From: Cellvibrio japonicus Ueda107 | GTDB lineage: Bacteria > Pseudomonadota > Gammaproteobacteria > Pseudomonadales > Cellvibrionaceae | Direction of reading: 5' to 3' | Assembly (NCBI RefSeq): GCF_000019225.1 | Contig: NC_010995.1 | Coordinates: 3,773,957-3,813,956, forward strand | Length of the DNA stretch: 40,000 bases | In this document: positions 1 to 40,000 of the stretch, piece after piece | Layout of the letters: each line of letters starts with the position of its first letter | Position numbering within the stretch: position 1 is the first letter of the stretch | Position numbers and translations under genes: made by a program | Notes under the pieces: generated by a model | Told to the model about the DNA's origin: nothing | The model's database searches: none | What the model saw: the letters and a program-made list of their open reading frames with translations, nothing else

Positions 1-1680
1 GCTGAAGTTGACACCCTGCTCGGTGAAGTTGGTGGTGCGGATGGCGTCGCGTCCCGGCTCTGTCAGGTAGGGCAGTACCGGCTGGGCGTCCAGTTGTCCG
101 CGCCAGCTTTCCGGCAGGCGGCCTTCATCGATACCGGCGATTTCGCGGAACAGGCTGTAGAGGTCGGTGGTGTTCACCATATGTTCCACGTCCCGGTCAG
201 GGTTGCTGACCACCGCGGGCGGGCCGGCCACGATCAGCGGCACCCAGACACCGGTCTGGTACAGCGAACCCTTGGCGCGCAGCGGGTCGAACGGCAGTTT
301 GACGGTGGGCATGTAGGTGCCGTTGTCACTGACGATGATAACCACGGTATTGCTGTCCGGGTTGTACTGGAGGCTGCCGTCTTCAAGCCGCTCGGCAATG
401 CCGGCGGTGACCAGCAGGCGGCCGATTTCGTGATCCATGGCTTCCAGCATATGCTGGGCCACTGCCCGCTGCTGGGTAAACTCGGCCAGGTCGAGCGATT
501 CCTGCGGCAGAATGCCCAGTTCGGTCAGGGCGCTGGCCACCGGGGTGCCGCAGCCCACCAGGCTGAGGGCGGCATCCGGGTGCGGCAGCAGGGCGGCCGG
601 CGGCGGTTGCAAGGGAGTGTGCAGGGCGGAATAGCCGAGGCTTACCATCCAGGGCCGGTCAGGGTGCTGCTCCCGGATGCGGGTGATGGTTGCAATGGCG
701 GCGTCAGTTTCCAGGATGGCACGGTAGCCGCGGGCGCGGGCATCGGAGGCGTGGACAGTCTGGTTGGTGCCATCGGCCAGGTTGATTTTCCATTCGCCCG
801 TGTAATGGCCGTTCTGGGTGTTGAAGTTCAGTGCGGCCCGGCGGGTATCGCTGTATTCGGTGGCACCGGGGTCGAGGATGCCGCCCAGTTCGAGGCAGGT
901 GCGGCCCGGTGTCGGGTAGTCTTCCGGGTCGTCCATCACCAAATGGGTGGACTCGCTGCCCTCGGGCAGGTAGCAGACACCGGTGTCAGCGCCCTGGTCG
1001 GGATCGATCAGGGTGGTGGGCACAAAGCCGCAATGGTAAGTGCCTGCCGGAGCCACACCGCCGGCAGTGGTGTCGATTGGATAGGGCGCGCCATCGAGGT
1101 AGCCGGCAAAATAATCCCAGCCCAGCTCGCGCATGGCCTCATCGCCCAGGGGATGGTTGTCCGGGTTCAGGTCGGAGCCGGTCAGGTGCATCTTGCCGAT
1201 CAGGGCGTTGACATAGTTCGCCTCTTCGCGCAGCAATTTCGGCGTTGTCAGGGTGTAGGGCGATACCTGCGAATTGGCCAGGTCGGCGGAGAGCACGGCA
1301 TTGCGCACCCCGCTGCGGAACGGATAACGCCCCTCGTAAAAGGTGGAGCGGGTGGGCGAGCAGGTGGGCATCGACCAGGTGTTGCGGAAGCGCACCCCGG
1401 CGCTGGCAATGGCGTCGATGCTGTCGGTCTGTGGCGGGATGGTTCCTCCATAGCCGAAGGCGGCAAGCTGGTCGACGCCGAGGTCGTCCATAACGATAAA
1501 CAGGATATTGGGCGGCACATCGGCTGTGCCCCCCGGTTCAGAACTGGAACTGGCACTGGAACTGCTGTCGAGGCTGGCACTGGCACTGCTGGCGCCGCCG
1601 CCGGAACCCGAGCTGGAGCCCAGGTTGCAGCCGCTGACGGCCAGCAGGCACAGGCAGGCCATTATCATACGAGTCTTCAT
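1..1680 (-). CDS. Cys-type sulfatase lipoprotein, paralog 1 (C-terminus runs off window start)
   Basis: Absent from the ORF track because it has no stop in the window. Reverse translation from the ATG at 1680 gives MKTRMIMACLCLLAVSGC (lipobox), a Ser/Gly linker, NILFIVMDDLGVDQ and the CSPTR formylglycine motif. The frame stays open to base 1. It aligns by eye with the neighbouring sulfatase. Confidence 0.85.
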   Translation of the reverse strand, partial: MKTRMIMACLCLLAVSGCNLGSSSGSGGGASSASASLDSSSSASSSSEPGGTADVPPNILFIVMDDLGVDQLAAFGYGGTIPPQTDSIDAIASAGVRFRNTWSMPTCSPTRSTFYEGRYPFRSGVRNAVLSADLANSQVSPYTLTTPKLLREEANYVNALIGKMHLTGSDLNPDNHPLGDEAMRELGWDYFAGYLDGAPYPIDTTAGGVAPAGTYHCGFVPTTLIDPDQGADTGVCYLPEGSESTHLVMDDPEDYPTPGRTCLELGGILDPGATEYSDTRRAALNFNTQNGHYTGEWKINLADGTNQTVHASDARARGYRAILETDAAIATITRIREQHPDRPWMVSLGYSALHTPLQPPPAALLPHPDAALSLVGCGTPVASALTELGILPQESLDLAEFTQQRAVAQHMLEAMDHEIGRLLVTAGIAERLEDGSLQYNPDSNTVVIIVSDNGTYMPTVKLPFDPLRAKGSLYQTGVWVPLIVAGPPAVVSNPDRDVEHMVNTTDLYSLFREIAGIDEGRLPESWRGQLDAQPVLPYLTEPGRDAIRTTNFTEQGVNFS

Positions 1681-1771
1681 GGTTGTTTCCCCTTATGTAA
1701 TGGGCGCCGCTGCAAGCGGCGGCACCCGTGAATATTGCAGCGCGCGGCGGGCAGGCCACCGGGCGCTTTCC

Positions 1772-4045
1772 TTAAGGCTGTGGCTGGCATTGATTGCCCC
1801 TATTGGCCTCGATCACGGCCCGGTCGGCCGCGTCGGTCAGGCCGTCGTAGTTGAAGTCATACCAGCTCGAATAGCCGCCACCCTGGTCAGGGTCGGCCCA
1901 GTAGGCCCATTGCTCCAGGTCAGTGCCGTCCACCATCCCATCGCGATTGCCATCACCCGGGCAGGCAGGCTGGGATGCCAGGATGGCATCCAGCCGGGCG
2001 CTGAGCGCCTGGTAGTGCTGCCGCTGGTGCAGGGGCAGGTCATCGGCAGCCTTATCGGCCAGCAGGTTGTTGTCGGCGGTATCCAGTGTCGGCAGCGGCA
2101 CCGCCTGGTCGATGGCATAAAATTCAACGGACTCGACTTCCACCCCGTTATCGGTCGCTGTGTCGTAGTCCTGGGTTCGATTGCGCACCAGCTTGTAATG
2201 GTCGTTGCGGATGGCCAGGTAGCTGGTCCAGCCCATCTCGCGGCGGTTCTGGGCGTAGGCATCCGGGTCGTGCCGGTAGATGGCCTGGTTCACCTGCCAG
2301 CAGTGCGCCAGGTCGCCGCTGCCATAGGCGGCGACCTGCGGGTCGTCGGCACCCATGCCCCACCAGGTGCCGCCGTTGTCCTCGCACACCGCCTTGTTCA
2401 CCGGGGTGTGCGAGCAGAGGTTGTTGATCACACAGGGGCCGTTGCGCCCCTGGTCGAGCTGGATATTCAGGCCGCCCTGGGCAAAGTTGTACGCGCGCAG
2501 GCTGGATTGAACCGGGTTTTGCAGATAGGGCAGCATGGCCATCCCGTCGATACCCTGGGGCGCCAGGGTGTCCACCGCCAGCCCGGCGATTTCGCCGAAC
2601 AGGTGAAAGACATCGGCGGTGTTAACCATATGCTCCACATCGCGGTCCGGCGCCCCCACCAGGGGGCCGGCGACGATCAGCGGCACCCAGATGCCGGTCT
2701 GGTAGGCCGTGCCCTTGGCGCGGGTGAGGTCGAAGGGGACTTTGGCCGTGGCGCCGAAGGAGCCGTTATCACCAACGATCACCACCATGGTGTTGCTGTC
2801 CGGCTGGTAGGCCAGCCTGCCCTCGCCATCGCGCACCGCGATACCGGTTTCCACCAACAGGCGGCCCAGTTCCTCGTCCATGGCCTCCACCAGCGCGTCG
2901 GTCAGCAGGCGCTGGTTGACCAGGGTGTCAGTGGCCATGCGGCAATCGGCTTTCATGCCTTGCGTGTTGTTCGAGGGCAGCAGTGCGCTTGGCGGTGTTT
3001 GCAGCGGCGTATGGGCGGCGCTGAAACTGACAGTGGCCATCCAGGGTTTGCTGCCGTCGCGGCTGTTGATCCAGTCGCGGGCGGCAGCGGCCTCGATGGT
3101 GGAGCGATAGCCGCGCCCGCGCGGATCGGCGAGCGGCACTTCCTCAATACCATCCGGGCGATTGATCACCAGCGGCGAGACGTAATGGGCGTTTTCCCGC
3201 GCGAAGTCGAGGGTATCGGGCGGGGTCGGCGCACAGGCCGCATTGGGTACCAGGATGCCGCCGCGAATCAGGCATTGCAGCCCGGCGGCATCGCCTTCGG
3301 GGTCACTGGTCAGCTCTGCGCAGGTGAAATTGTCCGGGCTGTGCGGGATATAGCAGGCGCCCTGGTCGGCCCCGGCTTCCCCGTCATCGGCCAGCGCCGG
3401 CACATAACCGCAGGAATAGGTGTCCGCCGGGGCGATACCCCCGGCGGTGGTGTCGATGGAAGCCGGCAGGCCGCCGGTCCACCCATAGAAATAATCCCAG
3501 CCCAGTTCCCGCGGCGTGCCATTGCCGGCGGCGTTGTAGTCCGGCCCCGCCAGGTGGAATTTGCCGAACATGGCGCTTTCGTAACCGGCTCCCTTCAGCA
3601 GCTTGGGCGCCGTGAGGTCGTAGCGGGAAAGCTGGGAGTTGGCCAGGTCATTGGGGCCGATGGCCTGGTAGATGTTGGTGCGCAGGGGATAGCGCCCGGC
3701 CAGCAGCGCGGCGCGCCCCGGCGAGCATTCGGGCATGGACCAGGTGTTGCGGAAACGGATGCCGGCACCGGCGATGGCGTCGATGGTCGGCATGCTCGGC
3801 GGATGCAGGCCGCCATAACCCATGGAAGGCATTTGATCCACGCCCACGTCATCCATGATGACAAACAGGATATTGGGCGGCGACGCCGGTTCGCTCGACC
3901 CGGTGCTGCTCGATTCAACATGGCTCGAAGCGCTGGATGCGGAAGCGGCACTTGCGCTGGAACCGGCGCCGGAACTCGAACCGGAGTGGCAGCCGCTGAT
4001 GGCAAGCAGGCACAGGCTGGCCAGCAGTAGTGTGCGAATGTCCAT
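1772..4045 (-). CDS. Cys-type sulfatase lipoprotein, paralog 2, with C-terminal dockerin/EF-hand-like repeats
   Basis: The track ORF 1772..4051 begins at TTG. The ATG at 4045 gives MDIRTLLLASLCLLAISGC (lipobox). It has a Ser-rich linker, NILFVIMDDVGVDQ and the CSPGR motif. The C-terminus has two DxNxDGxxDxxD repeats (DGNRDGMVDGTD, DFNYDGLTDAAD). Confidence 0.85.
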   Translation of the reverse strand: MDIRTLLLASLCLLAISGCHSGSSSGAGSSASAASASSASSHVESSSTGSSEPASPPNILFVIMDDVGVDQMPSMGYGGLHPPSMPTIDAIAGAGIRFRNTWSMPECSPGRAALLAGRYPLRTNIYQAIGPNDLANSQLSRYDLTAPKLLKGAGYESAMFGKFHLAGPDYNAAGNGTPRELGWDYFYGWTGGLPASIDTTAGGIAPADTYSCGYVPALADDGEAGADQGACYIPHSPDNFTCAELTSDPEGDAAGLQCLIRGGILVPNAACAPTPPDTLDFARENAHYVSPLVINRPDGIEEVPLADPRGRGYRSTIEAAAARDWINSRDGSKPWMATVSFSAAHTPLQTPPSALLPSNNTQGMKADCRMATDTLVNQRLLTDALVEAMDEELGRLLVETGIAVRDGEGRLAYQPDSNTMVVIVGDNGSFGATAKVPFDLTRAKGTAYQTGIWVPLIVAGPLVGAPDRDVEHMVNTADVFHLFGEIAGLAVDTLAPQGIDGMAMLPYLQNPVQSSLRAYNFAQGGLNIQLDQGRNGPCVINNLCSHTPVNKAVCEDNGGTWWGMGADDPQVAAYGSGDLAHCWQVNQAIYRHDPDAYAQNRREMGWTSYLAIRNDHYKLVRNRTQDYDTATDNGVEVESVEFYAIDQAVPLPTLDTADNNLLADKAADDLPLHQRQHYQALSARLDAILASQPACPGDGNRDGMVDGTDLEQWAYWADPDQGGGYSSWYDFNYDGLTDAADRAVIEANRGNQCQPQP

Positions 4046-4047
4046 GG

Positions 4048-6324
4048 TCAATTCCCCTGTCTTGGGTGCTGGGCCAGCACCGGGTCTTGTGGGTTCTGTT
4101 GTTTCAATTCACTGAGCAGGGCGTCCCGCTCGCTGCCCGGCGGCAGGTAGCCGAGCAAGGCCAAGCGCAATGGCCGGCGGGCGGGCCGCCGCTGCAACTG
4201 CTCGCGCAGCAATTGCAGTGCCTGTTCGCGTTTGCCGGTGTCGTGCCAGGCTACCGCCAGCACATAGGCGTAGGTGTCGTTGTCCGGCTCCAAGGTATGC
4301 GCCTGTTCAAGTGCGTGCACCCCGGTGCCGACCTGGCGCGCGCGGATATGCGCCAGGCCCAGGGCGTGGTGCAGGCCGGCATCGCCGGGATAGGCGCGCA
4401 GGCTGTCTTCCAGCAACCGGCGGGCAGCGGCGGGATCGCCGTGCTGTTCGCGCCATTGGGCCAGCGATACCACGGCCGGCGCAAAGGCCGGGTCGCGTTG
4501 CAGCGCGGTTTGCAGGGCCGCCTCCACCTGCCCGGCCCGGCCAGTCAGCCGGTAGAGGTTGGCCAGGTTGAAATGGGCCTCGGCATTGGCCGGCAACTGC
4601 GCCTGTACCTGTTCGTATTCGCCAAAGGATTCGGGCGGCAGGCTCGCGCCGTACTGGTCGGCCAGCATCAGCCAGTGCCCGGCGGCGGTGATGCGCACGG
4701 CGCGGAACGGGTCATTGATCAACTCCGCCAGCCGGGCCTCAAGCAGGCCGGGGTCCAGCGCCGCACTGGCCTCGATAGCCGCGCGCCGCACCGCCGCATC
4801 CGCGTGCCCGAGCGCCGCCTGCAACAGGCGCTGCGCCCCCGCCGAGGGATAGGCCGGCAATTCTGCGATCAGCGCGGCACGGCGCAGGGCCGGCAGGTCG
4901 CTCCGGGCAAGCTGTTCAGACAGGGCGGCAGCGGCGCCGGCCTGCCCCTGGCGGGCCTTGAACAGGGCCTGGGCGTAGCCGCCATCGCGGGGCCGGTGGT
5001 CGGGATACCATTGCTGGAACTGCGTCACCAGGGCCTCGGCGGGCCGGTCGGTATGGCAGCCCAGGCAGGCATCGCTGTGCCCCAGGGCCAATGCCTGGGC
5101 CGGGTCCGGCGAGCTGAAACTGTGGTCATGGCGCAGGTCGTTGCCCATATAGACCTTGCCGGGCATATGGCAGGCGCGGCACTCGGCCCCGGGCGAACCG
5201 GGCGCATGGTGGTGATGGGCCGGGCTGTCGTAGTTCGCCGCCCGCAGGTTATCGCTGCGAATGGCCGGGCGCACCGCAACCCCCGCCGGGTTGTGGCACT
5301 GGGTGCACACGGCATTGCCGCTCAGGCGCAACTGGCCGCTGTGGGCATTGTGGCAGTCGCTGCACACCACCCCGGCCTGGTGCATACGGCTTTGCAGGAA
5401 GGAGCCGTATTCAAACACCTCGTCCTTGATCTTGCCGTCCACCTCATAGAGTTCCGCGCCCAGCAGGCTGACCAGGTAAGCATCCTCAAGCCGGTTCCAG
5501 CGCGCGGGATCGCCCAGCGGCGTGCGGCGGCTGTGGCAGCGGCCGCAGGTTTCTATCTGCTGCGCTCCCGCATCCACGCCCAGGGCGTAGGCAAAGCCCT
5601 TGTTTGGGCTGCTGTCCGGGGCCGCTGTCCAGCGCAGGTGGTCGGAAGCCGGGCCATGGCAGCCCTGGCAGCCAACCCCCAGGGCGTGCCACTGGCTGTC
5701 GAAACCGCCGGATGCCGCGTCGTAACCGGGCTGGAAGCCGGTGGTATGGCACTCGATACACTGGGTATTGGCGTTCTGCGCCGGCTTGCTCCAGTGCAGG
5801 GCATGATGGGCGTCCACACCCTGGCCCTCGTAGAGATGGAACCAGCGCTGCTGTTCGCTATCCCAGGCGACACCCAGGGCCTGCAAGCGCCCGTCATCCA
5901 GCGCCAGCAGGTATTGCTGCAAGGGCGCCCAGCCAAAGGTATAGGCCACACGAAATTCATTGGGCGTGCCGGTGGCATCGGGGGTGCGCACCCGGAATTC
6001 ATCGCCCTGGCGAAAAAAGACCGTGGTTTCGCGGTCGCTGGTCAAAGTGATGTTGTTGAAGTCGCCGAGCACGGTATCGGCCGTCGGGGCCAGCATGGCC
6101 AACTGGTGGTGCGAACCGAGCCAGTCTGCGAACTGGCGCGCATGGCATTGCCGGCAAGGGCTTTCGTCCACCAGCTGCAGAGCCGCGCTTTCCCGTGCGG
6201 GGGGCGGGGCCGTTACCGGGGCAGCCCCCCCGGCATCGCGCTCGCCAGGCGCAAACCACCACATCCCTACCAGCACAATAGCGGCCAACAAGGCACCGAG
6301 GAGGATAAGAAGACGCCAGTGCAT
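4048..6324 (-). CDS. Octaheme c-type cytochrome (cytochrome c554-like multiheme domain) fused to C-terminal TPR repeats
   Basis: N-terminal membrane/signal anchor. Eight CxxCH motifs: CRQCH, CIECH, CQGCH, CGRCH, CSDCH, CTQCH, CRACH, CLGCH. The C-terminal half is Ala/Leu-rich and TPR-like. Its TGA stop lies 2 nt before the sulfatase ATG (TGACCATG). Confidence 0.85.
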   Translation of the reverse strand: MHWRLLILLGALLAAIVLVGMWWFAPGERDAGGAAPVTAPPPARESAALQLVDESPCRQCHARQFADWLGSHHQLAMLAPTADTVLGDFNNITLTSDRETTVFFRQGDEFRVRTPDATGTPNEFRVAYTFGWAPLQQYLLALDDGRLQALGVAWDSEQQRWFHLYEGQGVDAHHALHWSKPAQNANTQCIECHTTGFQPGYDAASGGFDSQWHALGVGCQGCHGPASDHLRWTAAPDSSPNKGFAYALGVDAGAQQIETCGRCHSRRTPLGDPARWNRLEDAYLVSLLGAELYEVDGKIKDEVFEYGSFLQSRMHQAGVVCSDCHNAHSGQLRLSGNAVCTQCHNPAGVAVRPAIRSDNLRAANYDSPAHHHHAPGSPGAECRACHMPGKVYMGNDLRHDHSFSSPDPAQALALGHSDACLGCHTDRPAEALVTQFQQWYPDHRPRDGGYAQALFKARQGQAGAAAALSEQLARSDLPALRRAALIAELPAYPSAGAQRLLQAALGHADAAVRRAAIEASAALDPGLLEARLAELINDPFRAVRITAAGHWLMLADQYGASLPPESFGEYEQVQAQLPANAEAHFNLANLYRLTGRAGQVEAALQTALQRDPAFAPAVVSLAQWREQHGDPAAARRLLEDSLRAYPGDAGLHHALGLAHIRARQVGTGVHALEQAHTLEPDNDTYAYVLAVAWHDTGKREQALQLLREQLQRRPARRPLRLALLGYLPPGSERDALLSELKQQNPQDPVLAQHPRQGN

Positions 6325-6478
6325 AGTGTTATGTCAGCCCCGTGCTACGCGGTTCGGAATGCCTGGACAGGGGGCAGCCCCGCCCCTGTCAGGAAACGTT
6401 GCCTGCAATCCAGATAGATATAGTTATTGGTATTAGCCAGTCAGCGATAACCCATTATCGCGGCCCGGGCGCAGCACA

Positions 6479-6502
6479 GGCATACCATATTCATGGTATG
6501 CC
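6479..6502 (-). terminator. Perfect 10-bp hairpin just downstream of the histidine kinase stop (possible terminator, no U-tract)
   Basis: GGCATACCAT-ATTC-ATGGTATGCC sits 10 nt after the HK stop. A second hairpin, GCGATAA..TTATCGC, lies at about 6443..6461. Neither has a clear T-run. Confidence 0.3.
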
Positions 6503-6512
6503 TGGGTCGGCC

Positions 6513-8309
6513 CTAGCCCGGCGTGGATTCCGGCAATTGCAGGGGCAGCCTCAGGGTCAGGCGGGTGCCGCTTGCCAGCGGTTCGATCTCAATGCTGCCA
6601 TTGAGCTGGCGGATGCGGCGGCGCATATTGTTCAGGCCGTTGCCGGCGCGATCCGGCTGGCGCGGGAAGGGAATGCCATCGTTTTCCACCTGGATACAGG
6701 CATTGCCCTCGTCATCCTGCCCACCCTGCACGCGGATATGGGTGGCCCGGCCATGCTTGAGGGCGTTGGTGACGGCCTCCTGCACAATGCGCAGCACGTT
6801 CAGGGCATGGGAGGGGGTGACCCCGGCGATTTCCGGCAGGCGCGCCATCGACCAGTGCAGGGACACGCCCATACGCCGGAGCTGCCGCTCCAGCCGCTCG
6901 CGCAGGCCGGCCAGGGCGGCAGGGAACTCCCGGTCGCGGATATCCAGCGAGTGGATCACCAGGCGCAGATCGTCCAGCGCCTCGCGCGCGGCGCGCTCCA
7001 CCTGCACGGAGTTTTCCCGTTCGGACAGGGCGATAATCGACGCCAGGTGGCCGGAGAGGCCATCGTGCAGATCGGCGGTGAGGCGCTGGCGCTCATCGTT
7101 AAGCGTCCGCCAGGCGGCCTCCCGGCGCTCCTCCTGGTGCAGGCGTGCCAGCTCCCGCTCCTGCTCCGTCAACCGCTGGGTCAGGTAGGCATTAACGTCA
7201 TCGAGCCGGTTCAGGCTGATACCCAGGCGGCGCATCAGGATCATGGCGATGCCGATCATCAGCGCCGGGCGATAGTACACAGACAGCAACACCGGGCCAT
7301 CCAGCCGGGCGGTGACCACCGCATAGTCATGCACCGCCGACAACAGCGCCAGCAGCAGGGGAAACAGCAGCAGCCAGGCTTCGCCGATGCGCTTGATCAA
7401 AGCCGCCCAGCCGATGATCACCAGGCTGACCAGCAGCCCGGCCATATTCAGCGGGGCATTCACAAACATCACCAGCCCCGAGGTGGGCAGGATATCCGCA
7501 AGCCCCAGCAGGACACAGCCCGCGGGCACACCCGCCGCCGCCAGCTTCAGCCAGCGCGGCGGCGCTATGCCGGCCACCAGCAGCACGGTAATCACCAGGA
7601 TAATGCTGGCCATGGAGCCAAGCATATACAGGTAGGGCATCAGCTCGGCCAGGAACGGCAGCAGGTTGCGCATCATGCCCAGGTAAATAAACATGGAAGT
7701 CACCAGCAGCAGGGTCAGCCAGCCGAACAGCGCCTCCTGGGGCCGGTACAGCCAGAGCACCAGCACCACCAGGGCCAGCAGCAACTGGCCGGCGGGCACC
7801 ACCAGGCGCAGGTATTCCAGCAGGAACACCCGGCTGCGGTAATAGGGCACCAGTTCGTCGGCGCTGCCGATGTAAAGGGGGGAAAGGTAGCCCGGCACCA
7901 GGCTCATGGATTGCAGGTGAATATCGATAACATTGTCGCCCGCCTGCAACAGCCAGGCTGGCAGCGGCACCAGCGCCGTGGTGCCCGACGCCAGCCCGAT
8001 CATGGTGGTGCGCAGCTCGGTATCGGCGATCTGCTGGCCGGCCAGCTCAACCACCACCCGCTGGCTGACGGTCGGGATAAACAGGTAGCGCGCGCCGGCC
8101 TCGTCCAGCGGAAGCGTTGCGCGGTAATGCTCCCAGCGACTGGCGGGCCGGCGCGCCTGTGGCAGTGCAACTGGTTGCCAGGCGCCATTCTCCAGGCGCT
8201 GGGCTTGCGCAATCGCCAGCACACCCGGTTCCGGCGGCTTCAGCCACAGGGGGACACTGGCCAGTGCCGCCAGCACACCCCACAGCAGCCCCAACCCCAG
8301 TGTGCGCAT
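6513..8309 (-). CDS. Sensor histidine kinase, HisKA_3/NarX-type, with periplasmic domain plus about 7 TM segments (7TMR-DISM-like)
   Basis: H-box ADLHDGLSGHLASI and an HATPase region (NALKHG ... GNGLNNMRRR). The likely start is MRTLGLGLLWGVL at 8309, overlapping the regulator stop as TGATG. The track ORF extends to 8432 inside the upstream gene. Confidence 0.85.
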   Translation of the reverse strand: MRTLGLGLLWGVLAALASVPLWLKPPEPGVLAIAQAQRLENGAWQPVALPQARRPASRWEHYRATLPLDEAGARYLFIPTVSQRVVVELAGQQIADTELRTTMIGLASGTTALVPLPAWLLQAGDNVIDIHLQSMSLVPGYLSPLYIGSADELVPYYRSRVFLLEYLRLVVPAGQLLLALVVLVLWLYRPQEALFGWLTLLLVTSMFIYLGMMRNLLPFLAELMPYLYMLGSMASIILVITVLLVAGIAPPRWLKLAAAGVPAGCVLLGLADILPTSGLVMFVNAPLNMAGLLVSLVIIGWAALIKRIGEAWLLLFPLLLALLSAVHDYAVVTARLDGPVLLSVYYRPALMIGIAMILMRRLGISLNRLDDVNAYLTQRLTEQERELARLHQEERREAAWRTLNDERQRLTADLHDGLSGHLASIIALSERENSVQVERAAREALDDLRLVIHSLDIRDREFPAALAGLRERLERQLRRMGVSLHWSMARLPEIAGVTPSHALNVLRIVQEAVTNALKHGRATHIRVQGGQDDEGNACIQVENDGIPFPRQPDRAGNGLNNMRRRIRQLNGSIEIEPLASGTRLTLRLPLQLPESTPG

Positions 8310-8986
8310 CACAGTTTTATCAGCCCCCTCTTCGAGGCTTCGTAAACGGCCTCCGAACGGTTGTTGGCCGCCAGCTTGCGGTAAATATTCTTGATATGCA
8401 CGGGCACCGTGTGGCGGGAAATACCGAGCCATTCCGCCAGTTCGGTATAGGTAAAGCCCTTGGCGATACCGCGCAAAATCTCCGTCTCCCGGGGTGTCAG
8501 CTCCGGGGTTGGTGTGGCTGGCGTGGAGCCCCCCATGCGCCGCACCAGGATGCGGGCGATGGAAGAGGAAATCGGCGAGCGCCCGGCGCGCAACTCCTGG
8601 ATCGCCTCCACCAGCTCCAGGGAATCGGCATCTTTAAGCAGATAACCCACGGCACCGGCCTCGATGGCCCCCAGCACCGTCTCGTCATCGGCCAAGGCCG
8701 AAATCACCATGGCATCCGCCTCGGGATACAGGCGGCGCAATAACTGGATAGCCTCAATGCCGTGGCCATCGGGCAGGTTCAGATCCGCCATCAGCAAATC
8801 CACCGGCTGGCGGTGCAGCCTATCCAGCGCCTCGCTCAGGGTAGCGCAGGCGGCCACCAGCTCGCCGCCGGGCCAGTCACCCAGAATGCGGGCAAAGCGC
8901 TCGCGCAGGGGCGTGTCGTCCTCCAGCAGGAGCACCCGCACAGGCGGCGCGGGTTGTCCGCCGCTGTCATCAGTCGTATTAGTCAT
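8309..8986 (-). CDS. NarL/LuxR-family response regulator (REC + LuxR HTH)
   Basis: VRVLLLEDD ... DLLMADLNLPDG receiver motifs. C-terminal LTPRETEILRGIAKGFTYTELAEWLGISRHTVPVHIKNIYRKL. Confidence 0.9.
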   Translation of the reverse strand: MTNTTDDSGGQPAPPVRVLLLEDDTPLRERFARILGDWPGGELVAACATLSEALDRLHRQPVDLLMADLNLPDGHGIEAIQLLRRLYPEADAMVISALADDETVLGAIEAGAVGYLLKDADSLELVEAIQELRAGRSPISSSIARILVRRMGGSTPATPTPELTPRETEILRGIAKGFTYTELAEWLGISRHTVPVHIKNIYRKLAANNRSEAVYEASKRGLIKL

Positions 8987-9042
8987 GGAACAAGTAAGCC
9001 TTTTGGTACAGACCTATCATGGCAGCGCCCGGCGGCGGCCAA

Positions 9043-9091
9043 TATACCCTGTTTATGGTATAGGCGCGTTCGTGTGATTAGGCCATATACC
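9043..9091. promoter_or_regulatory. Repeated TATACC motifs upstream of the two-component operon (candidate operator)
   Basis: ATATACC (9042..9048), inverted GGTATA (9057..9062) and a third ATATACC (9085..9091). The first two form TATACC-N8-GGTATA. Confidence 0.3.
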
Positions 9092-9146
9092 AGCCATGTC
9101 ATCTACAAGCGTCGTCATCAGCTTGCGACAACACCGGCTATCCGCA

Positions 9147-9644
9147 TTACTGGTTGGGCCTGTGGCCATAACTGAGCACCCGGGTAATCTGCCAGCCCGC
9201 ATTGAGATTGCCCCACACCATCACAAAATCCGCCACACCCTCGCACTCCCCGGTGGAAAATTGGCAAAAACGATGTGAGCCCTGGGCAATAGCACCATAA
9301 TCCTTGATGGGAAAAACCTTAAACGTCTCGGGAATCAGTTCGCGGCGAAATTTCCCACACACATATTTTTCCGTGTTGGCAATCATATCCTGCCGCGACC
9401 AGGTTACACCGCCCGTATCATGATAAAACTCCACATCCGCCGCAAAATAGCTGGCATGCTTTTTAAGTTGTTCCGGCGAACTGCAATGGTTAAACGTATC
9501 GAATACCGCCGCATCCAACGCGGCAATGGTGTCAAACAAGGTTGGCAGTTCGCTTTGTTCATTCGACTGATTATTGGGAGCGCTGAATGTATCCAGAGAG
9601 GTGATAACAAATAACACAGCAGCCAAAGGTATGAATTTTTTCAT
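9147..9644 (-). CDS. Secreted NTF2-like (SnoaL/DUF4440-like) protein, distal cassette
   Basis: Start MKKFIPLAAVLFVITSLDTFSA (signal peptide). The C-terminus FVMVWGNLNAGWQITRVLSYGH is typical of NTF2-fold proteins. The track ORF starts 24 nt upstream. Confidence 0.6.
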   Translation of the reverse strand: MKKFIPLAAVLFVITSLDTFSAPNNQSNEQSELPTLFDTIAALDAAVFDTFNHCSSPEQLKKHASYFAADVEFYHDTGGVTWSRQDMIANTEKYVCGKFRRELIPETFKVFPIKDYGAIAQGSHRFCQFSTGECEGVADFVMVWGNLNAGWQITRVLSYGHRPNQ

Positions 9645-9692
9645 GCACACATCTCCGGGCAAAAACATGGTTTTACTGCATCAAAAGGAGTA

Positions 9693-9714
9693 CCGCCAAC
9701 ATCTCAGTTGGCGG
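9693..9714 (-). other. Core-only palindrome CCGCCAAC-N6-GTTGGCGG (mini-attC remnant or terminator)
   Basis: 8-bp perfect stem with AAC/GTT cores. The stop codon of the upstream ORF lies in the loop. Confidence 0.3.
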
Positions 9715-10138
9715 ACATGGTAGTAGTTGGAAGTATTGATTTTTTTAGCTGTTTAGTACGTTTTTTATCCCTAACCCACAGCACCGTGCCATTTGTTTTT
9801 TTCAGCTCAAACAAATCAATGGCCATAAATAAGTCGCTCAATTTTTTGAAGCCATAATTTCGCTGGTCAAAAGACGCATGATTAGAAATATGGGTTCCAA
9901 TAGGCCCCAGCATAGCCCAGCCCTCTTCATCTTCCACCGCCTCAATAGCTTGCCTGAGTAAATTGATTAACTTGGTATCACTCTTAATACTTCGGCTTTG
10001 TTTCTGCACCGGCAGCTCGGTTTCCGGCTCATCATCCAAATAGAGAAAGCGGGAACAACTGTTGACAAAGGCGGTTGGTGCCTTGCGCTCACCAAAACCG
10101 ATAACAAACTTACCATCTGCCAGGGTTCTCGTTACATA
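9704..10138 (-). pseudogene. NYN-LOTUS (OST-HTH) protein remnant, N-terminally truncated or frameshifted
   Basis: The C-terminal part (WAMLGPIGTHISNHASFDQRNYGFKKLSDLF) looks like a LOTUS/OST-HTH domain. The same frame upstream reads DGKFVIGFGERKAPTAFVNSCSRFLYLDD, the end of a NYN domain. There is no in-frame ATG; the track uses an internal TTG. A strong AAGGAG-ATG lies one frame off at about 10137. Confidence 0.5.
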
Positions 10139-10173
10139 TCTCCTTGTAGTTTGACACTACATTAAAGGCTAAG

Positions 10174-10228
10174 AGATAACGAACACTCGCTCCCGTATAC
10201 CGGGGGCGAGCATTCCGTATGGCTAGGC
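10174..10228 (-). other. attC site (55 nt) of the SymE-like cassette
   Basis: On the minus strand: GCCTAGC ... CTCGCCCCCG-GTATA-CGGGAGCGAG ... GTTATCT. Confidence 0.5.
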
Positions 10229-10254
10229 ACCAGGTGGTGATTAAGTCATCAATA

Positions 10255-10440
10255 CTATAGACCAGCCTGGTCACCCGATGAAGCCGACAGGATGATTTGA
10301 CCGGGGTTGATGGTGACTTGCAGTTCTGTGCCAATTGACAAGTTGGCCTGCTCCAGCCAATAGCCTTTGAGAAGGATAAACGGCACAAACCGTGGGCGGG
10401 ACTTTTTGCGGAAGGTCGGGCTGTGGAACTGATAGTCGTA
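10255..10440 (-). pseudogene. SymE-like type I toxin remnant (no start codon)
   Basis: The unlisted frame reads YDYQFHSPTFRKKSRPRFVPFILLKGYWLEQANLSIGTELQVTINPGQIILSASSG. As I recall it, E. coli SymE has ..[35 protein letters not shown]. An in-frame TAA lies immediately upstream and there is no ATG. Confidence 0.4.
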
Positions 10441-10611
10441 TTAAGGTCTTAAGAGTGAGAGCGAGGGGGTATCGAAACAAGGAGCGATTTAGAACAGCAA
10501 TACTGTTTAACTTTGGCGGATTGAATCTTTATCCAAAATCGGTATCCACCTGATTAGGGGAAGGGCCATAAATCAACAGTTTCTTGGTGTTTTTTATGCG
10601 TGGGATTTTAC

Positions 10612-10647
10612 GCCTAATGCTGCGATAAACGGATGGTATTGTTAGGC
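10612..10647 (-). other. Truncated attC (36 nt, cores only) after the PAP2-like cassette
   Basis: GCCTAAC-N22-ATTAGGC. The TAA stop of the ORF lies inside R''. The inner arms are unpaired. Confidence 0.35.
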
Positions 10648-11223
10648 ATTTACAATGTGAACAAGGAATTGAAAAGATATACCTGCAAACAAACCTAAAC
10701 CAGCACCGATAGCTAGATCAAGCCGCGTATGCCGTTCAAGGTGAAATCTTGACCAGCCAACCAAAACAGCAAAAAAAAGAAAAAAGGTAGCCACACTTAC
10801 ATTAGGAAAAATAAGGCAGCTTGCAAGTATTGCGAAGCCAAAATGCAGTGATGGTTTTGCGATTTTGCTTAAAAAATAGCAACACAAAACGATAGCGCCG
10901 GAAAGACCAACGGCAAATACAATACCAGAATGTACGTCAAACAGAAAAAGAACCAAAGTTCCAATAAACAAAAATACACTTGCACTAATGTTAAGTTCTT
11001 TATGTTCGTTTTTTAATGATGCATCTACATGTTCCCATTGCCCGGTTCTTGTTTTAACTTGAGAATATGTGAAAACAAAAATTGCAAAGAAAATAGCGAC
11101 TATAACTGCCAGTAACTGAACCCTATGATTATCGATGGAATTTGCCGCTATTGCTGCGGCAATTGGCATTAGCAACGCAGGATGCCCCACGATTGAAATA
11201 AAACGAGCGATGCTGGTTATCAT
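10642..11223 (-). CDS. PAP2-superfamily-like integral membrane protein (cassette)
   Basis: Start MITSIARFISIVGHP at 11223, just after the attC R'. The track start at 11283 lies inside the attC. Multiple TM helices. PSLH (PSGH-like) and SRFHLERHTRLD (SRx5Hx3D) acid-phosphatase motifs. Confidence 0.65.
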   Translation of the reverse strand: MITSIARFISIVGHPALLMPIAAAIAANSIDNHRVQLLAVIVAIFFAIFVFTYSQVKTRTGQWEHVDASLKNEHKELNISASVFLFIGTLVLFLFDVHSGIVFAVGLSGAIVLCCYFLSKIAKPSLHFGFAILASCLIFPNVSVATFFLFFAVLVGWSRFHLERHTRLDLAIGAGLGLFAGISFQFLVHIVNA

Positions 11224-11228
11224 TTTAT

Positions 11229-11321
11229 GCCTAATGCCCGGCTTTGGGGCGGGCTTGTAGCCGCAGAGCGGCGGAAAGGCCATCCCAGCCCTGAAGGGGC
11301 GACAACAGCCGATTGTTATAT
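11229..11321 (-). other. attC site of the ccdAB cassette
   Basis: On the minus strand: ATATAAC-AAT-CGGCTGTTG ... CAAAGCCGGGC-ATTAGGC. The R'' arm has one extra G relative to the partner arm. Confidence 0.6.
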
Positions 11322-11324
11322 GCC

Positions 11325-11361
11325 TTGCCTCTTACGCCATATGCGCATATTGTATGCGCAT
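11325..11361 (+). promoter_or_regulatory. ccdAB promoter/operator candidate
   Basis: TTGCCT-17 nt-TATTGT. It overlaps the perfect palindrome ATATGCGCATAT (11339..11350) and a second TATGCGCAT (11353..11361). Confidence 0.45.
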
Positions 11362-11382
11362 TGTCCGCATAGAGGAACGACT

Positions 11383-11628
11383 ATGAACCACGCATACAAC
11401 TCCCAAGCCCCTAAAAAACCTACTAATGTCAGTATAAACAGCGACTTACTTGAAAAAGCCCGAGCGCTTAATATCAACCTGTCCGCGACACTGGAGCAAG
11501 CATTAGCCGAACAATTGCGAAACGAGCAGCGGGCACAATGGCTGCGCGAGAACGCCGATGCCATTAAGGCCTACAATCAATTTGTTGAATCCAATGGCAC
11601 GTTTAGTGACAGTATAAGGAAGTTCTAA
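11383..11628 (+). CDS. ccdA: CcdA-family antitoxin
   Basis: MNHAYNSQAPKKPTNVSINSDLLEKARALNINLSATLEQALAEQLRNEQRAQWLRENADAIKAYN matches the CcdA family pattern. The TAATG overlap with the next gene is typical. The track ORF has a spurious N-terminal extension across the attC. Confidence 0.85.
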   Translation: MNHAYNSQAPKKPTNVSINSDLLEKARALNINLSATLEQALAEQLRNEQRAQWLRENADAIKAYNQFVESNGTFSDSIRKF

Positions 11629-11945
11629 TGGCACAGTTTTTTGCATATAAGAACTCCAATCCCGGTACGCGAAAACAATACCCCTACTTGTTGGATATTC
11701 AAAGCGACTTGCTGAGCGAGCTGAAAACGACTGTTATCATACCGCTCTCTCCTGCCAAAATTGCGGCCCCTATGAGCCTGACAAGACTAAACCCGTCTTT
11801 CACTCTCGATGGCGAGACGTTTATCGCAATAACCCAAGACATTGCCGGGATTGATCGCAGCCAGCTTAGCGCTCAAGCTTATGATCTATCAGCATATCGC
11901 CCTGAAATTATTGCCGCAGTCGATTTTGTACTCTCTGGCATATAA
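11628..11945 (+). CDS. ccdB: CcdB-family toxin
   Basis: MAQFFAYKNSNPGTRKQYPYLLDIQSDLLSELKTTVIIPL ... is a CcdB-like sequence of 105 aa, coupled to ccdA. Confidence 0.85.
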   Translation: MAQFFAYKNSNPGTRKQYPYLLDIQSDLLSELKTTVIIPLSPAKIAAPMSLTRLNPSFTLDGETFIAITQDIAGIDRSQLSAQAYDLSAYRPEIIAAVDFVLSGI

Positions 11946-12517
11946 CGCCGCATTGCATGCGCTTTTGCTATTTTTTGCCTTATTTCAGTTGCAAGTTCTT
12001 GGGCTTCACGCATAGTTGATTGGACCAAATCCCAATTAGCCCAATGCTGTTTCCATTTTTCCTTACCTACTACAGATTCAAAATCTATCAAAGTTGGCTC
12101 ACCCCAATTTTCATAATTCTCCAACCGCCGGATACGCTTATCAATATCCTTAATCCCACGGGTTTTTGGTGATAGTTTTGCATTGCTTTGCATCCAAGCT
12201 TTCCAAGGCTTGTTACCTTTGGATTGATTACACTTTCCGCAAGAAGGCACAAGATTGTAAATTTCTGAAATATATCCTGTTGGAAGTTTATTGATTACCA
12301 ATGGACGTAAATGATCCCATTCTGATGCCGCTGCTCCACAGTATGCACACTGAAAATCGGCATATCCCATCTCTAAAATTTCTAATGCCTTTTGAACTTG
12401 ATTATCTGTAGGGACAATAATTGGAATAATTGAATTAATAAATGAATTAGTAATACTCGAAGATCGACCTGTGATCTTCATCGGTGTTGGCATTCTGAAT
12501 AGTGATAAGTAATTCAT
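11879..12517 (-). CDS. HNH endonuclease (cassette)
   Basis: CAYCG ... EWDHLRP ... NLVPSCGKCNQSKGNK is an HNH/zinc-finger signature. The last 67 nt overlap the convergent ccdB. Confidence 0.8.
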   Translation of the reverse strand: MNYLSLFRMPTPMKITGRSSSITNSFINSIIPIIVPTDNQVQKALEILEMGYADFQCAYCGAAASEWDHLRPLVINKLPTGYISEIYNLVPSCGKCNQSKGNKPWKAWMQSNAKLSPKTRGIKDIDKRIRRLENYENWGEPTLIDFESVVGKEKWKQHWANWDLVQSTMREAQELATEIRQKIAKAHAMRRYMPESTKSTAAIISGRYADRS

Positions 12518-12534
12518 GACTCTAAATTTCTAAC

Positions 12535-14306
12535 GAGCTTGTAGAAAAACGATTTTTAGAGATCGTTATCCAGCAGCTAAAATTGAAATTATTACCTGGC
12601 CAGTATTTAACCACAACCCCTTAACATAATCACCCATTATCCGCAGTCGAATGAATTCGATGTGAATAACTCTGTGGATTAACCCACATTCGCGTAATTC
12701 ATTAACTTTTCGATGTTATGTACCAAACAATATAACTGCCATTGACCTTGCACCTTGCGTTTTCCTCGTAACGAAAATCGATTCAGCTGTTTATTCGCGC
12801 AAATATTGGCGAAAACCGGCTCCACAGTCGACATGCGATGACCGTAAATAGCTTTTCCTTGTTTGCTATCAATCCGACGCTTCATCCAGTCTGTCGCATT
12901 GGCATGAATCGAAAACGTTTTAGATACCTGACGCCCATGACCTTCGCGGCTATCAGCTGACGAAGGATTACGCATGCATTCATACTTGAGGGGACAGTGA
13001 CGACAATCCGTTAGCTTACCCTCAAAATACAATTGCATTCGACCTGGCCCTTGACGGTATTCATGTTTCAGCCACATGTCCTTCCCTGCCGGACACTTAC
13101 AGCTTTTTCGTTGCAGGTCAAAAATAAATTCCGAGGCCGGAATAACGGCTTTTACTCCCTTCACATTATCTTGATGGCGCTTACCATGTTTCTCTTTTTG
13201 ATGGTCAAACATCTTGTCTCTTGAGCGAAATTGATTATCCGGAATATATGCATTGATACCTTCTTCTTTAAGGTACTCATCGTTAGCACCATTGGAAAAC
13301 CCCGTATCTGCCGTAATGATCACATTGGATTTTAGGATGTCGTCGCAGATCCCCATCTTTTGGTAACGCGTCTGTATGCTATGCAGAACAGGCTTTAATG
13401 TGTGATGTTCCTGACTTTCACCAAAAGCCTCGGCATCAACAATAACCTGATGCTTCTTATCAACGGCGGCTACGCCGTTGTAACCCTGGATGGTACCTTT
13501 ACTGGTCGTCATCTTGGCCGACTCATTGTCGGTAATATTGCTCTTCACTTCCTTTGGTTTTTTACCTTGCCCCATCCGTGGGGTTGCTGTCTTTAGGAAC
13601 TTATCTATCCGCTCGAATTCTTTTTTCAGGGTGTCGGTTGCTTTAGCGAGTTGCTGCTTGCGGTCTCGCTCGTTGGGTTTTCGGCCATCCAGTTTTTTGT
13701 GTTCTTTCAAGCAGGTGCGGATTTTGCGGCTGATCTTTTCTCGCTTTTGAGCCAGCTCATCCAAGGTTCCGGAGTGCTCCTTGGCGGCATTAGAAGATAT
13801 CTTGCAACCATCAATGGCAAAGAGTTCATGTCCCAGTAAGCCATGTTGGTCGCACACCAGTATTACTTGTGTAAAAACCGATTCAATCGCATCCGGATAG
13901 CTACTGACAAAGCTGGCAATGCTGGTGAAGTGGGGGACGGAATCGCAGGAGAGGGCTTTGAAAATAATATTGTGCTCGCATTGCCACTGAATGTCGCGGC
14001 TGGAGGTAATGCCCTTGGAGTACGCAAACAAGATAATTTTTAGCAAGATGGCCGGATCGTAAGCTGTACGCCCACCGCCATCGTTGCTGTACTTTTCGTA
14101 GAAAGCCGACAGGTCGATATGGTTGTCGATTAATTTATGAAGGGTAAATTCGAAAGTGCCTGGCTGTAATTGCTCTTCAAAATTAATAACCACCATTGCG
14201 CTTTGGCTATAGCTGTATTTTTTGAAGTTTGGCATGGCGCTACTCCTTGAAACGATACCGAATTTTATCAAAAAATCACTATTTTTAGGAGTTTTTCTAC
14301 AACTTC
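12535..14306 (-). mobile_element. IS element, IS1182-family-like, inserted in an attC core
   Basis: Terminal inverted repeats GAGCTTGTAGAAAAAC (12535..12550) and GTTTTTCTACAACTTC (14291..14306), 14/16 matching. Flanking AAC duplication at 12532..12534 and 14307..14309. One transposase ORF. Confidence 0.75.
12679..14235 (-). CDS. DDE transposase (IS1182/IS5-superfamily type)
   Basis: Start MPNFKKYSYSQS preceded by AAGGAG. N-terminal RTAYDPAILLKIILFAYSKGITSSRDI, a central coiled-coil, Cys clusters, and C-terminal STVEPVFANICANKQLNRFSLRGKRKVQGQWQLYCLVHNIEKL. Confidence 0.85.
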   Translation of the reverse strand: MPNFKKYSYSQSAMVVINFEEQLQPGTFEFTLHKLIDNHIDLSAFYEKYSNDGGGRTAYDPAILLKIILFAYSKGITSSRDIQWQCEHNIIFKALSCDSVPHFTSIASFVSSYPDAIESVFTQVILVCDQHGLLGHELFAIDGCKISSNAAKEHSGTLDELAQKREKISRKIRTCLKEHKKLDGRKPNERDRKQQLAKATDTLKKEFERIDKFLKTATPRMGQGKKPKEVKSNITDNESAKMTTSKGTIQGYNGVAAVDKKHQVIVDAEAFGESQEHHTLKPVLHSIQTRYQKMGICDDILKSNVIITADTGFSNGANDEYLKEEGINAYIPDNQFRSRDKMFDHQKEKHGKRHQDNVKGVKAVIPASEFIFDLQRKSCKCPAGKDMWLKHEYRQGPGRMQLYFEGKLTDCRHCPLKYECMRNPSSADSREGHGRQVSKTFSIHANATDWMKRRIDSKQGKAIYGHRMSTVEPVFANICANKQLNRFSLRGKRKVQGQWQLYCLVHNIEKLMNYANVG

Positions 14307-14416
14307 AACGCCGCGATAAGCGGTGGTTTTTAAGTTGCACTTTTGCCATAAAATGGAGCGAAGCGGAATGGCAAAAGAGCAACTTAAAAACCATCCGTTT
14401 GATTGCTTTGTTAGGC
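14307..14416 (-). other. attC site of the 14411..14830 cassette (R' core split by the IS)
   Basis: On the minus strand: GCCTAAC (the stop TAA lies inside) ... GGTTTTTAAGTTGC.CTTTTGCCAT / ATGGCAAAAG.GCAACTTAAAAACC long stem ... GCGGC-GTT|IS. The rest of R' (GTTAGAA) is at 12528..12534. Confidence 0.65.
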
Positions 14417-14830
14417 ATGGTGTTCGTGGCCAAACCCAATTCTATGCCAAGCTTCTTTAAAATTTGATGTGTCGTATGATGTTGGTTGAAGCCAATATGA
14501 AATAACACCATTTTTTTCGCCACGATGAGCTAAATTTTTAATTTCTTCAGGGAGCATTACAAATACATTTGGCTCTTTACCAACATTATTAATTATTAGC
14601 CAAAAATCACCCATAACTTTTTCAAGAGAGCTACCCAATGGTACGGGATTTCTTTTTGTAAGTGATTTTACTTGAACCCCAATAAACTCAGTTCCTGATT
14701 TGTTATAAGCAATAATGTCTATGCCTCTAGCGTTTCTCGCAGTTGGCATAACGTTCCAACCCATACAGGAAAGCTTATAGCACGCGTAATACATTCCGAT
14801 ATTTCCAGTCACCTGAGTTTCCAGCTTCAT
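14411..14830 (-). CDS. PD-(D/E)xK nuclease-fold protein (Hjc/DUF4365-like), single-gene cassette
   Basis: GNIGMYYACYKLSCMGWNV ... RGIDIIAY ... FIGVQVKS matches the E...D...(Q/E)xK layout of archaeal-Hjc-type nucleases. The ATG lies 8 nt after R' GTTAGGC. Confidence 0.6.
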   Translation of the reverse strand: MKLETQVTGNIGMYYACYKLSCMGWNVMPTARNARGIDIIAYNKSGTEFIGVQVKSLTKRNPVPLGSSLEKVMGDFWLIINNVGKEPNVFVMLPEEIKNLAHRGEKNGVISYWLQPTSYDTSNFKEAWHRIGFGHEHHA

Positions 14831-14837
14831 TACTATT

Positions 14838-14922
14838 GCCTAACGCCGTGCTCAACGGCAGTTTGTAAGTTGTGGTTTTGTGGGTTACTTTTGCGCAGCA
14901 AAACCACAAAGCCGCGAGTCGA
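14838..14922 (-). other. 3' portion of the intron-interrupted attC (cassette 4)
   Basis: Ends in GCACGGC-GTTAGGC (R' at 14838..14844). Contains CTTACAAACTG (14859..14869), complementary to 16781..16791. An inner hairpin TTGTGGTTTTG...CAAAACCACAA is present. The upper limit depends on the unresolved intron 3' end. Confidence 0.4.
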
Positions 14923-14958
14923 GTAGACCAACGGAACCTCCCCCATCAGCCCCTCACA

Positions 14959-14992
14959 GAACCGTACGTGACACTCTCGCGTCATACGGCTC
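14959..14992 (-). ncRNA. Group II intron domain V
   Basis: GAGCCGTATGACGCGAGAGTGTCACGTACGGTTC is a 34-nt hairpin with the catalytic AGC triad and the bulge position typical of DV. Confidence 0.85.
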
Positions 14993-15018
14993 TTGTTATT
15001 CCAACTATCAACAATGTA

Positions 15019-16263
15019 TCACCAGTGCGCAAACAGGGTCGGCCGCCACTGTTTGATTTGCGTTAACCATGAGTAGGCGTTCAGTCGTCGGCTGCGCTTC
15101 TGCGGATATTTACCTTTTACCCATTTTGTTAATCGGCATTCAATCGCTTCTCGAATGCCTTGCAGTGCCGATGGATAAAAAGCGCCGTAGTAGGTAAACC
15201 ACCCTCTGATTTGTGGATTGAGCTTTTTGCTGAGTGTGACTATCGATAGCCTACTCAATCGTCTCACATTCCACTCTCTCATCGTCTTCACAATCGCTTT
15301 CTTGGCTTTGTTGCTGATGGCCGGTACAAAACCCGGAACCAATTTGCCATCTTTGCGTTTCACGGTTCTTCGCCGGAAGGTGAAGCCCAGAAAGTCAAAC
15401 GATTGCGCTTTGGTCCTTTCTATTTTGCGTCGGCCACAGTATACAATTTTGGTTTTCTCAGGGTGCAGTGTTAAATCAAAGCGCTGCATCCTTCGTGAAA
15501 TAGCACTGAGCAGTTGCTCCGCTTCATGCTCTGTTCGACAATGACAAACAATATCGTCGGCATAGCGCTCGAACGGATTTTGTGGAAAATATTTTTGCAT
15601 CCAGCTATCAAACACTTTGTGCAAATAAAGATTCGCCAACAGCGGGCTAATAACTCCCCCCTGTGGCGTTCCTTTTGCAGTCTTGTGCAGCTCACCGCCC
15701 GGCATTTGCACACCGGCCGTGATCCAGCGCTTGATGTACAGCTTGCACCATGGGTCATCCGTTGCTTGTGCAACAAATTTTTGTAATTGATCGTGATTCA
15801 AATTGTCGAAGAAACCTTTGATATCCAGATCAATGACCCATGAATATTTCCAGCAGTTTATTTTCGCCGCTTGCACCGCGTGATGGGCACTCCGCCTGGG
15901 GCGATAGCCAAACGAGGATGCGTGGAATTTGCTATCCCATTCCGGCTCCAGTGTCATCTTGACCACCATTTGCGCCACTCGATCTGCCACCGTGGGTATA
16001 CCCAGTGGACGCAGCTTGCCATCCGCTTTGGCCATTTCAACTCGCTTTACCGGTGGTGCCATGTAGCTGCCTGAACTCATCCGGTTCCAGAGTTTATACA
16101 ACTCATTTTCCAAATTGTGTTCAAACATGTCGATACAGACATTGTCAGCACCCGCAACACCCGCGTTTGCTTTTACTTTCAACCAAGCCGCATACACCAA
16201 CTGCTTCGATATACTGTAACTGTGCACTGATTGTTGAATCCTGCCTTGCGGTTGTTGGTTCAA
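15019..16263 (-). CDS. Group II intron reverse transcriptase/maturase (no endonuclease domain)
   Basis: RT blocks: RPLGIPTVADRVAQ, DLDIKGFFDNLNH, GTPQGGVISPLLANLYL, ERYADDIVCHC (YADD). Maturase X region FLGFTF ... IRGWFTYYG. The protein ends LFAHW. The start codon is uncertain (TTG at 16263). Confidence 0.9.
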   Translation of the reverse strand: MNQQPQGRIQQSVHSYSISKQLVYAAWLKVKANAGVAGADNVCIDMFEHNLENELYKLWNRMSSGSYMAPPVKRVEMAKADGKLRPLGIPTVADRVAQMVVKMTLEPEWDSKFHASSFGYRPRRSAHHAVQAAKINCWKYSWVIDLDIKGFFDNLNHDQLQKFVAQATDDPWCKLYIKRWITAGVQMPGGELHKTAKGTPQGGVISPLLANLYLHKVFDSWMQKYFPQNPFERYADDIVCHCRTEHEAEQLLSAISRRMQRFDLTLHPEKTKIVYCGRRKIERTKAQSFDFLGFTFRRRTVKRKDGKLVPGFVPAISNKAKKAIVKTMREWNVRRLSRLSIVTLSKKLNPQIRGWFTYYGAFYPSALQGIREAIECRLTKWVKGKYPQKRSRRLNAYSWLTQIKQWRPTLFAHW

Positions 16264-16780
16264 TCACTGCTGAATAACATCGCCCCTTCGCTCCATTGTC
16301 ATTACAACAACTTCAACACTACTACGAACGATTCCGCCACTGTGCGCCGCATCGATACTCTCACCTTACGGGGTCACCGCTTTCGGCTTCTCTCTTAACA
16401 TCAGCACGACAGCTTCCCGAGTTCCTCACAAAAGCCTGATAAACGGTCACGCCTTCTTTACGCCGGTTGCCATCGGATCAGTAAGCAGTTTTCTTTCCGG
16501 TTTCTCTCAGCAATTGTAAGGGTCGCTGATTTTGACAACAGTTAGGGACATCACGACGCCTCATCAAAGGTTCACTTGCGTTCGTCTCCGTTTATCGTAC
16601 CTGCCGAATTTTATTCCGACTTTTCTTCAACGCTCACGACAATGACTCTTTATCAATGCCGCTTGAAGTGGTTTGCACTCACTTACTGCAAAGCGAATGC
16701 GGTGGGCCTGCCACCATCTCTTGCGAAGTTACGTAAACAGTTTGGACGCTACGCGACCCCACCATTTACTCTCGGCACAC

Positions 16781-16832
16781 CTTACAAACTGTCCAGCACG
16801 CAAAGCGTGCGAACTAGAACGCCTTGTTAATG
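16781..16832 (-). other. 5' portion of the intron-interrupted attC (cassette 4)
   Basis: R'' CATTAAC (16826..16832) lies 6 nt after the cassette stop. Then the hairpin GCACGC-TTT-GCGTGC (16796..16810), then CAGTTTGTAAG abutting the intron. Confidence 0.45.
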
Positions 16833-16838
16833 ATTTGG

Positions 16839-17261
16839 CTATAACCACATTTGCACAATAATTGTAATGGCAACCCCACAAGAACCCATACCAAACAGAA
16901 CTAGCTGCCACCAAAACAGACACCACGATAATTTTCCTAGAGCCTTGGTTTCTTGCCGGTCACTAGAACTGACTGGTTCATCTTTATAGCGTGAACGTGC
17001 AATCTGCGTGGTAGCACGAAAATCTCGCAGGCGGTTGATGGCGCACCAAACAGATAGACCAATGGAAATTGCGAGCAAGACCATTGAGCATGTTGCGATA
17101 ATAAGCAAGCAACTGCTAACGGGCTGAACAACAACAAAACCAGAGACTAAAAATGCCAGAAGACCTGTAGATAGCCCAAGAACAAGATTGGATACAGACG
17201 AAAAATAATCTCTCGTAATACCTTGCCACCGAACGAAGCTCTCTTTATCTTCTGCTGCCAC
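16839..17261 (-). CDS. Small integral membrane protein, unknown function (cassette)
   Basis: GTG start preceded by AGGAG. Three or four hydrophobic helices. I recognise no motif. Confidence 0.55.
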   Translation of the reverse strand: MAAEDKESFVRWQGITRDYFSSVSNLVLGLSTGLLAFLVSGFVVVQPVSSCLLIIATCSMVLLAISIGLSVWCAINRLRDFRATTQIARSRYKDEPVSSSDRQETKALGKLSWCLFWWQLVLFGMGSCGVAITIIVQMWL

Positions 17262-17276
17262 TTACTTTCTCCTGCT

Positions 17277-17360
17277 CATTAACGCCCGCAGCAAGCGCGG
17301 CTTTGTAGTGAATGCGAAGCCGCAACGGAAGAGTCGTCGCCTTGACTGCGATTGTTATGT
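17277..17360 (-). other. attC site
   Basis: On the minus strand: ACATAAC-AAT-CGCAGTCAAGGCG ... CGCTTGCTGCGGGC-GTTAATG. There is an extra T in the R'' arm. The stop TAA of the ORF lies inside R''. Confidence 0.7.
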
Positions 17361-17669
17361 TTTTGGTGCCCAGCCATTACGCTCAGCCAAGACTTGCCAC
17401 TCAGGTTTTTTTGTAGGGATTATACTTTCACAATATTTAATAAGGCTTTCTAGATGAAGATCCTTGCCATTGTATAAATTCCCTGGCGTGGACTTTCCCT
17501 TAACTTTTGGATTGGCATGAGAACCTTGCAGCCTCGTTATTACATTGCCTAAAAGCTGCTTCAGTTGAACATCTTCAGTTTTGTTCATGATTTTACCAAG
17601 ACTTGTAATGTGAGAGGCTACGGTCTTCATTTCCTTCAGTGCATTTATTGTTTCTTCATAAATAGTCAT
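17355..17669 (-). CDS. Hypothetical protein (cassette), 104 aa
   Basis: Start MTIYEETINALKEMK preceded by AAGGAG. The track start at 17702 lies inside the attC. No recognisable motif. Confidence 0.55.
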   Translation of the reverse strand: MTIYEETINALKEMKTVASHITSLGKIMNKTEDVQLKQLLGNVITRLQGSHANPKVKGKSTPGNLYNGKDLHLESLIKYCESIIPTKKPEWQVLAERNGWAPKT

Positions 17670-17693
17670 AACTTTTCTCCTTGCCTTGGCAAA

Positions 17694-17808
17694 ACATAAC
17701 ACTTAGGTAAGTCGTGGTTGGTATGTTGTGTTTTTTGGAGCAAAATGAGCGATAGCGAATTCCAAAAAATGCAACATACCAACCATCGGCTTGACCGTTT
17801 TGTTATGT
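17694..17808 (-). other. attC site
   Basis: ACATAAC ... GGTCAAG.CCGATGGTTGGTATGTTGC / ..CAACATACCAACCACGACTTACC ... GTTATGT. This is a long imperfect palindrome with two extra bases in the R'' arm. Confidence 0.7.
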
Positions 17809-17814
17809 AATTAT

Positions 17815-18294
17815 TTAAGCTTTTGGTATCTCTTGCAGATTATTTAAAAGCTCAATACCCGATATTACTTTAAAGCCCTCAGCGTTACAGATATTTTCAC
17901 ACCAACTTTTTTGGCTTGCAATTTCACCATCTCGAGTAGCTTGGTTGTTCCAGTTCCGATCATAAGCCTGTGTGTAGAGAACCATGAATAGCTGTACTTC
18001 AGCACCATAGAATTTTTTTAACAATTCTAAATGTTTTGGATGACGCTCCCGCTCACATTTAACATTACAGCCTTCTATTTCAAATGCCGCGATAACTTTC
18101 CAATACCTTGAGTTAGGAAGGTTTTGCTCATTCGAATTCGAACTTTGCCTTAGAGCCCAAACCAAGTCGATATGTTTAGGTCGTTCTTCTAAATTCGGAG
18201 GACAATCAGAATGCAATGCAAACTCAGGAATTACACAATATCCTTTCTCTCGACCGGCTTCGATTAGAGAAGAGTAAATATCATTTTTTGTCAT
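17815..18294 (-). CDS. Hypothetical protein, possible restriction-endonuclease-like fold (cassette)
   Basis: 159-aa clean ORF. The HIDLVW ... AAFEIEG arrangement resembles a D...ExE/K nuclease core. This is weak, by-eye evidence only. Confidence 0.55.
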   Translation of the reverse strand: MTKNDIYSSLIEAGREKGYCVIPEFALHSDCPPNLEERPKHIDLVWALRQSSNSNEQNLPNSRYWKVIAAFEIEGCNVKCERERHPKHLELLKKFYGAEVQLFMVLYTQAYDRNWNNQATRDGEIASQKSWCENICNAEGFKVISGIELLNNLQEIPKA

Positions 18295-18316
18295 TTATTT
18301 TTTATATCCCATATCA

Positions 18317-18392
18317 ACATAACGTTTGGTTAAGGGGCGGGCTTTAGCCCGTCCCAGTGAGCGAAGCGAACGATTTGAACCAATTGTTATAC
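18317..18392 (-). other. attC site
   Basis: GTATAAC-AAT-TGGTTCAAATCG ... CCCCTTAACCAAAC-GTTATGT. There is an extra C in the R'' arm. The central stem is GGGACGGGC/GCCCGCCCC. Confidence 0.7.
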
Positions 18393-18398
18393 AGCAGG

Positions 18399-18593
18399 CT
18401 ATACGCTAAATGGCATAGCTGTGTCGTACTCCTCTAAGGTGGCCTCCAGAAATTCGTCACGATGAATTTTTGCTTTTTCTGACCATACACATAAAACTTT
18501 ATTAGGCGTACTTCCGGAGTACCCCTCTACGGTCATAAGCTCACCGCCAGACTTTAGAATCACCACATCACCTACGTTGAATTTATTGCTCAT
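18399..18593 (-). CDS. DUF2158 (YodC-like) small protein, first cassette
   Basis: MSNKFNVGDVVILKSGGELMTVEGY is the typical DUF2158 N-terminus. AAGGAG RBS. The track start at 18626 is upstream. Confidence 0.7.
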   Translation of the reverse strand: MSNKFNVGDVVILKSGGELMTVEGYSGSTPNKVLCVWSEKAKIHRDEFLEATLEEYDTAMPFSV

Positions 18594-18642
18594 AACGACT
18601 CCTTTTTGTTGTTTGACGAAATTCAAAATTTTTATTCATGAC

Positions 18643-18806
18643 GTATAACATTGTTATTAGACGGAAAGTTTCCGTATAACATCCCGGAAAATTTCCACCT
18701 AAGTTTTTTGATCAAGCTTTATACCACACCGTCAAACTACCCGCCATTACAGGCTTATAGCACTTTATTATCAATTAACAAGCGAGATAAAAGGTGGAAA
18801 GCTTCC
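18643..18806. other. attI region
   Basis: The crossover core GTTATAC (minus strand, 18643..18649) complements the R'' of cassette 1. A second ATGTTATAC box is at 18674..18682. Three GGAAAnnTTCC palindromes are at 18663..18673, 18686..18696 and 18796..18806. Confidence 0.5.
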
Positions 18807-18834
18807 TTGCTAATTCACCTATTATGGATACAAT
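18807..18834 (+). promoter_or_regulatory. Candidate intI promoter
   Basis: TTGCTA-16 nt-TACAAT. Confidence 0.45.
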
Positions 18835-18836
18835 AA

Positions 18837-18852
18837 CTGTTTGCATATACAG
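18837..18852 (+). promoter_or_regulatory. LexA (SOS) box
   Basis: CTGTTTGCATATACAG is a perfect CTGT-N8-ACAG. It starts 3 nt downstream of the candidate -10 and lies 31 nt upstream of the intI ATG. Confidence 0.7.
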
Positions 18853-18882
18853 CTCACTTATTTAAAGGAGCAAGGAGGCATA

Positions 18883-19854
18883 ATGTACAAATCCCCTTTT
18901 TTATCAAGCATTTACGATGAAATGATGCGCCGTCGCTACGCCAAGCGAACCATCGAAACCTATTTGCATTGGATCAAGCGTTACATTGTGTTCCATAACA
19001 AGCAGCATCCGTCCTTGATGGGCGACAGAGAAGTTGAAGCCTATCTTGATCATCTGGTTTTACAGCACAATGTCGCGGGACCAACACAAGCACTGGTATT
19101 AAATGCACTCAGCTTTCTTTATAGGGAGATATTGCACAAACCCTTATCCCTGGAACTAAGGTTTGTCAAAAGTCAAAAAACCCGCAAGCTCCCCGTAGTA
19201 CTCACCCGTGACGAAATAACTGCGTTGATGGCTAACATAAGCAGCAACCATTACTTACCGGCAGCATTGATGTATGGCAGCGGCCTTAGACTCATGGAGG
19301 CCGTACGATTGCGAACAAAAGACATAGATTTTGATTACTGCTGTGTGCGGGTCTGGAATGGGAAAGGAGGAAAGCATCGTACAGTCACCCTGGCCCCAGA
19401 GTTAAAAAAGCCTTTAACAGTACAAATACAACGGGTGGAATATCTCCTATCCAAGGATTTGCTAAATCCAACCTATGACGGTGTTTGGCTACCACATGCA
19501 CTCCGGCATAAATATGTTTCTGCCAATACATCACTGGGTTGGCAATATTTATTTCCATCGGATCGTTTGAGTATCGATCCTGAAAATCAACGGGTCAGAC
19601 GACACCATATTGATGAAAGCGGATTACAAAAAGCCATCAGAAATGCCTCGCAAAAAGCCAATATCCGCAAACATGTTAGCGCACATACACTGCGTCATTC
19701 TTTTGCCACTCACTTACTAGCATCCGGGGCTGATATTCGTACCGTGCAGGATCAGCTTGGACATACAGACGTTAAGACGACTCAAATTTATACCCACGTT
19801 TTGCAAATGGGCGGCAATGCCGTAAAAAGCCCCTTCTCAACGCTGGGTATTTAG
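18883..19854 (+). CDS. intI: Integron integrase IntI
   Basis: Start MYKSPFL preceded by AAGGAGCAAGGAGG. Tyrosine recombinase boxes RLMEAVRLR, HTLRHSFATHLL and GHTDVKTTQIYTHV. It also has the IntI-type extra segment ALRHKYVSANTSLGWQYLFPSDRLSIDPENQRVRRHHIDESGLQKA. Confidence 0.93.
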   Translation: MYKSPFLSSIYDEMMRRRYAKRTIETYLHWIKRYIVFHNKQHPSLMGDREVEAYLDHLVLQHNVAGPTQALVLNALSFLYREILHKPLSLELRFVKSQKTRKLPVVLTRDEITALMANISSNHYLPAALMYGSGLRLMEAVRLRTKDIDFDYCCVRVWNGKGGKHRTVTLAPELKKPLTVQIQRVEYLLSKDLLNPTYDGVWLPHALRHKYVSANTSLGWQYLFPSDRLSIDPENQRVRRHHIDESGLQKAIRNASQKANIRKHVSAHTLRHSFATHLLASGADIRTVQDQLGHTDVKTTQIYTHVLQMGGNAVKSPFSTLGI

Positions 19855-19943
19855 CAACCCCTGCGCGCCTCATAGCAGCCGCTATACTCAACTCCATCAT
19901 TCCCTCCCACAGGGAAATCCCCATTACGCCATAGACAACAGGC

Positions 19944-21341
19944 ATGACAGGAGACGCGATGCCTATTCCCCCCAAATGCCAATGGCTGATGCTGTTAATA
20001 CTCGGCACTGTTGCAGCATCCAGTTGCCTGGCCGCACAGGCCGAACCCTTGGTGTTGAGTTTTGAGGAAGCGCAGCAGCGCCTGTTGGCGGTGTCCGATG
20101 CGCTGGAGGGTTCGCGCAGCCAGGTGGAGAATCGGCGGCAGTTGGCGGAGGCGAGCCGGAGTTTGGCTTATCCGGAGGTGTCGGTGGATGTGCGCCGTTT
20201 GCGCTTCCAGAAAAGCCTTGAGTTACCGCTGGGGTCGCTGGAGCCGGTGGCTGAGGCGTTTGGGATTCCCGATCCGCTTGAGTTTGAACTGGCCGATTGG
20301 CGCACCCGTCCGATTGTGACGGCGACTATGCCGGTGTGGACCGGCGGGCAGATCAGTGCGGCCAAGGCGGCTGCCGATGCGGCGGTGGCTGAGGCGGATG
20401 CGGTATTGATGCGCGCTACGCAAACCGAAACGGTGCAGTTGGTGGAGGCCTATTTCGGGCAGCAGGTGGCACAGCAGGTACTGGCGGTACGCCTGGAGGT
20501 GCGCGAGGGTTTGCAGCAGCACCTTGCCCATGCGCAAAAATTGGAGCGGGAGGGGTTTGCGACCCGCGCCCAGGTGTTGCAGGCGCAGGTGGCACTGGAT
20601 AACGCCGAGCGCGAGTACCGTAAATCCATGAATGATTTGCGTGGTGCCGAGGCGGCGCTGGCCGGGTTGCTGCGCAGCGATACCCCGGTGCAAGCGCGCT
20701 CGCCGCTGTTTGTGGTGCAAGCGCCATTGGAACCGGTGGAGCATTTTGTTGAAACGGCGTTGCGCGACCATCCGGGTTTGTCGCAGTTAAAAGCCATTGG
20801 CGAGCAGGCCCGGCAAAAGGTGCGCGCTGAACAGGCTAACTGGCAGCCGCGGGTGTATTTATTCGGCCAATACGATTTAAAGCGCGAGGACGCGCTGCTG
20901 ACCGAATCCGATTGGGCTTTTGGGATTGGGGTGAGTTATACCCTCTTTTCCAATAAGGATCGCAGCCGCCAGGTGAGTGCGGCGCGCAGCCAGCAGTTGC
21001 AGGCGGAATACAGTTTGCGCGATACCGCGACCAAGCTGGAGATTGGCGTGGCGCGCGCCTGGCTGGCGACCGATAGCGCCCGCCAGCAATTTGCCCTGCT
21101 GGACAGTGCCCTGGCCAGCGCCGGGGAAAACCTGCGCTTGCAGAGCCTGTCGTTCCAGGAGGGGCAAGCCACCTCGCTGGATGTGATTGATGCGCGCCTG
21201 CAACTGGGCAAGACCCGTATTGATCGCGCCCTGGCTGCCTGGCAGTTTGACCTGGCCTTGGTTCAACTGCTGGAGGTCAGCGGACAAACCGACCGTTATA
21301 GCGATTATCTCCGCAAGGCCGACAAGGTGCTTACACCATGA
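19944..21341 (+). CDS. TolC-family outer membrane efflux protein
   Basis: Signal peptide. Two repeated coiled-coil/beta halves with typical OEP patterns (ALAEADAVLMRA..., LQLGKTRIDRALAAWQFDLALVQL). Confidence 0.85.
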   Translation: MTGDAMPIPPKCQWLMLLILGTVAASSCLAAQAEPLVLSFEEAQQRLLAVSDALEGSRSQVENRRQLAEASRSLAYPEVSVDVRRLRFQKSLELPLGSLEPVAEAFGIPDPLEFELADWRTRPIVTATMPVWTGGQISAAKAAADAAVAEADAVLMRATQTETVQLVEAYFGQQVAQQVLAVRLEVREGLQQHLAHAQKLEREGFATRAQVLQAQVALDNAEREYRKSMNDLRGAEAALAGLLRSDTPVQARSPLFVVQAPLEPVEHFVETALRDHPGLSQLKAIGEQARQKVRAEQANWQPRVYLFGQYDLKREDALLTESDWAFGIGVSYTLFSNKDRSRQVSAARSQQLQAEYSLRDTATKLEIGVARAWLATDSARQQFALLDSALASAGENLRLQSLSFQEGQATSLDVIDARLQLGKTRIDRALAAWQFDLALVQLLEVSGQTDRYSDYLRKADKVLTP

Positions 21342-22345
21342 CCCGAACGCTGTTGACCCCCGCTTCCCGCCCGCGCTTGCTACTGCTGGTGGCTGTGTTG
21401 CTGGCCTTGGCGATTGTTATCGCCGGGCTTTGGCTGGCATTCCGACCGGCAACCGGATTGGTGCAGGCTATGGCCGATGCCGATTCGGTAAAAGTCTCGA
21501 CCAAGATTTCCGCCCGCATCGCTGAGCTGCATGTGCGCGAGGGCGAGCGGGTGAGCGCCGGGCAAACCCTATTTACCCTCACCAGCCCCGAAGTGGAGGC
21601 CAGGTTCCGCCAAGCCAATGCCGTGCTGGATGCCGCCCGCGCCCAGGCCGCCAAGGCGGAGGAAGGCGCGCGCGCCGAGCAGATTCGCGCTGCCGAGGCC
21701 AACTGGAAGCGGGCCAAAACCGCCTCGGATCTGGCGCGGGCTACAGCGACCCGCCTCGACCGCCTGCACAAGGAGGGCGTGATCACTCGCCAGCAACGCG
21801 ACGAAACCCTGGCCCAGGCCACTGCTGCCGAGGCGCTCACCCAGGCGGCCCGCGCGCAATACGATGAGGCTCTGGCCGGTGCCCGCCGCGAAGACAGGGA
21901 GGCGGCCAATGCCCAGGTGCGCCAGGCCGAAGCGGCGGTCGCGGAAGTCACCGCCGCCCGCGATGAAACCCTGGGCCTGGCACCCAGCGCGGGCGAAGTG
22001 AGCAAACGCCTGGCCGATGTGGGCGAGCTGGTGCCCGCCGGCTACCCGGTATTTACACTGGTGGATATCGACAATATGTGGGTGTCCTTTACCCTGCGCG
22101 AGGATCAGTTTGGCGGCGTGAGTATGGCGCGCCGGCTCAAGGGCGATATTCCCGCGCTGGGGTTGACCGGCGTTTATTTCCAGGTGTACTTCATCAGCCC
22201 GGCGGGCGATTTCGCCACCTGGCGGGCCACCCGGCAATCCGCCGGTTACGATGTGAAAAGTTTTGAAGTCCGCGCCCGCCCGGTAGCCCCCATTACCGGT
22301 TTTCGCCCCGGCATGAGTGTGCTCTTCCCGTGGCCACAACCCTGA
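21338..22345 (+). CDS. HlyD-family membrane fusion protein
   Basis: N-terminal TM. ISARIAELHVREGERVSAGQTLFTL lipoyl-like motif. Long Ala-rich coiled coil. ATGA overlap with the tolC-like gene. Confidence 0.85.
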   Translation: MTRTLLTPASRPRLLLLVAVLLALAIVIAGLWLAFRPATGLVQAMADADSVKVSTKISARIAELHVREGERVSAGQTLFTLTSPEVEARFRQANAVLDAARAQAAKAEEGARAEQIRAAEANWKRAKTASDLARATATRLDRLHKEGVITRQQRDETLAQATAAEALTQAARAQYDEALAGARREDREAANAQVRQAEAAVAEVTAARDETLGLAPSAGEVSKRLADVGELVPAGYPVFTLVDIDNMWVSFTLREDQFGGVSMARRLKGDIPALGLTGVYFQVYFISPAGDFATWRATRQSAGYDVKSFEVRARPVAPITGFRPGMSVLFPWPQP

Positions 22346-23526
22346 CCCGCCCAACCTCCGGCTGGCGCCTCTCCCTGGTCAACTCGGCCCGGCGCGAGTG
22401 GCAATTCCTGTGCAATTCCCCCTGGGATATGGCGCTGATTACCTGGATTCCCTGGCTGGCCATGGCGCTGCTGGCAGCCATGTTTTACAGCGCCGTGCCG
22501 CGCTCCTTGCCGGTGGCGATAGTGGACGACAGCCGCGGCCCGGTCAGCCGGCAGTTGATTCGCGCACTGGAGGCAGCCCCGGCGCTGGATGTACGGGCAC
22601 GGCCATTGCAGTTGAGCGATGCCTGGTCACTGGCGCGCGCCATGCAGGTGGATGCGGTGATCCATATTCCCGCCAATGCCGATGACCAGGTTCAGCGCGG
22701 CCAGCAGGCGACGGTATTTGCCTTTTATAACGCTGCCTTTACCACCGCTGGCGCCAGCGCCTTCCGTGATATTGATGCCGCCGTAAAAAGCCTCTCAAGC
22801 CGGGTGGTGCTGGAACACACCGCCTTGCAGCGTGGCCCCGGCAGCGTGAAACCGGCGCCGGTCAGCGCCCAGGTAAGCGTGTTATTTAACCCGGCGCGCA
22901 GTTTTGAACAGTTCCTGTTGGGGCTGTTATTACCGGCGATATTGCACCTGATGCTCTGTGTGGCCGTCACCAGCGCCTGTTGCCGCGAATTGCGCGACGG
23001 CACCGCCGGGCACTGGCTGGAACAGGCCGGCGGCCATTTGCCGGGAGCTATTCTGGGCAAGTTGCTGCTCTACGTGCCGTTGTTTTCCCTTTACGGGTTC
23101 GCGGCGGTGTTGTGGGTGGGCGCGATCCGCGGCGATGGCATCCCCGGTTCCCTGCCGGCGCTGCTGGCGGGCCAGGTATTGATGTACGCCGCCTACGCGG
23201 CCATTGGCCTGCTACTGTCCGGCGTGGTGCGCACTATGGGCACGGCGCTGTCCGGTGTCGGGCTCTATGCCGGGACATCCCTGGCGTTTTGCGGGGCAAC
23301 CTTTCCTATCGACGGCGCTTCGCTGTTTGCCCGGCTCTGGCATTACCTGCTGCCCTTTACCAGCTATGTGAAGCTGGATGCGGCCGAGCGCTACCTGGAT
23401 GCACCGGCCTCGGTGACCTTTACCCATTTGGGGGCGCTGGGGTTATTTATCCTGATACCGGGCGCTATCGGCTATCACGCTTACCGCCAGGCGGTCTACG
23501 ACCCGTCCAGTTGGGGGAAACGATGA
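22330..23526 (+). CDS. ABC-2 type transporter permease
   Basis: GTG start. N-terminal TM, large periplasmic loop, then 5 C-terminal TM helices (YhhJ/YbhS-like layout). It overlaps the HlyD end by 16 nt. Confidence 0.8.
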   Translation: MATTLTRPTSGWRLSLVNSARREWQFLCNSPWDMALITWIPWLAMALLAAMFYSAVPRSLPVAIVDDSRGPVSRQLIRALEAAPALDVRARPLQLSDAWSLARAMQVDAVIHIPANADDQVQRGQQATVFAFYNAAFTTAGASAFRDIDAAVKSLSSRVVLEHTALQRGPGSVKPAPVSAQVSVLFNPARSFEQFLLGLLLPAILHLMLCVAVTSACCRELRDGTAGHWLEQAGGHLPGAILGKLLLYVPLFSLYGFAAVLWVGAIRGDGIPGSLPALLAGQVLMYAAYAAIGLLLSGVVRTMGTALSGVGLYAGTSLAFCGATFPIDGASLFARLWHYLLPFTSYVKLDAAERYLDAPASVTFTHLGALGLFILIPGAIGYHAYRQAVYDPSSWGKR

Positions 23527-24665
23527 CCGGCACTGTCCTGCGAGGATTCCGTAGCGCTTTTGACGGCACCTTTCGCGCCATCTTTGCAGACCGGGCGGTG
23601 GTTACGGTGATGGTGGGCGCGGTCATCCTCTACTCGTTTTTCTATCCCATGGGATACCGGCAGCAGGTCGCCAGCGAACAGCCGGTGGTGATTGTCGACC
23701 AGGATCGCACGCCCCTCAGCCGGGAGCTGATACGCCATATCCAACGGGTCAATGCCGTTCATGTGATTGCCATCGTTGAAAGTGAGGCGGAAGCCGCCGC
23801 CCAGGTTGCGGCCATGCGGGCAGAGGGTTTTGCGGTGATCACCAGCGGTTTTGAGCGGGATATTTTGCGCGGCAATCCGGGGCCCATTGCCCTTTACGGC
23901 AATGGCGCCTTCCTCGGGCGAACCAATAGGGTGCTGACAGGATTGGGCGATGCCATTGGCGGTTTCGCGCACGAGGCGGCGATCAGGCAGGCCGCCTTTG
24001 CCGGCGCGGCCACGCCGCCGCCCTTTCACCTGGTACAGCGGCCGCTGTTCAATACCCGCGAAGGTTACGGCAGCGCCGTGGTCACCGGTGTAGCGGAGCT
24101 GATCATCCAGCAAACCCTGCTGATCGGCATTGCAGTCATGGCCGGAACCCGGCGCGAGCGGAAGGGGCGCCTGTTTTTCTCTGCCCCCCAACTGATGGGT
24201 ATTGCCACCGCCTGCGTGCTGGTCGGCCTGATCAATATGCTCTACTACGCCGGGTTTATGTTCTGGTACCAGGATTATCCCCTGGGCGGCAACCTCGCCG
24301 GCCTGCTGCTGGGCGGCCTGTTATTTATCGGCGCGGTAGTGGCATTCGGTTTATTCCTCGCCAGTTTTTTCCGCACCCGCGAGCGCGCTTACCCATTGAT
24401 TCTGGTAACCTCGCTGCCGTTATTTTTCCTGTCCAACCTGTCCTGGCCTGCGACAGCAACACCCGGCTGGTTGGTGTGGCTGGCGAAACTGATCCCCTCC
24501 ACACCGGGGATTAATGTGATGGTGAAGTTCAACCAACTGGGCGCGAGCTTTACCGAGGCAGCACCGGAAATTGTGAATTTACTGGTGTTAATTATTGTGT
24601 TCGGCGCGCTGGCCTGGTGGCGCTATCGCCGCCCCGGCACAACAAGTCCAAGGAGTATTGAATGA
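23523..24665 (+). CDS. ABC-2 type transporter permease (second)
   Basis: Start MTGTVLRGFRSAF at an ATGA overlap. Same layout as the previous gene. The track ORF 22980..24665 is an out-of-context N-terminal extension. Confidence 0.8.
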   Translation: MTGTVLRGFRSAFDGTFRAIFADRAVVTVMVGAVILYSFFYPMGYRQQVASEQPVVIVDQDRTPLSRELIRHIQRVNAVHVIAIVESEAEAAAQVAAMRAEGFAVITSGFERDILRGNPGPIALYGNGAFLGRTNRVLTGLGDAIGGFAHEAAIRQAAFAGAATPPPFHLVQRPLFNTREGYGSAVVTGVAELIIQQTLLIGIAVMAGTRRERKGRLFFSAPQLMGIATACVLVGLINMLYYAGFMFWYQDYPLGGNLAGLLLGGLLFIGAVVAFGLFLASFFRTRERAYPLILVTSLPLFFLSNLSWPATATPGWLVWLAKLIPSTPGINVMVKFNQLGASFTEAAPEIVNLLVLIIVFGALAWWRYRRPGTTSPRSIE

Positions 24666-25201
24666 ATTACCAAAGCGTTCTGGATTTCTGGTTCAACGAA
24701 TTAACCCCCGCCCACTGGTGGAAAAAAGATGAGGTGCTGGATAAAACCATCGCTGAACGTTTCACCGGGCTGCATGAGCAGGCCACGCGCAATGAATTGT
24801 TTGGCTGGCGCACTCATGCCAAAGGAGCACTCGCCGAAATTATTGTGCTCGACCAATTCTCACGCAATATTTACCGCGACCTGCCCGCCGCCTTTGCCAG
24901 TGATGCCCAGGCGCTGGCGTTGGCGCAAACAGCGATTGGCCAAGGTGTTGACCAGGCATTAAGCCCGGTTGAGCGCAGCTTTCTGTATTTGCCGTTTATG
25001 CACAGCGAATCGCGCCTGATCCACCAGCAGGCGGTTGCGTTGTATACCCAATTGGGCGAAGCCCTCAATTTGGAGTTTGAATTAAAACACAAGGTGATTA
25101 TCGACCGCTTTGGTCGCTACCCACATCGCAATACAATCCTCGGCAGAAACTCAAGCGCAGAAGAAATGGATTTTTTAACGCAACCTGGCTCCAGCTTTTA
25201 A
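24662..25201 (+). CDS. DUF924 family protein
   Basis: VLDFWFNELTPAHWWKKDEVLDKTI ... VLDQFSRNIYRD ... RFGRYPHRN are characteristic DUF924 blocks. ATGA overlap with the permease. Confidence 0.8.
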   Translation: MNYQSVLDFWFNELTPAHWWKKDEVLDKTIAERFTGLHEQATRNELFGWRTHAKGALAEIIVLDQFSRNIYRDLPAAFASDAQALALAQTAIGQGVDQALSPVERSFLYLPFMHSESRLIHQQAVALYTQLGEALNLEFELKHKVIIDRFGRYPHRNTILGRNSSAEEMDFLTQPGSSF

Positions 25202-25267
25202 ACACCATCACGCCCAATAATCACCGGCTTAAAACGGTACAACACCGTTATTAACAGGAACAACACG

Positions 25268-25600
25268 ATGAACCCATGGATCTTTTTAAGTATTGCCATT
25301 ATCGCGGAAGTGATTGCCACCTCGGCCTTGAAGGCCAGCGATGGTTTTTCCAACACCCTGCCCGCTACGATTGTGATAGTGGGCTATGGTGCTGCTTTTT
25401 ATTTTTTGTCGCTCACCCTTAAAGCCATTCCGGTTGGCATTGCCTATGCGGTTTGGTCAGGGGCGGGCATTGTGCTGGTGACGGCTATCGCCTGGATACT
25501 CTACGGGCAGAAGCTGGATGTGTGGGCGTTTGTGGGTATCGGGTTAATTGTGAGCGGTGTTGCGGTGCTTAACCTGCTATCGAAAGTAAGTGCGCATTAG
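25268..25600 (+). CDS. SMR-family small multidrug/quaternary-cation efflux protein (EmrE/QacE-like)
   Basis: 110 aa with 4 TM helices and the conserved membrane Glu in [14 protein letters not shown]. Confidence 0.85.
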
Positions 25601-25794
25601 TATGTTATGTGCGCCATTCTGCGATGGCGATGTCTGCAGCCTTCGTCTGTGTACTGAGCGTCAGGCCGATCAACGCCGGTGAAATGGACGCTACACCGCT
25701 AAAAAATACGTAAAGGTATTCGGAATTCGCCGGGAACAAAGGCTAGAATTCAACGTCTGGTAAATGTGAATCTAGCAGCCCTGCCCTGGTATCT

Positions 25795-28713
25795 ATGTCT
25801 TCGTCTCTCGCTACGCTAAAACACTGGTTTTTCCTGGATACAGCACTCGCCAAAGCCCTGCGCTGGCTGTGCTATCTGTACCTGGGCTGGTTTCTGCTCT
25901 GCTGTATGATCCTGACCCCATTACTCAACTATGCTGCCGGCAAGGTGTACCGGGAGCAGACGGGGCGCCAGTTACATTACGATCTCATCAGCCTTAATCC
26001 CTTTACGCTTAACCTGCTGATTGTGAATGCCAGTGACCGCAATCCGGACCAGAGCGTTTTCTGGCAATTCAAGCGCGCGGATATCAACCTGGCTTTTTGG
26101 CAGTCGGTGTTTAACCTGGCCCCCGGATTGGATGAATTGTCCCTGAAAGGCCTCGCGGTCCATATCAGCCAATCAGACAAGGGGTTGTTTAATATCGATG
26201 ACATTGTGCAACACCGTGCACAGCTTGCCGCCGATGCCCCCACCCCGGTCATGGCAGACGATGGCGACAGCCCCCTCTTTCCGTTTTTTATCACGCAAAC
26301 CGACCTTCAGATTGATCGCATTAGCTACAGCGAACACCGCGCAACCACAGATTACCGCCAGGCAATTAATGACCTGCGCTTCACCCTGGATAATTTTTCC
26401 ACCGTCAATGAAGAGGGACAGGGTTACCACCTTAATGCACACCTGGGCGACCAGGGCACTGTGCGTATATCCGGCACTGTCTCACTGGCGTCCAATAACA
26501 GCCAAGGTAATGTCCAGGTAGAGGCACTTCCACTTTCACCGGTTACCGATTACCTGCAGCAGCAGCTGGGCTTTCACTTGCAAAGCGGCAGTATCGATTT
26601 CAATAGCGATTACCGTATCCATTGGAAAAACGATGTGCACTACGGGTTTGATAATGGCCATCTCACCCTTAACCAGTTTGCCATCCTCAGCCACAACCCG
26701 CAGGATTTACAGTTACAACTGGAACAACTGTCGCTTGAAAAACTGTCGTTAAATAGCGAGCAACAACAATTGCATATAGCGAGTGTTGCGCTGGATAAGC
26801 CCCTGCTGAAATCCTGGAGCAATGGCCCTGAGTCCGGTTTACTCAAAGCACTGGCATTTACCAGCCCGACGGATGCGGGTAACCCGGGCACGGCTGAAAA
26901 CGACAATAATGATTGGGATATTCGCATTGATAGCCTGGCATTACTGGAGGGGGATATCACCTGGAAACTCGCCGAGCTGGATAACCGCGACCTTCGGTTG
27001 CAGGGCTTGCGCATTGATGCCACACCGCTCGCTTTATCAGGCAAAACCGATACGCAATTTTCCCTGTCAGCCATCGCACTGGAGGCTACGCCCCTAACAA
27101 TCCACGGCACCTTAAACCCGGTGACACTGGATGGCCAGCTCACACTGGATGTGCAACAACTGCCACTGGCATTGGCCAATAGCCAACTGAAAACTCTGAT
27201 CGCTGGAAAAATCACCCAAGGGCTATTCAATACCCAGACACAGATCAACCTGATCCAGGGAATACCGGACAAGATACTGACAACAGGTACCATTAACCAA
27301 TTTGTCCTCGCCCCCTCTTCACAACAGGAAGACGCGCTCCGTTTTGATCATTTGGGATGGGACAATGCACAAGTTGATATGACCCGTGAAAGCCTGCACC
27401 TTCCCCTGGTAACCCTATCCGGCCTGGATGGTCGATTTATCATTACCAAAGAGGGAAAAACCAATCTAGATGCTTTGCTTATCACATCCGCCACCCGCGA
27501 TGCGCAGCCCCAGGCTACGACTCACACGGATGCAGAGCCATCATGGTCGGTGGCACTGGATAAGTTGGTATTGGATAACGCGTCTTTCCGTTTTAACGAT
27601 GCCAGCCTGACCCCGCAATTTACTGCCGCCGTGCAAAACTTCGGCGGTGAACTCACCGGTTTATCGAGCGATACCCGGACCAGGGCCAGGTTTCTTTTCA
27701 ACGGTAATGTCGATGGTTATGCCCCGGTATCCCTTAAAGGCGAAGCCCAACCCTTTTTGGCCGATCCCATGGTTAAAGCAGAACTCCGCTTTAAACACCT
27801 GGACCTGGGCGGCTTAAGCACCTACTCATCGACCTATGCCGGCTGGCGCATTGAGCGGGGCCAGTTAACCGCCGACCTGAACTATCACCTGGAGCAGGGA
27901 CGTATCCTGGGCGATAACCATATTGAAATGGACAAATTGCAATTGGGTGAGCGCGTGCGCAGTGCCAGGGCCATGGATATTCCCATTCGCCTTGCACTGG
28001 CGCTGGTAACTGACAGCAACGGTTTGGCGGTGTTGGATATGCGTGTTACCGGCGATACCAACGACCCGCAATTTGATATCAGCAAAATTCTGATGAGCAC
28101 CTTGAAAAACACACTCACCAAAATTGTCTCCGCGCCTTTCCGCCTGTTAGCCAAACTGGTTAACAGCGAAGAAGAGCTGGAAATATTGCCGTTCAATTCA
28201 GGTTCGCAAGCCATCCTGGCAACGGCGAATCGCCGTCTGGATACCCTGCATAATGCGCTTAACAAACGCCCCCTGCTCAGCATAGACCTGCAGGGGCGCT
28301 ACGATCCGGTATCCGACAGGCGCGGCCTGCAAATCCTGCAGGCAAATAGCATCCTGTCCGGCGCAGGATTAGACAGCCAGGATATCAAACAGAAAAATAA
28401 TCGCTGGGAACTCGCGGTCAAACAACACTACCGCACACTGCCGGATAACCACGGTGATAAGCTCAGCGCTGATGAAATGTTTGAGAGCTGGATTGCTACC
28501 CTACCGGTACAAGACAGCGAATTGCAGCAGCTGGCCCTATCCCGCGCCAATGCATCCAAGCAGCATCTGGTAAAAAAATTCGGCATAGACCCCGGACGGG
28601 TGTTTATCAATAACGCAACCCAATGTAAGGAAGAAAACCCCGCGGAGTGCCGCCGCCGCGCGGTAAAAATAGAGCTGCACAATACCTGGGACTTATCCGG
28701 CACAACCTTGTAA
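25795..28713 (+). CDS. Large membrane-anchored DUF748/AsmA-like protein
   Basis: 972-aa clean ORF. N-terminal TM, then a long beta-rich repetitive region. The family call is from memory of DUF748 N-termini and is only moderately certain. Confidence 0.7.
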   Translation: MSSSLATLKHWFFLDTALAKALRWLCYLYLGWFLLCCMILTPLLNYAAGKVYREQTGRQLHYDLISLNPFTLNLLIVNASDRNPDQSVFWQFKRADINLAFWQSVFNLAPGLDELSLKGLAVHISQSDKGLFNIDDIVQHRAQLAADAPTPVMADDGDSPLFPFFITQTDLQIDRISYSEHRATTDYRQAINDLRFTLDNFSTVNEEGQGYHLNAHLGDQGTVRISGTVSLASNNSQGNVQVEALPLSPVTDYLQQQLGFHLQSGSIDFNSDYRIHWKNDVHYGFDNGHLTLNQFAILSHNPQDLQLQLEQLSLEKLSLNSEQQQLHIASVALDKPLLKSWSNGPESGLLKALAFTSPTDAGNPGTAENDNNDWDIRIDSLALLEGDITWKLAELDNRDLRLQGLRIDATPLALSGKTDTQFSLSAIALEATPLTIHGTLNPVTLDGQLTLDVQQLPLALANSQLKTLIAGKITQGLFNTQTQINLIQGIPDKILTTGTINQFVLAPSSQQEDALRFDHLGWDNAQVDMTRESLHLPLVTLSGLDGRFIITKEGKTNLDALLITSATRDAQPQATTHTDAEPSWSVALDKLVLDNASFRFNDASLTPQFTAAVQNFGGELTGLSSDTRTRARFLFNGNVDGYAPVSLKGEAQPFLADPMVKAELRFKHLDLGGLSTYSSTYAGWRIERGQLTADLNYHLEQGRILGDNHIEMDKLQLGERVRSARAMDIPIRLALALVTDSNGLAVLDMRVTGDTNDPQFDISKILMSTLKNTLTKIVSAPFRLLAKLVNSEEELEILPFNSGSQAILATANRRLDTLHNALNKRPLLSIDLQGRYDPVSDRRGLQILQANSILSGAGLDSQDIKQKNNRWELAVKQHYRTLPDNHGDKLSADEMFESWIATLPVQDSELQQLALSRANASKQHLVKKFGIDPGRVFINNATQCKEENPAECRRRAVKIELHNTWDLSGTTL

Positions 28714-28730
28714 GCGAAACCCACACAGCC

Positions 28731-28964
28731 ATGATTATGTATCCACACCCCACTCTCTTTTGTCCCCTCTGCGGAGGGGCCAATCAATGCGCTCCCGCCA
28801 GCGAAGGTAGCTTTGAAGTGGACTGCTGGTGTAAAACGCAGCCTGTCAGCGCCGAAGCCCGCACTCGCGCCGCCCGCACAGGCATTAGCCATGCCTGTAT
28901 CTGCCCCAGGTGCGCAGCCCCGCTAAAACAAACCCGGTTCGATTGCCCTGGCTCATCAGACTAA
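28731..28964 (+). CDS. Cysteine-rich CWC family protein
   Basis: MIMYPHPTLFCPLCGGANQC ... DCWC ... CICPRC. The track ORF starts upstream, inside the previous gene. Confidence 0.55.
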   Translation: MIMYPHPTLFCPLCGGANQCAPASEGSFEVDCWCKTQPVSAEARTRAARTGISHACICPRCAAPLKQTRFDCPGSSD

Positions 28965-29029
28965 GCCGCCAGCGCAACACAAACCGGGTTGTTGTTAACC
29001 AGCAATCCAAACGCTTACCAATACCTCAC

Positions 29030-31687
29030 CTACTGCAAGCGCTTGGCCTCAAACGCCAGCCTGTCACCCTGTTCATGCACATGGATGATCGCACCAGGCG
29101 GGAATTTTCCGGCCAGGATTTCCTGGGCGAGCGGGTTTTCAATCAATTGCTGGATGGCCCGCTTTAACGGGCGCGCGCCGTATACCGGATCAAAACCAAC
29201 ACTGGCCAGACGCTCCATAACAGCAGCATCCAACTCCAGGCCAAGGTCGCGCTCGGCAAGACGCTTGCGCAGCTGTGCCAGTTGGATATCGGCAATACCG
29301 CGAATTTGTTCGCGCCCCAGTGGGTGGAATACCACAACCTCATCAATACGGTTAATGAATTCCGGGCGGAAATGGCCCGCCACCACCTCCATCACCGCGT
29401 CTTTCATGGCGTTGTAGCGATTCTCGTTATTGAGCGATGAATTCATGCTGTCCGTTACACCAAAATCGAAATTCACCGTGTCAAAGGATTTATCTTCCGC
29501 CAACTCCTGAATACGATCCGAGCCCAGGTTTGACGTCATGACAATTACAGTATTGCGAAAATCCACGGTGCGCCCCTGGCCATCGGTCAAGCGGCCATCT
29601 TCCAATACTTGCAACAATATGTTGAACACATCCGGGTGGGCTTTTTCTACTTCATCGAGCAACACCACGGAATAGGGTTTGCGGCGCACACTCTCGGTGA
29701 GGTAACCGCCTTCCTCATAGCCTACATAACCGGGCGGCGCACCGATCAGACGCGCCACCGAATGTTTCTCCATAAACTCCGACATATCGATACGCACCAT
29801 GGCATCGGAGGTATCGAATAAAAACTCAGCCAGCGCTTTGCACAATTCGGTTTTACCCACACCGGTGGGGCCGAGGAACAGGAAGGAACCGTTAGGGCGA
29901 TTGGCATCAGACAAGCCTGCACGCGCACGGCGCACCGCATTGGATACAGCCACGACAGCCTCGTGTTGGCCGATCACCCGCTTATGCAGTGCCTCTTCCA
30001 TACGCAGCAATTTTTCGCGCTCGCCTTCCAGCATTTTTGAAACAGGAATACCCGTCCACTTGGAAACGACCTCGGCAATCTCCTCGTCGGTGACCTTGTT
30101 GCGCAGCAATTTCATTTCCATCATTTCCGCCTGGCTGGCCATATCCAGTTGTTTTTCCAGCTGCGGAATAATGCCGTATTGCAATTCGCTCATGCGCGCC
30201 AGGTCGCCCTTGCGGCGTTTTTCCTCCAATTCGAGGCGCGCCTGTTCCAGTTGGCTCTTGATTTCATGGGAGCCCTGCAATGCCGCTTTTTCCGCGCGCC
30301 AGATCTCTTCGAGGTCGCCATATTCGCGCTCGATTTTGTCGATGTCCTGGTCGATTTTGGCGAGGCGCTTTTTACTGGCCTCGTCTTCGTCTTTTTTCAC
30401 CGCCTCGCGCTCGATTTTCAATTGGATCAGGCGGCGCTCCAGGCGATCCATTTCCTCCGGTTTGGAATCGATCTCCATGCGGATACGGCTGGCCGCTTCA
30501 TCGATCAGGTCGATGGCCTTATCGGGCAACTGGCGGTCAGTGATATAGCGCTGCGACAACTTGGCGGCGGCAATAATGGCCGAGTCGGTAATATCCACAC
30601 CGTGGTGCACTTCGTAGCGCTCTTTCAAGCCGCGCAAAATGGCGATGGTATCTTCCTCGCCCGGCTCATCGACCAGCACCTTCTGGAAACGGCGCTCAAG
30701 CGCTGCATCTTTTTCCACGTATTTGCGATACTCATCGAGGGTGGTAGCACCCACGCAGTGCAATTCGCCGCGCGCCAATGCCGGTTTCAACATATTGCCC
30801 GCATCCATGGCGCCCTCGGCCTTACCGGCGCCGACCATAGTGTGCAACTCGTCGACAAACAGAATGATGCGGCCTTCCTGTTTGGCCAATTCATTAATAA
30901 CGGACTTCAAGCGCTCTTCAAATTCACCGCGGAATTTGGCACCGGCGAGCAGCGCCCCCAAGTCCAGAGCCAACAGGCGTTTATCTTTCAAGCCCTCAGG
31001 CACCTCACCGTTGACGATACGCTGGGCCAGCCCCTCGACAATGGCTGTTTTACCCACGCCCGGCTCACCGATCAGCACCGGGTTGTTTTTGCTGCGGCGC
31101 TGCAACACTTGAATCGTACGGCGAATTTCATCATCGCGGCCAATCACCGGATCGAGCTTGCCCGCTTCGGCGCGCGCGGTTAAATCCACGGTATATTTTT
31201 CCAGGGACTGACGGTTGCCCTCGGAGTCGGCATCCTCGACTTTGTCACCGCCGCGCACTTTTTCAATGGCTTGTTGCAAACGCTGGGCGTTGCCGTGTTT
31301 TTTCAGCAGCTCGCCGATTCCACCCTGGGTTTCATTCATGGCCACCAGCAGCACCGAATCGCTGGAAACAAACTTGTCGCCCACTTTTTGCGCGTGGCGG
31401 TCGGCCAGATTGAGCAGGCGCACCATATCCGCCGACATGGTGACTTCGCCGGTGGGATTTTTAATTTGCGGCAGTTTTTCCAACTGCTCGTTTAATGCAG
31501 TGCGCAATCCGGCGACGTCAAATCCCGCCTGGGCCAGCAACAGGCGAACACTGCCAGCCCCTTTTTGGTCGAGCATGGCCAGTAGCAGGTGAACAGGTTC
31601 CAGTTGGCTATGGTCTTGTCCCAGTGCAATGGATTGGGCATCGGACAGGGCCATCTGTAATTGGTTGGTCAAGCGGTCGATACGCAT
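29030..31687 (-). CDS. clpB: ClpB disaggregase (AAA+ chaperone)
   Basis: [18 protein letters not shown] start. Two Walker A motifs ([16 protein letters not shown]), a middle coiled coil, and [17 protein letters not shown]. It carries an extra segment of about 20-25 aa ([23 protein letters not shown]) in NBD2. Confidence 0.95.
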
Positions 31688-31722
31688 GGAATACCTCGAT
31701 AACGGCATTAACTTTTACCAGC

Positions 31723-31751
31723 AGTTGGGGGCATGCCTCTAAAAAATCAAT
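31723..31751 (-). promoter_or_regulatory. Sigma-32-like heat-shock promoter candidate for clpB
   Basis: On the minus strand: ATTGATTT-N12-CCCCCAACT, versus the remembered consensus CTTGAAA-N13-15-CCCCATNT. It lies about 36 nt upstream of the ATG. Confidence 0.4.
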
Positions 31752-31789
31752 AGCCGTGCATCACGATATTTGATGTATATCAACCCTTA

Positions 31790-33073
31790 TCAGGTAACCT
31801 CAAATGGGTATTTCACGACCGGGGTAGCACCTATGCGACGCATCCCCGGAATCGACAGACTGACCAGGCCCAACAATAAAATGGTGAGCCCCGCAATTTG
31901 CAGTACCGCTGTAGCGGGATAGGAGGTCATCAACCAACCGGTAATAACCAATGAGACGGGCACCAGCCCCAGGATTGAGAACATCAAAATACTGATAACC
32001 CTCCCCATGAGATGGGCTGGTGTACGCTTTTGAAACCAGGTGGTGCCGGATACCATGACAAAACCGTTAGGGATGCCAATGACTACCAGGGCTACAGCAG
32101 CATACATATAACTGGTTGCTGTACTCAGGAAAATCAGCCCCCAGGCGCCGGTAATATCGCAGCAAATAACCAACAGGCCCAGCTTAACGGAAGGGAGTTT
32201 TATGAGCATGCCCAATACGATCCCTAAAACTGTGCCTATGCCTAACATGGCATACAGCACTGAATAACCGCGTTCATCGAGCCCTAATTGCAATTTGGCA
32301 ACCACAGGTAATCCGGCCATTAGGGTGCCATGCAGGAAAAAGGAAAGGACAAATAAATATCCCAATACAACAGCAACACCTTTATCGCGCCAACAAAAAA
32401 CAAACCCTTCCTTTAGCATGTGGAAAATCCCATCCTTGTTCGCCAGGATGGTGTTCAACCGGATAAAAGACATTAATATCACGGCAATCAATACACCCAA
32501 TGCATCAATAAAAAATGCAATGGCGATAGCAACTGAATCGGTGTGCGACTCGGGTATTCCGCGATAATACTTTGCCATCCAGATAACCCAACCGGCGGCA
32601 AGGGGCCCCAGGATTTGAGCTACCTGGATACTTCCCATCATATAACCATTGGCATGCCCCAAATCATCCGGATGCGTCATACCCGGTAACATTGATTGTG
32701 CAGCGGGTATTGACAGGGCGGTTAAGGTACCGAGCAAAAATGAATAAATATGCAGTAAATAAAGAGAAACCTGATTGAAATACACCAACACTGCCAGGGA
32801 CATGACAACCAGGACAAAAATAATCCGGGATGAAAACAGCACCCCAAAAGGGCTGAACCTGTCGACAATCAACCCGCCAAATAAAAGAAATACCGCCTGG
32901 GGTAAACTGGCAGCCGCCAGGACAGTCGCCATGGATACAGGGTCATTATTGGAAATAGAAAGGGCCAACCATGGCATGGCAACCACGGTAAAAAAATTAC
33001 CCATCTGGGCAATCAAACTGCTTACCCAGTGGATCTGGAAATTGCGGTTATCCTTGATTAATCTCATCGACAT
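31790..33073 (-). CDS. MFS transporter (EntS/MFS_3-like exporter)
   Basis: 427 aa with about 12 TM helices. The N-terminus NRNFQIHWVSSLIAQMGNFFTVVAMPWL is typical of siderophore/NRPS-cluster MFS exporters. Confidence 0.85.
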   Translation of the reverse strand: MSMRLIKDNRNFQIHWVSSLIAQMGNFFTVVAMPWLALSISNNDPVSMATVLAAASLPQAVFLLFGGLIVDRFSPFGVLFSSRIIFVLVVMSLAVLVYFNQVSLYLLHIYSFLLGTLTALSIPAAQSMLPGMTHPDDLGHANGYMMGSIQVAQILGPLAAGWVIWMAKYYRGIPESHTDSVAIAIAFFIDALGVLIAVILMSFIRLNTILANKDGIFHMLKEGFVFCWRDKGVAVVLGYLFVLSFFLHGTLMAGLPVVAKLQLGLDERGYSVLYAMLGIGTVLGIVLGMLIKLPSVKLGLLVICCDITGAWGLIFLSTATSYMYAAVALVVIGIPNGFVMVSGTTWFQKRTPAHLMGRVISILMFSILGLVPVSLVITGWLMTSYPATAVLQIAGLTILLLGLVSLSIPGMRRIGATPVVKYPFEVT

Positions 33074-33101
33074 ATTGATAGCATTTCCTGTAGCAAATTA
33101 A

Positions 33102-33857
33102 CTAGGCACGATAAAGTGCTATTTCCGTATTCAACAGGACATTAATATCCTGTAAAAACGGCTGCAATGAAGTGTCAAAAAAGAAATGTCCCCCTGGGTA
33201 AACCCTGCTTTCAACCGACCCGGTAAAATGCTCGGCCCAGGCATGCAAATGCCCATAGGGAACCGCCATATCATCAGCGCCCCCGAACAAACAGGCCTTG
33301 GTTTTCAATTTGGTTGCATCCGTATATCGATAATTTTCCAAAATAGAAAAATCCGCCCGCAATCCGGGCAGTAATAACTGCATAACATCGGGGTCGTCCA
33401 GGACATCATCGCTCGCCCCCTGGTACTCACGCAAACGATGAATAAATTGGTCGTCCGGTAATAAATGGATAGGGGCACTAGCCCTGGGGATATGCGGCGC
33501 AGGCGAGGCAATGGAGAAAAACAATCCCGGCACAGGAAACTCAAGCGCCTGTAAGCGCCGGGCCAATTCATAGGCTGTCTTTGCACCAAGGCTGTAACCT
33601 AAGAAAACATACGGCCGGTCAATACAAGGCATCATCTCCTGCAGCAGGTCATCCAATAAGGGTTCCATTTCCCTATAGAGGTCATCGTCCAATCTATCTC
33701 CGCGCCCGGGAAGCTGTAAGCATATAACCTCTACATTAGCCGTTATGTATCTTGACCATTGCTGAAAAATAGCCGCCGAGCCTCCGGCGTAGGGAAAGCA
33801 AAATAACTTTATGGTTGCATTGGGATTCTTCTTAACAACTGCCAATAATCCATCCAT
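33102..33857 (-). CDS. Type II thioesterase
   Basis: LFCFPYAGGSAAIFQQW and a GYSLG nucleophile elbow. 251 aa. Confidence 0.85.
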   Translation of the reverse strand: MDGLLAVVKKNPNATIKLFCFPYAGGSAAIFQQWSRYITANVEVICLQLPGRGDRLDDDLYREMEPLLDDLLQEMMPCIDRPYVFLGYSLGAKTAYELARRLQALEFPVPGLFFSIASPAPHIPRASAPIHLLPDDQFIHRLREYQGASDDVLDDPDVMQLLLPGLRADFSILENYRYTDATKLKTKACLFGGADDMAVPYGHLHAWAEHFTGSVESRVYPGGHFFFDTSLQPFLQDINVLLNTEIALYRA

Positions 33858-33859
33858 GA

Positions 33860-35071
33860 TTACAGTGTCTCCACTACCGGGTCATGCTGACTTGCAACCT
33901 TGTCATGCACCAGGATGCTCTCCAGAAAATCTGCCGAGATCACCGCTCCATTTTGATTTAAGCATTCAACTTGCATTTTTTTGCACGCCTGGTGAATGTC
34001 ATCAGACGTTAAAATGTCGTCTATCAGATATGTTAAGGTCTCCCGGGTAAATGCCTCTTTTTTAACAGCCCTACCGACATTCCGTGTTTCAATAAACGAG
34101 GCATTGTAAAACTGATCCCAAAACTCCGGTTTTACCAACTGAGGCACACCAAAGCGCAACGCTTCCGATAAGGTTCCGACACCGGCATGGTGGATAACCA
34201 AATCCACTTTATCAAAGATTGCCTCAAACTCTATTTGCCCCAGCAACAACACTCGCCCATGCCATTCCGGCTGCAGCGCCAACTGGCCAATTTGATGAGA
34301 AACCACAATACAATGGATACCCAACTGCACGCATGCCTCGATGACAATACCCGCATAAAAAGCCGGATCAGGCATTGAGGTACCTGGCGTAAAAAGTACT
34401 ATTTTTTCACCTTTTCTCTCTGCCAGAAACACGACAACCTCGCCAGGCAGGGTGGCATCATTTTTTACCGGGTAGGGAAATCCTGCGTGAAAAACCGATT
34501 CGCCCAAATTGCCCATCCATTGGGGGAAATAAGCCAAATTATAGGGAGATGACAATATCCAGGTTAAATCCACCGTGGGAACCAGGCTGATATGATTGTC
34601 CGATGCAACACGCTGCAAGGCCCCGCTTAGTTTTGCAAGTGAGTCGTCATCAAATATCCCGGTTTCCGCCAATGGGTTGGGAGCATAAAGCACACCGACA
34701 TAAGGAGCCCCCAAGTGTTCGCACGCAAATTTGACGCCGACATAACCTATATAATTAATAAACACCGTGTTGCCCGGCACATAGGTATCCTGTACATAAC
34801 GAAAATGTGCACTAACCAGGGGTTCTACCAAATCGCTTAAACTGCGGTGCCCACCTACGTCAAAGGTGGGTTTTTCACCCTGCTCAAAACGGGTATCTGC
34901 ATTGATACACACCAGGGATATAGGTGTTTTTTCAATAAAAGGACGAATCCATACATATTCATCACTGGCGACAAATGTCACCGAATGCCCTCTGGACAAT
35001 AATGCTATAGATGTCCGGAATAACGGAAAAAAATCACCTGCACTGCCCATAAAAAAGAAATGAAAATTCAT
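33860..35071 (-). CDS. GT1-family glycosyltransferase (MGT/UDP-glycosyltransferase-like)
   Basis: Start MNFHFFFMGSAGDFFPL. The C-terminus HHAGVGTLSEALRFGVPQLVKPEFWDQFYNA is a nucleotide-sugar binding motif. The track start at 35134 is upstream. Confidence 0.8.
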   Translation of the reverse strand: MNFHFFFMGSAGDFFPLFRTSIALLSRGHSVTFVASDEYVWIRPFIEKTPISLVCINADTRFEQGEKPTFDVGGHRSLSDLVEPLVSAHFRYVQDTYVPGNTVFINYIGYVGVKFACEHLGAPYVGVLYAPNPLAETGIFDDDSLAKLSGALQRVASDNHISLVPTVDLTWILSSPYNLAYFPQWMGNLGESVFHAGFPYPVKNDATLPGEVVVFLAERKGEKIVLFTPGTSMPDPAFYAGIVIEACVQLGIHCIVVSHQIGQLALQPEWHGRVLLLGQIEFEAIFDKVDLVIHHAGVGTLSEALRFGVPQLVKPEFWDQFYNASFIETRNVGRAVKKEAFTRETLTYLIDDILTSDDIHQACKKMQVECLNQNGAVISADFLESILVHDKVASQHDPVVETL

Positions 35072-35157
35072 AATCCTTGCCCTGCCGCTTATCGGTTGAG
35101 ATGAAATAGGTGGTCGAGGCTTACCTGGCGGCAAGCCTCGACAGCGCTGTCAAAAAA

Positions 35158-38100
35158 TTACGCAGGCTCCCCGGTCAACAATGGATTACTTTGCCCTGTC
35201 GAAGAAAGGCTCTCGGACAGAACTTCATTCATTATCGTCAGGAATACTTGTCGAATAGCCTCTGACAAGGCCACTGCCCGGGCAGGATGGAAATAGCCAG
35301 GAAATAAAGACTCCATATAATCAAACCCTTTGATAACCGTTTTGATATAAAAGCTCTGCTCTCGATAGCCTATTTCAAAATAAATCCGGTCATCGGCGAA
35401 CAGGGTTGGGTTATTGCGGGTTAAACTGATTTCGAGGGGTGTTATACCTTCGATGGTTCTATCCGCGACAGCCACAAAATCCCGCTGGGTAAAATTAATA
35501 TCAAATTGGGGCGTTTGCTGCGCCTGCATACCGGGGTGATCGGCCATGTGCTTGAGCGCAAAATAGGCTAACCCATCAGATGGCAATGCCGCTTTAGCCC
35601 GGTGTACCCTGTCAATGTGTGCCTGTACATTTACCGCTTCAACCTTTTCCACAAACAGTGGACAGCGATAATGGAAATCACCAATGGAACTCAGGATCTC
35701 ATCGCCAAATAGATCATTGGTTCTTCCGGATCTGAACAGGTTAACCAGCACAACCGGCGCAGATGTCCATGCAAGCAACACCTGGGTGACCGCACCAACA
35801 ACAGCATCCTCTAATGAATATCCTTTTTTACCCAGTCGGGAAACAAAGTTTGACAAGGTTTCATCTGCGGGAATAACGGCAACATTTGCATCTTTAATCG
35901 CCGCTTTCTCCTGCAATGACAACGCATCTCCAGACCACAACTTATCAAAAACTGCAGATAAATGATGTTTCTCTGCCGGCAAAATATGGCTTGCGCACAT
36001 CGTTTTCTCATCCTGGGCCGGATTGGCGACCTTAGTCCAAGGTAAATGCAACCAGTAATCCAGTTCTGACCTGGCTTCTGGTGAACGGACATAGGTCAAT
36101 TGCTTAGACTGCATTCGCTTAAACAAACCGGACTGTCCCTGCCCGCGCCGGTGATTGCCAGATAGTGCTTGATAGTAGTTCTGTATCAGCTGGAGTTTAA
36201 TCATTTCTAAACTCATGCCATCGGACACCCAATGATGGAATACCATCAACAGGCGCGTTTTCCCGGTCTCCGGTTGCAATAACAGATACGCCTTGGCAAG
36301 GGAGTCCTCTACCGAGAAGGTAAATGCATTGGCAATCAGCGAATCGCAAACAGTCGCTAAATCCCCCGCTTGCCCCGCATCAATATTGACCCTGGCCAAG
36401 GGCAAACGGGGCACACCTTCTGCAACAGAAAATCTTAGCGTATCGGTTAATGAAACCCGTAACCGCAAGGCTTCATTTTGCTGCACCAACACATTAAAGG
36501 CTTCTTCAAGTGCATCGATATTAATACGGGATGTATCAATCTCCATGAGCACAGGCAAAGTGTAATGGGCCAGTTTACGCTCGCGCCCCTGGTGGGCTTT
36601 TATTGAGTCTATTTCCTTGACAAGGATTAGCTCCCCAAGGTCTTCGACTACAGCCGTTTCCTGTGTCGGGACTTCCTCGTGCGATGTGTTCAAAGCGGCT
36701 TCCAGCAACAGGTAACACTGCTCAGAAAATCCTGCAATTGTGGGATGTTTGAGCAGCAAGGTAGCCGGCAACTTGACCGCAAAGAGATTTTGCAACCGAT
36801 TTTTGCAATCCATGGCCATCAGCGAGTTCAAGCCATATTCAAACAGATTGGTCGTCACCTCTATCTGTGCAGCATCATCAAATCCCAAAATATCGGCCAA
36901 TATTCCGCAGGATTTTTCCTGTACAAGGGCTGCCCGCAAAGGGGCTGGTGTCGAGCGATACAAAGAGGCGAAGTCGACACAGTCAGACACCTGGTCGTTT
37001 TTCTCCAAAAACCCGGATAGCAGTGTTTTCGATTTCAAACTGGCAGAATTATTAAACACTGCACGCCAGTTCATATCGAAGATACCCGCCTGCTCAACGC
37101 CATAGGCCAGCAACTCTTGCATCGCTAAAACCGCGGCCTTGGGATTCAGGGCCTTCATCCCCGAACTTTCCATCCGATCAATATCGCGCACATCCAGCTT
37201 GGAAGCCATGCCCACTTCAGCCCATGGCCCCCAGTTGATACTCAACGCGGGTAATCCCTGTTGCTGGCGATAGCGGCACAGTGCATCCATAAAGCTATTG
37301 GCCACTGCATAATTTGATTGCCCCGGCCAGCCGACAACTGCTGCAATTGACGAAAAACACACAAATATATCCAGAGGGCAGTGGCGAGTTGCCCGATGCA
37401 GGTTCCAGCTACCATTTACTTTTGACGCCAGTACCCGGGCAAATTTTTCCGGCGTTTGCTGGGCAATAACACCATCATCCAACACACCGGCAGAATGAAT
37501 AACACCGCGCAGGGGTTTCATCTCTGCATTGATGTATTCAACCAGCTGCTGAATATCAGACTCGCTGGTAACATCGGCCCTGGCAACCTTAACGATAATG
37601 CCCTGTGATTGGACACGTGCGATTGCCTGTTGCGCATAGGTATTGGGCTCATTGCGTCCGGTTAACACAATGGATTTGGCACCTTCATCAACCAGCCAGT
37701 CCATAATAGCCAGGCCAAGTCCACCCAACCCCCCGGTCACCAGATAGGTAGCATCCGGTCGAACAATCCCGGTTACCTTGCCATGTCGGGTAAATTTGCT
37801 GAGTTCCTGGTCGCAGGTAAAATCGACCAGTGAAAATCCGGATGACTGCCGTGCAGCATCCAACCAATCCCGGAGCGCTACCGGCGTTACACCCGCATCG
37901 CCGGGCATGGCCACTGAGCGCGCTACACACCTGGCGATTAATCTCTCCCGGTGGGCAATGAGATCCTGCCAACTCAAGCGGAGATAATGGATTTTTTGCT
38001 CTTGCACGATACGCAATACATCGGTACTGGCAGGCTCGCTGCTCCAATCCAGAAAGGTTGCAAAAACCTGCAAATGCCGCACTAATTTAACGTCTACAGG

Positions 38101-40000
38101 TGATTTTTCAGCATAAACCAGCAGGTCAATCGGGCGTTGCCCAGCGCAGAGCTCAGGCCAGTCATAATGATCCGTATTCACTTTAGTGATGTTGGCATCA
38201 CCGGGAAGGTCCAGCTTGTCCAACGCATTGGAGCACACGGTTATGTCAACACCTAAACCCATCGCCCGTTTAATCAGGGCCACACTGGCTTCATTGATGG
38301 GCCCGACATACACCATCGTATTGGGCCTGGTTTGTGTCAGCGCATATTCAACATTAATTTCTGACCACAGTTGGCGGGCAGCATTGTCGCAGGCCTCTTG
38401 CAATAACCGGTCGTCCGGCACGTGATATAAACCGTCCGTTCCCTGCTTGATGATGTCCGATTGAAGTTCATGCCATGGCAAAAGAACCCGGGTACCGACA
38501 GGATAAGCCGCTATGTTACTGCCTGTTGCGATTATCTCCCCTGCACACAAGTATTGGTTGCCAATCACCCAATCCGATACGAAGGTAGAGGCACAATCAA
38601 CGCGAATCAGCACTTCATTCCCGTCGGGAATAACGCCCCTTGGTGATCGCTCCACCATCGGTCGGTCATGAAGCAGGACCCTAAAAGAATCCCCCGGGCG
38701 TAAGGAGACGTTGCGATCGATATAATGACCAAGCTCGGTATTGGAAATCCTGCCCAGCCTATTGACCAATCTCGCTCCGTTACGGATAGCAATTTCCTGC
38801 TCCTGTCCGCCATAAAGGATTTCTTGTGACAACCGATCGATGGTGTCCGCACAGTCCCTATTATCAAGGTCAACCATCACCACCGAAAACTCAGGATGCT
38901 CAGACGACAGAACCCGTCCCAAGCCCCACAAGGTACTTTGGGAAAGGGTATTAATACCATCCTGATGCTGAGTGGACTGTCCGCCCTGTGTGACCAGGAA
39001 CAACGAGATATTGCGGGACCATTCAATACGCAACATCGCCTGGATAAAAGGAAGTGGCCCGTCGCAAACTCCGTTTTTCACAACAGCTGCAATATGGTCT
39101 ACCGACATCTCATCGGAAAAATCCATATCCAGTGAGGGCAAGTACACGATCGATTTACAGGTGGTTGCAGATTCCTTGAGTAAATTTTCCCAGTCCTCCA
39201 GATTGCGCGATTGCGCATCCCATAAAACAACCTGGCTGCCAGCGTTTTCAAGCTGTTCACGGATGTGATGCCCTAACCCACTGCAATCCGCAACAACCAG
39301 CACATGCCCCTCTTGCACAGCAGTGCGTTCCAGTTCAGCCTCATGCCAACGGAATTCGTAGAGCAAATCTGAAATAAGGGATTGTCCAGCGTTTATGGCT
39401 TTTAGCGATATACCCAGCACTTCCACTACAACATCGCCACCTTCATTGGCAATCACCAGGTCACCATAAATTTCCTGATGGTTTTTGAAATGTGTGATGA
39501 GATGTGCATAGCCTGTCTCGCCAGGCGTGGCATGAAATCGTAACTGGCGAATTGCAACGGGCAAATAGCCACTACTGATCGTTGGGAAAAGCCCCTGGAA
39601 GGCACCATCAAGAATCACAGGATTTAGCCTATGTTGCTGATGCTGCACGTGCATGGCTGCTGGCAAGGCTATCTGCACAAGCGATTCATCGTCCTTAAAC
39701 CAGGCCTGTTGTACCGCCTGGAACTTATCGCGATAATCCAACCCCAGGGACAAACAGTGTTGATAAAACTCCTGGGAAACATAGTGCGAGGGTAACCGCG
39801 ATTTTATTGACGCCACATCAATCGATTGTTTAACCGGTAGCGCCGCAACCTTACTAATTCTTCCACTGCTGAAGTAAGACCAGCTATCTGCCCCTGTATC
39901 TCGTGCCGCAATCTGATAATGGCGAGTATCCGGCTCCCACAAGGTTTCCATACGCAAGGTGCTGCTTTCCTGCAGAAATAAGGCTTTATGGAAAGCGAGG
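35158..40000 (-). CDS. Hybrid PKS/NRPS megasynthase, C-terminal part: DH - psiKR - degenerate ER - KR - ACP - condensation domain (5' end off window)
   Basis: The frame is open through base 40000, upstream of the track's TTG. DH C-terminal motif HRLNPVILDGAFQ. KR TYLVTGGLGGLG ... SSIAAVVGWPGQSNYAVAN with an LDD motif. ACP FEYGLNSLMAMD. C domain VFHHWVSDGMSL (HHxxxDG). Confidence 0.9.
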   Translation of the reverse strand, partial: LAFHKALFLQESSTLRMETLWEPDTRHYQIAARDTGADSWSYFSSGRISKVAALPVKQSIDVASIKSRLPSHYVSQEFYQHCLSLGLDYRDKFQAVQQAWFKDDESLVQIALPAAMHVQHQQHRLNPVILDGAFQGLFPTISSGYLPVAIRQLRFHATPGETGYAHLITHFKNHQEIYGDLVIANEGGDVVVEVLGISLKAINAGQSLISDLLYEFRWHEAELERTAVQEGHVLVVADCSGLGHHIREQLENAGSQVVLWDAQSRNLEDWENLLKESATTCKSIVYLPSLDMDFSDEMSVDHIAAVVKNGVCDGPLPFIQAMLRIEWSRNISLFLVTQGGQSTQHQDGINTLSQSTLWGLGRVLSSEHPEFSVVMVDLDNRDCADTIDRLSQEILYGGQEQEIAIRNGARLVNRLGRISNTELGHYIDRNVSLRPGDSFRVLLHDRPMVERSPRGVIPDGNEVLIRVDCASTFVSDWVIGNQYLCAGEIIATGSNIAAYPVGTRVLLPWHELQSDIIKQGTDGLYHVPDDRLLQEACDNAARQLWSEINVEYALTQTRPNTMVYVGPINEASVALIKRAMGLGVDITVCSNALDKLDLPGDANITKVNTDHYDWPELCAGQRPIDLLVYAEKSPVDVKLVRHLQVFATFLDWSSEPASTDVLRIVQEQKIHYLRLSWQDLIAHRERLIARCVARSVAMPGDAGVTPVALRDWLDAARQSSGFSLVDFTCDQELSKFTRHGKVTGIVRPDATYLVTGGLGGLGLAIMDWLVDEGAKSIVLTGRNEPNTYAQQAIARVQSQGIIVKVARADVTSESDIQQLVEYINAEMKPLRGVIHSAGVLDDGVIAQQTPEKFARVLASKVNGSWNLHRATRHCPLDIFVCFSSIAAVVGWPGQSNYAVANSFMDALCRYRQQQGLPALSINWGPWAEVGMASKLDVRDIDRMESSGMKALNPKAAVLAMQELLAYGVEQAGIFDMNWRAVFNNSASLKSKTLLSGFLEKNDQVSDCVDFASLYRSTPAPLRAALVQEKSCGILADILGFDDAAQIEVTTNLFEYGLNSLMAMDCKNRLQNLFAVKLPATLLLKHPTIAGFSEQCYLLLEAALNTSHEEVPTQETAVVEDLGELILVKEIDSIKAHQGRERKLAHYTLPVLMEIDTSRINIDALEEAFNVLVQQNEALRLRVSLTDTLRFSVAEGVPRLPLARVNIDAGQAGDLATVCDSLIANAFTFSVEDSLAKAYLLLQPETGKTRLLMVFHHWVSDGMSLEMIKLQLIQNYYQALSGNHRRGQGQSGLFKRMQSKQLTYVRSPEARSELDYWLHLPWTKVANPAQDEKTMCASHILPAEKHHLSAVFDKLWSGDALSLQEKAAIKDANVAVIPADETLSNFVSRLGKKGYSLEDAVVGAVTQVLLAWTSAPVVLVNLFRSGRTNDLFGDEILSSIGDFHYRCPLFVEKVEAVNVQAHIDRVHRAKAALPSDGLAYFALKHMADHPGMQAQQTPQFDINFTQRDFVAVADRTIEGITPLEISLTRNNPTLFADDRIYFEIGYREQSFYIKTVIKGFDYMESLFPGYFHPARAVALSEAIRQVFLTIMNEVLSESLSSTGQSNPLLTGEPA

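What the first reader, a model, noticed from the sequence alone, without database searches (positions are those of the whole stretch)
9147..19854. Complete integron with an array of about 11 cassettes, forming an AT-rich island between GC-rich core operons
intI (18883..19854) has the tyrosine-recombinase boxes plus the extra segment that, as I recall, distinguishes IntI from XerC/D.

Divergent from it, each minus-strand unit is bounded by an imperfect palindrome of the form xxxTAAC ... GTTxxxx.

A direct test from the sequence is the circular-cassette signature. The 6 nt after each GTT crossover should be the reverse complement of the R'' core at the far end of the same cassette. The observed pairs are:
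- TTATAC/GTATAAC (cassette 1)
- TTATGT/ACATAAC (cassettes 2 and 3)
- TTAATG/CATTAAC (cassette 4)
- TTAGGC/GCCTAAC (cassettes 5 and 8)
- TTATAT/ATATAAC (cassette 7)
- TTAGGC/GCCTAGC (cassette 9)

That is 8 of 10 testable cassettes.

In four attC sites the R''-proximal arm carries an unpaired extra base: GGTTCAA vs GGTTAA, GGTCAAG vs GGTAAG, CGCAGTCAAG vs CGCAGCAAG, CGGCTGTTG vs CGGCTTTG. This is the extrahelical-base hallmark of attC.

The whole block is visibly AT-rich, while the flanks (two-component system on the left, TolC operon on the right) are GC-rich. The composition switch sits immediately after the intI stop.
Basis: partly seen in the sequence, partly recalled or inferred. Interest (0 to 1): 0.75.

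Follow-up and report, generated by a model that had tools for sequence, protein, structure and literature searches.

The report
Chromosomal integron with decaying cassette array
This is a real but ordinary chromosomal integron of Cellvibrio japonicus: an intact integrase and four or five usable gene cassettes, followed by a decayed tail that a group II intron and a cassette-site-seeking insertion sequence have invaded.

Summary
The window is from Cellvibrio japonicus Ueda107. The gene at 18883..19854 is a full-length integron integrase: TIGR02249 scores 456 bits against a cut-off of 265, and it aligns without gaps to VchIntIA. A LexA-box-like motif lies in its promoter region.

I built a covariance model from eight unrelated resistance-cassette attC sites. 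Over the 40 kb it gives only four hits with E below 0.05, all on the cassette strand and all at predicted sites (attC1, 2, 3 and 5). The circular-cassette signature is perfect for 7 of 8 testable cassettes.

"About 11 cassettes" is too generous.
- attC4 is an aberrant hybrid that carries a group II intron (16780..14918).
- attC6 is largely deleted, so cassettes 6 and 7 (reversed ccdAB) are fused.
- attC7 and attC8 read ATT where GTT is expected.
- The distal 1.5 kb holds only remnants.

The 62-66% GC flanks are probably not core. The clpB side of the window is 51% GC, and the efflux operon is 79% identical to Halopseudomonas DNA.

Most interesting by-product: the IS1182-family element (14306..12535) sits exactly on the GTT of attC5. 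Every relative examined does the same, across 11 distinct left and 10 distinct right flanks.

The parts
18883..19854 (+). intI, integron integrase (323 aa), intact
   Evidence: TIGR02249 456.5 bits (cut-off 265), profile positions 1-315 of 315. Gap-free alignment to VchIntIA 2A3V residues 3-319, E 5e-125. Xer-type structures align only to residues 5-178 and 228-306, leaving the IntI-specific segment unmatched. The exact protein is ACE85435.1, annotated as integron integrase of C. japonicus.
18837..18852 (.). LexA-box-like palindrome CTGT-N8-ACAG, just downstream of a -35/-10-like pair (TTGCTA 18807, TACAAT 18829) for intI
   Evidence: It is the only CTGTN8ACAG in the 40 kb (0.36 expected in the whole window), and it lies 31 nt upstream of the intI ATG. 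The promoter-like hexamers are not above the shuffle expectation.
18643..18680 (-). attI: core GTTATAC (18649..18643, crossover G|TT at 18649/18648), preceded by TAATAAC and a direct copy of GTTATAC at 18680
   Evidence: Read from the sequence. The TTATAC after the crossover is the reverse complement of attC1 R'' GTATAAC.
18323..18648 (-). Cassette 1: DUF2158 small protein (18593..18399) + attC1 (18392..18317, 76 nt)
   Evidence: Pfam DUF2158 E 2.5e-10. attC model R1 26.1 bits, E 6e-5.
17700..18322 (-). Cassette 2: 159-aa protein of unknown function (18294..17815) + attC2 (17808..17694, 115 nt)
   Evidence: R1 18.1 bits, E 0.0097. 25-nt inverted repeat, 92% complementary. No Pfam or PADLOC hit.
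17283..17699 (-). Cassette 3: 104-aa protein of unknown function (17669..17355) + attC3 (17360..17277, 84 nt)
   Evidence: R1 16.3 bits, E 0.03. Fold.
16781..17282 (-). Cassette 4: 140-aa membrane-like protein (17261..16839) + left part of aberrant attC4 (R'' CATTAAC 16832..16826)
   Evidence: Homologous cassettes in metagenome contigs L041 and L042 start with the same G|TTAATG and carry an intact 84-nt attC (R1 hits). The window copy shares only CATTAACAAGGC and GCGTGCTGG with them.
14918..16780 (-). Group II intron (1863 nt): 5' GTGTG, 3' ...CGAC; reverse transcriptase/maturase 16263..15019
   Evidence: Rfam D1-D4 107 bits and D5/D6 65 bits. TIGR04416 423 bits. The 3' end was fixed by rejoining the exons of relatives into YADDFVI codons. 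EBS1 CTTACA (16520..16515) complements the last six exon bases TGTAAG, and EBS1/IBS1 co-vary in relatives.
14838..14917 (-). Right part of hybrid attC4, ending in GTTAGGC (14844..14838)
   Evidence: Its arm CTTACAAACTGCCGTTGAGCAC is complementary to the 21 nt just before the intron. The same right arm occurs in L127 positions 1-40.
14307..14843 (-). Cassette 5: 139-aa protein (14830..14411; relatives are named PD-(D/E)XK endonuclease domain protein) + attC5 (14416..14307)
   Evidence: Best attC hit in the window: R1 37.8 bits, E 4e-8. The 90%-identity cluster has 117 members across Shewanella, Halomonas and others.
12535..14306 (-). IS1182-family insertion sequence: inverted repeats GAAGTTGTAGAAAAAC / GTTTTTCTACAAGCTC, transposase 14235..12679 (518 aa), flanked by GTT on both sides
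   Evidence: NF033551 270.4 bits (cut-off 270) and Pfam DDE_Tnp_1_6. Junctions.
11940..12534 (-). Cassette 6: HNH endonuclease with a decayed attC6. Only the R' end GGCGTTATAT (11946..11940) is left, and the ORF has lost its stop and runs on to 11879.
   Evidence: Pfam HNH. The homologue in L127 stops at ...AKAHGKL and has R'' CTATAAC plus attC sequence that is missing here.
11229..11945 (-). Cassette 7: ccdA (11383..11628, +) and ccdB (11628..11945, +), opposite in orientation to the array, + attC7 (11321..11229) whose R' is ATTAGGC
   Evidence: Pfam CcdA E 8e-32 and CcdB E 3e-28. attC7 has R''/L''/L' geometry by eye but scores only 8.3 bits with R1.
10612..11234 (-). Cassette 8: 193-aa membrane protein (11223..10642) + 36-nt attC remnant GCCTAAC-22 nt-ATTAGGC (10647..10612)
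   Evidence: R1 aligns both ends with the centre missing, 9.8 bits.
9126..10611 (-). Degenerate tail: ORF-free 570 nt; NYN/OST-HTH gene fragment (10039..9704) ending in palindrome CCGCCAAC-6-GTTGGCGG (9714..9693); DUF4440 gene (9644..9147) followed by GCCCAAC-20-GTTGTCG (9159..9126)
   Evidence: Pfam OST-HTH E 8.5e-18 and DUF4440 E 3e-6. No attC hit better than E 0.15 in a targeted search.

Best explanation
This is a sedentary chromosomal integron of Cellvibrio japonicus.

How it works, by analogy with studied integrons (inferred): the SOS-regulated tyrosine recombinase IntI recombines the folded bottom strand of attC sites with attI. It inserts circular cassettes at G|TT (18649/18648) and excises them between attC sites.

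What the sequence shows: the promoter-proximal cassettes (1-3 and 5) have canonical attC sites and carry the footprint of having been circular. Further from attI the array is fossilising.
- attC4 is a hybrid of two sites and is occupied by a group II intron that sits in its own cognate target.
- An IS1182-family element is inserted on the GTT of attC5.
- attC6 has been deleted, welding the HNH cassette to a reversed ccdAB toxin-antitoxin cassette. Such cassettes are thought to stabilise arrays.
- The last sites are point-mutated at the crossover G or reduced to mini-palindromes.
For: Shown:
- IntI family membership, full length, with the IntI-specific segment.
- Nearest named integrases are in Cellvibrio (83%), Teredinibacter (69%) and other Cellvibrionaceae and Alteromonadaceae. 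This fits vertical residence in this lineage.
- An independent attC covariance model gives four significant hits, all on the right strand at predicted coordinates, and none with E below 1 in the 29 kb outside the integron. The same model finds untrained attCs elsewhere, so it generalises.
- The circular-cassette signature holds for 7 of 8 cassettes.
- Cassettes 4 and 6 occur as cassettes with their own attCs in unrelated metagenome contigs.
- There is a single LexA-box-like motif, and it lies in the intI promoter region.
- The intron and the IS are defined by family models and by their junctions.
- A low-GC chromosomal integron is documented in the relative Saccharophagus degradans (PMC2386152).
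Against: - No recombination activity was observed. All public contigs with this IntI are 100% identical to the window, so they are the same strain and show no cassette turnover.
- No Pc promoter could be called above chance.
- attC2 and attC3 are only marginally significant with a model trained on clinical attCs.
- The statements about loss of function (attC4, 6, 7, 8) are inferred from sequence, not tested.
- The synteny test was weak. The three other genomes carrying the efflux operon lack intI and attCs next to it, but they also lack the left flank.
Confidence: 0.9

Rival explanations
1. A fully active integron of about 11 independent cassettes: every unit is bounded by a working attC and can be excised and reshuffled.
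For: R'/R'' complementarity also holds for cassettes 7 and 8, and nearly for '9'. attC7 has a plausible 93-nt stem with an unpaired base.
Against: - attC6 lacks R'' and its centre when compared with the intact homologue.
- attC4 has 19 unpaired extra bases plus a 1.86-kb intron.
- attC7 and attC8 have A at the crossover G, and attC8 is only 36 nt.
- Nothing in 9000..12100 scores better than E 0.15.
Confidence: 0.05
2. A recently imported mobile integron: the AT-rich block came in by horizontal transfer into a GC-rich core chromosome.
For: There are sharp GC steps at both ends. The attC sites are heterogeneous in length and sequence, as in mobile integrons.
Against: - The host's housekeeping DNA in the same window is 51% GC, closer to the integron (44%) than to the flanks (62-66%).
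- The closest IntI relatives belong to the host's own family.
- No transposition module (tni/Tn402-like) adjoins intI.
- The GC-rich efflux operon is the part that resembles another genus, at 79% nucleotide identity to Halopseudomonas.
Confidence: 0.1
3. Not an integron: a XerC/D-like recombinase next to unrelated palindromic repeats (REP-like elements or terminators).
For: Tyrosine recombinase families overlap. XerC and XerD models also hit this protein, at 138-146 bits.
Against: - Those scores are far below the Xer cut-offs (about 330 bits), while the integron-integrase model is far above its own.
- The alignment to VchIntIA is gap-free, including the segment that Xer proteins lack.
- The palindromes match a model built from bona fide attCs.
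- They obey the cassette-specific R'/R'' rule, which REPs and terminators have no reason to obey.
Confidence: 0.01

Closest known systems
Sedentary chromosomal integrons of marine and soil Gammaproteobacteria (Vibrio cholerae superintegron with VchIntIA; Saccharophagus degradans 2-40 integron)
   Same: - The IntI aligns over its full length to VchIntIA (E 5e-125; about 64% identity read off the printed alignment).
- intI and attI are divergent.
- Cassettes encode mostly unknown functions.
- There is a toxin-antitoxin cassette in reverse orientation.
- GC is lower than in the host, as reported for S. degradans (PMC2386152).
- A LexA-type box lies at the intI promoter.
   Different: - The array is short, about 9.5 kb with roughly 8 recognisable units, against 40 to more than 170 cassettes.
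- The attC sites are heterogeneous (76-115 nt) rather than one species-specific repeat family such as the VCRs or the 140-bp Sde repeat.
- The distal half is decayed.
- The element is sandwiched between two GC-rich segments that look acquired.
Class 1, 2 and 3 mobile integrons
   Same: The parts and logic are the same. A covariance model trained only on their attCs recognises attC1, 2, 3 and 5 here.
   Different: - IntI is only 43% identical to IntI1 and 45% to IntI2.
- There are no resistance genes, no Tn402/Tn7 backbone and no qacEdelta1-sul1 segment.
Group IIC-attC introns (S.ma.I2 and relatives)
   Same: A group II intron lodged inside an integron attC site.
   Different: - IIC-attC introns insert into the bottom strand and are opposite in orientation to the cassettes (PMC3001079). 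This one is on the cassette strand.
- This intron has an EBS2-like partner as well as EBS1.
- Of its 80 fetched relatives (44-55% RT identity), none had a significant attC hit nearby. Many of those with a resolvable 5' junction sit in the YADD codons of other reverse-transcriptase genes.
- The nearest precedent is the IIB intron UHB.I2, which is co-oriented with cassettes and lies right after an attC (PMC7923331).
IS1111-attC group (ISPa21, ISUnCu1, ISKpn4 and others; Tetu & Holmes 2008, Post & Hall 2009, cited in PMC3971601)
   Same: An insertion sequence lineage that targets integron attC sites in one fixed orientation.
   Different: - Those elements have a DEDD transposase of the IS110/IS1111 family and are RNA-guided (PMC11187229 title and abstract).
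- The element here has a DDE transposase of the IS1182 family with terminal inverted repeats.
- It inserts on the GTT crossover triplet of R', with GTT on both sides.

Membership tests
Integron (intI + attI + cassette array) | Tyrosine recombinase of the IntI clade, carrying the additional segment absent from XerC/D | tested here: met
   TIGR02249 456.5 bits against a cut-off of 265, full length. Gap-free alignment to 2A3V. Residues about 179-227 are unmatched in the XerA alignment. The catalytic R, K, H, R, H, Y residues and W220, P233 and HH241-242 are conserved when read off that alignment; the numbering of VchIntIA contact residues is from my own memory of the 2006 structure paper.
Integron (intI + attI + cassette array) | attC sites: imperfect palindromes R''-L''...L'-R' with an unpaired base, recognisable by an attC covariance model | tested here: met
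   Model R1 was built from 8 class 1/2 attCs taken from plasmids. It gives four hits with E from 0.03 down to 4e-8, all at predicted sites, and none elsewhere in the 40 kb. IntegronFinder's own model was not available.
Integron (intI + attI + cassette array) | Cassettes carry the circular-permutation footprint: the 6 nt after each G|TT is the reverse complement of the R'' at the cassette's far end | tested here: met
   7 perfect of 8 testable. Re-pairing control: 0.03% of 200,000 shuffles reach 7.
Integron (intI + attI + cassette array) | attI adjacent to intI, and a Pc promoter reading into the array | tested here: inconclusive
   The attI core GTTATAC, with a direct repeat, lies 234 nt from the intI start and satisfies the cassette-1 footprint. 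Promoter-like hexamers are not above the shuffle expectation.
Integron (intI + attI + cassette array) | IntI-catalysed attI x attC and attC x attC recombination | not testable with these tools
   All public contigs are identical to the window, so no natural variation in cassette content could be seen.
[quoted passage not shown]
   The intron RNA domains and the RT gene are on the minus strand, the same strand as the cassette ORFs. The definition is from PMC3001079.
Group IIC-attC intron | Class C recognition: a short IBS1 after a hairpin, no EBS2; member of the attC-associated IEP clade | tested here: not met
   12-14 nt of the 5' exon are complementary to two D1 segments. None of the 80 fetched relatives has a significant attC hit beside it. 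Many of those with a resolvable 5' junction home into YADD codons. No IEP phylogeny was made.
Group II intron (mobile, ORF-containing) | Domain V/VI ribozyme core, 5' GUGYG, 3' AY, intact RT/maturase | tested here: met
   RF00029 65.1 bits (gathering score 40). RF01999 107.4 bits (gathering score 36). TIGR04416 423 bits (cut-off 300). The ends are GTGTG and AC.
IS1182 family | DDE transposase matching the family model; terminal inverted repeats | tested here: met
   NF033551 270.4 bits against a cut-off of 270, which is marginal. Pfam DDE_Tnp_1_6, DUF772 and DDE_Tnp_1 also hit. The inverted repeats match at 14 of 16 positions.
IS1111-attC group | DEDD (IS110/IS1111-type) transposase | tested here: not met
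   The transposase hits DDE families only.
Type II toxin-antitoxin CcdAB | Adjacent CcdA and CcdB genes | tested here: met
   PF07362 109.8 bits and PF01845 98.4 bits. The genes overlap by one base. The NCBIfam equivalogs are below cut-off, so these are distant members.

The most novel reading that the evidence does not exclude
The IS in the array represents a lineage of IS1182-family (DDE) insertion sequences specialised for the integron attC site. As far as the searchable literature shows, this lineage has not been described.

- It inserts precisely on the GTT crossover triplet of R', always co-oriented with the cassettes, and duplicates GTT.
- Its left end (GAGG/GAAG) rebuilds a GTTRRR core, so the upstream attC should stay usable. 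The IS would then become the first part of the downstream cassette and could be carried around by the integrase.
- The lineage is abundant in Cellvibrionales and Alteromonadales integrons.
Probability: 0.45. Interest if true: 0.6.

Novelty: new member of a known kind. Interest (0 to 1): 0.35.

Why it matters
The integron itself adds little. Its integrase is already annotated as such in public records, and chromosomal integrons with cassettes of unknown function, a toxin-antitoxin cassette and SOS-type control are textbook.

Its value is as a compact, readable example of how an array ages. In 9.5 kb it shows intact sites, a fused site, a deleted site, crossover-base mutations and mini-palindrome remnants, in order of distance from attI.

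Two parasites of the array are more interesting.
- A non-class-C group II intron is co-oriented with the cassettes. Only one such precedent turned up in the literature search.
- An IS1182-family lineage appears to home to the attC crossover triplet. If it is new, it would be a second, mechanistically unrelated IS family that exploits integron recombination sites. It would also be a marker for finding cassette arrays in metagenomes.

Tried and rejected
- A naive MFE scan for AAC...GTT hairpins found only attC1-3 and several false positives inside genes, so I replaced it with a covariance model.
- I first took the intron for a IIC-attC intron. I rejected this on orientation, on EBS2-like pairing and on the targets of its relatives.
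- I first placed the intron's 3' end at 14923. Rejoining the exons of relatives moved it to 14918.
- I first read attC5's R' as GTTGAAG and puzzled over an extra GCTC before cassette 6. Comparison with other copies showed that GAAG and GCTC are the IS ends and GTT is duplicated.
- I looked for strain variation in cassette content through exact-protein contig look-ups. All contigs were the same strain.
- I looked for spliced-exon contigs that would restore attC4. None were found.
- The homologue of the cassette 5 gene in L128 is not in a cassette context, so it gave no comparison for attC5.
- I checked whether the Halopseudomonas-like loci carry attCs next to the efflux operon. There were none.
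- PADLOC and Pfam on the cassette proteins gave nothing beyond weak HNH/PtuB-like similarity.
- The exact transposase is not on record, so other genomic copies in C. japonicus could not be listed.

Full report
**Source and layout**

The exact IntI, efflux-protein and cassette proteins of the window are those of Cellvibrio japonicus Ueda107 and derivative genomes. The window has three compositional classes:
- 1-9.0 kb and 19.96-24.66 kb are 62-66% GC.
- 9.15-19.85 kb, the finding, is 44% GC.
- 24.7-40 kb, which includes clpB, is 51% GC.

**The integrase**

ORF 18883..19854 (+) matches the integron-integrase model TIGR02249 over its whole length, at 456.5 bits against a cut-off of 265. XerC and XerD models score 138-146 bits, far below their cut-offs.

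It aligns without a gap to the crystallised V. cholerae IntI4/VchIntIA (2A3V, residues 3-319, E 5e-125). Alignments to XerA and to an XerC-like protein break into two stretches that skip roughly residues 179-233, which is the IntI-specific segment. Catalytic residues, and the Trp/Pro/His-His residues that I recall contact the extrahelical bases, are conserved in that alignment.

It is 43% identical to IntI1 and 45% to IntI2. Its nearest named relatives are in Cellvibrio (83%), Teredinibacter (69%), other Cellvibrionaceae and Alteromonadaceae.

The only CTGT-N8-ACAG motif in the 40 kb lies at 18837..18852, 31 nt upstream of the start codon. This fits the SOS control known for integron integrases; that part is my own knowledge and was not tested here.

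**The attC sites**

IntegronFinder's model was not available, so I built an equivalent that is independent of this window. Eight attC sites (aacA4, cmlA5, a gcu cassette, dfrA1, sat2, blaOXA-1, catB3, arr-3) were read out of class 1 and class 2 integrons on plasmids. They were aligned and turned into covariance model R1 with a hand-set R''/L''/L'/R' structure.

Scored over every position of the window on both strands, R1 gives four matches with E below 0.05.

| Site | Coordinates | E-value |
|---|---|---|
| attC5 | 14416..14303 | 4e-8 |
| attC1 | 18392..18317 | 6e-5 |
| attC2 | 17808..17694 | 0.0097 |
| attC3 | 17360..17277 | 0.03 |

Nothing in the 29 kb outside the integron has an E-value below 1; the best match there scores 9.5 bits, E 2.2.

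The model generalises. It finds an untrained attC in a class 1 array and many attCs in unrelated marine arrays.

**The cassette footprint**

The 6 nt after the crossover match the reverse complement of the R'' at the far end for cassettes 1, 2, 3, 4, 5, 7 and 8. That is 7 of 8 testable; cassette 6 has no R'', and '9' has one mismatch.

When the same sites are re-paired at random, 7 matches occur in 0.03% of 200,000 trials. The four unpaired bases in the L'' arms are as described.

*(a) attC4.* The homologous cassette occurs in two metagenome contigs. It has the same G|TTAATG start and an intact 84-nt attC: CATTAAC-AAGGC-CAGCCAC...GTGCTGG-CGGC-GTTAAT. In the window only CATTAACAAGGC and GCGTGCTGG are shared. 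Nineteen unmatched bases follow the spacer.

The stem that does form is GCGTGCTGGACAGTTTGTAAG paired with CTTACAAACTGCCGTTGAGCAC. It belongs to another attC type, whose right arm also occurs at the start of contig L127. I read this as a deletion that fused two attCs.

*(b) The group II intron.* That stem carries a group II intron at 16780..14918.
- It lies on the cassette strand, whereas IIC-attC introns lie on the bottom strand (PMC3001079).
- Its EBS1, CTTACA, complements the last six exon bases. A second D1 segment complements the bases just upstream. EBS1 and IBS1 co-vary in relatives.
- Of the 80 fetched relatives (44-55% RT identity), none has a significant attC hit beside it. Many of those with a resolvable 5' junction are inserted in the YADD codons of other reverse-transcriptase genes. 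This also fixed the true 3' end of the intron.
- A IIB intron co-oriented with cassettes has been reported once in the searched literature (PMC7923331).

*(c) The IS.* An IS1182-family IS (14306..12535) follows attC5.

*(d) attC6.* The HNH cassette in L127 ends ...AKAHGKL-stop, followed by R'' CTATAAC and its attC. In the window, 16 nt containing the stop and R'', and about 21 nt of the attC centre, are missing. The ORF therefore runs across GTTATAT (11946) into the antisense of ccdB. Cassettes 6 and 7 are thus fused.

*(e) The distal sites.* attC7 (11321..11229) looks right by eye, but its R' is ATTAGGC and it scores 8.3 bits. 'attC8' is a 36-nt remnant, also with ATTAGGC. 'attC9' scores 3.6 bits. 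None of these reaches significance, even in a search restricted to 9000..12100.

The OST-HTH fragment and the DUF4440 gene are each followed only by a mini-palindrome of the form xxxxAAC-(6 to 20 nt)-GTTxxxx (9714..9693 and 9159..9126). These may be internally deleted attCs.

*Count.* There are four sites supported by the model, one plausible but mutated site, one hybrid, one deleted site and up to three remnants.

**Cassette content**

| Cassette or unit | Content |
|---|---|
| 1 | DUF2158 small protein |
| 2, 3, 4 | Three proteins with no family match |
| 5 | Protein whose relatives are named PD-(D/E)XK domain proteins |
| 6 | HNH endonuclease |
| 7 | ccdAB, reverse orientation |
| 8 | Membrane protein |
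| Tail | NYN/OST-HTH fragment and a DUF4440 protein |

 No resistance or known defence system was recognised.

**Context**

The efflux operon to the right of intI has 79% nucleotide identity to Halopseudomonas and related contigs. Those loci have no intI, no two-component system and no attC next to it.

The housekeeping side of the window is 51% GC. Together these suggest that the GC-rich flanks, rather than the integron, are the stronger compositional outliers.

**By-product: the IS targets attC**

In the window the junctions read ...CGCGGC GTT | GAAGTTGTAG...CTACAAGCTC | GTT AGAA. The second GTT opens cassette 6. I then examined relatives:
- a 70-80% identical copy in L127;
- Pseudoalteromonas chromid copies about 40-43% identical, in L129 and L130;
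- 20 contigs carrying two further transposases, P0256 and P0207.

Every readable junction has the same form. There are 11 distinct left flanks, all ending ...GC GTT before GAG[G/A]CTG[T/C]AG. There are 10 distinct right flanks, all beginning GTTA.

The left flanks are attCs. R1 hits end on the junction in the window, L130, L132 and L142-146, and the other flanks fold as attCs. The transposase is always co-oriented with the attC top strand. One contig (L145) has an integrase gene fragment (Phage_int_SAM_4 plus Phage_integrase domains, cut at the contig end) divergent upstream.

The IS right ends carry no attC, so the element is not itself a cassette. Searches of the paper library found only the IS1111-attC group as attC-targeting ISs, and nothing linking IS1182 to attC. 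That library is incomplete and ISfinder could not be consulted, so novelty is uncertain.

**Unexplained**

Public short-read contigs identical to the window break reproducibly at 18661-18709 and at about 10411-10434, without any repeat in the window to explain it. They may be RNA-seq assemblies.

**Verdict**

The finding is a real, complete, but ordinary and half-decayed chromosomal integron: a new member of a known kind. The attC-homing IS1182 lineage is the item worth following up.

Noticed in passing
window 12535..14306; also L127 2347-2440, L129 about 5590, L130 3901-5740, L132-L151: An IS1182-family IS is inserted exactly on the GTT of attC R', with GTT on both sides and the transposase co-oriented with the cassettes. 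The same junction occurs in every relative examined (11 distinct left flanks, 10 distinct right flanks). No paper in the searchable library links IS1182 to attC targeting.
   Followed up: yes
window 14918..16780: The group II intron inside an attC is not of the IIC-attC type. It is on the cassette strand and has EBS1 plus an EBS2-like pairing to its exon. Many of its relatives (44-55% RT identity) sit in the YADD codons of other reverse-transcriptase genes, that is, introns homing into intron ORFs.
   Followed up: partly
window 1..9000 and 19959..24665: Both flanks are 62-66% GC, while the clpB side of the window is 51% GC. The TolC/HlyD/ABC-2 operon is 79% identical at DNA level to Halopseudomonas xiamenensis, Pseudomonas sp. 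MYb185 and a MAG. These flanks look horizontally acquired rather than core.
   Followed up: partly
window about 18661-18709, about 14888, about 12560, about 10411-10434: Dozens of public short-read contigs, 100% identical to the window, end at these same positions. Contigs starting at 18675 or 18709 run through cassettes 1-4 into the unspliced intron. Possibly these are RNA-seq assemblies marking transcript ends. No repeat in the window explains the 18661 and 10423 breaks.
   Followed up: partly
window 18837..18852: This is the only CTGT-N8-ACAG (LexA-box-like) motif in the 40 kb. It lies between the -10-like hexamer and the intI start codon.
   Followed up: partly
window 10612..10647, 9693..9714, 9126..9159: Each of the three distal genes is followed by a mini-palindrome xxxxAAC-(6 to 22 nt)-[G/A]TTxxxx. 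They look like attC sites that have lost their whole interior by deletion.
   Followed up: partly
window 11229..11235 and 10612..10618: Two successive R' cores read ATTAGGC instead of GTTAGGC, and the 15 nt around them are alike (GCATTAGGCxTAAAAT). This may be a duplicated junction rather than two independent mutations.
   Followed up: no
L008 4000..10000 (Halopseudomonas xiamenensis, upstream of the efflux operon): The region upstream of the homologous efflux operon holds several small toxin-antitoxin-like ORFs (HicB-like, PIN/VapC-like, RelE-like) but no attC hits. It is a different variable region at the same border.
   Followed up: partly
L131 (Catenovulum adriaticum plasmid) 1973..5149: A related IS1182-family transposase lies near a BrnT/CopG toxin-antitoxin pair, a group II intron maturase fragment and an attC hit. 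This could be another array with the same set of parasites.
   Followed up: no

Follow-up and report, generated by a model that had tools for sequence, protein, structure and literature searches.

Integron cassettes, most of which still have no assigned function, are now being mined for compact anti-phage genes. At least one third of the unknown cassettes tested conferred phage resistance, and the defence systems carried by integron cassettes are small (10.1101/2024.07.02.601719; 10.1101/2024.07.02.601686). The cassette described here lies in a 40,000-nucleotide stretch of Cellvibrio japonicus Ueda107 DNA, hereafter the window. It resembles the anti-phage cassettes of Darracq et al. (2024) and Kieffer et al. 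(2025) in being a small, one-gene cassette of a chromosomal integron that encodes a protein of nuclease fold, but it matches none of their described systems that could be checked. No system described by Darracq et al. matches a 139-amino acid lone nuclease, nor does any of the five new systems of a 2026 cassette-library preprint. Brc142, the 'putative dimeric restriction endonuclease' of Kieffer et al., was considered and ruled out because its cassette is about 1.6 kb long. Furthermore, conserved peptide and DNA words of the family are absent from the supplement of that study, which is a weak check, the sequences there having been machine-read.

Several minimal proteins and domains share the fold. 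The homing endonuclease I-Ssp6803I (PDB 2OST), a member of Pfam PDDEXK_5 (PF11645), is likewise a stand-alone, minimal PD-(D/E)xK protein of about 150 amino acids, without any match to the window family at the sequence level. It is intron-encoded in cyanobacteria and, as a tetramer, recognises a 23-bp site (PMC3384342), whereas the window family is highly conserved and has no member in an intron at the loci examined or in any of 50,697 phage records. Hjc (PF01870; PDB 2WCW, 2WCZ, 1GEF) has the same core fold, a similar size and D...(E/Q)xK on strands 2 and 3, but the window family has no HMM match to it and lacks its helix-1 Glu; archaea inherit Hjc vertically as a core gene, while members of the window family are nomadic accessory genes.

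Within Pfam, sequence signal comes from Mrr_cat (PF04471) and Mrr_cat_2 (PF13156) alone, in both cases on the D...QxK core. Their scores for the window protein, 12.9 and 13.2 bits, stay below the respective cut-offs of 21 and 22, however, so that it is not a member of either, and it has neither a DNA-recognition domain nor any other extra domain. Mrr-type domains act without a cognate methylase and are found in defence cassettes of integrons, Epona and Divona among them (10.1101/2024.07.02.601686). The DREN nuclease of the SPARDA systems (PDB 9QCC, 9VX6, 9JT2), the defence effector of these short-pAgo systems, is alike in fold, but it is a domain of a protein of about 400 amino acids that needs an Argonaute partner and forms filaments, and the TM score relative to the query is about 0.5. 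NhoI and the N-terminal domain of Eco15I (PDB 8Q5N, 8RPX, 8Q5O) are PD-(D/E)xK units of about 150 amino acids that cut methylated DNA and have no methylase partner; here the likeness is at the level of the fold only (TM about 0.5). Lastly, conflict systems centred on ADP-ribosylglycohydrolase (ARG) genes, with variable REase effectors, have been predicted (Iyer et al. 2022, PMC9503650, section 3.8). In a few lineages the family recalls them through overlap with ARG or NADAR genes and adjacency to REase-ARP, but the window copy has no such neighbour and those systems are themselves only predicted.

The ORF of interest occupies positions 14411-14830 on the minus strand of the window and runs uninterrupted for 139 codons from an ATG start to a TAA stop. 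The ORF list, the AlphaFold2 model, Foldseek and the homologues agree on a stand-alone protein of PD-(D/E)xK fold. Upstream, the R' box GTTAGGC (14838..14844, minus strand) forms the junction with the preceding attC site and is the exact reverse complement of the cassette's R'' box, GCCTAAC (14416-14410). The cassette starts after the G of GTTAGGC, with the crossover between 14844 and 14843. Its own attC site (14307..14416, minus strand), recognised from sequence and fold energy, consists of this R'' box, an imperfect hairpin and the R' core GTT at 14309-14307; the hairpin is long and folds at -32 kcal/mol (z = -6.85), and 0 of 200 shuffled sequences fold as well. A first-pass annotation of the window had put the start of the ORF 8 nt after the crossover, a distance that needs correcting: the ATG lies 13 nt past G|TT and 7 nt past the R' heptamer. 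It had rightly placed the stop inside the cassette's own R'', the TAA (14413-14411) falling within GCCTAAC.

The integron integrase gene, intI (18841..19854, plus strand), was identified by the Pfam domains Phage_integrase and Phage_int_SAM_4. It encodes a tyrosine recombinase with a SAM-like N-domain and is divergent from the minus-strand small genes of the array. By the cassette rule, a unit begins with TTNNNN complementary to the NNNNAA of its own terminal R'', and this R'/R'' rule is satisfied by five consecutive units leading to intI: 18680 to 18392, 18323 to 17808, 17700 to 17360, 17283 to 16832 and, with the nuclease-fold gene, 14844 to 14416. Since five units in a row obey the rule, the nuclease-fold ORF is the fifth cassette. 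The array lies in an island of low GC content (about 37-50% at roughly 9000-19800) between flanks of about 65% GC.

Comparison with other genomes bears out the annotated single-gene cassette, as identical or near-identical genes stand between varying neighbours and attC types in Vibrio and Marinobacter arrays. One identical Vibrio protein is encoded in four different neighbourhoods, each time framed by VCR-type attC sites and with its stop inside R'', while the Marinobacter copy has a different, shorter attC; the R'/R'' rule holds for the copies of both genera. The ORF at 14411-14830 is thus an intact single-gene integron cassette.

What the cassette encodes is a member of a large family, without a name, of stand-alone proteins of about 135-145 amino acids with the PD-(D/E)xK fold. 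A word-indexed search found 2,085 homologues among representatives of 90%-identity clusters. The best 120 of these, nearly all unnamed and 69-96% identical to the window protein, come from Vibrio, Marinobacter, Limnobacter, Nitrospira, Deltaproteobacteria and many metagenomes. An exhaustive profile search extended the family to 1,281 clusters at 50% identity (E <= 1e-3), most of them of 130-150 amino acids. Of the longer relatives, one carries a known domain (DUF7669, function unknown) and the others no Pfam domain. Across 41 diverse members down to 33% identity, N10, G12, L20, S21, W25, N26, G36, D38, K55, P87 and W128 are nearly invariant. In comparisons with the window gene, dN values are 0.09-0.18 at saturated dS, and such dN/dS ratios as are computable stay below 0.1; the low dN together with the saturated dS therefore indicates an old divergence under strong purifying selection.

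Searches of copies of Pfam, NCBIfam, PADLOC and the PDB gave no match to this family. No PDB chain was matched by sequence, even with the family profile, and the PDDEXK_5 model of Pfam gave no match to the window protein. Hjc (PF01870) gave no match at E <= 1, and none among the 41 diverse members either. The weak sub-threshold signals (Mrr_cat, Mrr_cat_2, the YraN-type PRK14681 and PADLOC PDC-S02) all fall on the D...QxK core. The Mrr models reach E values of about 1e-3 in three to four of the 41 diverse members, with no other Pfam family matched. The PADLOC check proposed in the first-pass annotation gave no family match, its one hit being a partial match to PDC-S02 at 15 bits over 42 residues; across the 41 diverse members PADLOC gave sporadic weak matches only.

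The fold is much clearer. An AlphaFold2 model built with 32 homologues as input has a pLDDT of 91.8 and a pTM of 0.86, and consists of a helix (5-22) and strands 26-29, 39-42 and 49-56, together with additional strands and some short helices. The a-b-b-b core is seen directly, and the a-b-b-b-a-b arrangement of the PD-(D/E)xK fold is supported by the model and by Foldseek probabilities of 1.0 to many such proteins. All the leading Foldseek matches in the PDB are PD-(D/E)xK nucleases, defence effectors and modification-dependent enzymes among them. The SPARDA DREN domains have the best E value (1e-4), and over the full length no structure matches better than I-Ssp6803I (TM 0.62/0.58, E 1.6e-4); the N-domain of Eco15I, NhoI and several structures of Hjc (with target-normalised TM scores as high as 0.6) also match, EcoRV appears lower in the list, and predicted viral structures annotated as PD-(D/E)xK endonucleases match as well. 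'Hjc-like', as the protein had first been described, is thus apt for the fold (TM 0.5-0.6) but not at the level of sequence families, where no Hjc, PDDEXK_5 or Mrr model is matched at threshold.

The motif order that had been read from the sequence agrees with the model: helix 5-22 is followed by GIDIIAY (36-42) and then by GVQVKS (51-56). The proposed PD-(D/E)xK core is likewise upheld by Foldseek of the AlphaFold model and by D38 and Q53-x-K55 at the canonical positions, D38 just before strand 39-42 (strand 2) and Q53-V-K55 in strand 49-56 (strand 3). The acidic E of helix 1 that had been counted as part of the motif does not hold up, since E4 varies across the family, where N10 and Q6 are conserved instead. 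The protein therefore lacks the conserved helix-1 acidic residue of the PD-(D/E)xK superfamily, a residue that is not universal there. The motif is a Gln variant of (D/E)xK: D38 and K55 are at least 90% conserved in members down to 33% identity, and Q53 is exchanged only for E, and only occasionally. Such a D...QxK configuration is typical of Mrr-type enzymes.

From these residues, grouped into one site by their secondary-structure positions only, I would predict a metal-dependent DNA endonuclease with an active site of D38 and Q53-x-K55, probably acting as a homo-oligomer, as other minimal nucleases of this fold do. Nuclease activity is likely because the motif is conserved. The caveat is that a single acidic residue remains: activity could be weak, unusual or lost, because D38 is the sole conserved canonical acid and residue 53 is usually Gln.

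For the neighbourhood analysis I used 80 loci from named genomes, which cover Gamma- and Betaproteobacteria, Nitrospirales, Planctomycetes, Chloroflexaceae, Thermodesulfobacteria, Acidobacteria, Brocadia and a Methanotrichaceae archaeon (a MAG). Six of the 80 loci carry the strict R'/R'' complementarity signature, against 0.5 expected. The cassette share of the family, put roughly, is at least 6/80 by the exact test and more by eye. Two other counts were discarded. A heuristic detector of attC hairpins gave no separation between homologues (13/80) and neighbouring ORFs (68/392), and the occurrence of TAAC at the stop codon (17/80 against 71/553 neighbouring ORFs) gave p = 0.056. Solo copies beside polA, beside dsbC and in an IS21/methylase region have, by eye, attC-type sites on their flanks. 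These sites indicate that integrase-mediated insertion explains such copies. The gene is also present in genomic islands and on 20 plasmids, among them Pseudomonas pHS87a, Rhizobium plasmids, and the Sulfolobus conjugative plasmid pARN4 and its relatives. None of the 50,697 phage records encodes a family member, which suggests that it belongs to the host side rather than the phage side.

The view that the gene has no methylase or antitoxin partner is sustained by the 80 loci, in which no neighbour family recurs beyond local synteny. The immediate neighbours are mostly unrelated (GNATs, methyltransferases and housekeeping enzymes); a minority of the 149 immediate neighbours match PADLOC models (methyltransferases, PD-T4-3, dGTPase and PDC candidates), a figure that has no matched control. 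A few contexts nonetheless recall genetic conflict. In Paraburkholderia and Pandoraea, the gene shares 23 nt with the end of an ADP-ribosylglycohydrolase (ARG) gene. The overlap in a Chloroflexaceae MAG is with a NADAR gene (ATGA), where a prophage-like block begins or ends, and in Ramlibacter the gene has an Xre-type regulator on one side and a Pfam REase-ARP gene on the other, with an HD dGTPase-like gene adjoining. On a Rhizobium plasmid, Shedu, AbiGi and zeta-toxin genes are nearby. Tight coupling to ADP-ribose enzymes is limited to three lineages in the 80 loci. The family may thus be one of the variable REase effectors of ARG-centred systems, a lead that comes from 3 of 80 loci and is no rule.

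What, then, might the protein do? The role to which I would give most weight, though as a tentative reading that falls somewhat short of probable, is that of a partner-less effector nuclease of inter-genome conflict, one that restricts phage or other mobile DNA. The gene would travel alone, as a cassette, on plasmids and in islands, and its product would act without a dedicated partner. Such a nuclease would have to be selective, because very diverse hosts tolerate the gene, and its selectivity would likely lie in a modified or ADP-ribosylated base, or in a branched or replication intermediate, that resident DNA lacks. The most specific form of this reading, a self-sufficient immune nuclease of about 140 residues in bacteria and archaea, shuttled by integrons and plasmids and restricting invading DNA through a chemical mark that the host lacks, seems unlikely as a whole; in that form the mark could, given the repeated gene overlap with ARG and NADAR, be ADP-ribosylated or otherwise hypermodified DNA. 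Against the conflict reading in general counts the very strong sequence conservation of the family, unlike the fast evolution typical of many immune effectors, and so do the negative PADLOC search, the mostly unrelated immediate neighbours, the single conserved acid of the motif and the perhaps poor expression of the window copy.

The same conservation, strong across phyla, would fit a structural DNA substrate, and this leads to the alternative that the protein is a structure-specific nuclease, an Hjc- or RecU-like junction or flap resolvase that serves the mobile DNA carrying it rather than defence, for instance by resolving intermediates that arise when plasmids or cassettes recombine or replicate. 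Broad host tolerance is what one would expect of a nuclease whose substrate is scarce in healthy cells, and Hjc is among the best structural matches. The gene is also found on conjugative plasmids: in Sulfolobus pARN4 it lies near conjugation genes and encodes a protein of 46% identity that keeps all motif residues, a homologue for which the literature on Sulfolobus conjugative plasmids gives no function. Yet the Hjc model of Pfam gives no match at E <= 1, the family does not conserve the helix-1 Glu that Hjc has, many copies sit in chromosomal arrays remote from plasmid functions, and the coupling to ARG and NADAR genes would be left unexplained. I therefore regard a resolvase as unlikely.

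A nuclease of addiction or abortive infection, which would stabilise the array or kill infected cells while low expression or an unlinked factor restrained it, is brought to mind by plasmid pHS87a, on which the gene directly follows, and overlaps, a relB-yafQ toxin-antitoxin pair. Arrays that hold the family also carry toxin-antitoxin cassettes, the window's own with ccdAB among them, and SPARDA DREN, which heads the structural matches, is a nuclease of the collateral type. Such a toxin-like role is distinctly improbable, however, given that none of the 80 loci reveals a conserved antitoxin-like neighbour, that synteny is stable and conserved in several Nitrospirales genomes, and that a constitutively toxic nuclease would not spread alone.

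The reduced active site raises a different doubt, namely that the nuclease fold serves a catalytically dead DNA-binding protein that acts in regulation or as an anti-restriction decoy. D38 is the only one left of the two or three acidic residues usually present, and the second acid is Gln in most members. It is nevertheless hard to see why D38 and K55 would then be nearly invariant over some 1,281 clusters, or why position 53 would admit only Q or E, which suggests a functional metal or water ligand; QxK variants are, moreover, active in Mrr-type enzymes. The chance that the protein is such an inactive DNA binder thus appears slim.

Least probable of all, and very unlikely, is an endonuclease of the homing type, free-standing and selfish, that would spread its own gene by cutting empty sites. 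In favour of this idea, I-Ssp6803I gives the best structural match over the full length, and solo copies adjoin core genes (era-secA, polA and dsbC). The inspected solo copies L103, L104 and L106, however, are bounded on either side by attC-type sites, and all that is left at the era-secA copy (L096) is a mutated attC-like hairpin on the downstream side, whose AAC/GTT has become AAT/ATT in each arm. Phage records are rich in such endonucleases, yet none of the 50,697 holds a member. The examined loci have no intron or intein context (the window's intron being a separate, attC-targeting element), and strong purifying selection with cross-phylum conservation is not what homing endonucleases display.

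The choice between these roles matters beyond the window. The family is large and conserved in bacteria and archaea, so that a single well-chosen experiment would provide an annotation for thousands of genes. Should the protein turn out to be a partner-less restriction nuclease, it would offer a very small, portable tool and defence module, and if the reading of ADP-ribosylated or hypermodified DNA is true, it would stand among the smallest stand-alone nuclease defences and represent a new kind of modification-dependent restriction. If it is instead something else, a resolvase or a decoy for instance, that would correct the habit of taking every lone nuclease-fold cassette for immunity.

The window copy itself may be poorly expressed, because its leader is short (7 nt, with no obvious ribosome-binding site), it has no promoter of its own, and it lies about 3.9 kb from attI with the intron and the preceding cassettes in between. 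Both attC sites that bound the cassette are occupied by mobile elements, as had been noticed at first reading, and their coordinates can now be refined. The upstream site does contain a group II intron, but the span first given to it (14838..16832) was too wide, the intron proper occupying about 14918-16780 on the minus strand, the same strand as the cassette gene. It was identified by Rfam RF01999 and RF00029 together with Pfam RVT_1 and GIIM, its RT-maturase ORF lies at 15019-16263, and its ends were placed by comparison with an intact paralogous attC at about 1.654 Mb in the same genome. On either side of it are the two halves of the interrupted attC, both on the minus strand: the 5' half (16781..16832), with R'' CATTAAC at 16832-16826, recognised from the intact paralogue and the R'/R'' rule, and the 3' half (14845..14917), which extends from the intron to the R' box and aligns to the intact site. 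The insertion sequence reported in the cassette's own downstream attC is indeed there. It is an IS1182-like element (12535..14306, minus strand), recognised by Pfam DDE_Tnp_1_6 and DUF772, its terminal repeats and its junctions, and it encodes a 530-amino acid DDE transposase at 12679-14271. It has inserted exactly in the R' GTT, and this target is duplicated at 12534-12532, beyond the element. A second IS1182-like copy in the same genome has the same junctions.

The insertion sequence that occupies the attC of the nuclease cassette is an IS1182-like element (window 12535-14306) whose transposase combines DUF772 and DDE_Tnp_1_6 domains, and a second copy lies elsewhere on the chromosome of the same genome (G000:C1:1654110-1655912). 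The junctions are identical in these two copies and in all eight full-length relatives (66-70% identity; loci L116-L121, L124 and L126), which come from six other genomes of the order. In each case the attC stem and GCGTT are followed directly by the element, which begins GAGnC-TGTAGAAAAAC and ends GTTTTTCTACA-GnCTC, and then by GTTAnnnn. This common pattern places the insertion point precisely on the crossover triplet of R', GTT, which has been duplicated. The IS1182-like element appears to target integron attC sites. The attC-targeting insertion sequences known so far belong to the IS1111 group, and a search of the literature for a paper on one of IS1182 type found none.

The attC of the upstream cassette is split by a group II intron (window 14918-16780, minus strand) encoding a reverse transcriptase and maturase, in whose protein no endonuclease domain was detected. 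It is inserted mid-stem, approximately 16 nt past a small GCACGC/GCGTGC hairpin. Because the intron and the cassette genes lie on the same strand, it could be spliced from the array transcript. An intact paralogue of the split site is found among additional attC sites, close kin of those in the array, which lie on G000:C1 at around 1.653-1.656 Mb and 0.959 Mb. The genome therefore has one or more additional cassette arrays or attC clusters that are not located next to intI.

Within the array itself, the cassette on the upstream side of the intron codes for a protein of 140 aa (window 16839-17261, minus strand) that weakly matches a PADLOC two-transmembrane effector model (E 0.011). The next cassette after the nuclease (window 11879-12517, minus strand) encodes a lone 212-aa HNH protein whose PADLOC matches (E ~1e-6) are to the HNH models for Septu PtuB and the candidate PDC-M01B, and its cassette contains no ATPase partner. 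A ccdA-ccdB toxin-antitoxin pair (window 11227-11945, plus strand) sits in a cassette inverted relative to the remainder of the array.

Homologues of the cassette nuclease extend to archaea, including Sulfolobus islandicus pARN4 (L014, 14831-15256) and a metagenome-assembled genome of the methanogen family Methanotrichaceae (L043), the latter with 67% identity to the cassette protein and the Sulfolobus conjugative-plasmid homologues with 46%. An 88% identical protein is encoded alone amid core genes, between era and secA, on a metagenome contig (L096, 3013-3935). The insert spans approximately 760 nt and is flanked by a direct repeat of approximately 25 nt. Downstream of this copy is a hairpin that looks like an attC in which, on each arm, the AAC/GTT core has become AAT/ATT. 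Other family members have overlapping or adjacent genes (L064/L107, L070, L035/L109 and L061/L111): in Paraburkholderia and Pandoraea they overlap ADP-ribosylglycohydrolase genes, in Chloroflexaceae one overlaps a NADAR gene at a prophage-like edge, and in Ramlibacter one adjoins REase-ARP and an HD dGTPase-like gene.

Follow-up and report, generated by a model that had tools for sequence, protein, structure and literature searches.

The importance of integron attC sites is held to lie solely in the bottom strand in its folded form. In the stretch of Cellvibrio japonicus Ueda107 DNA analysed here (the window, 40,000 nucleotides, to which all coordinates refer unless a contig is named), a chromosomal integron has its fourth attC split by a group II intron, and the intron runs in the same direction as the cassettes. 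The locus raises the question of what kind of intron enters an attC on its top strand, what it recognises there, and whether the insertion is an accident or a habit. The described IIC-attC introns lie on the bottom strand, antisense to the cassettes, at TTGT/T within R″ (PMC3001079, PMC7923331), in agreement with the description of them in a first-pass annotation of the sequence. Introns in the same orientation as the cassettes appear as isolated exceptions in the literature (PMC7923331, PMC9229058). We estimate a probability of about three in four that an autonomous class C intron with an endonuclease-less reverse transcriptase (RT) retrohomed into the top strand of the fourth attC of this sedentary chromosomal integron. 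That estimate applies to the identity of the intron and to its target site; the mechanism of strand choice, taken alone, we hold to be an even bet.

The intron and the attC that it divides

The intron shares the minus strand with every cassette ORF and with the top strand of the attC, and intI runs the opposite way. The features of the integron and of the intron are as follows.

18841–19854, plus strand: intI, integron integrase gene, divergent from the cassette array (TIGR02249, 456 bits, cut-off 265; Pfam Phage_integrase and SAM_4)
16839–17261, minus strand: cassette 4 ORF, 140 aa, in the cassette that bears the interrupted attC (ORF list; no match in Pfam or NCBIfam)
16781–16832, minus strand: 5′ part of attC4 (5′ exon), comprising R″, the L″ region, the side hairpin, and the ascending arm of the main stem (sequence; genus attC consensus)
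16826–16832, minus strand: R″ core CATTAAC (sequence; xTAAC-AA pattern as in attC1–3 and attC5)
14918–16780, minus strand: group II intron, class C (Rfam matches, homology limits among copies, exact empty site)
16599–16715, minus strand: domain I core (Rfam group-II-D1D4-2, RF01999; 107.4 bits against a gathering score of 36, with the model matched over its full length)
15019–16263, minus strand: RT/maturase ORF, 414 aa, YADD at residue 234, without an endonuclease domain (RVT_1, GIIM, TIGR04416)
14994–14918, minus strand: domains V and VI (Rfam RF00029; 65 bits, gathering score 40, full-length)
14959–14992, minus strand: domain V, GAGCCGTATG...CACGTACGGTTC, with the AGC triad (Rfam RF00029, 65 bits)
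14918–14958, minus strand: domain VI and 3′ end, with the bulged branch A at 14924, 7 nt before the 3′ splice site (Rfam alignment and structure line)
14838–14917, minus strand: 3′ part of attC4 (3′ exon), comprising the IBS3 T at 14917, the apical stem-loop, the descending arm, L′, and R′ (sequence, joined-exon fold, genus consensus)
14869–14859, minus strand: descending stem arm CTTACAAACTG (sequence)
14844–14838, minus strand: R′ GTTAGGC (sequence)

Direct reading of the sequence confirms every coordinate of the first-pass annotation and most of what it proposed. In particular, the intron lies between R″ and R′, as claimed, and the segments that had been taken for two halves of an attC stem form an exact inverted pair, CAGTTTGTAAG (16791–16781) and CTTACAAACTG (14869–14859), an assignment that the fold of the joined exons also supports. 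The strands establish that the intron is co-oriented with the cassettes, and the insertion point, 45 nt 3′ of the R″ core and within the ascending arm of the main attC stem, is deeper in the stem than that of S.ma.I2-type introns, both as had been suggested. The annotated 5′ end, GTGTG, is read at 16780–16776, where the homology among related copies begins, and the annotated canonical domain V coincides with the RF00029 match. The proposals of an endonuclease-less RT/maturase and of a class C intron also stand, the former on a 414-aa product with RVT_1 and GIIM domains and no endonuclease domain, the latter on the structure matches described below.

The site has the organisation of an attC. 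Specifically, attC1–5 are imperfect palindromes bounded by R″ and R′, they lie in an array with IntI, and they belong to a cassette-spaced repeat found throughout the genus. The polarity of attC4, R″-AA...GC-R′, agrees with that of the neighbouring attCs and of the cassette ORFs. The reconstructed empty attC4 folds with z-scores against shuffles of −4.2 for the top strand and −5.6 for the bottom strand, and the attC folds span z-scores of −4 to −9. In attC4, the pairing of L″ with L′ is imperfect.

The intron comprises 1863 nt and runs from 16780 to 14918 on the minus strand, with 5′ GTGTG and 3′ CTCGAC. Both ends are fixed by related copies, in which homology starts exactly at GTGTG and stops exactly at ...CTCGAC. 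The insertion has no target duplication, and the joined exons give an uninterrupted attC, the signature of a clean insertion of the retrohoming type. The ribozyme has the parts and termini of class C: a domain I core, the AGC triad in domain V, a bulged A in domain VI, and GTGTG...CGAC ends.

The Pfam matches of the RT/maturase are RVT_1 (1e-43) and GIIM (1e-12) only, and it scores 423 bits against TIGR04416 (cut-off 300). The RT is under purifying selection (dN/dS 0.10, dS 0.50, relative to the copy in genome G035). Among solved structures, its top four matches are all IIC RTs (6ar1, 162 bits; 7uim, 154 bits; 5hhl, 141 bits; 5hhj, 139 bits), which come from the GsI-IIC, E. rectale, and R. intestinalis introns; LtrA (IIA, 125 bits) and T.el4h (IIB, 124 bits) score lower. 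The structure matches, the small endonuclease-less RT, and the short IBS1 together support the assignment to class C. Outside the genus, no sampled sequence exceeds 56% identity to the RT. The TTGT/T junction of IIC-attC introns is absent among its 80 nearest RT relatives in public genomes, with flanks read by iterated nhmmer profiles, and tblastn searches of a plasmid collection retrieved class C introns, none of them in an integron among seven annotated regions.

Proposed recognition of the top strand

The features that bear on target recognition are as follows.

16514–16522, minus strand: EBS1 loop CCCTTACAA, closed by a 7-bp stem, with EBS1 CTTACAA at 16520–16514 (compensatory changes in the stem)
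16781–16787, minus strand: IBS1 TTGTAAG, complementary to EBS1, with its last 4 nt, TAAG, the retained part
16796–16810, minus strand: side hairpin GCACGC-TTT-GCGTGC, ending 15 nt before the insertion point (conserved branch of the attC family)
14859–14886, plus strand: unoccupied bottom-strand IBS1/IBS3 motif, CAGTTTGTAAG/TTGTGG... (pattern match G000:C1:3788815-3788842(+))
14305–14418, minus strand: attC5, empty, of the second attC type used by the lineage, GGATGGTTTTTAAG^TTGC, with the equivalent point between 14383 and 14382 (flanks of the occupied sites L003/L012 in G001 and L103 in G075)

The pairing of TTGTAAG with CTTACAA as IBS1 and EBS1, proposed at first pass, is supported by the position of EBS1 in a loop whose closing stem covaries. 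Specifically, CCTTACAA, read on the minus strand at 16521–16514, includes EBS1, the complementarity to IBS1 extends over 7 nt, and the closing stem reads CAGCGA/TTGCTG in some copies versus CAGTGG/CTACTG in others, around an invariant loop. Within the EBS1-IBS1 pairing itself, no covariation is present among the copies with TTGTAAG, TTTTAAG, and TTGTAAT, and EBS1 is constant. The TAAG end of IBS1 is kept in all copies except two decayed ones (L004 and L102, which end in TAAT), and at TTTTAAG target variants the pairing with EBS1 is limited to TAAG. IBS3 is T in all attC-inserted copies.

The hairpin upstream of the intron is perfect and ends 15 nt from the insertion point, as annotated, and a role as the class C recognition stem-loop is plausible but unproven. 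One refinement of the annotation is that the hairpin is a conserved, covarying side branch of the genus attC family, neither private to this site nor a terminator. With a flexible finder, 25 of 39 empty attCs (64%) have on the top strand a perfect hairpin, its stem 5 bp or longer, that ends 15–17 nt upstream of the insertion point, in 12 distinct stem variants; the bottom strands give 23% and shuffled sequences 3.7%. The adjacent hairpin is missing at three occupied sites (L011/L019, L103, and L003/L012), and therefore it cannot be essential.

IIC ribonucleoproteins (RNPs) are endonuclease-less, work with lagging strands at replication forks, and recognise a 5′ stem-loop followed by a spacer, an IBS1 of 4–5 nt, and an IBS3 of 1 nt (PMC10190682). 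The target is the canonical attC of the genus, which on the top strand runs as a side hairpin (5–6 bp, 3-nt loop), a spacer, IBS1 (T)TGTAAG, the insertion point, and the IBS3 T, with IBS1 pairing with EBS1 CTTACAA in the domain I loop. By extension from established IIC biology, the RNP would reverse-splice into single-stranded DNA at the replication fork, and lagging-strand primers would be used to copy the inserted intron. Two cues could direct the RNP to the top strand: in this integron orientation the top strand is the lagging-strand template, and the side hairpin lies 5′ of the IBS1 motif on the top strand only. The motif as such is not confined to that strand, and a bottom-strand copy of CAGNNNKTAAKT (the TTGTAAG/T motif) is present in 31 of 38 attCs.

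The replication origin lies close to 0, with the terminus near 2.1 Mb. Five genomes offer six testable sites, and at each of these the sense strand of the intron is the leading-sequence strand, which serves as the lagging-strand template. The bottom strands of attCs lie on the template of the leading strand in 25 of 30 SCIs (PMC5371416). Because the position of the hairpin is confounded with the replication strand throughout the cases seen, strand choice is not attributable to either of them on these data.

Recurrence in the genus and alternative explanations

The empty-site junction, CAGTTTGTAAG^TCGCGGCTTTGTGGTTT, is the standard attC repeat of the genus and is unoccupied in 55 of 64 genomes. 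Joining the exons gives a 28-nt string that is present uninterrupted, once and exactly, in the same genome (G000:C1:961107-961134); the reversed pattern, which served as the control for the empty-site search, gave essentially zero matches. About a dozen junctions of related introns, 83–93% identical, are found at the same attC position in nine genomes, all on the top strand. Seven of these are independent 5′ junctions, another five are 3′ junctions, and none is on the bottom strand; because some of the dozen may share one insertion moved by cassette shuffling, a count of 12/12 overstates their independence. The occupied sites span two attC types and are flanked by different cassettes. In the arrays of G035, G067, and G063, the intron's strand is also the one that bears the top strands of the empty attCs. 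Far from standing alone, the intron belongs to a lineage, restricted to the genus, that repeatedly uses the same attC position.

The present genome has one copy of the intron, although several more of its attCs of the same type are empty, and many of the related introns are fragments, either truncated or ORF-less. Given the single copy, the empty attCs, and the fragmentary relatives, the mobility of the intron is low. Outside the genus, the flank readings of unrelated IIC introns in a Desulfobulbaceae MAG and in a metagenome chromosome (L029 and L025/L027) resemble the top-strand attC habit.

An alternative is a single ancient insertion that later spread passively, through IntI-mediated cassette movement, homologous recombination between attCs, or horizontal transfer, with the top-strand orientation inherited and not preferred. 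One or few copies per genome, attCs of the right type that are mostly empty, and 3′ exons that are homologous over their whole length at several occupied sites (L001, L002, L105, and L108) are all in line with passive spread. The 3′-exon homology, however, is expected anyway, because attC is a genus-wide repeat, and two distinct attC types are occupied, TTGTAAG/TCGC... and TTTTAAG/TTGC..., the second of which agrees at every base around the junction with an empty site in this window. Moreover, the 5′ exons vary in hairpin sequence, in R″, and in upstream cassette, and the EBS1-IBS1 complementarity and the purifying selection on the RT are expected of an element that still retrohomes; we consider purely passive spread unlikely. 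It is more doubtful still that the intron is an inactive relic, once mobile, that no longer splices or moves and merely disrupts attC. The single copy, the many truncated or ORF-less relatives, and the 5′ GTGTG, one of the rarer versions of the GUGYG consensus, would fit a relic, but the Rfam matches to domain I and to domains V and VI are full-length and free of truncation, the 414-aa ORF with YADD is intact and has a dN/dS of 0.10 over a dS of 0.50, and the EBS1 loop and branch A are conserved.

Two further explanations invoke known attC-associated processes. A class C intron inside an attC, with an EBS1 that includes ACAA, complementary to the TTGT given as IBS1 of IIC-attC introns (PMC7923331), could be a member of the S.ma.I2 type that became co-oriented by accident, through an inverted cassette or a later inversion, and not a separate top-strand specialist. 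The polarity of attC4 is the same as that of its neighbours and of the cassette ORFs, and therefore nothing is inverted; we reject the inverted-cassette idea on this evidence. The insertion 45 nt inside the site and not at TTGT/T in R″, the lack of a TTGT/T junction among the 80 nearest RT relatives, the RT identity of at most 56% outside the genus, and the recurrence of the position in nine genomes likewise make an accidental member of that type very improbable. The site could alternatively be a chimera, an intermediate of cassette genesis as in the Leon and Roy model (summarised in PMC7923331), formed by insertion after the terminator hairpin of a gene and recombination with an attC copy. 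A hairpin shortly upstream of the intron, an attC-like half downstream, and the imperfect pairing of L″ and L′ recall that model. The entire 5′ exon, hairpin included, is nevertheless part of the canonical attC, and hundreds of empty sites carry it joined without interruption to the same 3′ half, which contradicts the cassette-genesis model; we reject it, and regard the chance that it applies as negligible. Retrohoming of an autonomous class C intron into the attC top strand is the reading that we prefer.

Expected consequences and comparison with known systems

A co-oriented intron should be transcribed within the array transcript and would supply its own RT. Splicing from that transcript would rejoin the 5′ and 3′ exons, CAGTTTGTAAG-TCGCGGCTTTG, restoring an uninterrupted cassette mRNA. 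No terminator-like site is predicted on the minus strand between attI and the intron, which hints weakly at read-through transcription. A generic promoter scan came out at chance level. At the DNA level, 1.86 kb of inserted sequence in the attC stem should stop the folding on which IntI acts, and cassettes 4 and 5 would be locked together unless excised jointly. The chances seem equal for and against this being the first defined class C lineage specialised on the top, non-recombinogenic attC strand of chromosomal integrons, one that is transcribed from Pc, spliced out, and nearly harmless to expression, that freezes excision at the occupied site, and that is able to ride with moving neighbour cassettes.

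Such a lineage would be natural evidence that the attC top strand exists in vivo as a structured single strand, on the lagging-strand template. Together, the bottom-strand IIC-attC introns and the present lineage would form a related pair suited to experiments that separate DNA structure from short base pairing and from replication polarity as targeting cues. Within the operon-like array the intron should splice out, which would keep downstream cassettes expressed even though the DNA site could no longer recombine, and part of the array would be stabilised. Surveys of attC-associated introns that consider only antisense insertions will miss some.

The intron is an uncommon but understandable variant of the known attC association, and the flank readings from outside the genus suggest that the top-strand attC habit may have arisen more than once in other phyla. 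The IIC-attC introns (S.ma.I2, E.c.I7, Kl.pn.I1, N.e.I1, G.s.I1, and Sh.ba.I2; Leon, Quiroga, Centron, Roy) are likewise of class C, have an endonuclease-less RT, and are specialised for attC; they recognise a folded DNA motif with a very short IBS1 and IBS3 and occupy mobile as well as chromosomal arrays (PMC3001079, PMC7923331). The present intron differs: it is inserted in the top strand after TTGTAAG, at a point 45 nt into the site, and is co-oriented with the cassettes, whereas they enter the bottom strand at TTGT/T in R″. Unlike it, the IIC-attC introns block transcription from Pc and carry outward promoters.

Top-strand or co-oriented insertions have been encountered elsewhere. An intron of E. 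cloacae described in 2012, as cited in PMC7923331, is a top-strand precedent, a single case from a clinical mobile integron, whereas the present intron belongs to a whole lineage at one defined position. The integron of Shewanella algae KC-Na-R1 contains a class C intron co-oriented with the cassettes, which probably arrived by 'a different invasion process' (PMC9229058); it is mentioned there in a single sentence that gives no target site, no analysis of the strand, and no lineage. UHB.I2, a group IIB intron from a hypersaline metagenome (PMC7923331), is also co-oriented with the cassettes and associated with an attC top strand, but it is of class IIB/CL1, is inserted downstream of attC and not within it, and lacks a conserved exon motif.

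The classical class C introns (B.h.I1, O.i.I1, and E. rectale E.r.I1) share with the present intron an endonuclease-less RT and include the best structural matches to its RT. They recognise a 5′ DNA stem-loop with a spacer, a short IBS1, and a short IBS3, and depend on the lagging strand at forks (PMC10190682); the present intron may do likewise. Their targets differ in architecture: the IIC target consensus has a stem of ~12 bp, the spacer, as in E. rectale, is short, and insertion follows a complete (terminator) hairpin (PMC10190682), whereas at the present site the candidate stem, that of the side hairpin, is 5–6 bp, the spacer to IBS1 is 8–11 nt, and the intron is inserted inside the ascending arm of a far larger hairpin.

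Intron structure and the split attC site

The window contains a complete integron, in which minus-strand small ORFs point away from the integrase ORF and are each followed by an imperfect palindrome. Read on the minus strand, these palindromes have the form xTAAC-AA...GC-GTTxxxx, indicating that this is the top, cassette-sense strand. Rfam models place a group II intron on the same strand.

Features of the integron and the intron (window positions)
18841..19854, plus strand: integron integrase ORF (TIGR02249, 456 bits against a cut-off of 265)
16715..16599, minus strand: intron domain I core (Rfam, 107 bits, full model length)
16263..15019, minus strand: RT/maturase ORF, 414 aa (RVT_1 and GIIM), between the domain I core and DV/DVI
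14994..14918, minus strand: DV/DVI (Rfam, 65 bits, full model length)
14271..12679, minus strand: transposase ORF of an IS1182/IS5-like element

The IS1182/IS5-like element (12528..14309; DDE_Tnp_1_6 and DUF772; inverted ends TGTAGAAAAA) has entered attC5, the next site and one unoccupied by the intron, at its R' end, and thereby cuts off the following cassette from it.

The 414-aa ORF scores 423 bits against the group II RT/maturase equivalog, contains no endonuclease domain, and is the single group II RT of the 4.58-Mb genome, which carries a single copy of this intron. Same-genus copies are 83-93% identical, with homology beginning exactly at GTGTG (16780) and stopping exactly at ...CTACTCGAC (14918), and the DVI bulged A (14924) lies 7 nt before the intron 3' end. 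The coordinates given in the first-pass annotation are all correct when checked directly in the sequence.

Joining the flanks yields CAGTTTGTAAG^TCGCGGCTTTGTGGTTT. A search for this string with up to 3 mismatches finds matches in 55 of 64 genomes of the genus, up to 71 per genome and with cassette-like spacing; the reversed pattern, used as control, finds essentially none in the 64 genomes. The exact 28-mer of the joined flanks stands uninterrupted in this genome (C1:961107-961134). The intron therefore splits an attC repeat of the genus's standard kind; the insertion is clean, and no target sequence is duplicated. Once joined, the exons form a long, imperfect hairpin when either strand is folded (z = -4.2 and -5.6), and the insertion point falls within its main stem. 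The observation of an intron inside an attC, in its top strand, is confirmed. Same-family attC repeats also occur outside the integron on G000:C1 (~318.7 kb, 955-961 kb, and 1654 kb), in clusters that lack an integrase and an intron.

The TTGTAAG preceding the intron is complementary to CTTACAA (16520..16514), as the first-pass annotation had proposed. The latter is part of a loop of 9 nt (CCCTTACAA) on a 7-bp stem that shows compensatory changes between copies (CAGCGA/TTGCTG here, CAGTGG/CTACTG in G001, another genome of the genus), and a loop on a covarying stem is how a domain I EBS1 loop should look. EBS1 does not vary among the copies compared. Copies located after TTTTAAG retain just the four pairs adjoining the splice site, consistent with a class C IBS1 of 4-5 nt (PMC10190682).

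The RT gene has an intact reading frame, YADD lying at residue 234, and its comparison with the G035 copy (dS 0.50, dN 0.05, dN/dS 0.10) indicates purifying selection on the protein while the two copies diverged. No minus-strand terminator-like site is predicted between attI and the intron, which is weak evidence. Given the intact and selected RT, the full-length ribozyme matches, and the lack of a predicted terminator before the intron, it is plausible that the intron splices out of the array transcript.

Recurrence at attC sites of the genus

Across the genus, we identified seven distinct 5' junctions (G000, the genome holding the window, G067, G030, G001, G075, and two in G035) and five additional 3' junctions (G035, G063, G083, G080, and G067). 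Every junction is top-strand, with R''-AA upstream of the intron and GC-GTTAxxx downstream, and empty attCs sampled or pattern-matched in the same arrays (G035, G067, and G063) have their top strands on the intron's strand. No bottom-strand insertion is seen among the junctions found, and the same CAGNNNKTAAKT motif is borne by the bottom strand in 31 of 38 attCs; the copy in attC4, the site split here, is empty (14859..14886, plus strand). Because some of the 12 junctions may share ancestry, 12/12 is not to be taken as a probability.

Two attC types are occupied: the common type, ...CAGTTTGTAAG|TCGC..., and a second type, ...GGATGGTTTTTAAG|TTGC..., which holds the intron in G001 and G075 and is empty in the window as attC5 (equivalent insertion point 14383|14382). 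Repeated insertion is favoured by the use of two site types and by the differences among the upstream cassettes. In G068, a more distantly related copy (82% identity) lies outside any attC, in the loop of an unrelated hairpin adjoining a terminator.

Two other kinds of copy were encountered. ORF-less derivatives of ~670 nt (L003/L012, G001:C37:12010-12678; L114, G067:C1:2378099-2378255) retain intron positions 1-572 and ~1762/1778-1863 and have lost the RT gene, with nearly identical deletion end-points in G001 and G067; the G001 copy occupies an attC5-type site. They may represent a non-autonomous mini-intron that relies on an RT provided in trans. Fragmentary copies in G035 (C1:546 kb; C1:2.345 Mb, contig end; C9:1.578 Mb; C5 end) and G031 (three contig ends) are often at contig ends or broken at differing internal positions, which suggests that these repeats behave as assembly or recombination breakpoints.

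Class and relatives

Solved-structure matches assign the intron to class C, in agreement with the first-pass annotation: the best are all class C RTs, namely GsI-IIC (162 bits) followed by the E. rectale and R. intestinalis maturases, and LtrA (IIA) and T.el4h (IIB) score below them. Outside the genus, no sequence in genome and plasmid collections exceeds 56% identity to the RT. In a 62-row maximum-likelihood tree, the RT groups with its G035 homologue as a long-branched pair (100/100). Among the relatives sampled, an intron on a Salmonella plasmid, located in an IS66-type gene, is nearest to the pair, and both share a clade with Bacteroidota introns. The IIC-attC lineage's TTGT|T junction occurs in 0 of the 80 nearest relatives.

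The flanks and neighbouring ORFs of L029 (Desulfobulbaceae MAG) and L025/L027 (metagenome chromosome) resemble top-strand attC insertions. These loci, in which no integrase is seen, are placed in the tree's other major clade; provided that their flanks are read correctly, they offer a lead that the top-strand attC habit arose more than once.

Other relatives show further insertion habits. Many of the nearest class C relatives from other phyla (L022, L024, L026, L033, L035, L036, L038, L040, L043-L045, L049-L053, L064, L071, and L081) are inserted precisely within the YADD codons of another RT gene, at ...TACGCNGAYGAY|GTGCGCCACG..., which looks like a lineage homing into RT genes. In another set (L037, L039, L086-L088, and L136), which includes the Salmonella plasmid intron, the insertion is into IS66-type transposase genes, always at one conserved position, ...GCCGACCAC|intron|TGCCGCTSTACCG.... 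A clade from Bacteroidota, Cyanobacteriota, and Marinimicrobia MAGs (L062, L082, L095, L070, and L068), having this intron's GTGTGCCGAG 5' end, lies after a long hairpin and ~8-11 nt upstream of a CGTTAxxx core, and may comprise attC-associated insertions near R'. In L072 (Maribacter MAG, ~3450), two class C copies stand head to tail, ...CTACTCGAC being followed directly by GTGTGC.

Strand choice and comparison with IIC-attC introns

The architecture common to 35 full empty attCs is xTAAC-AAGKCG...-[hairpin]-TGGA-CAGTTTGTAAG^TCGCRGYTTTGTGGTTTTGC...CCACAAAACCACAA-CTTACAAACTG-CCGYTGARC.CGGC-GTTAxxx. In 25 of 39 empty attCs (flexible count), a hairpin with perfect Watson-Crick pairing over at least 5 bp ends 15-17 nt upstream of where the intron inserts, compared with 3.7% for shuffled upstream sequence. 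With 12 different stem sequences, this side hairpin is a conserved, covarying branch on the attC 5' arm. The perfect hairpin noted upstream of the intron in the first-pass annotation is thus real but not private to this site.

Two candidate cues could direct the intron to the top strand. One is the side hairpin, since a hairpin lies 5' of IBS1 on 64% of top strands versus 23% of bottom strands. As the whole answer, however, it is opposed by its short stem, its long spacer, and its absence at three occupied sites: it comprises 5-6 bp with a spacer of 8-11 nt, and is shorter and farther off than the ~12-bp stem with short spacer of the E. rectale intron target (PMC10190682). The other cue is the replication strand. 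Judged by cumulative GC skew, replication starts close to coordinate 0 and ends at about 2.1-2.2 Mb, and the window (3.77-3.81 Mb) lies in the replichore with leading-strand composition on the minus strand. The cassettes and intron are therefore co-directional with replication, so that attC top strands serve as lagging-strand template and attC bottom strands as leading-strand template. Sampling of 80 kb around five further intron sites in four other genomes shows the intron sense strand to be the G-rich strand at all five, for a total of 6/6. The same orientation was reported for 25 of 30 sedentary chromosomal integrons (Loot et al., PMC5371416), and the lagging-strand template is what class C RNPs lacking En are believed to invade, with lagging-strand primers (PMC10190682). 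At the outlying G000:C1 attCs at 318 kb and 955-961 kb, the top strand is the leading-strand template.

Where the top strand is copied as lagging-strand template, as at the intron sites, the fork would expose the attC 5' arm (R'', side hairpin, and IBS1) ahead of the complementary 3' arm, and IBS1 would be left transiently unpaired beside a folded hairpin. The two cues coincide on the top strand and are not separable here; explaining the strand choice by replication polarity and attC architecture is coherent but inferential.

A full-text literature search found no described intron lineage with a defined top-strand target. Top-strand attC insertions are not already common there, though precedents exist: a co-oriented IIB intron directly after an attC (PMC7923331), and a same-orientation intron in S. 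algae KC-Na-R1, mentioned in one sentence (PMC9229058). As the first-pass annotation stated, IIC-attC introns are described as bottom-strand insertions that run against cassette transcription; they enter R'' at TTGT/T (PMC3001079, PMC7923331). Compared by published descriptions, the lineage described here uses the opposite strand and a different position, and its interpretation as a class C intron lineage targeting attC in this distinct manner is supported.
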